From IMG/VR virus record IMGVR_UViG_3300047669_001621, positions 1-36,266 of that record: a DNA stretch of 36,266 nucleotides. One strand, given 5' to 3'. The translations under genes and the position numbers were made by a program. Each line of letters begins with the position of its first letter. Within the stretch, counting starts at the first letter, position 1. This document shows positions 1 through 36,266 of the stretch, in pieces. The notes under the pieces were generated by a model. The model saw nothing but the letters and a program-made list of their open reading frames with translations, did not search any database and was not told where the DNA came from. The stretch comes from a virus. Lineage: Duplodnaviria; Caudoviricetes.

Positions 1-2
1 AG

Positions 3-3000
3 GGTATCCTGAAGACGCTTCACCCGAGGGAGCGGGAGCTTCACCGACGCTTAGGTGTCGGGTATAACTTCAACGCCTCGCCAGGAGAAAAGTATTTCAT
101 TATGGAGAAGACGAAGGAAGGGTGGGCGGCGAGGGAGGCCTTCTTTTCCTTGGCGGCGACGGATGAGAACAGGAAGGATATAGCTGAGGCCAAGTGGTGG
201 AACAAGGCATACCTAGCGGAGCAGGCACACCAAGGAAAACAGGACGAGCCTTTCAATAAGGTCATAGCCGACATTCTGGTAGGACTTAATAAGGCAGTGG
301 TTCATCGGGAGTACCAAACCATACACATGAATGTTCTCGACCGAAACCTATCCACGCTGGAGCAGCGGTGGCGGGCGATGGGGCAGTCGGGAGTTCAGGT
401 TTCAAGAATGATTGCCCAGTTCAGGAGAATACAAACGCAACACAAGAACGAATCCCTAAAGCTTGCCGGCATTTGGGATGGTGCATTCAGTGAAGCCACG
501 CTCGCCAGCGGCATGAGTCGGGACATCTTCAAGGAGATGGTGTATGACACTGGAATATACTGGATAGAAAATATGCCCGAGCATGCCGCCGACCCCGACA
601 CCCTCTATCGACAGGTGTTTGGGGAGATACAAGAGCTTCATCGGTCAATGGGCAAGACAGCCTCCCCTGAATTAGAGAAGACCCTTCGCAAATTATGGGA
701 AGCAACGGAAGCCTGTAATACTTTCGAGGACAATATCGCAACCGCCAACAACGTGTTGGTCGAAGACCCGTCGGTTCAGTGGTCGAACCCTCTTACAGGG
801 AAAAGGGAAAACTTAATGCGAAGGAGGATAAAGTATGGCAGGGTTACCGTACCCAGGATGCTAAGGGGAGAGGTACTCTCGACTATCAATAGCATTATGA
901 GGGAGGCCGGCTGGAAGGACGACGCCGTTTGGGCCGAGCTGGGCAGGTTAGGCGCAACAACCGTAGAGACCGACGCAGCTTTTCAGGGTATTGTCGCTCT
1001 CGCCGAGGGCATAATGCCGGACATGATCAAGAGAGTGTTCCTCGATCCCCTGCTTAACAAGCCGGGCGATCCTATATTCACGAGTTCCCTAACTCGAGGC
1101 ACTAAGGTTCGTCAACCAATCCCGCAGGACGAGATAGCTTCGGTCTGGAATGAATCGAAGGGGAATCTGGGCGTACTCATCCGGGAGCTGTATCTTAATC
1201 AAGACAACCCGACGGAGGAGCTGAATCAATTTGCTGAGCGATTCGTGAAGAGACTTCGGAATGTGTACGAGATGGCGGCGGCGATAGCCGGCAAGGTTGA
1301 CACTGACCCGCTCAACCCCAACGGCAGGCACCCCCACCGCATGATGGACGCCAGAACCAATACGATTTTCCCTAGAGAGTGGTTGCAGTATGACACCTAC
1401 ACTAAGGTTGACGCAGGTATTCACATAGCAAAGTTAGCTGCCGTAGCGGCATTCGGAAGAGATAGCTCAACCCTTAGTGCCGTGTCGAATAACGCCAAGT
1501 CGGAGGTAAGGCTCAATAAGGGGAGCGTCGGGGAGTACACGACCGACCCCATATATAAATCTCTTACGACAGACAAGGAGCGTAAAAGCTTTTTGGTGGC
1601 TCGCGTTGGCAAGGAGGGAATGAAGCGGGCTATGCAAGTGGAGCGTAACGTCGAAGAGGTAACCGACCTGCAAACGGATATGAGAAATCTATTCATGGCC
1701 CCCGGAGGTGGCTTCAAGGACATGAGGCCCGTGGAGGAGGCTATCGGATTCAATGCAAGCCTCATATTGCGTACCCCTAAGTCCGGATTATGGAGCATAC
1801 TCTCGGGCATGGATTACACCCAGAGGTTGGGCTTCGGTAGCATGGCCGCCAAGACGAGTGGGAAATTTATATACAGATCCATACAGGAAGCGTTCGGATC
1901 TATCTTTGGGTCGGACGGATTGGGCTGGCTTAATCTCCGAGCCAACGAAACCTCTATGGTTATGAACGACCTAAGGGGGATGCCGGGGCAGCATGACCTC
2001 ACCTACAGGCAGTTGATGTCGAACAATGGAGTCAAGGGTGCGGGATCAGGCGCCATCAAGTTCTTTAGGGGGGCGGACGGACTACTGGATCGGTCGATCA
2101 AGGGTTACTTCGGTAAGCATAAGGACGCTGGGGCCAGTGGGTACACGCCATTCACGCCATTCTCCCCGTTCTCTTGGCTAAATAATATATTCGGGAAGGC
2201 CATCGCGGGGTCGATGATGGACAACTGGAGATACGTAATGCGTCGAGCCATTAGGTTGGCCGAGAAGAACCCCGCAGTTATGACCGACCCCAACTTTAAG
2301 ATAACCCTTGGCAACCTTGGCCTAAAGAATGGGTTGCTTGGGGGAAATGAACGAGCCTTGGAGTATATGTCGGACGCTTGGGCTGAGCGAACCGGAGAGT
2401 CCCTACTTGATTTTGTTCAGAGAGTACATGAAAGAGTCACCTCCGGTAAGGAGATGTTCTCCAAAGGCGACTACCTCACCATGTACCAGATGTCAATGGA
2501 TGACATCAACCTGGAGGGCGGGATCGGATCAACTCCCATATCTTATCGGACCAACGGGATACTGCGAGCGGCCTCTCCGTTGCTGCGCTGGGCTACCGCA
2601 AAGTCCAACGCAGTACACAAGTCCGTTCAGACGCAAGAGGGTAGGTACACCATCAACTCCGTACTCAAGGGGATTGCGGGAATAAGCGCCGTCACCATGC
2701 CTATCGGCATTGCGGCATCCCTATTGATGGATGAGTATGACGAGGAAATACTTGGCAAGAAGAGCAACCTTCGCGAAGTGGACCCAGTTAATCTTTTCCC
2801 CGGCTTCGCCATGTACGGGATGCTGACCAACCGAGATGGGCAGGGCCTTGGTATACTTGAGAGGCTTGCTCGTGCCGGCAACACCTACGGGCTGGGGATG
2901 GAAGCTATCTATGGCATGCTGGCGTGGACCGATCCATCGCAAGGCCAGCGTTCCCTAGGGATCGATCGAGTCCTTATGTACTCCCAGCTATCTAACTTCA

Positions 3001-3635
3001 GGGACGCCTTCGTAAACATCATGCACTCGGGGTGGTATATAAACTATGAAGACGGCAAGCGTCTCTTCGACGTCATGCTAGGGCAGGCCCCGGCACACTT
3101 GGCCCAGACAGTGAACAATACGCTATACCCAGTGCATGAAGGGGAGAGGCGGAGAGTGAAGAGGGTGGACGCATACAACTACATACGCTCAGCCGGCAGG
3201 GCGGCGGGGCTGCCGCTGGACAAGGGGGGAGTAACCTCCTCACCTACTCCGCTGACCGCTCGCATTAGGCAGCTGATGCTAACGGCATACGGAGATGACC
3301 CCGAGGAGTTTAACACCGTACTGCAGGGTGCCATGGAGGCTGCCGCCGTGGACTTTGATGGCGATCCCATGGACAGGATCATAAGATCATGGAAGGCTCG
3401 CGATCCACTGGACTTGTTCACCCATAAGCTGGACGAGGCGGAGATGGCGCTACTACTCTCTCACATGACATCCCGAGGCAGGGAGAATGTAATGGACTTG
3501 ATCCGACTGCACGATAAGTATCTCAGGTATCTCGAACCTAACCCTAAGAGACGCGGTGGTGGCGGAAGCTCAATGAGGTTCAGTCAGCCCGACTACTCTA
3601 GCCAAGCAACAAGACTAAAAATGATGGGACTATGA
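3..3635 (+). CDS. Very large virion-associated (internal/ejection-type) protein, 5'-truncated
   Basis: Frame is open from base 3 to the ATG at 102, so the gene starts before the window. >1200 aa, helical, with Gly/Ala-rich hydrophobic segments near the C-terminus, just before lysis-like genes. Function inferred from size and position only. Confidence 0.6.
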   Translation, partial: GILKTLHPRERELHRRLGVGYNFNASPGEKYFIMEKTKEGWAAREAFFSLAATDENRKDIAEAKWWNKAYLAEQAHQGKQDEPFNKVIADILVGLNKAVVHREYQTIHMNVLDRNLSTLEQRWRAMGQSGVQVSRMIAQFRRIQTQHKNESLKLAGIWDGAFSEATLASGMSRDIFKEMVYDTGIYWIENMPEHAADPDTLYRQVFGEIQELHRSMGKTASPELEKTLRKLWEATEACNTFEDNIATANNVLVEDPSVQWSNPLTGKRENLMRRRIKYGRVTVPRMLRGEVLSTINSIMREAGWKDDAVWAELGRLGATTVETDAAFQGIVALAEGIMPDMIKRVFLDPLLNKPGDPIFTSSLTRGTKVRQPIPQDEIASVWNESKGNLGVLIRELYLNQDNPTEELNQFAERFVKRLRNVYEMAAAIAGKVDTDPLNPNGRHPHRMMDARTNTIFPREWLQYDTYTKVDAGIHIAKLAAVAAFGRDSSTLSAVSNNAKSEVRLNKGSVGEYTTDPIYKSLTTDKERKSFLVARVGKEGMKRAMQVERNVEEVTDLQTDMRNLFMAPGGGFKDMRPVEEAIGFNASLILRTPKSGLWSILSGMDYTQRLGFGSMAAKTSGKFIYRSIQEAFGSIFGSDGLGWLNLRANETSMVMNDLRGMPGQHDLTYRQLMSNNGVKGAGSGAIKFFRGADGLLDRSIKGYFGKHKDAGASGYTPFTPFSPFSWLNNIFGKAIAGSMMDNWRYVMRRAIRLAEKNPAVMTDPNFKITLGNLGLKNGLLGGNERALEYMSDAWAERTGESLLDFVQRVHERVTSGKEMFSKGDYLTMYQMSMDDINLEGGIGSTPISYRTNGILRAASPLLRWATAKSNAVHKSVQTQEGRYTINSVLKGIAGISAVTMPIGIAASLLMDEYDEEILGKKSNLREVDPVNLFPGFAMYGMLTNRDGQGLGILERLARAGNTYGLGMEAIYGMLAWTDPSQGQRSLGIDRVLMYSQLSNFRDAFVNIMHSGWYINYEDGKRLFDVMLGQAPAHLAQTVNNTLYPVHEGERRRVKRVDAYNYIRSAGRAAGLPLDKGGVTSSPTPLTARIRQLMLTAYGDDPEEFNTVLQGAMEAAAVDFDGDPMDRIIRSWKARDPLDLFTHKLDEAEMALLLSHMTSRGRENVMDLIRLHDKYLRYLEPNPKRRGGGGSSMRFSQPDYSSQATRLKMMGL

Positions 3636-3835
3636 ACGAAATAAAAGAATCTAAAGGACTAAACGATTTGATCGCCGCAATTAATGGACTGGACGTAAAG
3701 CTACAGGAAGTAAAACTTCCGGAGTTCGCGCTACTGAAGGAGAGAATGGACAGCATTGGCCAGAAGAAGGATGCCTTAATGGAAAAGATATCAGAGGCAA
3801 GAGGCGTGCTTACGGAGAAGCTCAATGAGGAGTAG
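3632..3835 (+). CDS. Hypothetical coiled-coil protein (67 aa)
   Basis: ATGA overlap with upstream stop; heptad Leu/Ile pattern. Confidence 0.75.
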   Translation: MNEIKESKGLNDLIAAINGLDVKLQEVKLPEFALLKERMDSIGQKKDALMEKISEARGVLTEKLNEE

Positions 3836-4253
3836 TTGTCTGCTGCTATCTGCTATCTGCCTATCTTCCTGTAGTCTCAAGAAGTTCTACCCACTTGGAG
3901 GGGCCGTGGTCGGCGGATCGGCGGGATCAATTGGCGGGCCGATATCGGCTGGCCTGGGTGCAGGGGCGGGCTGGACGGTGGGCGAATTAGCCAAGGGTGA
4001 CGCCGACCTAAAGCAAGCGCAGCAAACAATCAAGGCCCTGACCACGGGAGACGTGGATGCCTTAGTTCAGAAGAGGTTGGAGGACGCTAAGAATAACGGC
4101 TTCTTCGATGGGATACTTGATGAAGTTTATGGACTGCTGAAGATATGCGTGATAGGATTGTCTGCGTGGGTAGTTATTCCTCTGTTATACACGAGGCACG
4201 TACATAAAAAACAAAAGGAAAAAGATGAGTCTGATTTACAACACGATAGCTAA
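3825..4253 (+). CDS. Lipoprotein with glycine zipper and C-terminal TM helix (unimolecular-spanin-like topology)
   Basis: Signal ending LSSC (lipobox-like), GGAVVGGSAGSIGGPISAGLGAGAGW glycine zipper, hydrophobic ICVIGLSAWVVIPLLY followed by a basic tail. Confidence 0.55.
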   Translation: MRSSCLLLSAICLSSCSLKKFYPLGGAVVGGSAGSIGGPISAGLGAGAGWTVGELAKGDADLKQAQQTIKALTTGDVDALVQKRLEDAKNNGFFDGILDEVYGLLKICVIGLSAWVVIPLLYTRHVHKKQKEKDESDLQHDS

Positions 4254-4344
4254 GTATAAGTTGCTTAGCAAAAGGCAAAAGCTATTCGCGGTGTCCGTGG
4301 CCACGGTCGCAACGCTCGCCCTACTGCAGTGGCTTAGTGGATGA
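4225..4344 (+). CDS. 39-aa membrane peptide (holin-like candidate), not in ORF track
   Basis: MSLIYNTIAKYKLLSKRQKLFAVSVATVATLALLQWLSG; AAGGA upstream; stop overlaps next start (ATGA). Confidence 0.65.
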   Translation: MSLIYNTIAKYKLLSKRQKLFAVSVATVATLALLQWLSG

Positions 4345-4574
4345 TGGAACTTAACTCATACATATTTCTGGGTGTGGGTGTCGCTATATCCGTACTCGGC
4401 TTCTTTCTCAAGAAGGAAGCCAGGAAGACGCACGAGATGGACACCCGACTACAAGGGGTGGAGGTTAAGCTTGCCAAGAACGAGGCTCGCGATGATGAGA
4501 GATGGAACCAGACGGAGAAGCTCCTTGAAGATCGCCGAGATGATGTTAGAAAACTTTACGACTTGATGAAATGA
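4341..4574 (+). CDS. Small membrane protein, N-terminal TM plus coiled coil (holin-like candidate)
   Basis: YIFLGVGVAISVLGFFL TM followed by KKE and a charged coiled coil; Met-Met start. Confidence 0.6.
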   Translation: MMELNSYIFLGVGVAISVLGFFLKKEARKTHEMDTRLQGVEVKLAKNEARDDERWNQTEKLLEDRRDDVRKLYDLMK

Positions 4575-4580
4575 ATTTGT

Positions 4581-4651
4581 GGGGGGGTAGCGTTTGGGGT
4601 AGCGCATAGCACGACCTCGCGGCTCGTGCTTACCCCCCCCTTTCTTTTGTT
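4581..4651 (+). terminator. Intrinsic terminator-like hairpin
   Basis: GGGGGGGTA (4581) can pair with TACCCCCCCC (4631-4640); inner stem AGCACGA/TCGTGCT; followed by TTTCTTTTGTT. Confidence 0.6.
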
Positions 4652-5242
4652 ATGGGAAACTTTATAAACCAGTTCAAGGTAAACGGCACGTGTTGCGAGT
4701 GCGAGTGCGAGAAGAGAGAGGGGCCTTGCGATTGCTGTGACTGCTGTCCTGACGAGGTACTCCCCGTAGAGGTGTGCGTGTACTGCGTTAAGACCGAAAC
4801 CAAATCAAACGCTTCGGGCTGCTGCACTCAAAGCTATGTATACTGCGATGATGTGCAAAAGTTAACTCTTGTGGATGGCACGTGCGATTATATAACCGCA
4901 GCAGGAGTCAAGGTTCTTGAGTATGACTCCGTTGCAGGGTTTTGGAAGGGAACGTTTTGCACCGCCGCAGGAGAGTGGCCGGCAGTTGGAGGATGCGAAC
5001 ACATATCAGGCAAGTACTACAACGCTCTCGGTGGCTGGACCGGAGGCGTAGTAACCGATGGCGTCCTGCCAGCTGAGGAATGGCAAGCGGATTGCGTATG
5101 CCAGATTGGCGACGACAACCCCTACCTGCCCGGACATCAATGTGAAGAAGGTGATGACGATCCTTGTTGCGACGAGGCAAATCAAATCTGCCCTGAAAGC
5201 GAAGGCGTCGCCTTCGTCCCGGCCAATGGGGTTTGCCCGTGA
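4652..5242 (+). CDS. Cys-rich acidic protein (196 aa, about 24 Cys)
   Basis: CCECEC, CDCCDCC, CC and CxC clusters; stop overlaps next GTG (GTGA). Confidence 0.75.
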   Translation: MGNFINQFKVNGTCCECECEKREGPCDCCDCCPDEVLPVEVCVYCVKTETKSNASGCCTQSYVYCDDVQKLTLVDGTCDYITAAGVKVLEYDSVAGFWKGTFCTAAGEWPAVGGCEHISGKYYNALGGWTGGVVTDGVLPAEEWQADCVCQIGDDNPYLPGHQCEEGDDDPCCDEANQICPESEGVAFVPANGVCP

Positions 5243-5427
5243 GTGGGCCGAAGGATCACTGGGAGCAGGTTGACGCTTTTGCCTTTGAGATACAGGAAAA
5301 GATTCACTACTACAAGGAAGAGTTTGACATACCAATGGAAAGCATGGTTGGGGTATTGGAGATGGCCAAGCATGACCTGATAAACAACTCCCCGGATATT
5401 ATATTTGAAGAAGATGACGGAGATTAA
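5239..5427 (+). CDS. Hypothetical acidic protein
   Basis: GTG at 5239 overlaps upstream TGA; plausible helical protein. Confidence 0.7.
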   Translation: MSGPKDHWEQVDAFAFEIQEKIHYYKEEFDIPMESMVGVLEMAKHDLINNSPDIIFEEDDGD

Positions 5428-5608
5428 GTGCCATAGGTTTACAGTTACCGTGACTGGCGAGAGGGAGATAAACATAAACCTTTCGGGTGAGGCATGGGAG
5501 GTCAGCTACGACAGTGGCGAGCCGGCCGGAATAATCTATCAGAAGTTCGATGGGCTGGAGGAGGCGGTTACCCATGCTCGAAAGCTCGCGGGAAGTAAAG
5601 TCGTTTAG
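5414..5608 (+). CDS. Hypothetical protein
   Basis: ATG 5414 overlaps the upstream gene end; fills the gap in the operon. Confidence 0.6.
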   Translation: MTEIKCHRFTVTVTGEREININLSGEAWEVSYDSGEPAGIIYQKFDGLEEAVTHARKLAGSKVV

Positions 5609-6377
5609 TGCGGTAGCCACCGCCCCCTGCCATAAGGAGGCTGCCCTAATGGTGTATAGCATCAGGCAGTTCTACCAATGCCCGATACTAATCATCACCG
5701 ACGAGGAGACTCAAGCCTACCTTAGGCAGTTTAATTTTGAGGACGTGGTCTGCAGGCCGGAAGCAACGAAGGATCACTTGGCCGATGCCGAAAAAGCGAT
5801 CAGCCACGTCAAGAAGCAGAATACTTTTCACAATAGGGGTGCTATATATAAAAAGATGGATGCGATTGACTGGGGAGTGTCCGACTGCGGGAACACCATG
5901 TTCCTTGACGCCGACATAACTCTCGTTAGGTCTATACATCGAAGCATAACTCACCCCGTTATGCTTTCACCGCACCACCACACGCCTAATAGGCAGAAAG
6001 AAAACCACAAGTACGGAGGGTTCAACGCCGGATATGTGTTTACGTCGGAGCCTTCCCTGGCCGACTACTGGCGCGAGATATACTTGCACCGCTCTTCCTT
6101 CTATGAGCAGCAGGGCATGGCCTTGCTGTTTGAGGACTTCGACGTAGGTAAGTTTGATAAATTCCACAACATAGGGTTCTGGAGAAACACCGACCCCCAG
6201 ATACCAGAGCTTCCGTTCAGCTTTGGACTCACCCGATCACTGCACTGCCACTTCGATAAGGCTGCATACAGAAATGCGGACGACGGGTTGAAGACGGCAT
6301 ACGACAAATGGAATTTATTTTGGCGACGACAGTTGCCACCGAAACTTAATAGCTTCATAAAGGACGTAGGGATGTGA
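5574..6377 (+). CDS. GT-A glycosyltransferase (GT8/nucleotide-diphospho-sugar transferase-like)
   Basis: MFLDADI DxD motif, GGFNAGYVF, FYEQQGM, LHCHF; GGAGGAGG SD before ATG 5574. Confidence 0.8.
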   Translation: MLESSREVKSFSAVATAPCHKEAALMVYSIRQFYQCPILIITDEETQAYLRQFNFEDVVCRPEATKDHLADAEKAISHVKKQNTFHNRGAIYKKMDAIDWGVSDCGNTMFLDADITLVRSIHRSITHPVMLSPHHHTPNRQKENHKYGGFNAGYVFTSEPSLADYWREIYLHRSSFYEQQGMALLFEDFDVGKFDKFHNIGFWRNTDPQIPELPFSFGLTRSLHCHFDKAAYRNADDGLKTAYDKWNLFWRRQLPPKLNSFIKDVGM

Positions 6378-7138
6378 ACAACGCGACATTAGTGATAGCC
6401 CAGTTTGGAAATGGCTGGCCATACCTAGACCTGTGGCTATCCACCGTAGCTAGACAAGCTATGGATGTTTTGTTTTTTACCGATCACGATTTTGATGCTC
6501 CCCCAAATGTGAAGATACACAAATGCTCTATGGATGATATATTCGATAGGGCTGAAAAAACATATGGGCTAAAGTTTCAAGCCAGATACCCATACAAGCT
6601 ATGCGACCTCAAGTCCTTCTATGGTAAACTTTTTGAGGATGAACTTAGGGACTATGAATACTGGGGGTATGGGGATTGTGATGTCGTATATGGTAAGCTT
6701 CCTGCATTTAGTGACCTTGAGCTGTACTGCGCGAAACACAAGCGTTCGGATATGGCACTCGTCGAAAGCAAAAAGCCAGTTGGTAGATGGTTCATACCCG
6801 GACATTTCGTGATGATGAGAAATGATGATCGTGGGAGAAGAATATTTGAACACCTTCCGACTGCTAAAGCCCTGCTTGAGGAAGACACGAATAACTATAT
6901 AGATGAATGGCTAGTGCCTACTGTCTTGATCCATGAATATGGGCTAGGGGCTGGAGGAATAAAGGCGCAGGACTATAGGTATATTAACCGTCGCCCGATA
7001 ACACTGAGTGACGGAGCCTTAAGTGTGGGCAGGGAAGAGCTTAACTACATTCATTGGTACACAGACAAGGACAGAGTGAAGACCCCCAAGTGGCGTGATA
7101 TACCAAGCACTTTTAATGTTAAGAATTACATGGTATAA
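6374..7138 (+). CDS. DUF6625-like putative glycosyltransferase-related protein
   Basis: QFG..WPYLDLWLST, YPYKLCDLKSFYG.LF, YEYWGYGDCDVVYG (DxD), GHF; this motif set is typical of the family found in polysaccharide loci. Confidence 0.7.
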   Translation: MNNATLVIAQFGNGWPYLDLWLSTVARQAMDVLFFTDHDFDAPPNVKIHKCSMDDIFDRAEKTYGLKFQARYPYKLCDLKSFYGKLFEDELRDYEYWGYGDCDVVYGKLPAFSDLELYCAKHKRSDMALVESKKPVGRWFIPGHFVMMRNDDRGRRIFEHLPTAKALLEEDTNNYIDEWLVPTVLIHEYGLGAGGIKAQDYRYINRRPITLSDGALSVGREELNYIHWYTDKDRVKTPKWRDIPSTFNVKNYMV

Positions 7139-7780
7139 ATGAAGCGGTTCACTATAGTTCTGAGTTGCGAGAAATATAAGAATCGCCGAGACAGGCAGGA
7201 CAAGACTCACCTTGGTGATTATAAATATTTTATCGGAGATTCAAGTTTGGTAACCAAGCCAATTTGTGACTCAAAGCCCAAAGAGGATGGGGATATCGTA
7301 TATCTTCCATGCCCAGATACCTATGAAGCTTTGGCCTCAAAGGTGGTGGGTGCGATAGAGTGGGCTTTGGAGAACAGAGAGTTTACTCATATCCTAAAAA
7401 CGGATGATGATGTTCGCGTTAATGAGAACATACTGGATTGCGATAGGGAGGCTGAAGCGCATGACTATAGCGGAATAGTATGCGAGGGTGGTGGAGGCTC
7501 TGGTTATCATCGAGGTCGATGCATGACGAATTATTACGTCAACATGAGACATGAATGGATTGGGCATGATCTGGCTTGGTGTAAGGGTGGAGCGTATTAT
7601 TTGTCTCGCAAGGCGTGTGAAATAATCGTGAACACCAAGTCCATGAGATACTGGAAGATACTTGAAGACGTAACGATTGCCGGTATACTCAAGCCCCATA
7701 AGATAACCCCGGTTCCACTTGGAGAAGGATGGTCGGTCGCGGGTAAAGGAACTTTAATATTAAAAGCGTGCAGATGGTAA
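7139..7780 (+). CDS. GT31-like (galactosyltransferase/Fringe) glycosyltransferase
   Basis: DTYEALASKV, HILKTDDDV, WCKGGAYYLSR and LEDVTIA motifs. Confidence 0.8.
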   Translation: MKRFTIVLSCEKYKNRRDRQDKTHLGDYKYFIGDSSLVTKPICDSKPKEDGDIVYLPCPDTYEALASKVVGAIEWALENREFTHILKTDDDVRVNENILDCDREAEAHDYSGIVCEGGGGSGYHRGRCMTNYYVNMRHEWIGHDLAWCKGGAYYLSRKACEIIVNTKSMRYWKILEDVTIAGILKPHKITPVPLGEGWSVAGKGTLILKACRW

Positions 7781-8316
7781 TGAAAATTATAGGAATAGGA
7801 CTACCAAGGACTGCGACAACATCATTGCATAGGGCATTTGAGATATTAGGTTATAAATCAAAACACAGTAATCACGTCATACACCCTGATGAGCAACAAT
7901 CATATAATGATTATGACTGCTTCTGTGATACGCCGTATTATTATTTATATAAAGAGATTGATAGAAAATTTCCTAATACAAAATTCATTCACACCCACAG
8001 AAGTCTTGATAATTGGTTGAATAGCTGGGAGAGGTTATACAATCAAGATGGCCCCGACTGGGTTGAGAATTGTCACTTACATAATGTAAAGTTCTTTGGT
8101 CAACGGAACTTTGATCGGCGAGTATGGACGGAAAAATATTATGAGCATCATAGTGATGTTGAAAAATATTTCAAAGACAGGGGGGCAGATTTATTAAGAA
8201 TCGACATAACGACCTGCGATGATAATTGGAAATTGATATGTGATTTTTTGAGCAAGAAAATTCCGACTGACAACTTTCCCAATATTGACCATCTCAAGGA
8301 TGAGCAATATACCTAA
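7768..8316 (+). CDS. PAPS-dependent sulfotransferase family protein
   Basis: KIIGIGLPRTATTSL 5'-PSB loop, FPNTKFIHTHR..DNWLNSW, W..ICDFL...P...FP. True start may be a few codons later. Confidence 0.85.
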   Translation: MQMVMKIIGIGLPRTATTSLHRAFEILGYKSKHSNHVIHPDEQQSYNDYDCFCDTPYYYLYKEIDRKFPNTKFIHTHRSLDNWLNSWERLYNQDGPDWVENCHLHNVKFFGQRNFDRRVWTEKYYEHHSDVEKYFKDRGADLLRIDITTCDDNWKLICDFLSKKIPTDNFPNIDHLKDEQYT

Positions 8317-8929
8317 AACAATACATTACTGTTGGTTTGGTAGGGGTAAAAAGAATTACCTTCTAAACAAATGTATAAAAACATTTAGTGATATTCATCC
8401 CGAATGGGAAATAAAAGAATGGAATGAAGATAACACGCCAATGAATCCCTATATCACAAGGGGTTTGCAAGAAAAAACTTGGGCGTCCGTTGCTGATTTT
8501 GTTCGTTTATATGCAATACATGAAGAGGGTGGCGTTTATTTGGATACAGATGTGGAAGTAGTTAAACCATTTGACAGTCTATTGAGTGACAACTTGTTCT
8601 TTGGTTTTGAATGTCGTGAGTGGATATGTAATGCCACATTAGGCGGAACTAAAGGAAATAACTTCATCAAGTTATGCATTGATACCTTCTTGAAAAAATT
8701 TGAGGAAACCCCGCCATCATTGGCATCTATATCGGGACCAGTTTTTCTCACTAATATGTTAAAAGAGCATTACGGTTTAGCGTATCATTGCAGTCCAACT
8801 GCATACCCTGATGGTATTAGGGCATATCCTGAAAAATTTTTCTATCCTTATTATTATACGGAAAAATTCACACCAGAATGTATAACCGATGACACGATCT
8901 CGATACATCATTGGGCAAAGTCATGGTAA
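8300..8929 (+). CDS. GT32 (OCH1-like) DxD glycosyltransferase
   Basis: IPKTIHYCWFG, ADFVRLYAIHEEGGVYLDTDVE, SGPVFLT, IHHWAKSW. Confidence 0.9.
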   Translation: MSNIPKTIHYCWFGRGKKNYLLNKCIKTFSDIHPEWEIKEWNEDNTPMNPYITRGLQEKTWASVADFVRLYAIHEEGGVYLDTDVEVVKPFDSLLSDNLFFGFECREWICNATLGGTKGNNFIKLCIDTFLKKFEETPPSLASISGPVFLTNMLKEHYGLAYHCSPTAYPDGIRAYPEKFFYPYYYTEKFTPECITDDTISIHHWAKSW

Positions 8930-8937
8930 AACGTGAG

Positions 8938-9075
8938 TCATCGGACTAACAACGGCTTCCCATTAAGTGATCGCCATGTCCGGGCTTCGAGCTTCTCCCT
9001 CAACTCTTTAGCAAGTGGTGTCTCCACCCATTTTATGGCTGACTTAACCTTCTTCTTTCTTGTTTTTTTTGTCAT
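8938..9075 (-). CDS. 45-aa basic peptide, not in ORF track
   Basis: MTKKTRKKKVKSAIKWVETPLAKELREKLEARTWRSLNGKPLLVR; AAGGA just upstream. Confidence 0.4.
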   Translation of the reverse strand: MTKKTRKKKVKSAIKWVETPLAKELREKLEARTWRSLNGKPLLVR

Positions 9076-9163
9076 GGTCCTTGGTTACGGATGCCCCATG
9101 CCGGGGCTTGGAAGGGTTGTAATAGATTAACGTGATTTGAAGTGAAGCGAACACCACAAAAAA

Positions 9164-9268
9164 ATGACTGAAGAGATACTACTGGAAATAAAAGAGGAGC
9201 TTGCCGCCATGAACCACCACCTGAATGAGTTGGTTAAGGCGGTCATCAAGTTAGCTGAAAAAAAATAA
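9164..9268 (+). CDS. 34-aa coiled-coil peptide, not in ORF track
   Basis: MTEEILLEIKEELAAMNHHLNELVKAVIKLAEKK; clean heptad pattern; followed at once by a hairpin. Confidence 0.5.
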   Translation: MTEEILLEIKEELAAMNHHLNELVKAVIKLAEKK

Positions 9269-9300
9269 CACCCCCCGCAAGGGGGATGCTAACAACAAAG
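9269..9300. terminator. GC hairpin between convergent units
   Basis: CCCCC-GCAA-GGGGG stem-loop (9272-9285); A-run on the left gives a U-tract on the - strand. Confidence 0.6.
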
Positions 9301-9337
9301 CAAACCATGTAGTTAGACTACACGGTTCAGGTTGTGT

Positions 9338-9652
9338 TCAATCTTCATCCCATGCCAGCTTCTCCCCCGCCTTGAGCGGTGTGCTTTCAGGTACCCTATC
9401 CCAAGCTTGATCCACGTACTGCATGATCCACGTCCCCGTCTTGAGCGAAGCCTTAACTGCCTCGCGCTTCCCCTCGGCGGTGACGTCATCGAAGTCCGCA
9501 AAGGCTTGGTCGTCGTTAAGCATATCCCTAAACCCGTTCACGGTTTCATTTAAGAGATACATGGCCCGCGACTTACCTAGCGTTAAGCCCATGGCGACGG
9601 CCTCTATGTCTTTGTCCTGTATTTTATTTCCCTTTTTATTTTTCTTAGGCAT
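9338..9652 (-). CDS. Hypothetical protein (104 aa)
   Basis: ATG 9652 (MPKKNKK) overlaps the recombinase stop by 8 nt. Confidence 0.7.
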   Translation of the reverse strand: MPKKNKKGNKIQDKDIEAVAMGLTLGKSRAMYLLNETVNGFRDMLNDDQAFADFDDVTAEGKREAVKASLKTGTWIMQYVDQAWDRVPESTPLKAGEKLAWDED

Positions 9653-10544
9653 GATTATATATTTCAGTTGTTCCTGTTGATGTGTGTGCCACAAGCTTCC
9701 CTATGTCCTCCAACCCAACGCCAGCGGCCTTGAGCCTCGTGACGAATGAATGCCTTAAGCAATGAAATGATAATACCCTTCCATTGATCGTCGGGATTTT
9801 CTTAAGCATTCTCTTATAGTACTGGGGGAGATAGGATCGGGTGGATGGAGTTGATATAAGTCTCCGTTCTTCGGGCCACACATAGTCGGGGTCGTCCCCG
9901 AAGTCCAGACCATTGAACAGCTTAACCAATTCACCTCCTCCCAACATGTCGTGATCTACGGGCAAGGCAACCCTGGCATGCTGCTTATCTCCTGCCTTCG
10001 CCGTCCATACCACGAGGTGGTTGGGGACGGAGACGATGCTGTCCCACTCAAGGGACGCGCAGTCGGACAGCCTTAGCCCGGTGTAGTATGACAAGGTGGT
10101 CGCGAACTTGAAGAACTCAAGGTACGTCGGCGGCACGGGGGCCTTATGCAGAACATCAATGCCCTGACACGTAAGCTTGTACTCTTCGAGGGAGAACGGT
10201 TTCTTCTTCTTCGGCTCCTTCTGCTTGAGTGTTAGGTTTTTCATATTAACTCTAAGCTTTGCGGCTACATTCCCTTTGCAATGCCCCCTATCTTTGGCGA
10301 GGCTAAGGAATGAATTGACTGCCGACAGTCGGAACCTCCGCTGCCCCAGTCCCACCCCGTCTTCCGCATTGATATAGCAGCTCACCATCTCCGGCGTCAC
10401 GTCATTGAGGTCAATGGATTTCTTTGGCAGATACTTCTCGATCCACATATTGATGGCGCTGTTCTGGGAGGCCACCGTGTTCGCCGCCCGATTCTCCAAT
10501 GCCCAGTGAGTGTACTCGCAGGTCAAAAACTTCCAAGGTGTCAT
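9645..10544 (-). CDS. Tyrosine recombinase/integrase
   Basis: Full catalytic set: YTGLRLSD (R), TAKAG (K), FHCLRH (HxxR), VAHTS (H), EIYNH (Y); 299 aa. Confidence 0.93.
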   Translation of the reverse strand: MTPWKFLTCEYTHWALENRAANTVASQNSAINMWIEKYLPKKSIDLNDVTPEMVSCYINAEDGVGLGQRRFRLSAVNSFLSLAKDRGHCKGNVAAKLRVNMKNLTLKQKEPKKKKPFSLEEYKLTCQGIDVLHKAPVPPTYLEFFKFATTLSYYTGLRLSDCASLEWDSIVSVPNHLVVWTAKAGDKQHARVALPVDHDMLGGGELVKLFNGLDFGDDPDYVWPEERRLISTPSTRSYLPQYYKRMLKKIPTINGRVLSFHCLRHSFVTRLKAAGVGLEDIGKLVAHTSTGTTEIYNHA

Positions 10545-10810
10545 GCGAATTTTACGTCCGACACTTTGCCGACGCCGATGAGCCTACTCAGAACGCCTTC
10601 ATCCTTAGGTAGGTCTTTGTTTACACAAATCAATTGAGGTATAGCGGTGACTCCGTAGAGCGTGGCCGACTGCTGTCCGTCGCCCGTAGTTATATCCACT
10701 ACCTCAAGTTCTTTCTTATGCTTCACCGCCACCTTCTCGGCGACGGGTAGCATAACCTCACAAGCGCCGCACCATGTGGCTGTGAAATACATTATTGCTG
10801 TTTTGCTCAT
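10541..10810 (-). CDS. Thioredoxin-like protein
   Basis: YFTATWCGAC active site, VDI, YGVTAIPQLI cis-Pro motif. Confidence 0.9.
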   Translation of the reverse strand: MSKTAIMYFTATWCGACEVMLPVAEKVAVKHKKELEVVDITTGDGQQSATLYGVTAIPQLICVNKDLPKDEGVLSRLIGVGKVSDVKFA

Positions 10811-13332
10811 TATAATTTTGTTGGATTTTGGTTAGTTTCTTTCATCACTCCCGCAAGCGTGTTCCACTCAAGCTCACAAGATGACTCTGGTCTGGACTCA
10901 CCGTTCTCATCAAAGTTAATGATGTGGTCGGCTAGTATCTCCGATGCCTCCATTTGTTTATAGTCCCTATCAACCCGCTTGCCATGGAGACATAGCGTTG
11001 CGGCGTCCTGCTTAGTGGCAACCCTGTCGAAGATAGCCTCCTCGATTGTGTTCTCAAAAAGAATCACATGAATGTTGCATTCCTTCGGGGAATTCAGTCG
11101 ATGAACCCTTCCGAGTGCCTGATACAGGGAGCCGTATCCCCAGTCGAGCGATGCAACTATAAGGTTAGGGCAGTTCTCAAAGCTATAAGCCTGCGCGCAA
11201 TTGATACCCATTAGCAATATGGGGAATTCTTTTTTCTTGAACTGCGACGCCTGCATTGCGTGCTTCCCTCTCGTGCTGTCGATCCGCCCATACCTAATGC
11301 CGGCTTGATTTATTCTGCTCGCTATCTCATTGCCCTGCCCTGTCCTTGAGTATACCACGACGGTCTGCTCACCCTTGTCGATGTTCTCGTTGAGCATTTG
11401 CAGTATGGTTATGATCTTTGGATTGAAGTTGGATGTGCATATCTCCGAGTCCTCCTCCCTTAGCCCCGCGAACGTATCCCTTGGCGATGCACATATGGAA
11501 CGCAGTGCGTTGGTTTGCCGAAGGGCTGCCGTAAGCATGGCCCTCTGCTTCTCCTTCTTCTCCCTCTTGGGTAAATCTTTCGGTATAAATACCTTCCTGT
11601 TGAGGTACTTGGCGTACAACTGCATCTGCTCTTGCCCCATTGGCACCCTCACATCCTGCACATTGCACTTCACTAGGTCTGGGTTGCACTCCTCCTTACT
11701 AATGTAACCAAGGATTGGCTTTATAAGTTTAAGTAGCCTAGTCGGTGAAGAGATTACGGCAGAGTTAGAGCGTATCCTTCCACTCCAGTTGGGGTCCTCG
11801 CTTCTCCTTCTCCGCTCTTCAGTGGAGTCATACTCGACGGACATGAACTGATGCTCGAACGACCCGTACTCCGAGATAGCGTAGGGGAATGCGGCGTTCC
11901 GCTTGCCTCCCTTGTACCAATCCCGCACCGCAAGCCACCCAAGGATGGGGAAGATGTTGGTTATCTGGTTAGGAATAGGGGTAGCCGAGAGTGTATATCT
12001 AAACTCTGGCTGAAGCCTAAGTAACGCCCTAGTCTGCATTGACTTGAGTGACCTCATAAGGTGGGCTTCGTCTATGATTATCATATCAAACTGCGAGCCA
12101 CACAAGGTGGACAAGCTTGGCTTAGCTACGCAGACTATACCGTTCGCATCACATTCACCCAAGCCAAGGTGGTAAAGTCGATCACCCTCGCGATGCTTCT
12201 TCCTTATGGCGAGTCGCTTCCTGAACTGCTCTTCGCGCTTCACTGCATTCGCCTTCCTCCATGTTCCGGGAGCGTACTCCATTGCGTCATTCTTGAGAAA
12301 GGCAGACGGGTATGTGATGTATATCCCCGGAGGAAACACACCGTCCTCTCCCTCTGAGCGTGCCTTGTCGTAGTCCGACCGATTGAATAGCGTGCGAACA
12401 GGGTAGTACGGGCAGAACTTTTGTATCTCAGCTACCCACTGGGCTGGATCAAAGTTCCGCTTGTCTCCCATCTCATTCTCCACCGTACCCTTAGGGGCCA
12501 TGATCAGAATACGCTCAGCTTTCGCAAGCCAAGCTAGGGTCAATGCCCCAAGCGTCTTGCCTGTACCTACGTCGGCAGCAATACATCCATACTTCTTTAT
12601 GCCCATCCTTGCGTAGTAGTCCAGCTGTCCAGGGAAGTAAGTGAATCCAGACATGGCCTCGAATGCACGCATCTCCTCGATGTTGCTGTCATACTTTTCC
12701 TCACTGACCTCCCTGATCGTGTCAACATCCGGACGCTTGAAGTGTTCCCATAACTCCGCCTCTTGGTGTTGGTTGTCATGCGGCCCGGGCCTGTCCCTGA
12801 AGAAGTGGTACTCGTTGTTGTCGTCCACTATCCTTATGAATCTATCCACTCCTGTGAGTTCGCAAGTGTGTTCCGTTACTCGCATAGTCCCACTGTCCTC
12901 ATCATAGTAAGGCTTCTTCCTTGTGAACTTCTCAGTGAATGGAGTTGACCCCGTCCGAATGTCATAACCTCGCCCCGGAGTGAGGTTAAGTGACGACCCA
13001 TCCACGCACTCAAGCTTGCCCATCTCATCCGCATAAGCCACAAGTTCTTGATCCGTTGGCGGCCTAAGGGGTGCATTAAACTCATCCCCCTGCACCAGTG
13101 ATGCCACGATTGCTTCCTTCGCAAGTGGCTCAATTTGCACCTCACCCTCACTGCTCAACAGCAGGATGTCCCGCATCCCCTGCCTGCTTGCGGCTTCAGT
13201 TAGCAATGCGACAGGCGTCTCATCCCTCAGCTTTCTGAGCGTGTTAAGATGCTGCCACCTATTCAACGCCGACAGCCTACCCTCTGACACCGCAAGGGTG
13301 CCGTCCTTCCTGATTGATAAATCGTAACTCAT
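10810..13332 (-). CDS. SNF2-family SF2 helicase/translocase with N-terminal extension
   Basis: ADVGTGKT (I), IIIDEAH (II), LSATPIPN (III), NPKI, QALGRVHRL (VI), TIEEAI. Confidence 0.9.
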   Translation of the reverse strand: MSYDLSIRKDGTLAVSEGRLSALNRWQHLNTLRKLRDETPVALLTEAASRQGMRDILLLSSEGEVQIEPLAKEAIVASLVQGDEFNAPLRPPTDQELVAYADEMGKLECVDGSSLNLTPGRGYDIRTGSTPFTEKFTRKKPYYDEDSGTMRVTEHTCELTGVDRFIRIVDDNNEYHFFRDRPGPHDNQHQEAELWEHFKRPDVDTIREVSEEKYDSNIEEMRAFEAMSGFTYFPGQLDYYARMGIKKYGCIAADVGTGKTLGALTLAWLAKAERILIMAPKGTVENEMGDKRNFDPAQWVAEIQKFCPYYPVRTLFNRSDYDKARSEGEDGVFPPGIYITYPSAFLKNDAMEYAPGTWRKANAVKREEQFRKRLAIRKKHREGDRLYHLGLGECDANGIVCVAKPSLSTLCGSQFDMIIIDEAHLMRSLKSMQTRALLRLQPEFRYTLSATPIPNQITNIFPILGWLAVRDWYKGGKRNAAFPYAISEYGSFEHQFMSVEYDSTEERRRRSEDPNWSGRIRSNSAVISSPTRLLKLIKPILGYISKEECNPDLVKCNVQDVRVPMGQEQMQLYAKYLNRKVFIPKDLPKREKKEKQRAMLTAALRQTNALRSICASPRDTFAGLREEDSEICTSNFNPKIITILQMLNENIDKGEQTVVVYSRTGQGNEIASRINQAGIRYGRIDSTRGKHAMQASQFKKKEFPILLMGINCAQAYSFENCPNLIVASLDWGYGSLYQALGRVHRLNSPKECNIHVILFENTIEEAIFDRVATKQDAATLCLHGKRVDRDYKQMEASEILADHIINFDENGESRPESSCELEWNTLAGVMKETNQNPTKL

Positions 13333-13691
13333 TTATATCCTTTGTTGTACTCATCCCAGTTTTCCCCAAGGGCCTCGAAGCCCATGCCCCATATGTCATG
13401 GAGCAGGTGAACATACTCATCATAACCGTTCACCTCCTGCGCCTTGCTCTTGAAATTGCTATAGTCAAGCGTATCTACGATCTTGCTCATCCACTGATCG
13501 AACACATGGCGTGGAAGAATTGTCCTGTATTTGTAATCCCTATCCGGGGTAACCATAATGGGGTGTGTTGAACTCACTCTCTCCATAAGAAGAGTTAGGT
13601 GTTTCTTTTTTCTAGCTCTAACCTGAATCTTGTCAGCGTCCAGAGATGACTGGGTTGTGCTGAAGAAACCTTCTGGCGTTAGTATCCACAT
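13329..13691 (-). CDS. Conserved-looking phage hypothetical protein
   Basis: MWILT..GFFS, QVRAR, DY.YR, LDYSNFK pattern recalled from a widespread uncharacterised family; ATGA-coupled to SNF2. Confidence 0.75.
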   Translation of the reverse strand: MWILTPEGFFSTTQSSLDADKIQVRARKKKHLTLLMERVSSTHPIMVTPDRDYKYRTILPRHVFDQWMSKIVDTLDYSNFKSKAQEVNGYDEYVHLLHDIWGMGFEALGENWDEYNKGYK

Positions 13692-13692
13692 G

Positions 13693-14334
13693 TTACCCTT
13701 CCTCCCATCTGTGCTTGGTCCAGCTATGCGCCTTCCTCTCCGCGCCTACCAGTTGTGTGGGGTACTTTGATCCTGCGTCTACGCCAACCCATCCCTCATA
13801 GAACTCGGCATCCCATTCCTTGTTCATTCTCTGGGCGACACCATCCCAGTACTTAGCCTCCACCTTGTCCTCGAAGTTGAATATAGTAGGTACGTATACG
13901 TGATTGTCCTTAGGTTTTTCATCTACCTTGTGTACGCTTGGCAGTAACACCCTTAGTACGGACTGCCTATCCTCATACCTCCCCGGTATTGACGGCATGT
14001 CCAGTACTATCAAGGTTCCCCTACCTATGCCGTGCCTCCTCGACAGTCCCTCGCAATCAAGCCACTCGGAAAACGAGTCGGCAACTGGAGTCAGCTGCCT
14101 TCTTATCAGCGACAAGGCGTCGGTAAACTCATGCTCTATCGACAAGCGTTCGAGCTGTCTGTTATACATAACCCCAGTCACCGTGTTGAGGAACACTCGC
14201 CACCCGTTGTACTTCGGCGTGAATATAGTATTACGTTTGTCCGTCATCTCCCACACCTTACCCAAGGGCTTGCCCCCGGTGGTGGGGCGAGCGGGATAGG
14301 TGGGGGGGAAGGTGTCAATGGTCGCGGTGTTCAT
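13693..14334 (-). CDS. ATP-dependent ligase-like nucleotidyltransferase (adenylation domain only, 213 aa)
   Basis: Motif I TPKYNGWR, Ia YNRQ, III WLDCEG, IIIa LIVLDM, IV YEGWV, V WTKHR. Start taken as ATG 14334. Confidence 0.75.
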   Translation of the reverse strand: MNTATIDTFPPTYPARPTTGGKPLGKVWEMTDKRNTIFTPKYNGWRVFLNTVTGVMYNRQLERLSIEHEFTDALSLIRRQLTPVADSFSEWLDCEGLSRRHGIGRGTLIVLDMPSIPGRYEDRQSVLRVLLPSVHKVDEKPKDNHVYVPTIFNFEDKVEAKYWDGVAQRMNKEWDAEFYEGWVGVDAGSKYPTQLVGAERKAHSWTKHRWEEG

Positions 14335-14653
14335 GTTTTCGTTCAGCTTCAGCTTCTTCGCCAAGCTTCTTATCGTAGTTAAGTATCTCTCCCATGCCCT
14401 CGTCGTTGTAGTGGTCCTCAATCGCCTGACGGACAAGCGCTTCATCGGGTGGGTTCATTAGTATTTCAGTGGTGACAGACTCAATGACCACATCACTTAT
14501 GTCGATGGTGGGGCCAGGGTCATGCGTTAGGTTGACCTGCTCTCCGTAGTCATAGGAGAAGGAGTTGTCCTGCACGTCATACTCAATCAACCCCTCAACC
14601 TCATGCAACTCTCCGCCCTCATCCTCGTACTCGAACTCGAACGGGTATGTCAT
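14315..14653 (-). CDS. Acidic hypothetical protein
   Basis: ATGA-coupled; very Asp/Glu-rich. Confidence 0.75.
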   Translation of the reverse strand: MTYPFEFEYEDEGGELHEVEGLIEYDVQDNSFSYDYGEQVNLTHDPGPTIDISDVVIESVTTEILMNPPDEALVRQAIEDHYNDEGMGEILNYDKKLGEEAEAERKHEHRDH

Positions 14654-15270
14654 CGTACTATTACAGACACGGGCATGTGCTGATTAACTTGTAGGTTTTG
14701 CCTCGGCGTGAGCATCTCATACCTTCCGGCGGTGAACACGGGGGTAAACTTAAGAACCTTCCGAAGGTTATGAGCTTGGTGGTACTTATTAAGCACCGCT
14801 ATCATGTCCATGAGAAACTCATTCCTGATCGACGCCGGTATCTCTGCGGTGTCCATCTTGATTTCCACATGCTCCTCGAAGCACTTGTCATACTTGCTTT
14901 TCGTCGTGTCCTTTAGCACCCTCACCTTAGCCTCACCCTCGGGCAGGGTTTGTGTTCCGTCTTGGAGTACGCACCTTGTCCAGTTGTTATTATGATACAC
15001 GGTAACTCTATCCTGATTGCTCGACCCCATTGCCCTGAAAGTTTTGGAGGCTTCCGCAACCCCCGCATTTCTGTTAAACAATTCCTCAAGGTATGCCTCC
15101 TTGATCTCCGCTTCGGGCGGAGCCTTGAGCTGTTGCCCCTCTTTTTCTATGCCCTTGCCTTGGCAAAATGCATCGACCCTCTCTGCTGCTATCGTGTTGA
15201 GCAGTGGTTTGTCCTGCTTACCCTTGACGGGCTTCTTGCCCCCGCCACCCTCTAATTTAGTTAAGTCCAT
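14650..15270 (-). CDS. Hypothetical protein (206 aa)
   Basis: AGGA upstream of ATG; coupled within the operon. Confidence 0.8.
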   Translation of the reverse strand: MDLTKLEGGGGKKPVKGKQDKPLLNTIAAERVDAFCQGKGIEKEGQQLKAPPEAEIKEAYLEELFNRNAGVAEASKTFRAMGSSNQDRVTVYHNNNWTRCVLQDGTQTLPEGEAKVRVLKDTTKSKYDKCFEEHVEIKMDTAEIPASIRNEFLMDMIAVLNKYHQAHNLRKVLKFTPVFTAGRYEMLTPRQNLQVNQHMPVSVIVR

Positions 15271-15484
15271 ATGTATCCTGTGCCTCCGTCTGATTGTTTG
15301 GTTTGTCGTTTGTAATATAATCTTCCTCTTCGAGGTATCCCTTCATGGAATCACACATATCCCATTCACTTGCGGCAAAGTGTGCCGCCTTCCCGTCACC
15401 CCTTATGGCGATCTTAGGATAGAAAACTTTTCCTATCCTAAGGAACCACTTGAACAGCCATGGCCCAAATATTTTGAAGATCAT
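15257..15484 (-). CDS. Hypothetical protein
   Basis: ATG 15484 (MIFKIFGPW) in ATGA overlap with the upstream stop. Confidence 0.6.
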   Translation of the reverse strand: MIFKIFGPWLFKWFLRIGKVFYPKIAIRGDGKAAHFAASEWDMCDSMKGYLEEEDYITNDKPNNQTEAQDTYGLN

Positions 15485-16398
15485 TCTTCTAATTCGACCA
15501 AGCCTCGAGTCTTCAGCATGTCCAGTATGAAGTCCGCCGACGAGGCGACGGTCGCCCAAGGTTTCAAGTCATCCCCTCCATGTATCCTGTCGAAGACAAA
15601 GTCTCCATCAGTAGCCCCCACTATAGAGCAAGGAACCCCATATCCCCCGGAGTAGTCATCCGTTTCCTCTTGTTCTTTTGCCGCAAAGACAAGCCTCCTA
15701 AGGATGGATGGGTGAATGATCATAAAGGAACAACGATCCCCATCCAAGTGTTCGTCCGATCTCTTGACCGGAATCTCATACTGATTGATGGTGCCGTCGT
15801 TCTCCGTAGTGGACATGAGCGTCAGCTCAACCGAGTACCCGCAGTTGCTTAGTGCCTCAAGCAATCCGACTACGGCGGCACCCCGATGAATGAACACCTC
15901 CTTCTCAACAGAACAACTGACCGCGACATTGACCAAGACCCTAACGATCTTACCCCCCATACCCTCGGTGTCCTCTGGCTGAAACTCAATCCAGTGTTCG
16001 GGGTCTCCCTCCACGAATGCCCCTATGTCTATTTCATCCCCGCTATCTGCGTACCGTGGATGGTATGCCTTTATCTTGGATGCCACTATCCTGTTCATCT
16101 TTTTACGTACCTCCTCCACATGGCCAAGCCCCTCCGGCCACCCATCGGCAGCCAGCTCTTGGCACTCTTCATATGAACGGGTGCCAGCCCAACCATCATC
16201 CCCTTCCTTCCTGCGTGAATGCTTTTCGGTGGGTCTTTCGGAGAAGTAATCAACTAAGTCCGGCTGATTCTCACAGAACTCTAGGAAATCCTTGAAGTCC
16301 TTCGATGACCTGCGTACCAACTGGTATTCCTCACCATCTCTCTCGAGATTAGTGACCTCTCTTCGACACTGCTCGTGTCCTGCTTTGTAAAATGCCAT
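15481..16398 (-). CDS. vWA-like partner of MoxR-type ATPase
   Basis: GDEIDIGAFVEGDPEHW, VRVLVNVAVSCS (degenerate MIDAS), RGAAV..L.EAL...GYSVEL, HPSILRR, GYGVP. Confidence 0.65.
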   Translation of the reverse strand: MAFYKAGHEQCRREVTNLERDGEEYQLVRRSSKDFKDFLEFCENQPDLVDYFSERPTEKHSRRKEGDDGWAGTRSYEECQELAADGWPEGLGHVEEVRKKMNRIVASKIKAYHPRYADSGDEIDIGAFVEGDPEHWIEFQPEDTEGMGGKIVRVLVNVAVSCSVEKEVFIHRGAAVVGLLEALSNCGYSVELTLMSTTENDGTINQYEIPVKRSDEHLDGDRCSFMIIHPSILRRLVFAAKEQEETDDYSGGYGVPCSIVGATDGDFVFDRIHGGDDLKPWATVASSADFILDMLKTRGLVELEE

Positions 16399-16402
16399 TG
16401 TT

Positions 16403-17014
16403 TTAATTAAATAATTTGAATAATTGCTCCATCTCAGCGGGGGTATACTTCGTCTGTTTTCTCATACGGGATACGTCGCCCCTTGCTAAGGTCTTCAGTA
16501 CACTATTAGCGTCCACCCTCGTGACGCCATACGACCTTGTTATTGTTATCATAAATGATACCTCTAGCGGCTCAGCCTCCACCTGCACGGTGAACCCGTC
16601 CACCTCCAGCCCCCATAGAGCCATCTCTTTGGGCTTATACTTACCGAACGGAACGTGGCACACTTGCGCTAGTGAATACATATCGGCATGTGTAACAACA
16701 TTCTCTTCGGCCGTAACTTCCTCGATGCTAAGGATGTCCACGCTTGGAAAGTATGACCAATCATCTGATTGCTCTTCCCAGTCCGGCCTTACGTCCCGCA
16801 CTCCATGCTTGGGTGGCTCGCATACGCTTTGATACCCTTCGGCCCATTGCTCAGCTTCACTGGCGAGGTCGCTCTCGAAGGACTTCATATCAATCTCCTT
16901 CCCCTTCCCTTTCTTTGGTACCTCGTCGTCGTCTACGGTATATATCACAGTCCCGTCACACTCCGCCGTGGCGTGGTATCTTACTTGAAACTGTCGCTGT
17001 TTCTTATTCTTCAT
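16403..17014 (-). CDS. Hypothetical protein (203 aa)
   Basis: Long ORF filling the space between the AAA and vWA-like genes. Confidence 0.75.
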   Translation of the reverse strand: MKNKKQRQFQVRYHATAECDGTVIYTVDDDEVPKKGKGKEIDMKSFESDLASEAEQWAEGYQSVCEPPKHGVRDVRPDWEEQSDDWSYFPSVDILSIEEVTAEENVVTHADMYSLAQVCHVPFGKYKPKEMALWGLEVDGFTVQVEAEPLEVSFMITITRSYGVTRVDANSVLKTLARGDVSRMRKQTKYTPAEMEQLFKLFN

Positions 17015-17016
17015 GT

Positions 17017-18432
17017 TTATATATTTGATTCGTTAACAATCTTAGCGCGAGTGGCGGAATCCATTCCCTTCCATACGCACATATTCGATACGTGAGTGAA
17101 CCCAAGGCCAGCTCTCAGTAGCTTTATGCCATTGATGCTTGCCCTTGGTGAGACCACATGCCTAACGGCAAGCGAGTCTACCGCATTACGAATGCGTCCG
17201 ACCCACTCAACCCACTCCTGGTCTGTCCGTCCATTCCCCGCATCTAGCTTAATCTCCGCGCCATCCCTTTCGACGCCGCATATTTTCCCCTCCCACTTCT
17301 CGTCATAGTCATACTCGACAACGGCAAACCTATCTATGGTTGCCGCATCCAGTTGATTTCTTCCCACATAAGTAGCGTTAGCACCCAAGCCATACGTGTT
17401 GGCAAGGAAGAGAGGGACAAAGTTCTCATGCCTTGGGGTCATCCCGTCCTGTCCGGGGAAGTGGCTCTCGGCATTGGCGAACCCTTGATTGAGTAACGTC
17501 AATGATCCAGCTGAGCCTGCGTCCGCCTCATCACAAGCATAGAGCATACCCTTACTGAAGCACTGGTAAAATACCGACTCTATGTACCTGCCATTGGCAT
17601 CCATGTACCCAAGGATGTCCGACTTGGAGGTCTGAGGCCCAATGGATTGGATGCGATAGTCAACGCTGTTGTCCTCCCACGCCTCCTCACACACCTCGGC
17701 TAGTGCCTTGATGGTGGATGTCTTGCCCCACCCGGCGGGACCAACGATCATGGTTGGTATCCTGTTGGTTACGGCTGCTGCAACAAGGGGAAACTTATAG
17801 TGCAGGGGTTGGTCGCCTTCCCATTTCTTGCCAGCGGGAAGGATGTTTATGTCGAACGACTGGAAACTTCCACCGCTTGGGCCATGGATGTTATCGTCAG
17901 TCATGTGCGACTTGATCTGCGTCCAGCACTTCTCAATTAGATTTTCTTGGTCGGCCAGCTTATCCGACAGCCTAGTAATAACCTTCCCGTGATCATGGCT
18001 GTTCGCACTGGCAAGGCTAGCAAACCCTTCCTTCATTATACGCAACACTTCCATTGCGCTATCGGCCTCAGCCTCCTTGGCTACATCCTCAATGCGAACC
18101 TCGGGGCCTTCGTATTTGATTTCTTCGGGCAACTCTTCGGGCAACTTCTCTTCTATGGGAAGATTAACCTCTTCGTGTTCACCCGGAACAAAGGGATGGC
18201 TTATGTTATCATGCCACTTAAACTTAAGGCTCCCATCTTGGATGACCTTAATCCATTGCTTAAAGTTTTCGGCTGCCAGTTCCTCATTGCCCTCCTCGGA
18301 CTTGTATTCATTGAGGTTTGCATAGCCCTTTTCCTTGAGCCACTCGTTAAATATTTCCTTGGTCGTTGAGGAGGCAGAGCCTAATGCTCTTGCCAGCTCC
18401 ACGAATTCTTTAATTAGTAATGTCTGTACCAT
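17017..18432 (-). CDS. MoxR/CobS-like AAA+ ATPase with acidic N-terminal extension
   Basis: Walker A GPAGWGKT, Walker B YACDEAD, ANTYGLGA..YVGRNQLDAATIDRF, VSPRA sensor 2. Confidence 0.9.
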   Translation of the reverse strand: MVQTLLIKEFVELARALGSASSTTKEIFNEWLKEKGYANLNEYKSEEGNEELAAENFKQWIKVIQDGSLKFKWHDNISHPFVPGEHEEVNLPIEEKLPEELPEEIKYEGPEVRIEDVAKEAEADSAMEVLRIMKEGFASLASANSHDHGKVITRLSDKLADQENLIEKCWTQIKSHMTDDNIHGPSGGSFQSFDINILPAGKKWEGDQPLHYKFPLVAAAVTNRIPTMIVGPAGWGKTSTIKALAEVCEEAWEDNSVDYRIQSIGPQTSKSDILGYMDANGRYIESVFYQCFSKGMLYACDEADAGSAGSLTLLNQGFANAESHFPGQDGMTPRHENFVPLFLANTYGLGANATYVGRNQLDAATIDRFAVVEYDYDEKWEGKICGVERDGAEIKLDAGNGRTDQEWVEWVGRIRNAVDSLAVRHVVSPRASINGIKLLRAGLGFTHVSNMCVWKGMDSATRAKIVNESNI

Positions 18433-18683
18433 CAGCGTATACGGTTATCCCTTCTCCTGTTTTTCGTATTAGTATTTTGTTTCCATTCAAGCACATCCTC
18501 GTCACCTCGGGTATAAGGGCTGGAGGTATCCCCAACTCCAGGAACCTCGCAAGCAAGCTGTTCACTAGCTCTACTTTCATATTCAATTATCGCATTCTCC
18601 TTTATGATATACTCACGGAGCATGTCGCTCGTCATCGCCATCTCGAACGGCAAGTCCATCAACTCGTGTGCCATGGGCTTCAA
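18432..18683 (-). CDS. Hypothetical protein
   Basis: Stop overlaps the AAA start (TGATG); start uncertain. Confidence 0.55.
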   Translation of the reverse strand: MKPMAHELMDLPFEMAMTSDMLREYIIKENAIIEYESRASEQLACEVPGVGDTSSPYTRGDEDVLEWKQNTNTKNRRRDNRIR

Positions 18684-18846
18684 TTATTTTTCCTATTGTA
18701 AATGTTAAGTGTATGATCGCCGTCATGTATTGCTGTGACTTCATTTGGTAATCCTTTTCCCTGCCCGAGTCGTTGACCATCTTAAATCTGCCGTGAACTT
18801 CCTTCACCGCACGCTTTAGTTCCTTAATTATCTTCTTCTTCTTCAT
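18613..18846 (-). CDS. Basic hypothetical protein
   Basis: ATG 4 nt after upstream stop; same operon. Confidence 0.6.
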   Translation of the reverse strand: MKKKKIIKELKRAVKEVHGRFKMVNDSGREKDYQMKSQQYMTAIIHLTFTIGKIIEAHGTRVDGLAVRDGDDERHAP

Positions 18847-18849
18847 GGT

Positions 18850-19167
18850 TTACTTATGATCTTCCTCTTCTTCATCGAATGCGGACATGGGGTCTAGGCT
18901 GGGGTTAGGGCAACGCTCTATCATGTGCATCGTGGGTGACTGTACGCCTATGTCTTTCAGAAAGACACAAGCCCCTTCCCACTTATTCTCCTGTAGTAGT
19001 AGCTCCACTGCATTGGATTCTTTTTCCGATAGGTCTACGGTATAGTACGCCGCCGACCTCTGTGGATTCGACGCCGCCCTTATTTCATAGAAGCCACTGC
19101 GACCCTCCGACGCTAGATGAAATGACTCGACTCCGTGACAGTCCATTATTCCGTGATACCTACTCAC
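18850..19167 (-). CDS. Hypothetical protein
   Basis: 8-nt overlap with upstream gene; G..DCHGVESF motif. Confidence 0.7.
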   Translation of the reverse strand: MSRYHGIMDCHGVESFHLASEGRSGFYEIRAASNPQRSAAYYTVDLSEKESNAVELLLQENKWEGACVFLKDIGVQSPTMHMIERCPNPSLDPMSAFDEEEEDHK

Positions 19168-19648
19168 AGGTAGTTCCCTTGGTTAGCCCGGTGACTTTGA
19201 GCAGTCTCTCCAGTTTTGATACCGCCTTAGCTATCTGCGTGTCAGTACCGCCCAACATGATAGCTCGTTCCGCCTCTTCATGCACTGCATTGATCTTCTC
19301 CGACTGCTTGCGTTGCCTAGGTAATGCCTTCTTGTGTGCCTTCACCGCCTCCTTGTATGACACCGGGGTCTCAATAAACCTCTCCTCTATCTCTATGGTG
19401 GTGCCATACATATGGTGTCCGTAACGCCGACCGTTACCGAGTGCCGCTTCCTTCATCCGCAACCGGCACGCTTGCTTGATCTTACTCATCGCCACGTACA
19501 CTGCCGACCCATCCAATACAGCATCCTGCTTGTGCGACAGGATGCAAGGCTCGCTTGATACCTCTACCTTCTCCAGTGCCTTAGCCCTGAACTCATTTAT
19601 CAGGTCTATTGCATACTTTTTACTCGTGTGTGTGTTTCGTTGACTCAT
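19160..19648 (-). CDS. Hypothetical protein
   Basis: AAGGAG upstream; coiled-coil C-terminal half. Confidence 0.7.
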   Translation of the reverse strand: MSQRNTHTSKKYAIDLINEFRAKALEKVEVSSEPCILSHKQDAVLDGSAVYVAMSKIKQACRLRMKEAALGNGRRYGHHMYGTTIEIEERFIETPVSYKEAVKAHKKALPRQRKQSEKINAVHEEAERAIMLGGTDTQIAKAVSKLERLLKVTGLTKGTTCE

Positions 19649-19865
19649 TATTTTCAAACTCCTTTACTTCAGTTATGTCCAGCCTAAGATCAGCGATCTT
19701 AGCTCGAACCTTTATTAAAATCTTATCTATTACCCAGCATTTGTAGAACTCTTCGGAGGGGTGACGCCCACCCATGTGTCGTCGCCGTCTCGTAGAGAGC
19801 CACCCCGCCACGTTTTCGTAAGCGTCGGCGTCAGCTATCAGTTGCAATGAACTCTTTTCCTTCAT
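19620..19865 (-). CDS. Hypothetical protein
   Basis: Overlap-coupled ORF in the - strand operon. Confidence 0.6.
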   Translation of the reverse strand: MKEKSSLQLIADADAYENVAGWLSTRRRRHMGGRHPSEEFYKCWVIDKILIKVRAKIADLRLDITEVKEFENNESTKHTHE

Positions 19866-20133
19866 CAGTTAATTCTCCGTCATACTTAAGACACACTGGG
19901 CTGTGAACCCAAGGGCTGGTGTACATGTCATCGTATTGTTTATGTGTAAAGAACGACCACCTCTTGCCCTCGTCCCCGTGAAATCCACTGTCATATATAT
20001 ATGCAATGGGCAGCTCGTCATCCCTTATGCACTGCAGTGCCGTTTCCTTTGTGTTGATCGTCATTAGTTTTCTACCCTCCCAGTTTCTGTATCTATCAAT
20101 GTCGCTAAGCTTTATACTCGTGGACTGGCTCAT
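19831..20133 (-). CDS. Hypothetical protein
   Basis: Overlap-coupled ORF in the - strand operon. Confidence 0.65.
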   Translation of the reverse strand: MSQSTSIKLSDIDRYRNWEGRKLMTINTKETALQCIRDDELPIAYIYDSGFHGDEGKRWSFFTHKQYDDMYTSPWVHSPVCLKYDGELTDEGKEFIATDS

Positions 20134-20482
20134 GCTTCAGCGGGTGAGATGAATGCCCATCGTGAACGCACTCATTCTGCCCATCATTATATAGGCATCC
20201 AGTGTGATCATTCACACAAACCCAGTGCTTCTCCATGTCCGACCCCGAAGTCTCAAGGTTGCGATAGCATGGTAGCTCCTCATCCTCAATGTCCTCAACA
20301 TCCTCGACATCGTCCTCTTCATCTAGTTCGTCTGGACGTATGAACTCGTTGGCTTCCATCATACCCTGCACATCTAGCTCGGACATATACTTGAGGCATC
20401 CCAAGATAACGCTCGACTCACTGACCACACCCTCATCCATTAAATAGTAGAGGTGATTAGTATATCTTCTTACGTCACTCAT
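20105..20482 (-). CDS. Phage hypothetical protein
   Basis: R.YTN.L..LMDEG...CLKYMSE.DV..M.EANE pattern, acidic linker, Cys/His-containing tail; start taken at ATG 20482. Confidence 0.7.
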   Translation of the reverse strand: MSDVRRYTNHLYYLMDEGVVSESSVILGCLKYMSELDVQGMMEANEFIRPDELDEEDDVEDVEDIEDEELPCYRNLETSGSDMEKHWVCVNDHTGCLYNDGQNECVHDGHSSHPLKHEPVHEYKA

Positions 20483-20690
20483 TGAAGCTATCCTTATCAT
20501 AGATTGATATAGATCCGCTAACATTCTTACCCTGCTCTACCATCTGAAACTTCAGTATCTTTATGAAGTGGTCGAGGTTGGTGACGGTTATTCCCGTCGC
20601 CATAAGCTCACCGTCCAGCTCCACCATCCCTTGCAGGATAACGCTTACGCTTAGTTGCGGTCCTATTCGGAAGCTTTTACTGTCACTCAT
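20475..20690 (-). CDS. Hypothetical protein
   Basis: AAGGAGG SD; 8-nt overlaps on both sides. Confidence 0.65.
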   Translation of the reverse strand: MSDSKSFRIGPQLSVSVILQGMVELDGELMATGITVTNLDHFIKILKFQMVEQGKNVSGSISIYDKDSFNE

Positions 20691-20886
20691 CCTCCTTGCC
20701 TCCCTCCCTTAGTTTACGTACATGATCCTGTACATTCATTCTTCGGCACTCCCCTTGTACTATGGGATGCCACATCGGGTTGGGTTCATCACCCCAAGCG
20801 AAGCCAACTTTGAGTGGCCAATTATCTCTCGCCCACTCAGCGAACTCCTTCTCTTCCTTAGTGTTAAGTTCTCTATGTAGTTTCAT
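20683..20886 (-). CDS. Hypothetical protein
   Basis: ATG 20886 (MKLHREL) in ATGA overlap; EEKEFAEWARDN..WHPIVQ.EC pattern. Confidence 0.7.
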   Translation of the reverse strand: MKLHRELNTKEEKEFAEWARDNWPLKVGFAWGDEPNPMWHPIVQGECRRMNVQDHVRKLREGGKEDE

Positions 20887-20966
20887 GTCGTCATGTCTAT
20901 GATTACAGCCAAGCACCCAGTGAGCATACACCCACCAATGACAATGTCCTCTATTGTCCAGCTCAT
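20883..20966 (-). CDS. 27-aa hydrophobic peptide, not in ORF track
   Basis: MSWTIEDIVIGGCMLTGCLAVIIDMTT; ATGA overlaps at both ends. Confidence 0.6.
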   Translation of the reverse strand: MSWTIEDIVIGGCMLTGCLAVIIDMTT

Positions 20967-21322
20967 CTTGCGAAGGACACCATGTCTATCCGTCTCCATC
21001 TGACTGGAGTCTTGAAGAACACCTTGTCTTCCACTGCTTGCTTCCCATACACCTGTATCTTCATCTGGCGGACGAATCCACCATCACGCAGGCACTTGGC
21101 GAAGTCCACGTTACGGAGACTTGCCTTGCTCTTAGAGGTAATGACGTTGCCGTCTTTAAGCACGGACTTCCACCGCTCACCGTCGAATGCCTGTAGTACG
21201 AAGGGCATGCTAGGAATAACCCTCTTATATGTCTTCCTTGCCTTAGTGACAGGAAGCTTTACGTTATCCACCTTGTTTCTCTTTATCGTTAAGCCCGCGA
21301 ACGGGAACTGTATCTGACTCAT
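20963..21322 (-). CDS. Basic hypothetical protein (119 aa)
   Basis: Strong SD AAGGAG before the ATG. Confidence 0.75.
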   Translation of the reverse strand: MSQIQFPFAGLTIKRNKVDNVKLPVTKARKTYKRVIPSMPFVLQAFDGERWKSVLKDGNVITSKSKASLRNVDFAKCLRDGGFVRQMKIQVYGKQAVEDKVFFKTPVRWRRIDMVSFAR

Positions 21323-21349
21323 ATATATATCTCCTTTGGTTAGTGAAAA

Positions 21350-21500
21350 TTAGTGAGGGGTGTGGACTAGGGCTGTCGTCGGTAAACGTTTTACTGTACG
21401 AGCTTGCGTCCAGCAGGAGGTTTTATTCCTGTCTTCAATAGCAAGCGCAACACCAGTCACTACTCGCTATGTCCTGTCATACTCACCCCTCAAATACTAA
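21350..21500 (-). ncRNA. Candidate structured RNA domain closed by a 9-bp stem
   Basis: TGAGGGGTG (21354-21362) and CACCCCTCA (21484-21492) are inverted; nested GGAC/GTCC, GCTTGC/GCAAGC, CAGGA/TCCTG. Confidence 0.45.
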
Positions 21501-21501
21501 G

Positions 21502-21699
21502 CTAGTTTCTCCATTTCTCCAGCATCAGCTCGACAAGACCGTCGAACTCCTTCTTATCTTCGCCAGCAACTCTAATGAGGCACTCCTTCTGCCTCTCAAG
21601 GGAAATTATCCTTCCGGTCAGCTTCCCAATAGCTTGGTGAAGTTCTGCAACTTCTCGTTGTAACACATTGTTGAGTTGGATTTCTCCTTCAGTATTCAT
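21502..21699 (-). CDS. Small coiled-coil protein (65 aa)
   Basis: LQREVAELHQAIGKLTGRIISLERQ heptads; lies between structured tracts. Confidence 0.65.
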   Translation of the reverse strand: MNTEGEIQLNNVLQREVAELHQAIGKLTGRIISLERQKECLIRVAGEDKKEFDGLVELMLEKWRN

Positions 21700-21702
21700 G
21701 TA

Positions 21703-22455
21703 AAATTTAATTAGCCGTGGATGATAGGCCTCAAGGTCGTTACCCTATGATTCGCACTATTTCATGGTGATACCAACATTCTCACCAACTCATCATTCCA
21801 GTTCTTTTTACAACGAACTTGCCACACGGCTAATAAAATGAAATGTTCCGAGTTACTGCTCGGGCAGACTCCTTGTGGTTAGAGCTTTTTTCATAGCATT
21901 ATTAGATATGTATGTATACAAAGTATACATTGAAAAATATAGGCGTTGCCCCCTTCTCTCGCAACGTCTAGTGGTAACCTCCCGTATAACATGTTACCCC
22001 CTTAAATTGATGCACTATACTGGTTATACCATAGTGGCTGTCCCCTATGCCTACCTTGAACTGACGACAGGTGATAAGCCTCATATAAATCGTTCGTCGC
22101 AGTCGGGACTCCGAGTTACTTTACCTAAGCAACAAAGGCTAATGTCATTAGCTTATCCAATGCGTTCGCAACTCTTCAATCTTCTGCCCAATACATTACT
22201 GCATCGTTAGCCTTGATTGACATGAGAATGTCAACCCCGTTGGACGGGTTGGTAAGGGCAAGCATGAATGCCAGCATTGCGCGAACTGTCGAGACCTATA
22301 CACTGGGGTTCAATCCTTCCTAATCCCTTTTGCCGATTGCTCAGCTTGGTGTTACCAAACACCAATGAAATGTTCCTGCTTACCCAACCCCCATCATAGG
22401 GTGCGGGCTTTACGGTCTTGCACCGACGGTTGGCAGGGCAACCACTCCTTTCTTC
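21703..22455 (-). ncRNA. Candidate large structured non-coding RNA or array of small RNAs (~750 nt)
   Basis: No - strand ORF >=60 aa; more than a dozen stems; G-U wobbles and a GCAA tetraloop work only on the - strand; repeated motif with compensatory changes. Confidence 0.55.
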
Positions 22456-22458
22456 GAC

Positions 22459-22743
22459 TTAACAGCCGACGTAAAACAACTTACGAACACCACCATTCGG
22501 CATCCGATGAGCCACTATTCTGTCCCAGCGACCCTCAGTTTCCTCATCTCTCACCAGTAACTCTGGCTTAACCCTATTCTTAGGGTGACCAACATAGTAC
22601 TGATCCTCGGCATCCTTCATCAGTCGCTTCACCGTTATAGGTGACAACCCAGCCTTCTCGCTTGGACTAGCCGGCTCATGTTGAGCAAACTTAATCCGAT
22701 TCAAGTAAGCCAACGGCTTCCAGTCTTCCTTTGATATATCCAT
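22459..22743 (-). CDS. Hypothetical protein (94 aa)
   Basis: GAGGA SD before ATG 22743 (MDISKEDW); the longer track ORF runs through a terminator. Confidence 0.7.
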   Translation of the reverse strand: MDISKEDWKPLAYLNRIKFAQHEPASPSEKAGLSPITVKRLMKDAEDQYYVGHPKNRVKPELLVRDEETEGRWDRIVAHRMPNGGVRKLFYVGC

Positions 22744-22768
22744 AATGTAATCCTCTGTTGTCGTATTG

Positions 22769-22808
22769 AAAAAAAGAGATAAGGGGAGACTGGCGAACCA
22801 GTCCCCCC
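22769..22808 (-). terminator. Intrinsic terminator-like hairpin
   Basis: - strand GGGGGACTGG-TTCG-CCAGTCTCC then TTATCTCTTTTTTT. Confidence 0.7.
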
Positions 22809-22829
22809 TCGAAAGTGTGACCTTGTGGG

Positions 22830-23243
22830 TCAACCCATCAGTCCTGACAAGAACCCTCCTCCACCGACTGCCGTAGCCTTCGGTGTCGCCGCCTTAGCCT
22901 CACATACTTGTGCCTTTCCCTCAGCGGTGATGGTGACAGCTCGTGCCTCCAGTTCTGCAAGGGACAGGTAGTATGACCGACTACGGCGAGACCCTCGAAA
23001 GCCTTGACTCTGCAGCCAAGACCGAAAGCCTTGCACCATGGGAGTGTCCATGCCATCCTTGTAGGCAAACTCCGTAAGCAATTTCTTGCCCACTTTAGCC
23101 AACTGCTGTTCAACGTTCCATTCGAGCAAGCCTTTACCCCCAAGGTCGTTGAGCAGGCTCAGCAACCCTTCACCCTTGAGTAGGGGAGCATCGTTAATCT
23201 TGCGGTCATTCACGCTGTTGTTAGCAAACGGTTCCATCGTCAT
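22830..23243 (-). CDS. Hypothetical protein, first gene of the leftward early-type operon
   Basis: GGAGG SD 10 nt before ATG; followed by a terminator. Confidence 0.75.
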   Translation of the reverse strand: MTMEPFANNSVNDRKINDAPLLKGEGLLSLLNDLGGKGLLEWNVEQQLAKVGKKLLTEFAYKDGMDTPMVQGFRSWLQSQGFRGSRRSRSYYLSLAELEARAVTITAEGKAQVCEAKAATPKATAVGGGGFLSGLMG

Positions 23244-23373
23244 ATCACATTGTCCTCCAACGCCTCTTCACAGGTCATCGTTCGGTAGAAGCGAGACATA
23301 CCAAACGGATGGGAAATTCAAATCGAACTTCCACCCTCATAACTCACTGGTCTGGAGGGAGTTGGGGCTGGTC

Positions 23374-23399
23374 TGTCATACAAGTACAGTAGTATGACA
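23374..23399. promoter_or_regulatory. Palindromic protein-binding site candidate
   Basis: TGTCATAC-N10-GTATGACA, perfect 8-bp arms in a divergent intergenic region. Confidence 0.45.
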
Positions 23400-23407
23400 C
23401 GATCAAA

Positions 23408-23460
23408 GGGGGGAGGGGGTAGGGGGGGAACGCACATATCATGCATATCATATATATATC
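23408..23460. other. G-rich tract plus AT-dinucleotide run (possible packaging/terminus signal)
   Basis: G6-A-G5-TA-G7 followed by CATATCATGCATATCATATATATATC. Confidence 0.4.
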
Positions 23461-23525
23461 CCCGTTCTCTAGTTTCCAAGAACCTGCAATCTTTTAATTT
23501 CAGGCATTCGGGCAAACATAGGTAC

Positions 23526-23554
23526 TTGACCCCTTGGTAGGGATACTGTAGTAT
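23526..23554 (+). promoter_or_regulatory. sigma70-type promoter
   Basis: TTGACC (23526-23531), 17-nt spacer, TAGTAT (23549-23554); ATG at 23566. Confidence 0.7.
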
Positions 23555-23565
23555 AGCTAGTCATA

Positions 23566-23868
23566 ATGAAGATTATGGGCTTAAAGCCTGTCCGTTTCCG
23601 AGAATGGGTGGCCATCCTCAAGCTAGAGGGTGGCTCGAAGGGTCTTCTACCCCTACTTGGCATGGTATGCAGGTCATTTTTGCTAGGTGTCAAACGTAGA
23701 ACGTGGCGTACCAGATTGCGTACGTGTAGCAAATGCCCTATATACAACCCCAACCTACGCCAATGCAGCCACGACAAACTTGGTTGTGGGTGCTATGTTC
23801 CCTTTATGGCCTTAACGCGAGGCCCCTGTTGGGGGAAAGTCAACACAAGCAACCTAGGATGGGAGTAA
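23566..23868 (+). CDS. Small Cys-rich metal-binding protein (DUF6171-like)
   Basis: R..TCSKC...C....GCGCYV......CW pattern. Confidence 0.65.
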   Translation: MKIMGLKPVRFREWVAILKLEGGSKGLLPLLGMVCRSFLLGVKRRTWRTRLRTCSKCPIYNPNLRQCSHDKLGCGCYVPFMALTRGPCWGKVNTSNLGWE

Positions 23869-24047
23869 TAAAGTTAAACTGGTCAGGCGCGGACGTGGAC
23901 ATTGCCGTGGAATGCGGTGACGACATAGCGACTTGTGACCTTCTTGAGGTGATCGAGGTGTTCATTCGGGTCATGGATCGCTCTCCGGTGGGGGAACTTG
24001 AGTTCATTGACGGTGCATGGAGCTTACCGGAGGGAGAATCGCATTGA
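23859..24047 (+). CDS. Hypothetical acidic protein
   Basis: ATG 23859 overlaps upstream end; TTGA overlap downstream. Confidence 0.6.
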   Translation: MGVIKLNWSGADVDIAVECGDDIATCDLLEVIEVFIRVMDRSPVGELEFIDGAWSLPEGESH

Positions 24048-24517
24048 AGATCAAGCTATCCGAAGCTGAGTTGGAGCTTGCTAAGTACATGGCGACGGCA
24101 CGAACCGCGCAATCCCGCAAGGATGGCGTAATCAATCGCCGCATATCGGACGAATCGGACTTCGACATTGAGTACATCGGCATGTGCGGGGAGCTTGCGG
24201 TGGCACAAGCCCTCAACGTGTACCCTGATTTAAGTATAGCGTCCAGGAGTGGAGGGTATGATTTGCTTTCCTCGAAGGGAAAGCGCATGGAAGTGAAGAC
24301 TACCAAGCACCATCGTGGACGATTGGTGGCTCGCCCTACGGCGAAAGTCGAAGACAGTGACTTCTACGTGTTAGTAACGGGTCAACCGCCCAACATGACC
24401 ATACGGGGCTACATACCCACCAAGGAGTTCCTCACGGAGGGCAACCTAGGGAAACTATCCCCTAAGTATCCCGAGGCATTCCTATACCCGCAGGAGGGGC
24501 TTACGCCATGGAGATAG
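24044..24517 (+). CDS. PD-(D/E)xK nuclease-fold protein
   Basis: G..GELAV helix, GGYD, MEVKT, DFYVLV, IRGYI; TTG start with GGAG upstream. Confidence 0.7.
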   Translation: MKIKLSEAELELAKYMATARTAQSRKDGVINRRISDESDFDIEYIGMCGELAVAQALNVYPDLSIASRSGGYDLLSSKGKRMEVKTTKHHRGRLVARPTAKVEDSDFYVLVTGQPPNMTIRGYIPTKEFLTEGNLGKLSPKYPEAFLYPQEGLTPWR

Positions 24518-24951
24518 CTGAACCCGCCAAGAATAAGAGGATGGGGACTCTTTATGAAAATATTTTCATCTGCGAAGCCCTGAAGAGGAACCTTCAGCCC
24601 CACGTGCCGGTCGGAGACTACTTGCCCCATGACTTGATCGTATACACTCCGTCGGGAATCTGCGTGAGAGTTCAAATCAAAGGGACCTCTTGCCGCCACC
24701 CGCACAGAAGTAGCAGCCGGTACAAAATTCAAAGCATGGAGGGGAGCAAGAAGCTGAAGCTCCAGACCACCTCCGCTGATATACTCGCCGCCTACGTGGC
24801 TCCTTGGGATTACTGGTACCTGATACCCGTGAGTTCCCTGGCAAGTCCTTCGGTCTGGATGTATCCCGGCAAAGAAAAGGGTCGAGGGCAGTATGAAAAG
24901 TATAGGAATGGATGGGAAGTATTTAGCGACGAAGAGTACCATGTTCCTTGA
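24508..24951 (+). CDS. PD-(D/E)xK endonuclease, I-Ssp6803I/PDDEXK_5 homing-endonuclease-like
   Basis: GTLYE, P.GDYLPHDLIV, RVQIKG, ADILAAY, WYLIP. Confidence 0.8.
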   Translation: MEIAEPAKNKRMGTLYENIFICEALKRNLQPHVPVGDYLPHDLIVYTPSGICVRVQIKGTSCRHPHRSSSRYKIQSMEGSKKLKLQTTSADILAAYVAPWDYWYLIPVSSLASPSVWMYPGKEKGRGQYEKYRNGWEVFSDEEYHVP

Positions 24952-25189
24952 TTAGTTTAGCTGAACCCAGTCGAGCTTTCTTTAGGGCCGTCTGTTCCAG
25001 AAGATGAATGTATTGTCTTGAACACCCCACCCTTTCGCCGATTTCTTTTTGAGACCAAAACCCCAACCGCCGTAGGTCTGAGGCGACTTTAGGGTCGGCC
25101 TCCACCACATACGCATGGTATGCCGCCTCCTCACGTAACTTCTCTGTTATCCCCCTCATATCCATGAGGGTCGTCGTATAGCTTGGCAA
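24923..25189 (-). CDS. Stand-alone sigma70 region-4-like HTH protein
   Basis: WSQKEIGERVGCSRQYIHLLEQTALKKAR resembles region 4.2 (TLEEVG..F.VTRERIRQIE.KALRKLR); start uncertain. Confidence 0.7.
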   Translation of the reverse strand: MPSYTTTLMDMRGITEKLREEAAYHAYVVEADPKVASDLRRLGFWSQKEIGERVGCSRQYIHLLEQTALKKARLGSAKLIKEHGTLRR

Positions 25190-25224
25190 GAGCCAAGGCG
25201 AAGTCAGTGCAGTGTGAAAAGCCG

Positions 25225-25473
25225 TCAGAAGGGGACGTCTTCGTTAAGCTCGTCTTTTCCTGCGGAGGTTGCTCCGGCTGTTTTTTCTCTTGGCTCCTCA
25301 AAGGAGATGGAGAGATATTTCTTTCCTTGTTTTGACTCATTGATCCATGCTGCTAGTCGCAGTTCCTTGCCTTCAATTAGTCCTAGCCCTGTATAGTCAG
25401 GTCCTTTCTCGTTGGTTTTTTCCTCTTCCTTGAAGAGGGCTGCGGTGTTTGGTTTTCTTTCGTATTGTGCCAT
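25225..25473 (-). CDS. Single-stranded DNA-binding protein-like (DUF736-type)
   Basis: LFK...K..KGPDYTG, LAAWINES..GKKYLSI, acidic tail ending EDVPF. Confidence 0.75.
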   Translation of the reverse strand: MAQYERKPNTAALFKEEEKTNEKGPDYTGLGLIEGKELRLAAWINESKQGKKYLSISFEEPREKTAGATSAGKDELNEDVPF

Positions 25474-26744
25474 TAGCTTAATCGTGGTTTGGGTTGAGTA
25501 GCGTAGCTTTCATATCGTGCGAATGTGCGGCAGAAGGTCAAGGGTATTTTACCTGTCCCTCCATTGCGGTTCTTCACCACGTGAGCTTCCATTGTTTCCG
25601 TATTCTTAAATGCTCCATCCTCCATCCTCTTCAGCATGATGATCTGGTCGGCATCCTGCTCGATGGAACCCGAGTCCTTGAGGTGCCTCATCTGGGGGGT
25701 CGAGTCCGATTCCGATTCTCTGTTCTGCTGAGACAGGGCGAGTACGGGAGAGTCAAGCTTCTTGGCCAACATCTGCATCTCTCTCGATATGTTCGATATT
25801 CTTTCGTAGCTATTTTGACCCTCGCCACCCATTATTCCCAAGTAGTCCACGATCAGAAGATCAAGCCCGCCGCGAGACTTCTCGGAAACAGCTTTGGCCG
25901 CAAGGTATGAGACGGTGATTCCGCTGGACTGATCTATCATCAGCGGCCACTTCTTGATCTCCTCCGCTGCCTCCCTGAGCTTCTGCCTGTCCCCGGGGTT
26001 GTAGTGGTTGGCTCGGTTTATGATGGGAACTCTGGCTTCTGCGTGGATCAGTCGCTTTACAAGCTGATGCTTGCTCATCTCCAGACTGGAGAACAATACG
26101 CGCTTACCTGCTTTTGCTATGCGTGCCGCCATACTTAAGGCTAGGGCAGTCTTGCCCTGCGATGGCCTGCCTGCGAGAACTGACATCTCTCCCGGCTTAA
26201 ATCCGCCTAGCACTCGATCTAAGTCCACGAAGCCGGTGGGTAGGTACTCGATTTTCCCTTCGTCCATCAGTATGCAATGATCGAACACGTCGTCCACTTC
26301 GCTGCCCACTGGCTCGAATGACGATCCTTGATCGGATAGGGCGTCTGATATTTGCTTGGCCGCTCCCGTCAAAACCTCCTTGGGGTCTCCTCCGCCCGAT
26401 ATGCCGTCCTTCATGGAATTAGAGACAGCCTGAGCCTGCCTCCTTGTCCAAGCCTTGAGAACGCTCTCCGCATAGTACCCCACTTGGGCCGAGGTCTCGG
26501 TGGCCTGAGACCACTGGAGAACTTCCCCTATATCCAGATTGAGCTTGTCACTGATAGTAAACTCATCGGGAGCTTCCGTGAGGGTGGCGAATAAAGTCCA
26601 CGCCCTGCCTTTATCTGAACAAGAGAAATGTTGAGGTTGAATGAATCGGCTTGCCTCTGTGTAGGCGTAGGGCCAAGTGGTGTCGCGGATACAGCAACTT
26701 AGAACTCCTCTCTCAAGGCTTTCGTCGGGGATGTTAGATTTCAT
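25473..26744 (-). CDS. dnaB: Replicative DnaB-like helicase
   Basis: TGFVDLD, AGRPSQGKT, SLEMS, IVDYLG, LSQQNR, LKDSGSIEQDAD, KNRNG. Confidence 0.95.
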   Translation of the reverse strand: MKSNIPDESLERGVLSCCIRDTTWPYAYTEASRFIQPQHFSCSDKGRAWTLFATLTEAPDEFTISDKLNLDIGEVLQWSQATETSAQVGYYAESVLKAWTRRQAQAVSNSMKDGISGGGDPKEVLTGAAKQISDALSDQGSSFEPVGSEVDDVFDHCILMDEGKIEYLPTGFVDLDRVLGGFKPGEMSVLAGRPSQGKTALALSMAARIAKAGKRVLFSSLEMSKHQLVKRLIHAEARVPIINRANHYNPGDRQKLREAAEEIKKWPLMIDQSSGITVSYLAAKAVSEKSRGGLDLLIVDYLGIMGGEGQNSYERISNISREMQMLAKKLDSPVLALSQQNRESESDSTPQMRHLKDSGSIEQDADQIIMLKRMEDGAFKNTETMEAHVVKNRNGGTGKIPLTFCRTFARYESYATQPKPRLS

Positions 26745-26801
26745 ATAGCCAGCATAATATTATTACTAAAATCATCGTGATGCAGAACAGACAGGTCAGA
26801 G

Positions 26802-27554
26802 TCATGCATACTCCTCGACCGTCCCTGACCATGCACTTGGAGAATACTCTACCTCGTCCTCCCACCTCTTGTGGTTGAGGAAGGTAACCGCCATGGGGAT
26901 GTATCTTCCCTTCTCCTTTTTCCAGTCGGCGGTCTCCTTGAGCTTCTCCACGGATGCCACGATGGAAGCCGTACTGGACTCAAGCCCGTCGTACACCCAA
27001 GATATGAATGACTCTTGCTTGTTCTGCCTTACTCCATTCCTAGGAGGGTAGGTTTCCCAAAATTTTTGAAAGCCTGCGTAATCCTTATAGGTCAAGGATT
27101 TATTCTTGATGGCTCGCTTCACTCCATCCTTAGTATTATATTCCTTATATATTTCATCTTCAACGCACGTCCGTGCGCGGGGGGACGCCTTTTTGTCTTT
27201 CTTCTTTGAAACAGCCTCCTTCATGTTGGGCGTATCTCCTTGATCACTAACCATCCTACGGGAATAAATGACCCCCTCTTCATCTATGGAATAAACCCCT
27301 GCATCCTCTAGTTCTTGCATCCAGTGAAGGACTTCATCTTCGGGGTCGTTCTGTCCAACCAACCTGCATATCTGTCCTTTATGAAGGGCTTTATTATTAA
27401 CTATCAAGTACCCCCTTTTTTCCGACTCCCACATGTAGCACAGCATCCTCAGCCACAAGCCCTGCGCGCATAGCGAGCAGACGTTCAGCGCGGGGTCGGC
27501 CAGCCAGTCCCGTGGGTAGAACAGCATGGCGGGTTTCTTACCTTTAGTTCCCAT
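26802..27554 (-). CDS. Phage replication initiator protein
   Basis: N-terminal PAMLFYPRDWLAD..CS..AQGLW..MLCYMW winged-helix type; C-terminal F.KFW..YP..K..YIP..TFLN..RWEDE; directly upstream of dnaB. Confidence 0.8.
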   Translation of the reverse strand: MGTKGKKPAMLFYPRDWLADPALNVCSLCAQGLWLRMLCYMWESEKRGYLIVNNKALHKGQICRLVGQNDPEDEVLHWMQELEDAGVYSIDEEGVIYSRRMVSDQGDTPNMKEAVSKKKDKKASPRARTCVEDEIYKEYNTKDGVKRAIKNKSLTYKDYAGFQKFWETYPPRNGVRQNKQESFISWVYDGLESSTASIVASVEKLKETADWKKEKGRYIPMAVTFLNHKRWEDEVEYSPSAWSGTVEEYA

Positions 27555-27882
27555 TTCTCTTAAGTGTTATTATCGTCTCTTCCTCTTTGTACTTGGAGAC
27601 TTTCTCTTGTGTGATTTCGATTTCGATGACTTCCGGAGTATCCTCTGGGATAAGGCCAGCATAGCGTATCTGATCGACGATATCCTTAACGTAGAGGTTG
27701 TCTGGGTCGAGTAGGTTGACCCTACGGCTTCTAATGCCAACAAGATACTCTGGCCGCATTCCTTCTTCGCCTTGACCTTTGCCCACCGATTTAACCCTAA
27801 CACCACATTTAGGCTTGGCACTCGGTAGTCCTTTAGGGTCAGAGCCACCGACTGGCCTTTTGTTAGGAGATGGTTCACTCAA
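27544..27882 (-). CDS. RusA-like Holliday junction resolvase, catalytic C-terminal part
   Basis: RSRRVNLLDPDNLYVKDIVDQIRYAGLIPEDT matches RusA DxDN..K..D....G...DD; the N-terminal 40 aa in this frame look disordered. Confidence 0.75.
   Translation of the reverse strand: MSEPSPNKRPVGGSDPKGLPSAKPKCGVRVKSVGKGQGEEGMRPEYLVGIRSRRVNLLDPDNLYVKDIVDQIRYAGLIPEDTPEVIEIEITQEKVSKYKEEETIITLKRNGN
27570..27878 (-). CDS. Overlapping frame carrying a RusA-like N-terminal part
   Basis: LTLKDYRVPSLN...NRWAKVKAKKE resembles the RusA N-terminal strand, PSxN motif and basic helix; GTG follows the upstream stop directly. Confidence 0.55.
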   Translation of the reverse strand: MNHLLTKGQSVALTLKDYRVPSLNVVLGLNRWAKVKAKKECGQSILLALEAVGSTYSTQTTSTLRISSIRYAMLALSQRILRKSSKSKSHKRKSPSTKRKRR

Positions 27883-28961
27883 CTTTTATCCTTTATGATT
27901 GATGGGGACTTGTCCTTGGCGACGATAATCGACTCCAGAATCTTTTCAACCTCCAACCTCGAGCCTTTCTTCTTGCCCGTGATGGATTCGTAAAGCTTCA
28001 CTATTTCCGGTATCGTCAAACGAGTGCAGGCAAGCAGGTCGTCCTCGGAGAAATCAAACTCTTTTCTGAGTAGCTCAACCGCATCCTTGGCGTTCTTGAT
28101 CGACTTGACCTTCCCTGATGATCTCAGTTTGTAATTGGGCAGAAACGATTCGTCTTCGGAGAGCTTCCCTTTTGCCCAGCTCGTCAGGCGAGTCGCCCAC
28201 TTGCTAGCTATTTGTGCTACAGATAGGAGCCTCTCTATTTCAAGGGGTTCCTCCAGCTTTTCTATATCGACCCCGACTACCGTGTCCATGACGTTTCTGA
28301 CTTCGGGGCAATGGCTCAATCCCTTGCACCACTTGCAGGCGTTGGGGTGCGGCCTTCGCTGAGCTGTTGGAGCCATGCTCTCCTTCAGCATGGAAAGCAT
28401 AGCTGCCTTGACTTCCTTTAGGTCTCGCTTGGCGAGCATGTCGATGGAGTACGCCTCGAGGCCGAGCGGCTGAACCAGAGACACGTGTACGGAGTTTAGG
28501 TTGTGCTTTTCCGCCAGCAGTACGGCATATGCCCTGAGCTGTAGGTTGTCATAGGCATTGACTTGGTATCCGCTCAGCGTCTTGTAGTCCACTACGAGGC
28601 CGGACTTGTCCGTCCATTCGGCATAGTCGAACTTACCGCTCATCACTTTGGCTCCGGCTTCATTGAGAAGCCAGTACCTTTCCTCCTTCCTTATAGTGGT
28701 CTCCTTGGCAGCGTCCATGCCGGAGTCGGCCCTAGCCTTCTCAAGCAGTTGCCTAGCCTTGCGAACCACGAACCTTCGCTCCGGCTCAAGCGACTCGACA
28801 ACCAAATCCTCATCTGCAATCAAGTCATGCCTGATGGTTCCCTCGGTTGCTTCCGGTGACTCGACGTCCGGGAATTTGGACTCGAAGGCCCAACTCCCCG
28901 GACAGAGCTGAATTCGTCCGATGCCTGAAGCCGATGGGCAGCTTTGCCTTTCGTCGATCAT
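27879..28961 (-). CDS. Cas4-like PD-(D/E)xK exonuclease (DUF2800-type)
   Basis: SASG..R...CPGS, EGTIRH, SGKFD, VVDYKT, NLQLRAYA, CKWC.....CP; start taken at ATG 28961. Confidence 0.85.
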   Translation of the reverse strand: MIDERQSCPSASGIGRIQLCPGSWAFESKFPDVESPEATEGTIRHDLIADEDLVVESLEPERRFVVRKARQLLEKARADSGMDAAKETTIRKEERYWLLNEAGAKVMSGKFDYAEWTDKSGLVVDYKTLSGYQVNAYDNLQLRAYAVLLAEKHNLNSVHVSLVQPLGLEAYSIDMLAKRDLKEVKAAMLSMLKESMAPTAQRRPHPNACKWCKGLSHCPEVRNVMDTVVGVDIEKLEEPLEIERLLSVAQIASKWATRLTSWAKGKLSEDESFLPNYKLRSSGKVKSIKNAKDAVELLRKEFDFSEDDLLACTRLTIPEIVKLYESITGKKKGSRLEVEKILESIIVAKDKSPSIIKDKS

Positions 28962-29025
28962 AGCGTCACGATGATGAGCAGTATGACCATTCCGACTCCG
29001 ACCATAAGGAAGCAATCATCCCAAC

Positions 29026-29658
29026 TCACGCCTTCCTCCAGTTTTGCAAGTAGGACGTCATGTCCGGATAATCGGCGAACTTGTCCCTATGCTCCCAGAG
29101 GGTTTCAAGTTGAGCTTGAGTTAAGTCCGATAGCAGTATCCCCTCCCAGTTGCCAATCGGAACCTTGCCCCCGAGCGGAAGCTCGACAACAGGCTTCTTA
29201 CTGACAGGAACCAGACTCCGGCGCAGGTGGTGGAGAGAGTCAACTACTTCGCTCTGGGTCTGGGTTTTCCGCGTAGGTATGTCTTCTCCTGCGTATATGT
29301 AAAGCCCTAGTCCAAAAAGAGCGATGCACTTGACTAAGCATCTCATCTTGGCGTCGTTGACATCCCGAGCATTGGGTCCGGTGATGGCGCTGTTCTTGTA
29401 GTCCATCACGGGTAGCCAGCAGGTTCTGGTAAGTCCAGCTACCGTTAGCGAGCATCTCACTTCGCCGGTTCCATCCGGCATCGGCCAGAACTCGGAGCCA
29501 TCCTCCGCCTTTTCAAACTCAAAAGTAGAGTCGGGGAAGTTATCGCACAACGTCTTCCATGCCCACGCCCAAGAGAGGTAGGACAAATTGCCCTTCTTCT
29601 CTATGTGGTCCGAGCAATCAATGGACGCTAATTTGTTCCACGCTTCTTTCATTGTCAT
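29026..29658 (-). CDS. sak: Sak (Rad52-like, DUF1071) single-strand annealing protein
   Basis: IEKKGNLSYLSWAWAW, WLPVMDYKN, DVNDAKMRCLVKCIALFGLGLYIYAGEDIP. Confidence 0.92.
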   Translation of the reverse strand: MTMKEAWNKLASIDCSDHIEKKGNLSYLSWAWAWKTLCDNFPDSTFEFEKAEDGSEFWPMPDGTGEVRCSLTVAGLTRTCWLPVMDYKNSAITGPNARDVNDAKMRCLVKCIALFGLGLYIYAGEDIPTRKTQTQSEVVDSLHHLRRSLVPVSKKPVVELPLGGKVPIGNWEGILLSDLTQAQLETLWEHRDKFADYPDMTSYLQNWRKA

Positions 29659-29911
29659 CCTTGATTATTTCGGGTTCAGTTGATAGTTCCATAGGTTCCA
29701 TGTCCTCGGCGGGGCCGTCTTCTCCGCACCCAGTGTTCATGGGCAACTCGAATCTGCCCAGCGCTTGCTGTAAGTCCGCCAGTCCGGTATATATCCATCC
29801 TCTACATATAGTGGACATGCTCTCGTCCCTGTCTTCGGCCCACGCCTTGAGGAAGTCGAACTTGTCCTCCCTCAGCGAAATGGACACCTGCCTCATTAGT
29901 TTTTTTGCCAT
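29618..29911 (-). CDS. Ribbon-helix-helix (Arc/CopG-like) regulator with acidic tail
   Basis: MRQVSISL strand, then REDKFDFLKAWAEDRDE and SMSTICRGWI helices; ATG 29911. Confidence 0.7.
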   Translation of the reverse strand: MAKKLMRQVSISLREDKFDFLKAWAEDRDESMSTICRGWIYTGLADLQQALGRFELPMNTGCGEDGPAEDMEPMELSTEPEIIKDDNERSVEQISVH

Positions 29912-29945
29912 AGCTTTATTTATTGGGTTTAGTTGAAAAACGGTG

Positions 29946-29975
29946 AAATTAAGGTACAAAGATTATGCTTGTCAA
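29946..29975 (-). promoter_or_regulatory. sigma70-type leftward promoter
   Basis: TTGACA (29975-29970), 18-nt spacer, TAATTT (29951-29946), AT-rich upstream region. Confidence 0.6.
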
Positions 29976-30008
29976 GAACCTAAAATAAATTATTTTCATT
30001 TATAAAAT

Positions 30009-30371
30009 ATGTGGAAATACCTGAAAAAATTTTCTCCGGCGTTGGTTCGCTTGTTGGCTCGTAGACAAGTGGGAACATCCAAGGCCAAAGTCGAGGCGAT
30101 CACTAATCAGGAGATTGCAGTAACTGCGGACCTCTCGGTCGATAGGGTAATTGAGATTTCCATGCTCCTTGCGTGGGATGACGTTACGATAGGCGAGGCT
30201 CGGAAGTTCTTCAAGGCTTGTGGGTTCGACCCCTTCAACTCTGCCGACAGGAACAGAGCATCTGCCTACTTGCGGGCGGGAGCAACCTTTAAGTATCTAC
30301 AAAAACACCCACATTGGGATACGTTCTTCAAGCCCCTCATTCAACATGTTCAAGCCTCCGAAAGGAATTAA
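30009..30371 (+). CDS. HTH (XRE-like) DNA-binding protein
   Basis: ITNQEIAVTADLSVDRVIEIS HTH; divergent from the RHH gene across an AT-rich gap; no SD. Confidence 0.6.
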   Translation: MWKYLKKFSPALVRLLARRQVGTSKAKVEAITNQEIAVTADLSVDRVIEISMLLAWDDVTIGEARKFFKACGFDPFNSADRNRASAYLRAGATFKYLQKHPHWDTFFKPLIQHVQASERN

Positions 30372-30684
30372 GTACGGCACCGTGAGCAAGGATGAACTCG
30401 AGGGGGAGATGCTGAGCGATCCGTATCTCACCAAGCTTATGCAGCGCAGGATGGAGGCCAAGGCGAAGGTTGACGCTTTGGCCGATAGACTAAAGGGCGA
30501 GAAGGCTCAATACAAGAAGTCCTTTTGGTCCCTATGGAAAGCGGAAGCCGATCTGGTGAAGGCAAAGCTCAGGAGGGGAGAGGTCGATTCTAGATGCAAG
30601 ACGGGTTGGCAGAAGAGGTGCTGGGAATTATTCAGGATATTGAGATTTAGAAAACTCAAGAATGGCAAAGCGAAAAAAGATTAG
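30346..30684 (+). CDS. Basic coiled-coil hypothetical protein
   Basis: ATG 30346 (MFKPPKG) overlaps upstream end. Confidence 0.65.
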   Translation: MFKPPKGIKYGTVSKDELEGEMLSDPYLTKLMQRRMEAKAKVDALADRLKGEKAQYKKSFWSLWKAEADLVKAKLRRGEVDSRCKTGWQKRCWELFRILRFRKLKNGKAKKD

Positions 30685-31330
30685 CATACCCAACGACCTC
30701 ATTATGGAGGTGATGGGGCAAGTTGACGAAAGCGTATCAGTGGCGGCCGAAGCCATGAACGTCAGCGAGTCTTCCCTAAGGAAGCGAATCAAGGCAGATA
30801 GACAGCTTTCTGCGTTATACTTAAAGGAGTCGCCTGATCCCATCGAGCTACCCGATAAGGTGGAGACGCTCATTCGTGAGCCTAAGATCCAAAAAGGGGA
30901 TAAGAAGCTGGCTAATGCCATGCAGAAGATGAACTCAAAGCTCCTGAACGAGGGCTTGAGGCAGGCGGGGATAAGTGACGAGACCTGCAAGAAGCTGGAG
31001 CTTTTCTCAAAGATGGACGATAACGGGTGGCGCATGCTCATAGGTGGACTTGACCTCATGCACCGCATGCTGTTGTATCAAGCCGCCGCCCTATTTCAGG
31101 AAGCGGAGCGTTGTCGAACTGAGCTAGATGGGGACGACGTGGACTGGGATCAAAGGATGTCTCTACAGAAACACTATAACGAGATATGCAAAACACTGAT
31201 AAGCACTTACGACAGAGTATTGAACGGTACGATGGCGAGCGTGAAGATGGCGGAAAGAACAACGCCAACGAAGAAAAAGAAGCCCGGGTATGCTCCCTTG
31301 ACAGAAAAAGATACGCTATCCCAGAGCTAA
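30662..31330 (+). CDS. Terminase small subunit candidate
   Basis: N-terminal HTH SVSVAAEAMNVSESSLRKRIK, helical middle, position upstream of terL. Confidence 0.55.
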   Translation: MAKRKKISIPNDLIMEVMGQVDESVSVAAEAMNVSESSLRKRIKADRQLSALYLKESPDPIELPDKVETLIREPKIQKGDKKLANAMQKMNSKLLNEGLRQAGISDETCKKLELFSKMDDNGWRMLIGGLDLMHRMLLYQAAALFQEAERCRTELDGDDVDWDQRMSLQKHYNEICKTLISTYDRVLNGTMASVKMAERTTPTKKKKPGYAPLTEKDTLSQS

Positions 31331-31497
31331 CCGATGCCGAGCTTGGTCAAGTAGAGAAGGGGTATGATCAGTTTGCCAAGCGCCACGACGTGGCGGGTGA
31401 TGAATCCATTATCAGGATGAGGTACTTTGTGCGGATCGCCTACTTATTCGGATTCATAAACGGCAAGAGGGGCAAAGACCCGTCATACTCGCAGTGA
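31186..31497 (+). CDS. Hypothetical protein (start uncertain)
   Basis: Stop overlaps the terL GTG (GTGA); the only early start lies 145 nt inside the upstream gene. Confidence 0.45.
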   Translation: MQNTDKHLRQSIERYDGEREDGGKNNANEEKEARVCSLDRKRYAIPELTDAELGQVEKGYDQFAKRHDVAGDESIIRMRYFVRIAYLFGFINGKRGKDPSYSQ

Positions 31498-33047
31498 AGG
31501 TAACAAAGGAAAACCTCCTAGAGCGTCTAAGTAATTTAGCGGACGACGACGGGGACGAGGAGGGCGGGGGGTATGACCCGAACTGGTCCCCAAGTCTATC
31601 TCCGACGCAGGTTAAGATATACAACTCCACGGCGAAATATATATTGGCACACGGCAATAGGGGATCAGGGAAGACTTACGTGCTGGGCGGGCATAAGCTC
31701 GTCAGGCATGCCTATGAAAACTTCAATGCCCTTTGCCTTATAATTGTAGGGATCAGGTCTCAGGCCATACTGGGCGGCGTTTGGCACAAGGTGGTGACGG
31801 AGGTGCTGCCGCTATGGAAGGAGGGCATTGGCATAGAATACACAGAGGAGAGGCAGGATACCCAAAAGAATATTTATATAGACGTTCAGAATAAGTTTGG
31901 CGGATGGAGTAGGATTTACCTCATATCGATACCCCACGGAACGCTGGTGAAGAATAGGGTGAAGGGCTTTGAGCCGTCATACTTGTTTGTGGACGAGCTG
32001 ACTAACTTGGACGGCCCGGTCTACTTTGAGGCAATCGTCCAGCAACTGGGTCGGCGACCAGGCATTGACGGCGTGCAGCAGTACACTGCGGCGTGCAACC
32101 CAGACGGCCCGAGCCACTGGGTATACAAGAGGTGGTGGGAGACGCCGCTGGACGAGGAGGGGAATTACAACAAGGATTACGAGAGGCACTTCCTTGACGT
32201 CGAGGAGAATCAAGCCAACTTGCCCCCCGGTTATTATGATCGAGTTGTTGAGGCGACAAAGACATCGCCCTACGAATACAAGCGAATGGTGCTGGGGGAA
32301 TGGGTGGACGTCCCCGCTGGCGAGGCAATTTTTAAGGGGTTCTTCCATGAGAACGTTCACATAGTGGGAGCGGGCAAGGAGAAGATTGTTCCTAATTCGG
32401 AGTTCCCTATTATAGTGGGATACGACTTGGGTCAGGTTAATCACGGAATAACGTTTCTCCAACAGATCGTCGGCTCGGATAAGGCCATATGGACTGCGTT
32501 TGACGAGATATCCATAACGAACGAGAAAGTTCCATATGAAGAACTTTGCGTTAGGATAATGAGAAAGATGGCTTACTGGAACAGGGTGATGGAGTGGGAC
32601 TTCAAATATCTGCATTACTCTGACAATTCCGCGTTCAACCAGTATCGCCCCGGCGGACAGGCGGGTTCTTACGACGTGCTTGATATAGAAAGAATATCCA
32701 AATCCAAGGCGGCGTCTTTCGGGTTGGAGGCTATAAGAATGAAGCCCGCCCCAAAGTTCCAGGGGTCGGTGGAGGCGAGGGTCAGGCTTATGATTAACAA
32801 GTTGATCAATAACGAGTTCGTGATGTCCAGAGACCTTAAGAGCTTGAAGGGCATGTTCTTTAATTTGACATCCGAAAAGTCTAAGTTCGGAAGATATGAC
32901 CCATCGTTGGCCTTGAAGCCAAAAAGATCGAAGTATATTCACATCTTTGACGCGCTGACGTACCCAATGATATCCCTCGACGTCGGGCCTGCCTACGGCA
33001 GCGTTAGTTCGGTCTCGGAGATATTCGATATAGGCGGGATGAATTAG
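31494..33047 (+). CDS. terL: Terminase large subunit
   Basis: PTQ, GNRGSGKT Walker A, LFVDE Walker B, ACNP coupling motif, VGYDLG and HIFDALTY RNase H-like nuclease motifs. Confidence 0.95.
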   Translation: MKVTKENLLERLSNLADDDGDEEGGGYDPNWSPSLSPTQVKIYNSTAKYILAHGNRGSGKTYVLGGHKLVRHAYENFNALCLIIVGIRSQAILGGVWHKVVTEVLPLWKEGIGIEYTEERQDTQKNIYIDVQNKFGGWSRIYLISIPHGTLVKNRVKGFEPSYLFVDELTNLDGPVYFEAIVQQLGRRPGIDGVQQYTAACNPDGPSHWVYKRWWETPLDEEGNYNKDYERHFLDVEENQANLPPGYYDRVVEATKTSPYEYKRMVLGEWVDVPAGEAIFKGFFHENVHIVGAGKEKIVPNSEFPIIVGYDLGQVNHGITFLQQIVGSDKAIWTAFDEISITNEKVPYEELCVRIMRKMAYWNRVMEWDFKYLHYSDNSAFNQYRPGGQAGSYDVLDIERISKSKAASFGLEAIRMKPAPKFQGSVEARVRLMINKLINNEFVMSRDLKSLKGMFFNLTSEKSKFGRYDPSLALKPKRSKYIHIFDALTYPMISLDVGPAYGSVSSVSEIFDIGGMN

Positions 33048-33079
33048 TTGCTTGCTTTTGGAAAATAAAATAGTAATGT
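33048..33079 (+). promoter_or_regulatory. Possible sigma70-type promoter for the portal unit
   Basis: TTGCTT (33052-33057), 16-nt spacer, TAATGT (33074-33079) in an AT-rich gap. Confidence 0.35.
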
Positions 33080-33088
33080 AGCTCCACT

Positions 33089-33418
33089 ATGGCAGACAAT
33101 ACAATATCATTAAACTTCAGAGATAATCCTGAAATGGCGTCATTTGTAGACTCAATGTCGCCCCGCGTGGGCGGAAGTGTGTCCCTTACCGTTACGGTCG
33201 GAGTGCAGGAGTATGACGAAAATCGCCTCGTAGGGGTTATTACCAATGTGGACAGAGACCCGTATTCGGACTATGAGCAACCGTTGGACGCTCCAGCCGA
33301 AGAGTTTGAGGGTACGACTGACCCGGCACTTGAGGACTTCGACTCTTCGAGCCTAACGGATACGCTGGCGATGGCGGAGGCCCTTCCAGGGGAGGCCGGG
33401 CCAGCGGGTGAATACTAA
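33089..33418 (+). CDS. Acidic hypothetical protein
   Basis: Beta-rich N-terminal half, acidic disordered tail; abuts the next ATG. Confidence 0.7.
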   Translation: MADNTISLNFRDNPEMASFVDSMSPRVGGSVSLTVTVGVQEYDENRLVGVITNVDRDPYSDYEQPLDAPAEEFEGTTDPALEDFDSSSLTDTLAMAEALPGEAGPAGEY

Positions 33419-33742
33419 ATGCCCGCAGAGGTTTTAGTCCGAAACTATCACAGGAAGAACATACCTAAATGGAATGCGGATCGAGTTCGAAGGTTGTGCG
33501 GCTTCTTGGACATAACAGAGTCGGAGCTTGCCGCTCTCATGTTGGTGCCGCTCGCCAGCTGGAAGAAGTATCTATCCAGTGGAAAGTTCGCCGGCCCCGT
33601 AAAGCTTATGCTTACGCAAATGGAAAGACTATTCCTAAGGGGGGCGGTCAATGACACCGCCGAAGGCAACGCCGTGCCTCTCCACTTATTCGCACTGCAA
33701 GGCAGGACGGATTGCCCTGTCTGCGGGAAAGAGATGACGTAA
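33419..33742 (+). CDS. HTH (XRE-like) protein
   Basis: RVRRLCGFLDITESELAALMLVPLASWKKY HTH; C-terminal CPVCG; TAATG overlap with the portal gene. Confidence 0.6.
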   Translation: MPAEVLVRNYHRKNIPKWNADRVRRLCGFLDITESELAALMLVPLASWKKYLSSGKFAGPVKLMLTQMERLFLRGAVNDTAEGNAVPLHLFALQGRTDCPVCGKEMT

Positions 33743-35997
33743 TGGTAAATTTAGAAATACTCAAGAAGTATGGGTGTACCCAAGAACGCTTGCGCCAAAT
33801 CTTCACGTGCGAAGACATGGACGGCGCCGACTGGAAAATAAAGGAGGGGTTCACTGAAGAGATAGAGAGTCGAATATATGAGGGTATCGCGTGGTCCGCC
33901 GCAAATGCCGAACCATATATGGCCGCCGATCTGGCGTGGGACAGTCAAATCATAAACAAGACGTCCGTACCACTGATGCTTTATGCTCAGGGCAAGATAT
34001 CCATGTCCCAGTGCGGAGACAAGCTCGCCAACCTCGGGTGTGCGGATGAGTTCTGTGACAGGGACGAGACCGGGGAAATTAAGAATATTAACGTCGTTAG
34101 GCTGTACGAGGTGTCGATGAACCTCATCAGGTCTTACGTTACCCGAAGGGTTGCCGCTCAGGTAGCTAGGTTTAATAACCTGTATCCATATTTCAAATAC
34201 GAGCCTAGGTCCACTTCCCTTACGGCGAAGTGCCGGGGGGACGCTCTTAGCCAGAGGGTTGAGATCATGGTGGATCAGTTCGGGATGAGGCACAACAACA
34301 CCCAGTACATAAGGGATATGTTTATGTATGGGCATACAGTTGTCTTCCCTCGGGAATCATGGACGAGGGACGTGCAGTGGAGGAAGGCTAGGAACGAGTT
34401 TGGGGAAACGGAAGAGCTTGAGTCCGTCGTAACCCGGGAGGGCTTGGAATTCATAAATCCGCATCCAACTAGGGTGTTTAGGGATTTGTCTGCTCCCCTT
34501 GCCGGAGTAAACACCGAGACCGGCCCCCAGTGGCTCGGATACTGGGATGTAGTTAATTATAGTTCTATCAAGGACAATCCTGAATATTGGAATATAACCG
34601 ACGTCGGGTACGAAAGCACCCTGTTTGGTTTGTATAACCAATATCAGCAGTTCTTCTCTTACTATTATCCGCCGTCCGTGCTTAGATGGCCCTCCCCTAA
34701 GGCCGCCGCGAAATCAGTCTTCACTCCATTCCAGAACGAAAGAACCAGCAATACCGGGATATACTCTGCCGCTGACGGAGATAAGGGGGTTTTCCTTACG
34801 AATCTTTTTATGAAGATCAATCCTCGCGATAGAGGCATAGGCAATTATCCGTTCGACGTATGGCTTCGGTTGGTGGTGGCCAGCGACAACACGGTGGTTT
34901 TCGCCGAGTTCCTTCCGTCTGTCCCCGCCGTATATGGCGGGCTGAACGAGAATGACTCAAGGGTGGTGAACAACAGTATGGCAATGGAAATTATGCCGTA
35001 TCAGGATCAACTCACGAACATCCTGAGCCAAATGTTGTTGAACATGAAGATAGGCTTAACCCAAATATGGGCAGTGGACAAGGATGCCCTCGATGAGAGT
35101 ACGCGCGATTATATCGAAACCGCGATGAAGGCAGGGGATTACTATGTCAATCCGAAGCTACTTATGTATTCAGGGCAGAGGATGGGTGACCTTGGGTTGG
35201 ATGCGAAGAACTTCGTGAACGTAGTGCAGGCGGATATGGGTAACACCATAAATAATTCCATGCAGGCGATAAACCAACTCCTTGGGATCGTCGAGCGAAT
35301 GCTCGTCCTTTCCCCGCAGGAGGTCGGGCAGCCGGCGCCGAGAGAAATTTCCGCCACCGAGGTGCAGGAGATAAGCACGTCGGTTGAGAGCATCTACTCG
35401 TTTGTGAGCGAGGGGATAGACGAGATGAGGGCTGGAATAAAAAAGATGCTATACGAGCATCTAGTGGCCTGCAGTACTTCGGAGTTTGATGTTCCAATCA
35501 AAAACAGGTACTCGTCAAGCGTTATCGAGGATGCAGGATTCACTCCCTCGGATGAGAACTATGACACAGCTGAGCCAATGGCCAGGAACGTCTTGGGGAC
35601 GCCGGCTACTTTAGTCCATGAGTATTTATTCAGCAGTAGAGACGGCCCTGAGCGTGCGATCAACGTAAAGTCCGCCGAGACACTGACCAACCTACTTGGC
35701 CAGATATTGCAAATTCCTCCAGTGATTGAGGCCGTTGGCAAGCGTAGGCTGTTCGATATTATAAACGAGATTTTCAGAAAGTCAGGCGCGGGCTTCGACA
35801 TCAAGCTTGAACTCGAAGAGGGCGAGGCTGCGGAATTACCTTCGGAGCAACCCCCTCCCGGCGGAGCCATGCCTCAAGAGATGCCGCCTCAAGCCATGCC
35901 GCCTCAAGCCATGCCGCCTCAAGAGATGCCACCTCAAGCCATGCCGCCCGAGATGGCACCGCCGCAACCACAACCACCGCAACCCGTCACTCAATGA
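33742..35997 (+). CDS. Portal protein (probable)
   Basis: About 750 aa downstream of terL; NLIRSYV, DMFMYGH, INP..VFRD, PYQDQLTNILSQ, SATEV (podovirus portal TATEV-like) and a Pro/Gln/Met-rich tail. Confidence 0.8.
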   Translation: MVNLEILKKYGCTQERLRQIFTCEDMDGADWKIKEGFTEEIESRIYEGIAWSAANAEPYMAADLAWDSQIINKTSVPLMLYAQGKISMSQCGDKLANLGCADEFCDRDETGEIKNINVVRLYEVSMNLIRSYVTRRVAAQVARFNNLYPYFKYEPRSTSLTAKCRGDALSQRVEIMVDQFGMRHNNTQYIRDMFMYGHTVVFPRESWTRDVQWRKARNEFGETEELESVVTREGLEFINPHPTRVFRDLSAPLAGVNTETGPQWLGYWDVVNYSSIKDNPEYWNITDVGYESTLFGLYNQYQQFFSYYYPPSVLRWPSPKAAAKSVFTPFQNERTSNTGIYSAADGDKGVFLTNLFMKINPRDRGIGNYPFDVWLRLVVASDNTVVFAEFLPSVPAVYGGLNENDSRVVNNSMAMEIMPYQDQLTNILSQMLLNMKIGLTQIWAVDKDALDESTRDYIETAMKAGDYYVNPKLLMYSGQRMGDLGLDAKNFVNVVQADMGNTINNSMQAINQLLGIVERMLVLSPQEVGQPAPREISATEVQEISTSVESIYSFVSEGIDEMRAGIKKMLYEHLVACSTSEFDVPIKNRYSSSVIEDAGFTPSDENYDTAEPMARNVLGTPATLVHEYLFSSRDGPERAINVKSAETLTNLLGQILQIPPVIEAVGKRRLFDIINEIFRKSGAGFDIKLELEEGEAAELPSEQPPPGGAMPQEMPPQAMPPQAMPPQEMPPQAMPPEMAPPQPQPPQPVTQ
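35869..35949 (+). repeat. 15-nt tandem repeat encoding MPPQ(A/E)
   Basis: ATGCCRCCTCAAG(CC/AG) four times at 35881-35940, with partial copies on both sides. Confidence 0.95.
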
Positions 35998-36266
35998 GCG
36001 AAGAAAACACCACCCCCTCGGCCTTAATGTCGGCACTTTATGATGCCGCCGAAACCGATACGCCTATAATTGAAACTCAACCAACTCGCTCAAGGTCTCT
36101 TGGGGAGATACTAAGGGAAGGCTCAGCCGCCGAGCCAGCTCCCAGCCCCATCAAGATGGCCGAACCAAAGCCAGCAGTGGGGCAGAGGCAGGTTGACCTT
36201 CAGCCAACTCAGCCAACTCAGCCAACTCCGGCTCAGCTGGTTCAACCGGTTCGGTCGGTTCAGCCA
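35994..36266 (+). CDS. Scaffold-like protein, 3'-truncated
   Basis: ATGA overlap with the portal stop; MSEENTTPSALMSALYDAAETD... is open to the window end; Pro/Gln-rich. Confidence 0.55.
   Translation, partial: MSEENTTPSALMSALYDAAETDTPIIETQPTRSRSLGEILREGSAAEPAPSPIKMAEPKPAVGQRQVDLQPTQPTQPTPAQLVQPVRSVQP
36201..36227 (+). repeat. 9-nt tandem repeat CAGCCAACT x3 (QPT)
   Basis: Three exact copies followed by degenerate 9-mers. Confidence 0.9.

Follow-up and report, generated by a model that had tools for sequence, protein, structure and literature searches.

A modular cassette of conserved non-coding RNA structures in the genome of a seawater phage

The window analyzed here, 36,266 bases long, is a complete linear entry for a virus; it comes from seawater metagenomes and represents an estimated 50% of the genome. 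Its genes include those for terminase, portal, DnaB, Sak and integrase, together with a series of small minus-strand genes of unknown function. Inside this series, between the open reading frames (ORFs) at 22459–22749 and 21502–21699, lies the non-coding tract with which this work is concerned; its features are listed in Table 1. A collection of cultured phages showed no DNA similarity to the tract, or to the cassette of a relative, and protein similarity to cultured phages is below 35%, so that a host cannot be assigned from these matches.

The gene on the far side of the terminator-like hairpin (22830–23243) encodes a protein with weak winged-helix-like fold matches only (best Z 5.5); the downstream protein has no clear fold match (best Z 3.5). 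Relatives carry a longer homologue of the small upstream ORF, with a weak match to a helix-turn-helix. The proteins neighboring the cassette have no match in Pfam or PADLOC, a search for a partner protein gave no usable Atlas match, and no Pfam RNA-enzyme match was found among the 30 window proteins or 25 proteins of the relative G001. Two stretches of DNA in this neighborhood deserve mention. Between divergent genes, at 23378–23497 (L014:5746–5834), non-coding DNA is conserved (80% over 91 bases) and contains an AT-alternating run and G/C runs: it is possibly an origin, a packaging site or a divergent promoter. In relatives a 9-base direct repeat with a spacing of ∼21–22 bases (L014:5858–5895 and 7736–7775) stands upstream of both putative transcription units (see below), and it is possible that this repeat is the operator for the winged-helix-like protein.

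Table 1. Features of the cassette and its immediate borders, in the 5′ to 3′ order of the minus strand.
Feature	Position	Strand	Description
Intrinsic-terminator-like hairpin	22781–22810	−	3′ of upstream gene 22830–23243; strong
Small ORF	22459–22749	−	96 codons; directly upstream of cassette
Pseudoknot G	22375–22443	−	H-type; stems 1 and 2 of 5 bp each, single-base loop 1, hairpins inserted in a 48-nt loop
AU-rich linker 1	22366–22374	−	Contains RNWUU site
Module A	22011–22365	−	∼355 nt; 5′ hairpin and GNRA hairpin, variable 5′ half, conserved 3′ core
AU-rich linker 2	21999–22010	−	Between A and H; RNA contig ends at 22001, 22002 and 22001
Module H	21944–21998	−	Two hairpins with purine-rich loops
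Sigma-70-like promoter match	21936–21964	−	9/12; at the relatives' AT-rich promoter-like site, ahead of homologous hairpin
8-bp hairpin	21912–21930	−	Homologue of hairpin preceding basic peptide gene in five relatives
Decayed peptide gene	21853–21894	−	13 codons; at the place of the relatives' 35–37-residue basic peptide
Pseudoknot F	21848–21867	−	Shorter paralogue of G; stem 1 of 3 bp, stem 2 of 5 bp, single-base loop 1
AU-rich linker 3	21833–21847	−	First nine bases identical to linker 1
Module B	21710–21834	−	125 nt; closing stem, A-rich-loop hairpin, inner helix, 4-bp pseudoknot, variable insert
AU-rich linker 4	21700–21709	−	Between B and ORF 21502–21699
ORF after module B	21502–21699	−	Next gene beyond linker 4

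Relatives of the locus were found with profiles of the two flanking protein families, which returned 4 viral and 9 metagenome loci; scans with single proteins returned no relatives and a scan with a third gene family no additional genome. The loci that reach into the tract come from six sources: L014/L015 (near-identical and counted once), L020, L021, L024, L027 and L028. L021 ends inside module A, and L016, L017 and L025 end before the tract. Two pattern scans were discarded: a linker pattern gave 12 matches, at chance level and with no further likeness, and the core-pattern matches L031, L034 and L035 are coding sequence in which the flanking helices are missing.

In all relatives the upstream gene is followed by the terminator-like hairpin, then the small ORF and then the non-coding tract, and a similar hairpin and U run are seen at the position of the terminator. 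Within the tract the order of modules was determined by anchor motifs and all-against-all BLAST. The window reads A-H-hairpin-B and is the most compact of the cassettes seen whole. L014 reads A-H-D-hairpin-peptide-C-B and L028 is the same plus one extra insert ahead of B; L027 reads A-H-hairpin-peptide-C; L020 runs A-H-hairpin-peptide and then into the next gene, with neither C nor, at its place, B. Thus A and H are found in the window, L014/L015, L020, L027 and L028 and are both missing from L024 (D-hairpin-peptide), B is found in the window, L014/L015 and L028, and C and D occur in relatives only. The modules are helix-closed units with U-rich linkers between them, and their distribution indicates that they are gained and lost independently. 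This bears on the initial annotation, which had proposed a large non-coding RNA or an array of small ones: independent presence and absence speaks for the array, with one member of ∼355 nt, and gives no support to a single RNA of 750 nt.

The modules seen only in relatives are the following. Module C (L028:2296–2688, L014:8007–8400 and L027:2100–2497; ∼395 nt) is highly conserved, with an intricate fold and no Rfam match. Module D (L028:1704–1825, L014:7584–7705 and L024:1877–1995; ∼120 nt) has a closed fold with a U run at its end; because it has two short motifs in common with the 5′ half of C, the two may be related. The extra insert of L028 (L028:2700–2866; ∼165 nt) is closed by a stem, lies between C and B and is found in this genome only.

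Folding energy does not single out the tract. The initial annotation had described dense structure and suggested z-scores on each strand: relative to shuffles an 801-nt fold has a z of −1.60 on the minus strand and −1.51 on the plus strand, neither of which is significant, and for 100-nt windows the mean z is −0.65 in the tract (n = 7) versus −0.36 elsewhere in the region 9.4–30 kb (n = 199). The reality of the structure was therefore judged by comparison with relatives. The stems named in that annotation all lie where it placed them (14 of 14 plus-strand motifs and 5 of 5 minus-strand motifs with G-U pairs). The hairpin 21930–21912 and the helices 21998/21973 and 22036/22013 covary. Two stems are doubtful: the long-range pair 22205/22009, which shares positions with the covarying stem at the end of module A, and the hairpin 22152–22138, which competes with an 8-bp helix (22207–22214 / 22135–22142). 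Its choice of the minus strand as the RNA strand is borne out, since the G-U variants among homologous pairs and the GNRA loops make sense on that strand only. It had seen no credible gene, and indeed every homologue of A and of B is interrupted by stop codons in all frames of both strands, which rules out a tiling of the tract by micro-ORFs; a GTG frame of 111 codons that lies on the plus strand (21875–22210) is specific to the window. We conclude that the tract is real non-coding RNA: a cassette of modules, not one molecule.

Nor does the cassette match a catalogued family. Rfam 15, the catalogued families of which include GOLLD, ROOL, OLE, RNase P, tmRNA, riboswitches, ribozymes and introns, gave a single match to the tract when E values as high as 10 were admitted, with a score of 14.3 bits versus a threshold of 47, and, with the whole window at E up to 1, nothing within the tract; the loci of six relatives gave four matches (E 1–4.9), all far below threshold. 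The Rfam search proposed alongside the first description thus leaves tract and relatives alike without a family. ARAGORN found no tRNA gene in the window, in 10 of 10 loci or in 6 pieces of the genome of G001, and no tmRNA or tRNA-like RNA in the window or the 10 loci, a search that a very divergent two-piece form would escape. The tract has no Rfam CRISPR-repeat match, and a CsrA sponge of the CsrB/RsmZ type is ruled out by the number of GGA motifs (12 in 753 nt versus 14.3 in shuffles).

Module A is the largest module of the window cassette. Its 3′ core (22129–22010) consists of four helices and two possible 4-bp pseudoknots. A covariance model confined to this core, and built from four relatives without the window, recovers 22129–22010 with a score of 79.5 bits (E 5e-18); the best of the other new matches scores 11.1 bits. 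In a five-row alignment 131 of 132 cells are paired and both partners have changed in 12 of 27 pairs, a level reached by none of 500 shuffles, and slid registers pair at 35–43%; because the alignment was fitted to the model and its rows are related sequences, these figures are not probabilities. Within the core, the terminal stem 22036/22013 has double changes in 4 of its 10 pairs. The two 4-bp pseudoknots pair in 40 of 40 cells with no double change and are candidates only. Pairing also holds outside the core: in an unfitted six-row alignment a helix of the 5′ half is paired in 28 of 30 cells, with a double change in 2 of 5 pairs, and for the GNRA hairpin 22345–22332 a script identified equivalents built on different stems in three of five relatives, to which inspection by eye added a fourth (L014).

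For module B there are three independent homologues, compared with five for the core of A, and sizes range from 91 nt, the shortest homologue, to 135 nt. The closing stem is invariant in all four rows and 99 of 100 cells are paired; only 2 of 25 pairs covary, which is not above shuffles (67 of 500 reach that level). The arms of B are 94.4% and 96.4% identical to those of L014, while the two flanking genes are only 63.6% and 67.6% identical. This identity could reflect recent exchange of the module. A and B have a short motif in common, yet the model of A scores B at only 11.1 bits (E 0.63), which does not support a reading of the two as paralogues.

Module H adjoins the 3′ side of A in all five genomes that hold the 3′ end of A. 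Its first stem (21998/21973) has double changes in 3 of 6 pairs, with 34 of 36 cells paired, and the 8-bp hairpin that follows has double changes in 2 of 8 pairs, with 48 of 48 cells paired. In five relatives an AT-rich promoter-like site is followed by this hairpin and then by a gene for a basic peptide, and the distance between promoter and hairpin is the same in the window. By number, sigma-70-like matches are not in excess (2 found versus 4.5 expected in shuffles), and the match at 21936–21964 taken alone is within chance. The peptide gene of the relatives (L014:7864–7971, with homologues in L020, L024, L027 and L028) lies in the middle of the cassette and encodes a conserved and very basic product of 35–37 residues, a candidate RNA-binding partner; in the window the ribosome-binding site is lost and a stop codon follows after 13 codons.

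The initial annotation had noted AU-rich tails at the ends of several domains; these are conserved linkers, and two of them come after a repeated pseudoknot that it had not recognized. The repeated linker occurs as two copies 527 nt apart, each preceded by an H-type pseudoknot three bases before a U-rich tract. Pseudoknot G begins 15 nt past a stop codon and has a homologue at L024:1809–1860; the final loops of the two window pseudoknots measure 48 nt and 3 nt. With a strict descriptor of pseudoknot plus U-tract the minus strand of the window yields two matches, each of which falls in the tract; the plus strand yields no match, and the mean over 30 shuffles is 0.07. A relaxed descriptor finds 11 sense matches and 1 antisense match in 76,724 bases from nine sources, 10 of the 11 sense matches lying in cassettes, against a mean of 0.275 and a maximum of 2 in 40 shuffles, and one match in 59,498 further bases of G001. 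The descriptor was written after six copies were known: only four of the cassette matches are new, one of which had been spotted by eye in the meantime.

The copies are dispersed, with one to three per relative, and their stem sequences vary while pairing holds: stem 2 shows 2 double changes among five copies, and the descriptor matches add five more stem-2 sequences. Their position is tied to the ends of genes. Seven of ten cassette pseudoknots start between −8 and +15 nt relative to a stop codon and the others at +23, +37 and +51; at +23, the stop codon of the decayed peptide falls inside the pseudoknot. What comes after the linker is either an RNA module or a gene. All five window linkers contain RNWUU, the core motif of RNase E in Salmonella (accessible text of PMC5222698), a coincidence of little weight because the linkers were picked for U-richness.

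Six of the 20 sequencing runs that contain this stretch are RNA runs, and four of these (X7, X12, X13 and X14) were examined. X7, X12 and X14, which belong to three studies, each contain one contig over A (22001–22328, 22002–22347 and 22001–22356, respectively), with no loose end; X13 has no contig over the core of A, and H, F and B have no RNA contig in any of the four runs. In X7 the A contig has a depth of 28.7 versus 2.4–5.3 for six other contigs, and in X12 a depth of 6.6 versus 3.1–5.6. The longest A contig begins 9 nt inside the predicted 5′ end of the module, and all three end at a run of G, 6–10 nt beyond the cut predicted in the linker, a place at which an assembly may also break. 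No joint of a circular RNA occurs in the RNA contigs, which would not by themselves show the absence of circles. Since contigs carry neither strand nor true ends, and may be DNA, the common stop at 22001–22002 is a weak hint of an RNA end. One further RNA-run contig (22613–22861, depth 5.3), possibly of DNA origin, spans the terminator-like hairpin.

The reading that we favor, with a probability of roughly 0.55, is that the cassette is co-transcribed with its flanking genes, cut by an RNase E-type activity at the linkers into pieces with pseudoknot-protected ends, and the source of free RNAs, A and B, that bind proteins. Two overlapping transcription units would be involved. In the first, read-through past the terminator at 22810–22781 would yield a transcript comprising ORF, G, A and H; in the second, a promoter at 21964–21936 would drive hairpin, F and B. 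A host endonuclease similar in type to RNase E would cleave the single-stranded AU-rich linkers, leaving the pseudoknot as the 3′ end of the upstream piece, where it may slow 3′ decay, and the downstream module would begin with a closed stem. A and B, once released, would act as free RNAs that bind host proteins. Read-through is a requirement of the first unit because the terminator-like hairpin lies upstream, and the same hairpin bears on two earlier suggestions: that the RNA is made very early, which is unsupported given a strong terminator ahead of the cassette, and that the modules act in antitermination, which is unlikely for this terminator because they lie 3′ of it.

As to what the released RNAs might do, we tentatively prefer a protein-binding decoy or scaffold, because the invariant positions are unpaired or pseudoknotted within closed folds and do not form an exposed seed sequence. 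The modules may have an anti-defense or decoy role, as first suggested. A bolder reading, which we think unlikely, sees the cassette as an RNA-only early arsenal: a swappable unit in which pseudoknot plus linker is at once cloning site and maturation signal, so that whatever structured RNA is inserted after it would be set free as an effector, and in which A and B are a new class of counter-defense decoys or catalytic RNAs.

Other explanations were weighed against release by processing. The modules might remain in one transcript and act in cis, as leaders, stabilizers or ligand-sensing switches for short genes, and it is true that B directly precedes an ORF in the window, L014 and L028 and that the hairpin at 21930 comes after a promoter-like site. 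However, the ORF after B is different in these three genomes, and that of the window has no ribosome-binding site beside B; A always precedes further RNA modules, never a gene; neither a terminator nor a start-codon-masking helix is attached to A or B; and the RNA contigs over A end at its 3′ end. A cis role is therefore quite unlikely. A different possibility is that one of the modules A and B has self-cleaving or ligating ribozyme activity, so that the cassette would cut itself with no need of a host nuclease. No Rfam ribozyme or intron model scores and the borders of the modules are simple AU-rich linkers, which leaves this very unlikely, even with the compact cores, the invariant unpaired bases and the pseudoknots in its favor. 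The core of A has short likenesses to what we take to be core elements of intron ribozymes; its helix order, compared by hand, presumably fits neither the HDV nor the group I order, and bases in B that we take to be hammerhead-like are lost in L028. Least credible is the view that the RNA folds are incidental to a sequence that has degenerated or that acts as DNA, in the form of an origin, operators or palindromes. Energy not above the genome background, and RNA contigs that may be DNA, would sit well with this view, but it is contradicted by changes on both sides of pairs, with G-U variants that are confined to one strand, by GNRA loops, by covariation in the pseudoknots and by conservation of the B arms far above that of coding DNA.

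The pseudoknots raise a further possibility: that they are antitoxin mimics that neutralize a host type III toxin in the course of infection. In the accessible text of the sources concerned, type III antitoxins are tandem arrays of 34–45-nt repeats (PMC5086642), and the 45 nt of CptI form an H-type pseudoknot whose L1 is a single base, whose stems are coaxial and whose L2 is long and rich in A (PMC4627078). The pseudoknots of the cassette are predicted to be H-type with single-stranded tails, as expected of a monomer of this class, and copies in relatives have the outline of CptI, in that loop 1 is a single base and the second loop is A-rich and 8–9 nt long. There is also precedent in the pseudo-ToxI repeats that phage TE directs against ToxN (PMC3475682, accessible part). 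Yet where type III antitoxins and the phage TE mimics need tandem repeats, the copies here are single and scattered, with those of the window 527 nt apart; their stems differ freely, the loops of the window copies measure 3 and 48 nt, and their position follows stop codons. Neither Pfam nor PADLOC finds a toxin gene nearby, which a phage mimic would not require. As mimicry would, moreover, leave modules A and B unexplained, we regard it as very unlikely.

Among known RNAs, GOLLD and ROOL invite comparison; to our knowledge their structures are solved, they have no function assigned and they occur singly. In the accessible text of PMC12286853 the ROOL studied is 659 nt, GOLLD is often longer than 800 nt, and both often adjoin tRNA genes in phages and prophages and form RNA-only multimers. 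As there described, they resemble the cassette in being phage-encoded, heavily structured non-coding RNAs without an assigned function that occur in marine data, and in GOLLD, as in module A, the 3′ part is conserved while the 5′ part varies. In contrast, the cassette has no Rfam match, A is only ∼355 nt, there is no tRNA island in the window or the scanned relatives, and several unrelated modules stand in one shuffled row, a comparison made at the level of sequence and predicted fold. A second parallel is the crAss-like Cellulophaga phage phi14:2, which has a virion RNA polymerase and early long non-coding transcripts (bioRxiv 10.1101/2020.03.07.982082). There too, in the part of the report available, a long intergenic RNA with no function assigned lies among small genes and is more abundant than its neighbors; that part describes neither structure nor modules for it, and the virion RNA polymerase motif is absent from the one giant protein tested in a relative of the window. 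Small RNAs that RNase E releases from polycistronic or 3′-UTR precursors, as presented in the accessible text of PMC5222698, likewise place structured RNA beside single-stranded AU-rich RNWUU sites 3′ of coding sequence. The phage cassette differs in its several large closed folds and in a dedicated pseudoknot before the linker, and its cleavage is predicted.

The structured RNAs of this locus are thus real and uncatalogued, and they form a cassette of exchangeable parts in which a signal resembling one for processing is repeated. A literature search, with most subscription papers outside its scope, returned no description of such a cassette; in the accessible text and supplements of PMC10690425 two contig identifiers and two motifs had no match, and the alignment files of that work may hold pieces of the modules. 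The significance of the cassette lies in the combination: several uncatalogued RNA folds in one row, swapped like genes between related phages and sharing a common punctuation signal. If the pseudoknot is a protector of 3′ ends beside a cut site, then it is an RNA-processing device of a kind not returned for phages in the literature searched. The RNAs are short enough to be synthesized for laboratory study (a 120-nt core for A, 91–135 nt for B and 20–70 nt for the pseudoknot), and the simple pseudoknot-linker descriptor can be used to find such cassettes in other phages.

Elsewhere in these genomes, the ORF at 13693–14445 of the window has no match in Pfam, PHROG or PADLOC and contains a lysine motif that we take to resemble that of ATP-dependent ligases. 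G001 encodes a protein of 5,658 residues (L042:2796–19772) with no Pfam match and without the RNA-polymerase motifs tried. Finally, a cluster of glycosyltransferase and sulfotransferase genes occupies positions 5550–8929 of the window, and G001 has a different set at the corresponding place.

Follow-up and report, generated by a model that had tools for sequence, protein, structure and literature searches.

A covarying pseudoknot-like RNA element with a uridine-rich tail at the boundaries of phage non-coding modules

A motif that occurs twice in a gene-poor stretch of phage DNA, with changed stem letters and unchanged pairing, raises the question of what it marks and what might read it. The window analysed here, i.e., the whole stretch of 36,266 nucleotides, is a 36.3-kb phage fragment with integrase, terminase, DnaB and Sak genes, and the runs containing its sequence are seawater, marine or aquatic metagenomes. 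The repeat lies between minus-strand open reading frames (ORFs) ending at 22459 and starting at 21699. The upstream ORF (22459..22743, minus strand, 94 aa) gave no match in a Pfam and PHROG search, and its stop codon stands 13 nt before the first stem of copy A. Further upstream lies a 137-aa gene (22830..23243, minus strand) with a terminator-like hairpin (22810-22781, minus strand), which is taken as the canonical terminator used by this phage.

The region has no match in cultured phages, the terminase is at most 29% identical, no host could be assigned by comparison of DnaB, and locus searches with single proteins returned nothing usable. The 137-aa gene served as the anchor for the orthologous region, and an alignment of its homologues retrieved relatives from 10 metagenome and 4 viral loci. 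Six distinct loci reach the region (L013, L014, L015/16, L017, L020 and L021); L018, L019/L026, L022 and L025 end before the site and are excluded from the positional count given below, and L016, L023, L024 and L027-L030, which duplicate or nearly duplicate L015, were counted once with it. The sequences G001, G002 and G003 were also used. In G001, a giant ORF of about 5658 aa occupies 2796-19772 (minus strand), the first 4900 residues of which have no Pfam or PHROG match, and a sulfotransferase and glycosyltransferase cluster (69800-72400; 9811-12394 in L038) adjoins a pyrimidine-dimer glycosylase.

Architecture of the repeat

The original prediction described two minus-strand copies (copy A, 22450-22364; copy B, 21874-21837) with shared flanks, an identical 13-nt segment and a 5-bp stem; all are present in the sequence, and the three two-sided changes claimed for the stem are confirmed. 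As a whole architecture, the repeat is real and beyond chance. The 13-nt identity alone is within chance, as the window holds 7 exact 13-mer repeats within 600 nt and at least one arose in 26 of 100 block shuffles; in mononucleotide shuffles, 0.3 such repeats are expected window-wide. AAGGAGU and GUAA, identical in the two copies, are not kept in relatives, and the shared AAGGAGU and 13-mer most likely reflect a local duplication, like the near-identical copies in L015 and L021.

Judging from stem pairing that covaries, the minus strand of the repeat forms an H-type RNA pseudoknot to which a U-rich tail is attached in fixed register. Its parts are a first stem (S1), a loop of 1-2 nt (L1), a second stem (S2), a variable loop (L3) and the tail A-N-N-(A/C)-U-U-U directly 3′ of S2, and what all copies share in their pairing is an S1 hairpin with a loop that also base-pairs further downstream, forming S2. 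The assignment to the H-type rests on this loop pairing and on covariation in both stems, and it is weak in copy B and has a nested rival in copy A. The structure first drawn was a single stem with a domain inserted at its tip in copy A; the 5-bp stem is real and corresponds to S2, but the inserted domain is not the conserved form. In copy A, CAACC can pair with GGUUG just upstream (S1), which makes the stem first noticed S2 of a pseudoknot. In L017, the closest relative, the upstream GGUUG, CCUGC, CAACC, GCAGG and tail of copy A are all present, and the downstream GGUUG that had originally been paired is missing; the common pairing is therefore taken to be that of the S1 hairpin loop in S2.

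The copy A pseudoknot (22375..22445, minus strand) comprises the 5′ strand of S1 (22445-22439), L1 (22438), the 5′ strand of S2 (22437-22433), the 3′ strand of S1 (22432-22426), a variable L3 of 46 nt (22425-22380) and the 3′ strand of S2 (22379-22375). Its tail, AACAUUU (22368..22374), fits the RNase E consensus RN/WUU and is a candidate cut site. Copy B is minimal (21848..21867, minus strand), with an S1 of 3 bp (21867-21865/21858-21856), whose CUG/CAG is the counterpart of S1 in copy A, an L1 at 21864, the L3 UAA and an S2 of 5 bp (21863-21859/21852-21848), and its tail AACAUUU (21841..21847) is followed by more U-rich linker. In copy A, the nested fold has a calculated energy of -28.9 kcal/mol. 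S1 and S2, at -22.5 plus -6.8 with no pseudoknot penalty applied, are about as stable, so the nested fold may compete with the pseudoknot and the element may switch between the two. In copy B, where the S1 hairpin amounts to -0.5 kcal/mol and the S2 hairpin to -6.2, the short S1 may leave the element acting as a plain hairpin.

A strain represented by one contig of depth 4.45 (X10) has all its indels and two of its three substitutions within the copy A element in L3, and the third substitution changes a G-U pair to A-U at 22445. In the same contig, copy B and RNA3, the module behind it, are jointly replaced by 101 other bases (joint 21700-21910). Loop 3 of copy A (22400-22420) also forms an inverted repeat (76%) with a hairpin in the 137-aa gene (23017-23037).

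Two partial echoes of the motif had been reported at 22110-22120 and 22247-22261. Both exist in the sequence; they belong to the conserved RNA that separates copy A from copy B and do not represent further copies. The minus strand at 22247-22257 could pair with 22380-22390, the 3′ end of loop 3 in copy A (about 10 pairs with one bulge), possibly as a precursor-only fold, and this pairing is not clearly seen in relatives.

We infer that the array RNA is the minus strand from its GNRA loops, its G-U pairs and the direction of the genes. A plus-strand reading, first suggested by extra G-U pairs, was dropped: 5 of the 6 copies of RNA1 (the module behind copy A) have varying GNRA tetraloops on the minus strand, the G-U pairs of S1 fit that strand and the genes run that way. 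The exception is a hairpin within loop 3 of copy A, for which the plus strand gives the better pairing. A tandem period of about 262 nt was also rejected, with alignments returning only 11-20 nt matches, as was a readthrough or frameshift signal, no downstream frame being apparent by eye.

Copies, null models and covariation

Further copies were looked for in related phages, and 11 more distinct ones were found in six related contigs, giving 13 distinct copies in seven contigs with several unrelated stem sequences. The search rule demands an S1 of at least 3 bp, an L1 of 1-2 nt, an S2 of 4-7 Watson-Crick pairs, an L3 of up to about 80 nt and the tail. In the window it finds exactly copies A and B (2 of 84 minus-strand tails, and 0 of 85 on the plus strand). 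Between 21700 and 22460, where the rule matches twice, 1500 dinucleotide shuffles gave 0.0013 matches on average and never two; for the whole window the figure is 0.04 per shuffled strand (25 shuffles). This null is optimistic, as the rule was tuned after the relatives had been seen and requires both pairs and tail.

Covariation was counted on the eight short copies, the five long ones being misaligned by MAFFT. In a sequence-only MAFFT alignment of these eight, all 81 of 81 cells pair and 9 of 11 pairs show two-sided changes; none of 500 shuffles reaches the observed pairing and slid controls pair in 33-55%. The shuffle controls overstate the case, as the copies were selected by a rule requiring the pairs, and kinship among the copies inflates the counts. 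Two less circular checks agree. In one, the site is defined by position: past the ORF that lies behind the 137-aa gene, a pseudoknot of this kind comes first in 7/7 contigs reaching there (the window, L013, L014, L015/16, L017, L020 and L021).

Tails with a pseudoknot on the sense strand number 3 of 251 in G001 and 3 of 202 in G002, all inside the array; G001 has one more match outside the array, on the other strand (1 of 241 tails), L021 has one on its opposite strand, and G003, which ends just before the site, has none among 217 tails. In the other check, made with the tail rule removed, the tail still accompanies 11 of the 16 strict pseudoknots of the array regions (in one case only if S2 is shifted by 1 nt), the background per position being 0.2-0.3%; genome-wide the fraction is 1/7 in the window and 3/14 in G001. 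Across the 13 copies, 10 have 11-12 pairs, loop 3 ranges from 3 to 52 nt, four non-U bases always separate S2 from the U-run, and no core base outside the tail is invariant.

Twelve viral matches to the shared 13-mer plus UUAC look like chance and share no protein-level similarity with the window; the only GTDB pattern match (L031) reads as coding sequence and was likewise taken as chance. Other exact-pattern scans returned nothing or only G001 and G002 again. Literature searches aimed at the motif found no description, and supplementary motif tables may hold one. As it escapes sequence and covariance-model searches, the motif may be more widespread than these seven contigs.

An array of structured modules

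All six relatives carry an array of conserved, gene-free modules in the orthologous region, and the pseudoknots appear to stand where a gene gives way to the next unit. Nine of the 13 copies begin -8 to +13 nt from a stop codon and the others at 23, 35, 48 and 92 nt, the 23-nt case being copy B, behind a doubtful 33-aa ORF. Non-coding modules follow 11 copies and the leader of a protein gene follows two; the units are RNA1 (six, two of them after extra hairpins), a 135-nt module (one), RNA3 (one), another 400-nt module (three) and gene leaders (two). Modules that follow another RNA are preceded only by a U-rich linker or a second boundary element, with no such pseudoknot. If the pseudoknot thus marks gene-to-unit junctions, its job is suggested to lie at the end of the upstream mRNA, with the U-rich strand as a general separator.

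RNA1 (21972..22366, minus strand, ends approximate) is a conserved, structured non-coding RNA, about 400 nt long, whose start follows directly on the tail of copy A. It has homologues in L013, L014 (partial), L015/L016, L020 and L021, and 31 of its 103 predicted pairs show two-sided change among five sequences. Its first hairpin loop can pair with a strand about 100 nt further on (UGGUA/UACCA in the window, UGGUG/CACCA in L014), possibly forming a second pseudoknot. Contigs of the DNA runs X7 and X10 match 36 bases at 22330-22365 with 6 differences and then diverge, which may be chance or a distant carrier of the 5′ hairpins of RNA1.

RNA1 is followed by the second boundary element (21933..21966, minus strand), a hairpin with a purine-rich loop and then a U-tract (UUUAC/UUUUUC), found at the same place in the window, L013, L015, L016, L020 and L021; its loop and U-tract, read by eye, may pair as another type of pseudoknot. 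RNA3 (21712..21832, minus strand, about 120 nt) starts 9 nt after the tail of copy B and is closed by a terminal 8-bp helix. It is 84.6% identical to L015/L016 over 143 columns, and 2 of its 33 pairs show two-sided change (four sequences, alignment and fold). Counterparts lie at 7429-7560 in L015 and 2870-2960 in L021, with the 8-bp helix invariant and an optional internal hairpin absent in L021.

Other modules of the relatives are absent from the window: a conserved one of about 135 nt followed by a U-run (L015 6605-6720, L017 1875-2005, L021 1705-1825), and a highly conserved one of about 400 nt (L015 7025-7420, L020 2100-2500, L021 2295-2695) that shares the short motifs GGGUAAC and AGUGCGAA with RNA3. 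Further helix-closed modules occur in one or two relatives only (L021 1830-1930 and 2700-2865; L013 1710-1800; L020 1390-1450). A small basic ORF of 35-37 aa (L015 6884-6990, L020 1955-2065, L021 2124-2237), preceded by a conserved hairpin, ends where a pseudoknot copy begins or shortly upstream of it. A hairpin of similar kind is present in the window (21912-21931), together with only a 13-codon frame (21893-21852) running into copy B. Short direct repeats of the AUGAC/AUAAC-AGC type precede an A/T-rich stretch in L013 (2365-2410), L015 (6755-6790), L017 (2045-2065) and L021 (1995-2030), possibly an operator and promoter inside the array.

Searches of Rfam gave no relevant match for the window (E up to 1), for 21700-22800 (E up to 10), for the six relatives (E up to 5) or for G001 and G003 (gathering score); these negatives cover small ribozymes, riboswitches, tmRNA, GOLLD and ROOL, with covariance models seeing pseudoknots poorly. 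ARAGORN found no tmRNA in the window or 13 loci, and no tRNA genes were found in the window or in G001-G003. A tmRNA identity for RNA1 was rejected on the ARAGORN result and on a tag-like frame (22209-22176) that lies off the conserved columns, and the tmRNA-like or T-loop-like look of 22306-22327 on ARAGORN and alignment evidence.

RNA evidence comes from six metatranscriptomes, whose contigs show neither strand, end nor level and in whose libraries DNA can occur. A contig within 22001-22356, inside RNA1, is present in five of them, each from a different study; it is the deepest placed piece in four runs (marginally so in X15, 10 versus 9.9) and the only piece in X18. Three contig ends fall at 22001/22002, two at 22328 and two at 22355/22356, the last within a near-palindromic hairpin, where assembly or reverse transcription may have halted. 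Neither tail is spanned by an RNA contig, a DNA contig runs through the tail of copy A, and in the sixth run, X17, a 151-nt RNA piece (22384-22534) lies on the other side of that tail. Together these observations are a weak hint that RNA1 is a separate stable RNA. RNA3 and copy B are covered in none of the six runs, which is not proof of silence.

Predicted function and known systems

We infer from these sequence features that the element, which is real, covarying and uncatalogued, punctuates an array of equally uncatalogued phage RNAs. The original prediction had regarded it as a structure-selected recognition or processing element, a reading borne out by the covariation across relatives and the position at gene/RNA boundaries, if not by the structure drawn for it. 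A more specific proposal, to which we would give about an even chance, is that pseudoknot and tail form a processing signal, with the cut in the tail and the pseudoknot capping the 3′ end of the upstream mRNA. The phage would transcribe genes and RNA modules as one message, which would be cut in the tail by an endonuclease acting on single strands, with host RNase E or a similar enzyme as the most likely candidate. The downstream module, beginning with its own helix, would be freed as a stable RNA, and the pseudoknot would remain on the upstream mRNA, giving it a structured 3′ end that protects against 3′ exonucleases, and would keep terminating ribosomes off the downstream module.

RNase E sites are described as A/U-rich single strands with structure before them (PMC4619774); their core is RN/WUU, and cutting at them frees small RNAs that were part of longer transcripts (PMC5222698). 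In 13/13 copies a structured segment immediately precedes an A/U-rich site, partly by construction of the rule; RN/WUU matches exactly in seven of the 13 tails (both window tails and five others) and not in the other six. RNase Y is guided by structure a few bases downstream (PMC11321564); the first helices of the modules could also guide it, so that RNase E and RNase Y are both candidates.

A bolder reading, which we consider unlikely, is that this phage lineage uses a portable, sequence-independent pseudoknot as tRNA-free punctuation, imitating the geometry of a pre-tRNA 3′ end so that host nucleases would excise swappable RNAs. If true, the processing signal would be new and would open a way into an undescribed family of phage RNA machines, with one excised RNA among the phage transcripts most readily recovered from seawater. 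The processing proposal itself would explain how phages lacking tRNA genes cut several large non-coding RNAs from one early transcript. The motif also gives testable boundaries for the array RNAs, which are needed to make and study them, and bacterial RNA engineering could make use of so compact and sequence-flexible an element that both cuts and protects.

Several other explanations have to be weighed against processing in the tail. The pseudoknot might instead stay on the downstream RNA as a 5′ shield against RNase E scanning or a 5′-to-3′ exonuclease, with the tail as a spacer. According to PMC9943677, H-type pseudoknots of 8-15 coaxial pairs impede RNase E scanning in proportion to their length, a range that includes the 11-12 pairs of 10 of the 13 copies, but with 11 pairs the hindrance is modest. 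Contigs ending behind the tail could likewise be explained by reverse transcription stopping at S2. The fixed A...UUU register would be unexplained, uridine-rich sequence placed after such a barrier would encourage cutting, modules behind other RNAs have no pseudoknot, and plain frameshift pseudoknots do not stall Xrn1 (PMC10321173), so that such a shield seems distinctly unlikely.

It is more doubtful still that the element is a binding site for a phage or host protein, read by shape and tail, such as a gp32-like operator, an antitermination site or a decoy. The pseudoknot of T4 gene 32, with its A+U-rich 3′ stretch, is a gp32 nucleation site (PMC3014915), the leader behind two copies has a Shine-Dalgarno-like sequence, and the small basic ORF ending at or just before a copy is encoded in three relatives. 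A gene 32-type operator would place the pseudoknot before the start codon of its own binder, but the non-coding modules behind 11 of the 13 copies offer no start codon to regulate, and a Pfam cut-off scan of 41 of the 51 G001 ORFs of at least 110 aa found no RNA-binding or ribonuclease family.

We regard as quite improbable an uncut folding insulator, ribosome roadblock or weak non-canonical terminator that separates translation from the folding of the next RNA: the position of 9/13 copies at or just behind a stop codon and the U-tracts 3′ of S2 agree with it, but the four non-U bases before every U-run differ from the canonical terminator at 22810-22781, and RNA1 appears as a separate piece in five runs. 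Cutting by the host tRNA-processing machinery of a mimic of the pre-tRNA acceptor half (by RNase Z, or by RNase E as after CCA) is very improbable. The number of stacked pairs and the layout, with an A at +1 in all copies (as the rule demands) for a discriminator, three bases and a U-rich trailer, recall a pre-tRNA, and RNase E is described as cutting 1-3 nt behind CCA in polycistronic tRNA transcripts (PMC2190699). No T-loop equivalent is present, however, and the RCCA that RNase P needs on a pseudoknot substrate of this tRNA-like kind (PMC12710915) immediately follows the pseudoknot in 0/13 copies. A self-cleaving ribozyme or the originally proposed ssDNA hairpin promoter is scarcely credible: the repetition at unit boundaries and the giant G001 ORF without assigned function could be cited in favour, but 4900 of the 5658 residues of that ORF match nothing in Pfam or PHROG, the absence of an invariant core base and of any Rfam ribozyme match speaks against the former, and the RNA-like topology and G-U pairs, with stems that share no loop sequence, against the latter.

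Among known systems, RNase E sites would be the nearest parallel in function, on the processing reading, and the T4 gene 32 pseudoknot is the nearest in appearance. In phage T7 early RNA, the intercistronic RNase III sites are long hairpins cut within the helix. Both the T7 sites and, as proposed, the motif are repeated RNA structures punctuating a polycistronic phage transcript (early in T7), the motif being a compact pseudoknot with a single-stranded tail. Coremin/xrRNA-C elements (PMC10520033, PMC10321173) resemble the short copies in a short hairpin, a 6-nt loop, an A-rich spacer of 8-10 nt and a putative pseudoknot; in contrast, the loop of the motif forms 4-7 Watson-Crick pairs, its loop 3 spans 3 to 52 nt, and the coremin loop consensus YGAD or YGNNAD occurs in 0/13 copies. 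The array RNAs share with GOLLD and ROOL (PMC12286853) that they are large structured phage RNAs, clustered and of unassigned function, and differ in having no Rfam match, in the size of RNA1 (about 400 nt) and in the lack of tRNA genes in the sequences searched.

The likeness to RNase E sites lies in structure followed by an unpaired uridine tail and in their use to release stable small RNAs (PMC4619774, PMC5222698); what differs is a conserved pseudoknot upstream, a fixed 4-nt spacing and repetition as a cassette, with a predicted cut and a candidate enzyme. The T4/T2 gene 32 leader (PMC3014915) is likewise a phage H-type pseudoknot with two stacked stems and an A+U-rich single strand near an RNase E site, but it is a single-copy translational operator cut by RNase E 5′ of the pseudoknot, whereas the motif described here occurs in multiple copies with unrelated stems, stands mostly before non-coding RNAs and has its candidate cut on the 3′ side.

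Follow-up and report, generated by a model that had tools for sequence, protein, structure and literature searches.

Two reading frames of one strand, overlapping almost completely within 339 bases, divide the fold of a RusA-type resolvase between them in a phage replication operon. Frame A encodes the N-terminal half and frame B the catalytic half, and to judge from the sequences the two chains, each carrying an overprinted extension, are likely to assemble into one RusA-type resolvase. Both frames seem to have their own start and to be under selection at the protein level along nearly the whole stretch. A broader proposal is that a widespread phage lineage has remade an essential nuclease as an obligate A2B2 enzyme from one doubly read gene of 340 bases, with the halves of the ancestral fold split, codons shared, extensions arising de novo, a functional helix and basic tail in A, and one chain nearly invisible to gene callers. 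We hold this with less assurance, while thinking it on balance probable.

The split locus and its operon

The window, by which we mean the whole stretch of DNA analysed, comprises an entire virus record of 36,266 bases, estimated as ~50% complete. The sequence is found mostly in seawater runs, and includes terminase, portal and integrase genes. Five of the nine genome records that contain a relative are named Verrucomicrobia. The split locus sits in a phage recombination-replication operon, which runs leftward in the order Sak annealing protein, DUF2800 exonuclease, split locus, replication initiator and DnaB-like helicase. The position following Sak and the exonuclease and preceding the initiator and helicase is that expected for a junction resolvase. 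The features are as follows.

29026-29658, minus strand: Sak annealing protein, preceding the exonuclease
27879..29015, minus strand: DUF2800 / PD-(D/E)XK exonuclease, upstream of the split locus
27878..27894, minus strand: putative ribosome-binding site (AAAGGA) common to two adjacent starts (TTG; GTG), either start being a candidate for use
27544..27882, minus strand: frame B open reading frame, 112 aa from a TTG; catalytic RusA half, preceded by a hydrophilic linker that is overprinted
27570..27878, minus strand: frame A open reading frame, 102 aa, GTG start; RusA N-terminal half and overprinted C-terminal tail
27726..27854, minus strand: A residues 9-51, aligned by hhalign as strand 1, PSLN turn and helix 1
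27573..27725, minus strand: A tail, residues 52-102; Ser/Thr linker, predicted helix 2 with L74, and Lys/Arg-rich end (net +15), lying over the catalytic half of B
27556..27765, minus strand: B residues 40-109, assigned by profile alignment and model as strand 2, DxDN loop, helix 2 and strands 3-4
27726..27765 (~40 nt), minus strand: base-sharing stretch, the end of helix 1 in A and strand 2 in B, both frames apparently under selection
26802..27554, minus strand: replication initiator, downstream, its ATG lying inside the last codons of B
25473-26744, minus strand: DnaB-like helicase, after the initiator

The original prediction had described two open frames on the same strand with starts coupled to the upstream stop, and this is what the sequence contains. 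The frames are open over 27882-27544 and 27878-27570 (minus strand); the TGA of the exonuclease (27881-27879) overlaps the TTG of B, and the GTG of A follows directly after the stop. The sequence AAAGGA (27894-27889) has a spacing of 6 nt to the TTG and of 10 nt to the GTG, with the same calculated anti-Shine-Dalgarno pairing of -5.4 kcal/mol for both. The TTG is a weak start, and Shine-Dalgarno scores are poor in many of the relatives. A start codon is found upstream of the overlap in 80 of 81 loci for B and in 81/81 for A, noting that open frames often hold starts by chance. At the other end the stop of B is overlapped by the ATG of the next gene in 23 of the 50 loci in which an ATG could be placed. 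A promoter-like site at 27949-27922 (9/12 match) is too weak for use.

There is an internal ATG in frame B at M42 (27759-27757, minus strand), which most members of the close marine clade retain but the wider family does not, and which is annotated as the start of the database proteins P0024, P0027 and P0028 (71-73 aa). It could yield a shorter B of 71 aa comprising the catalytic half only, or might merely follow from the Glu-Cys codons of A. The exonuclease and frame A share a reading frame in the window (27881-27876, minus strand) and in loci L002, L007, L009, L011, L013 and L014, A beginning at or just past the exonuclease stop; the two are not in frame in L001, L010 and L017. Given a shared frame, read-through of the stop would fuse the exonuclease to A. 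In the window the initiator downstream has the frame of A as well.

Elsewhere in the window, an open reading frame of 1177 aa at 102-3635 (plus strand) is open at the window start and has no Pfam match. An integrase, an SNF2-type helicase, a DUF7192 protein and a CobS-like AAA ATPase (phrog_249) form one leftward block at 9645-18432 (minus strand). On the strand opposite to the replication operon and facing its end, at 24017-24951 (plus strand), are a DUF5843-like gene and a PD-(D/E)XK endonuclease.

The split is found in all related loci

Over the stretch the contigs of all four DNA runs analysed have substitutions and no indel, these being assembled contigs rather than raw reads. Run X3 covers it as a single piece, and may be the source DNA itself. 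Runs X5 and X6 (the latter a 95-99% variant) each reach every one of the 30 bins, though in pieces, and run X4 covers 20 of the 30. The contigs of four RNA runs provide one piece of 189 nt over 27528-27716 with no gap, a cover too sparse to demonstrate transcription or to rule out slippage. No joints across the locus were present in the contigs of the four DNA and four RNA runs, with that sparse cover of the latter.

We fetched 188 loci (with repeats), which together with the window gave 88 that were distinct at <90% DNA identity. All 88 are split in the same way and none is fused, so that single-frame close homologues, which the original prediction had named as a refuting outcome, are absent from this set and the split with its two open frames is conserved. 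Since the B cores range from 82% down to 20% identity with that of the window while the layout is kept, the split is old and stable. By pattern, 85/88 loci have PSxN in the +1 frame, and the other three have a variant or shifted motif in the same frame; one locus also gave a stray in-frame match to the PSxN pattern.

Both frames are open far more often than expected. B is open upstream in 88/88 loci, compared with 25.6 expected from synonymous shuffles, and A is open to codon +40 in 81/87, compared with 11.3. The third frame is open in only 4/88 upstream and 1/88 downstream. The loci are related, so that p-values overstate their independence; when thinned to <50% identity, B remains open in 16/16 and A in 15/16. 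For the window's own codons, the probability that B would be open under the N-terminal half of A is 0.13, and that A would be open under the C-terminal half of B is 0.002.

In none of 177 database proteins of the B type is the A half clearly part of the chain, one being borderline (E 0.01); of the 59 single-frame controls, 51 have it. The database proteins found number 28 for B and only two for A. A profile of 27 close B proteins finds 1364 clusters (50% identity) at E <= 0.001, some of them presumably single-frame RusA-like proteins; the best 150 of these clusters were examined. By tblastn neither A nor the C-terminal half of B had a genuine relative among 50,697 annotated phages; matches to Klebsiella phages (E 0.1-0.8) were taken as chance. 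Five matches were found in 401 genomes of the phylum of genome G002, comprising G002 itself, the split locus L198 and three weak matches near E 1e-3. One contig of 105,714 bases has the same locus three times (L023, L024 and L025) ~39.8 kb apart; a circular phage genome was probably assembled here as a concatemer, and the three were counted once.

Frame B carries the catalytic half

For comparison we assembled single-frame RusA-like proteins using a separate pattern. This gave 120 loci, of which 65 have an in-frame PxxN motif and 59 of these are distinct and form the profile; 49 loci without PxxN by pattern and six that were unparsed were excluded. Residues 40-109 of B correspond to positions 48-118 of this profile (hhalign, probability 97%, E 6e-10). 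When the B profile is aligned with E. coli RusA, residues D59, D61, N62, K66 and D81 fall opposite D70, D72, N73, K76 and D91 of Escherichia coli RusA, at a probability of only 21% and E 0.001. The E. coli residues are reported as the catalytic set (PMC1636454). Most of the DNA loci (set A4) were chosen by a pattern on the catalytic residues of B, making conservation there circular; the set of 150 proteins selected by profile (set A2) has the same catalytic residues, with D61, K66 and D81 invariant and D59 and N62 at least 90% conserved. In the Arg-rich loop, corresponding to R66-R69 of RusA, R54 and R56 are at least 90% conserved in set A4; position 56 is partly fixed by the pattern and is N in the window, and the position of E. 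coli R69 is L58 in the window's B.

The predicted structure of B has low confidence and no secondary structure over residues 1-43, followed by strand-helix-strand-strand over 46-109 at a pLDDT of ~90. It aligns with residues 52-118 of 1q8r with Z 4.5 and rmsd 3.3 over 66 residues, matching three strands and one helix, a score tied with unrelated folds; in a Foldseek search of the PDB, RusA stands at rank 47 with E 1.1. Matches to viral structures include phage proteins annotated as RusA. Of the 150 B-type proteins 117 match phrog_34 (RusA-like) and 101 match phrog_1682 (E <= 0.01). The window's A or B alone has no RusA match in Pfam or PHROGs at threshold, and sequence search of the PDB with sets A1, A2 and A4 found nothing relevant. 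The assignment of both halves to RusA, as first proposed, is supported by the phrog_34 and phrog_1682 matches of B, the catalytic alignment, the 1q8r fold alignment and the single-frame profile.

Many B-type proteins, among P0032-P0180 and the distant loci, start with a short recurrent motif, FPxA[ST] or W[TS]..[DEQ], found in 42 of 149 as counted without a chance control. The window's clade does not have it.

Frame A carries the N-terminal half and a selected tail

Residues 9-51 of A correspond to positions 2-46 of the single-frame profile (hhalign, probability 95%, E 3e-8), and 80 of 85 A sequences match positions ~4-41. Conserved residues in the 85 aligned loci are P21, S22, N24, W32, R34, K38 and L49. 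Residues 13-16 of RusA, which match the PSxN turn of A, are reported to contact DNA (PMC1636454). As a single sequence A had no match to E. coli RusA, only one of the 85 A sequences matched phrog_1682, and that weakly, and the ESM Atlas had no usable match for A. When A is predicted alone, strand 1 is unformed and there is a helix over residues 64-91.

The tail of A, lying beyond the RusA half, is preserved to a definite point. Between codons -8 and +40 we find 16 stops in frame A compared with 228 expected, and between +41 and +49 there are 95 compared with 78, the chance rate once more; thus A has been kept open up to a sharp boundary. The tail also appears to be under selection for its amino acids, as a helix with a Leu face that is followed by an Arg-rich segment. 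At wobble positions of B where the choice is neutral for stops, Leu is favoured in frame A at +16 (44/64, compared with ~12 expected, p 3e-23) and at +20 (p 2e-9), and Arg at +23 to +32, a bias that fits the predicted helix of 64-91 and a basic end after it. In 12 close loci, fourfold sites of B over the catalytic region have a divergence of 0.11, compared with 0.54 in the next gene; for stop-neutral sites the values are 0.20 and 0.50, on only 8 and 14 sites.

The median net charge is +10 for the A tail and -1 for the B core. The helix half of A and the B core together have +4, equal to that of the single-frame relatives, and so the tail adds charge rather than merely restoring it. A ends before codon +40 in 6/87 loci, showing that the tail is not essential in some lineages. 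In L020 and L198 (G254) frame A stops just past the DxDN region and there is no tail, making these natural tail deletions.

The two halves share codons

Compared with the single-chain RusA-like proteins, the A and B halves appear to be complementary with no gap, and the elements on either side of the division are encoded by the same bases. The original prediction had noted that the end of the A helix overlaps the first strand of the other frame, and L49 of A (27734-27732) indeed lies within strand 2 of B, Y46-I50 (27747-27733). At codon -9 relative to D59 A has Leu in 76/79 loci, while B has Val or Ile in 65/79; in B the wobble base at that Leu codon is T in 38 of 38 fourfold codons. B has Val or Ile at codon -11 in 73/79. 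Positions -11 and -9 of B were not fixed by the pattern used to find the loci.

The distance from PSxN to the first Asp of DxDN is 110 nt (36.7 codons) in 79/88 loci, and the PxxN-to-DxDN span is 53-58 residues in 52 of the 65 single-frame relatives that have the motif. The needed pieces overlap by ~40 nt, and therefore no single shift between the frames could give the whole fold.

A probable two-chain resolvase and the alternatives

In the model that we favour, ribosomes terminating on the exonuclease would re-initiate either at the TTG of B or at the GTG of A four bases further on, using one Shine-Dalgarno site. Strand 1 and helix 1 would come from chain A; chain B would provide the active site together with helix 2 and strands 2-4. 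Because the functional unit of RusA is a dimer, an A2B2 complex would be expected, which might then cut the four-way junctions left by recombination by Sak and the exonuclease. The tail of A, an amphipathic helix followed by an Arg/Lys-rich segment, probably lies against the core and contributes positive charge to the binding of DNA, and the overprinted N-terminal part of B is likely to be a flexible leader.

The original prediction had left open a choice between non-canonical recoding and a two-chain enzyme made from dual-coded DNA. Its assignment of the RusA halves and its two-chain option stand, the latter well supported by the layout and by the apparent selection on both frames, while the option of -1 recoding fares badly. 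Were a -1 frameshift from A to B to occur near the Lys-Ala-Lys-Lys codons (~27770-27760), there would be one chain with a short helix 1, and the open flanks would serve otherwise. In its favour, the N-terminal half does precede the C-terminal one, and a step from A to B is of the commonly seen -1 kind. Moreover A_AAG or A_AAA occurs at codons -22, -20 and -19 in 19, 24 and 14 of the 88 loci, though Lys codons there are required by A; the single A_AAG of the window is at Lys34 of A, where the tetramer is found in only 2/88. A canonical X_XXY_YYZ heptamer, which the original prediction did not see, occurs in only 13/88 loci, scattered, and there is none in the window between PSLN and DPDN; nor is there a stable downstream RNA structure (27780-27660, z 0.13, the window alone being folded). 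The product of a single shift would have just 37 residues between the motifs in place of 53-58, and would lose either the F/L-S-A-L end of the A helix, with its conserved Leu, or strand 2 of B. It would also leave unexplained why both frames stay open past the junction. All this makes a -1 fusion improbable. Still less credible in our opinion is an unusual recoding to one full chain, by a backward hop of ~40 nt or by two shifts (B to A to B). This would generate the complete single-chain fold from the same DNA, and an N-terminal motif recurs in the B leader in 27/81 loci (counted without a chance control). Yet no conserved take-off or landing signal was seen, the contigs of the DNA and sparse RNA runs contain no joints, and the tail of A would have no need to stay open. 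We know of no precedent for a backward hop.

The alternative to which we give the most weight, while considering it unlikely, is that both proteins are made without forming an obligate enzyme, B being a nuclease (possibly a weak one) or having some other partner, and A a regulator, an inhibitor or a separate DNA-binding protein in which motifs like those of RusA have persisted. B alone is predicted confidently over 46-109 with all the catalytic residues, and A has its long selected tail with no RusA counterpart. Against this, A keeps exactly what B lacks, including the PSxN turn, in a fixed register in 79/88 loci. An assembly error or a recent pseudogene can hardly be entertained, given four DNA runs free of indels and the same layout in every locus over so wide a range of identity.

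Significance and relation to known systems

At this locus nature has split a single enzyme fold between two frames of one piece of DNA, and the case has been sampled many times over. How it arose is a matter for speculation, but a change of frame between helix 1 and strand 2, rescue by a second start, and deletions sliding strand 2 under helix 1 could have led to it. The A tail arose off-frame of the catalytic domain and now appears to be under amino-acid selection, so that gain of function by overprinted sequence is directly testable, and two genes of ~100 codons are of a convenient size for expression, assay and crystallization. There is also a blind spot in annotation. Given 28 database proteins for B and two for A, and the 1364 clusters found with the B profile, many hypothetical proteins that resemble half of RusA probably have an uncalled partner.

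RusA proteins have a four-stranded sheet and two helices, and carry out Mg2+-dependent symmetric cleavage of four-way junctions. E. coli RusA (prophage DLP12; PDB 1Q8R, 2H8E; Pfam PF05866) shares with B the catalytic set, and its residues 52-118 align with the B model at the tied score given above. It is a single chain of 120 aa that forms a homodimer, whereas here two frames share out the fold, with the division falling after helix 1; to judge from the sequences, no single polypeptide at the split loci would constitute a RusA. The window's chains each have an extension of 40-50 aa with no counterpart in the E. coli protein, and its B keeps the Arg-rich loop only in part. The single-frame members of phrog_34 and phrog_1682 have the same PxxN-helix and DxDN-K-D motifs as the split loci, most having 53-58 residues between them in a single frame. 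Phage genes with a programmed -1 frameshift, such as those of tail assembly chaperones, likewise comprise two open reading frames of the same strand one base apart in N-to-C order. Unlike these, the split loci have no conserved slippery site, both frames are open throughout, and the needed pieces overlap.

In the literature, mostly open-access main texts, we found no description of a split or overlapping RusA or of a dual-coded phage enzyme. One paper names 'RusA/RuvC' among genes containing frameshifts; the only resolvase title seen in the range of references that it cites is that of a paper on E. coli ruvC (PMC10885494). The dual-frame, two-chain layout is known, and what is apparently undescribed is such a layout for RusA. 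The precedent for one enzyme made as two chains from overlapping frames is M.EcoHK31I, a heterodimeric DNA methyltransferase that needs both its chains for activity and whose alpha gene also encodes the beta chain, in a different frame (PMC2836561). There a small chain with motif IX is nested within a larger gene, whereas here the chains are of equal size, overlap almost completely and share a start region. Unlike the methyltransferase, the split RusA has two essential structural elements sharing codons, in a layout that recurs across a large phage family.
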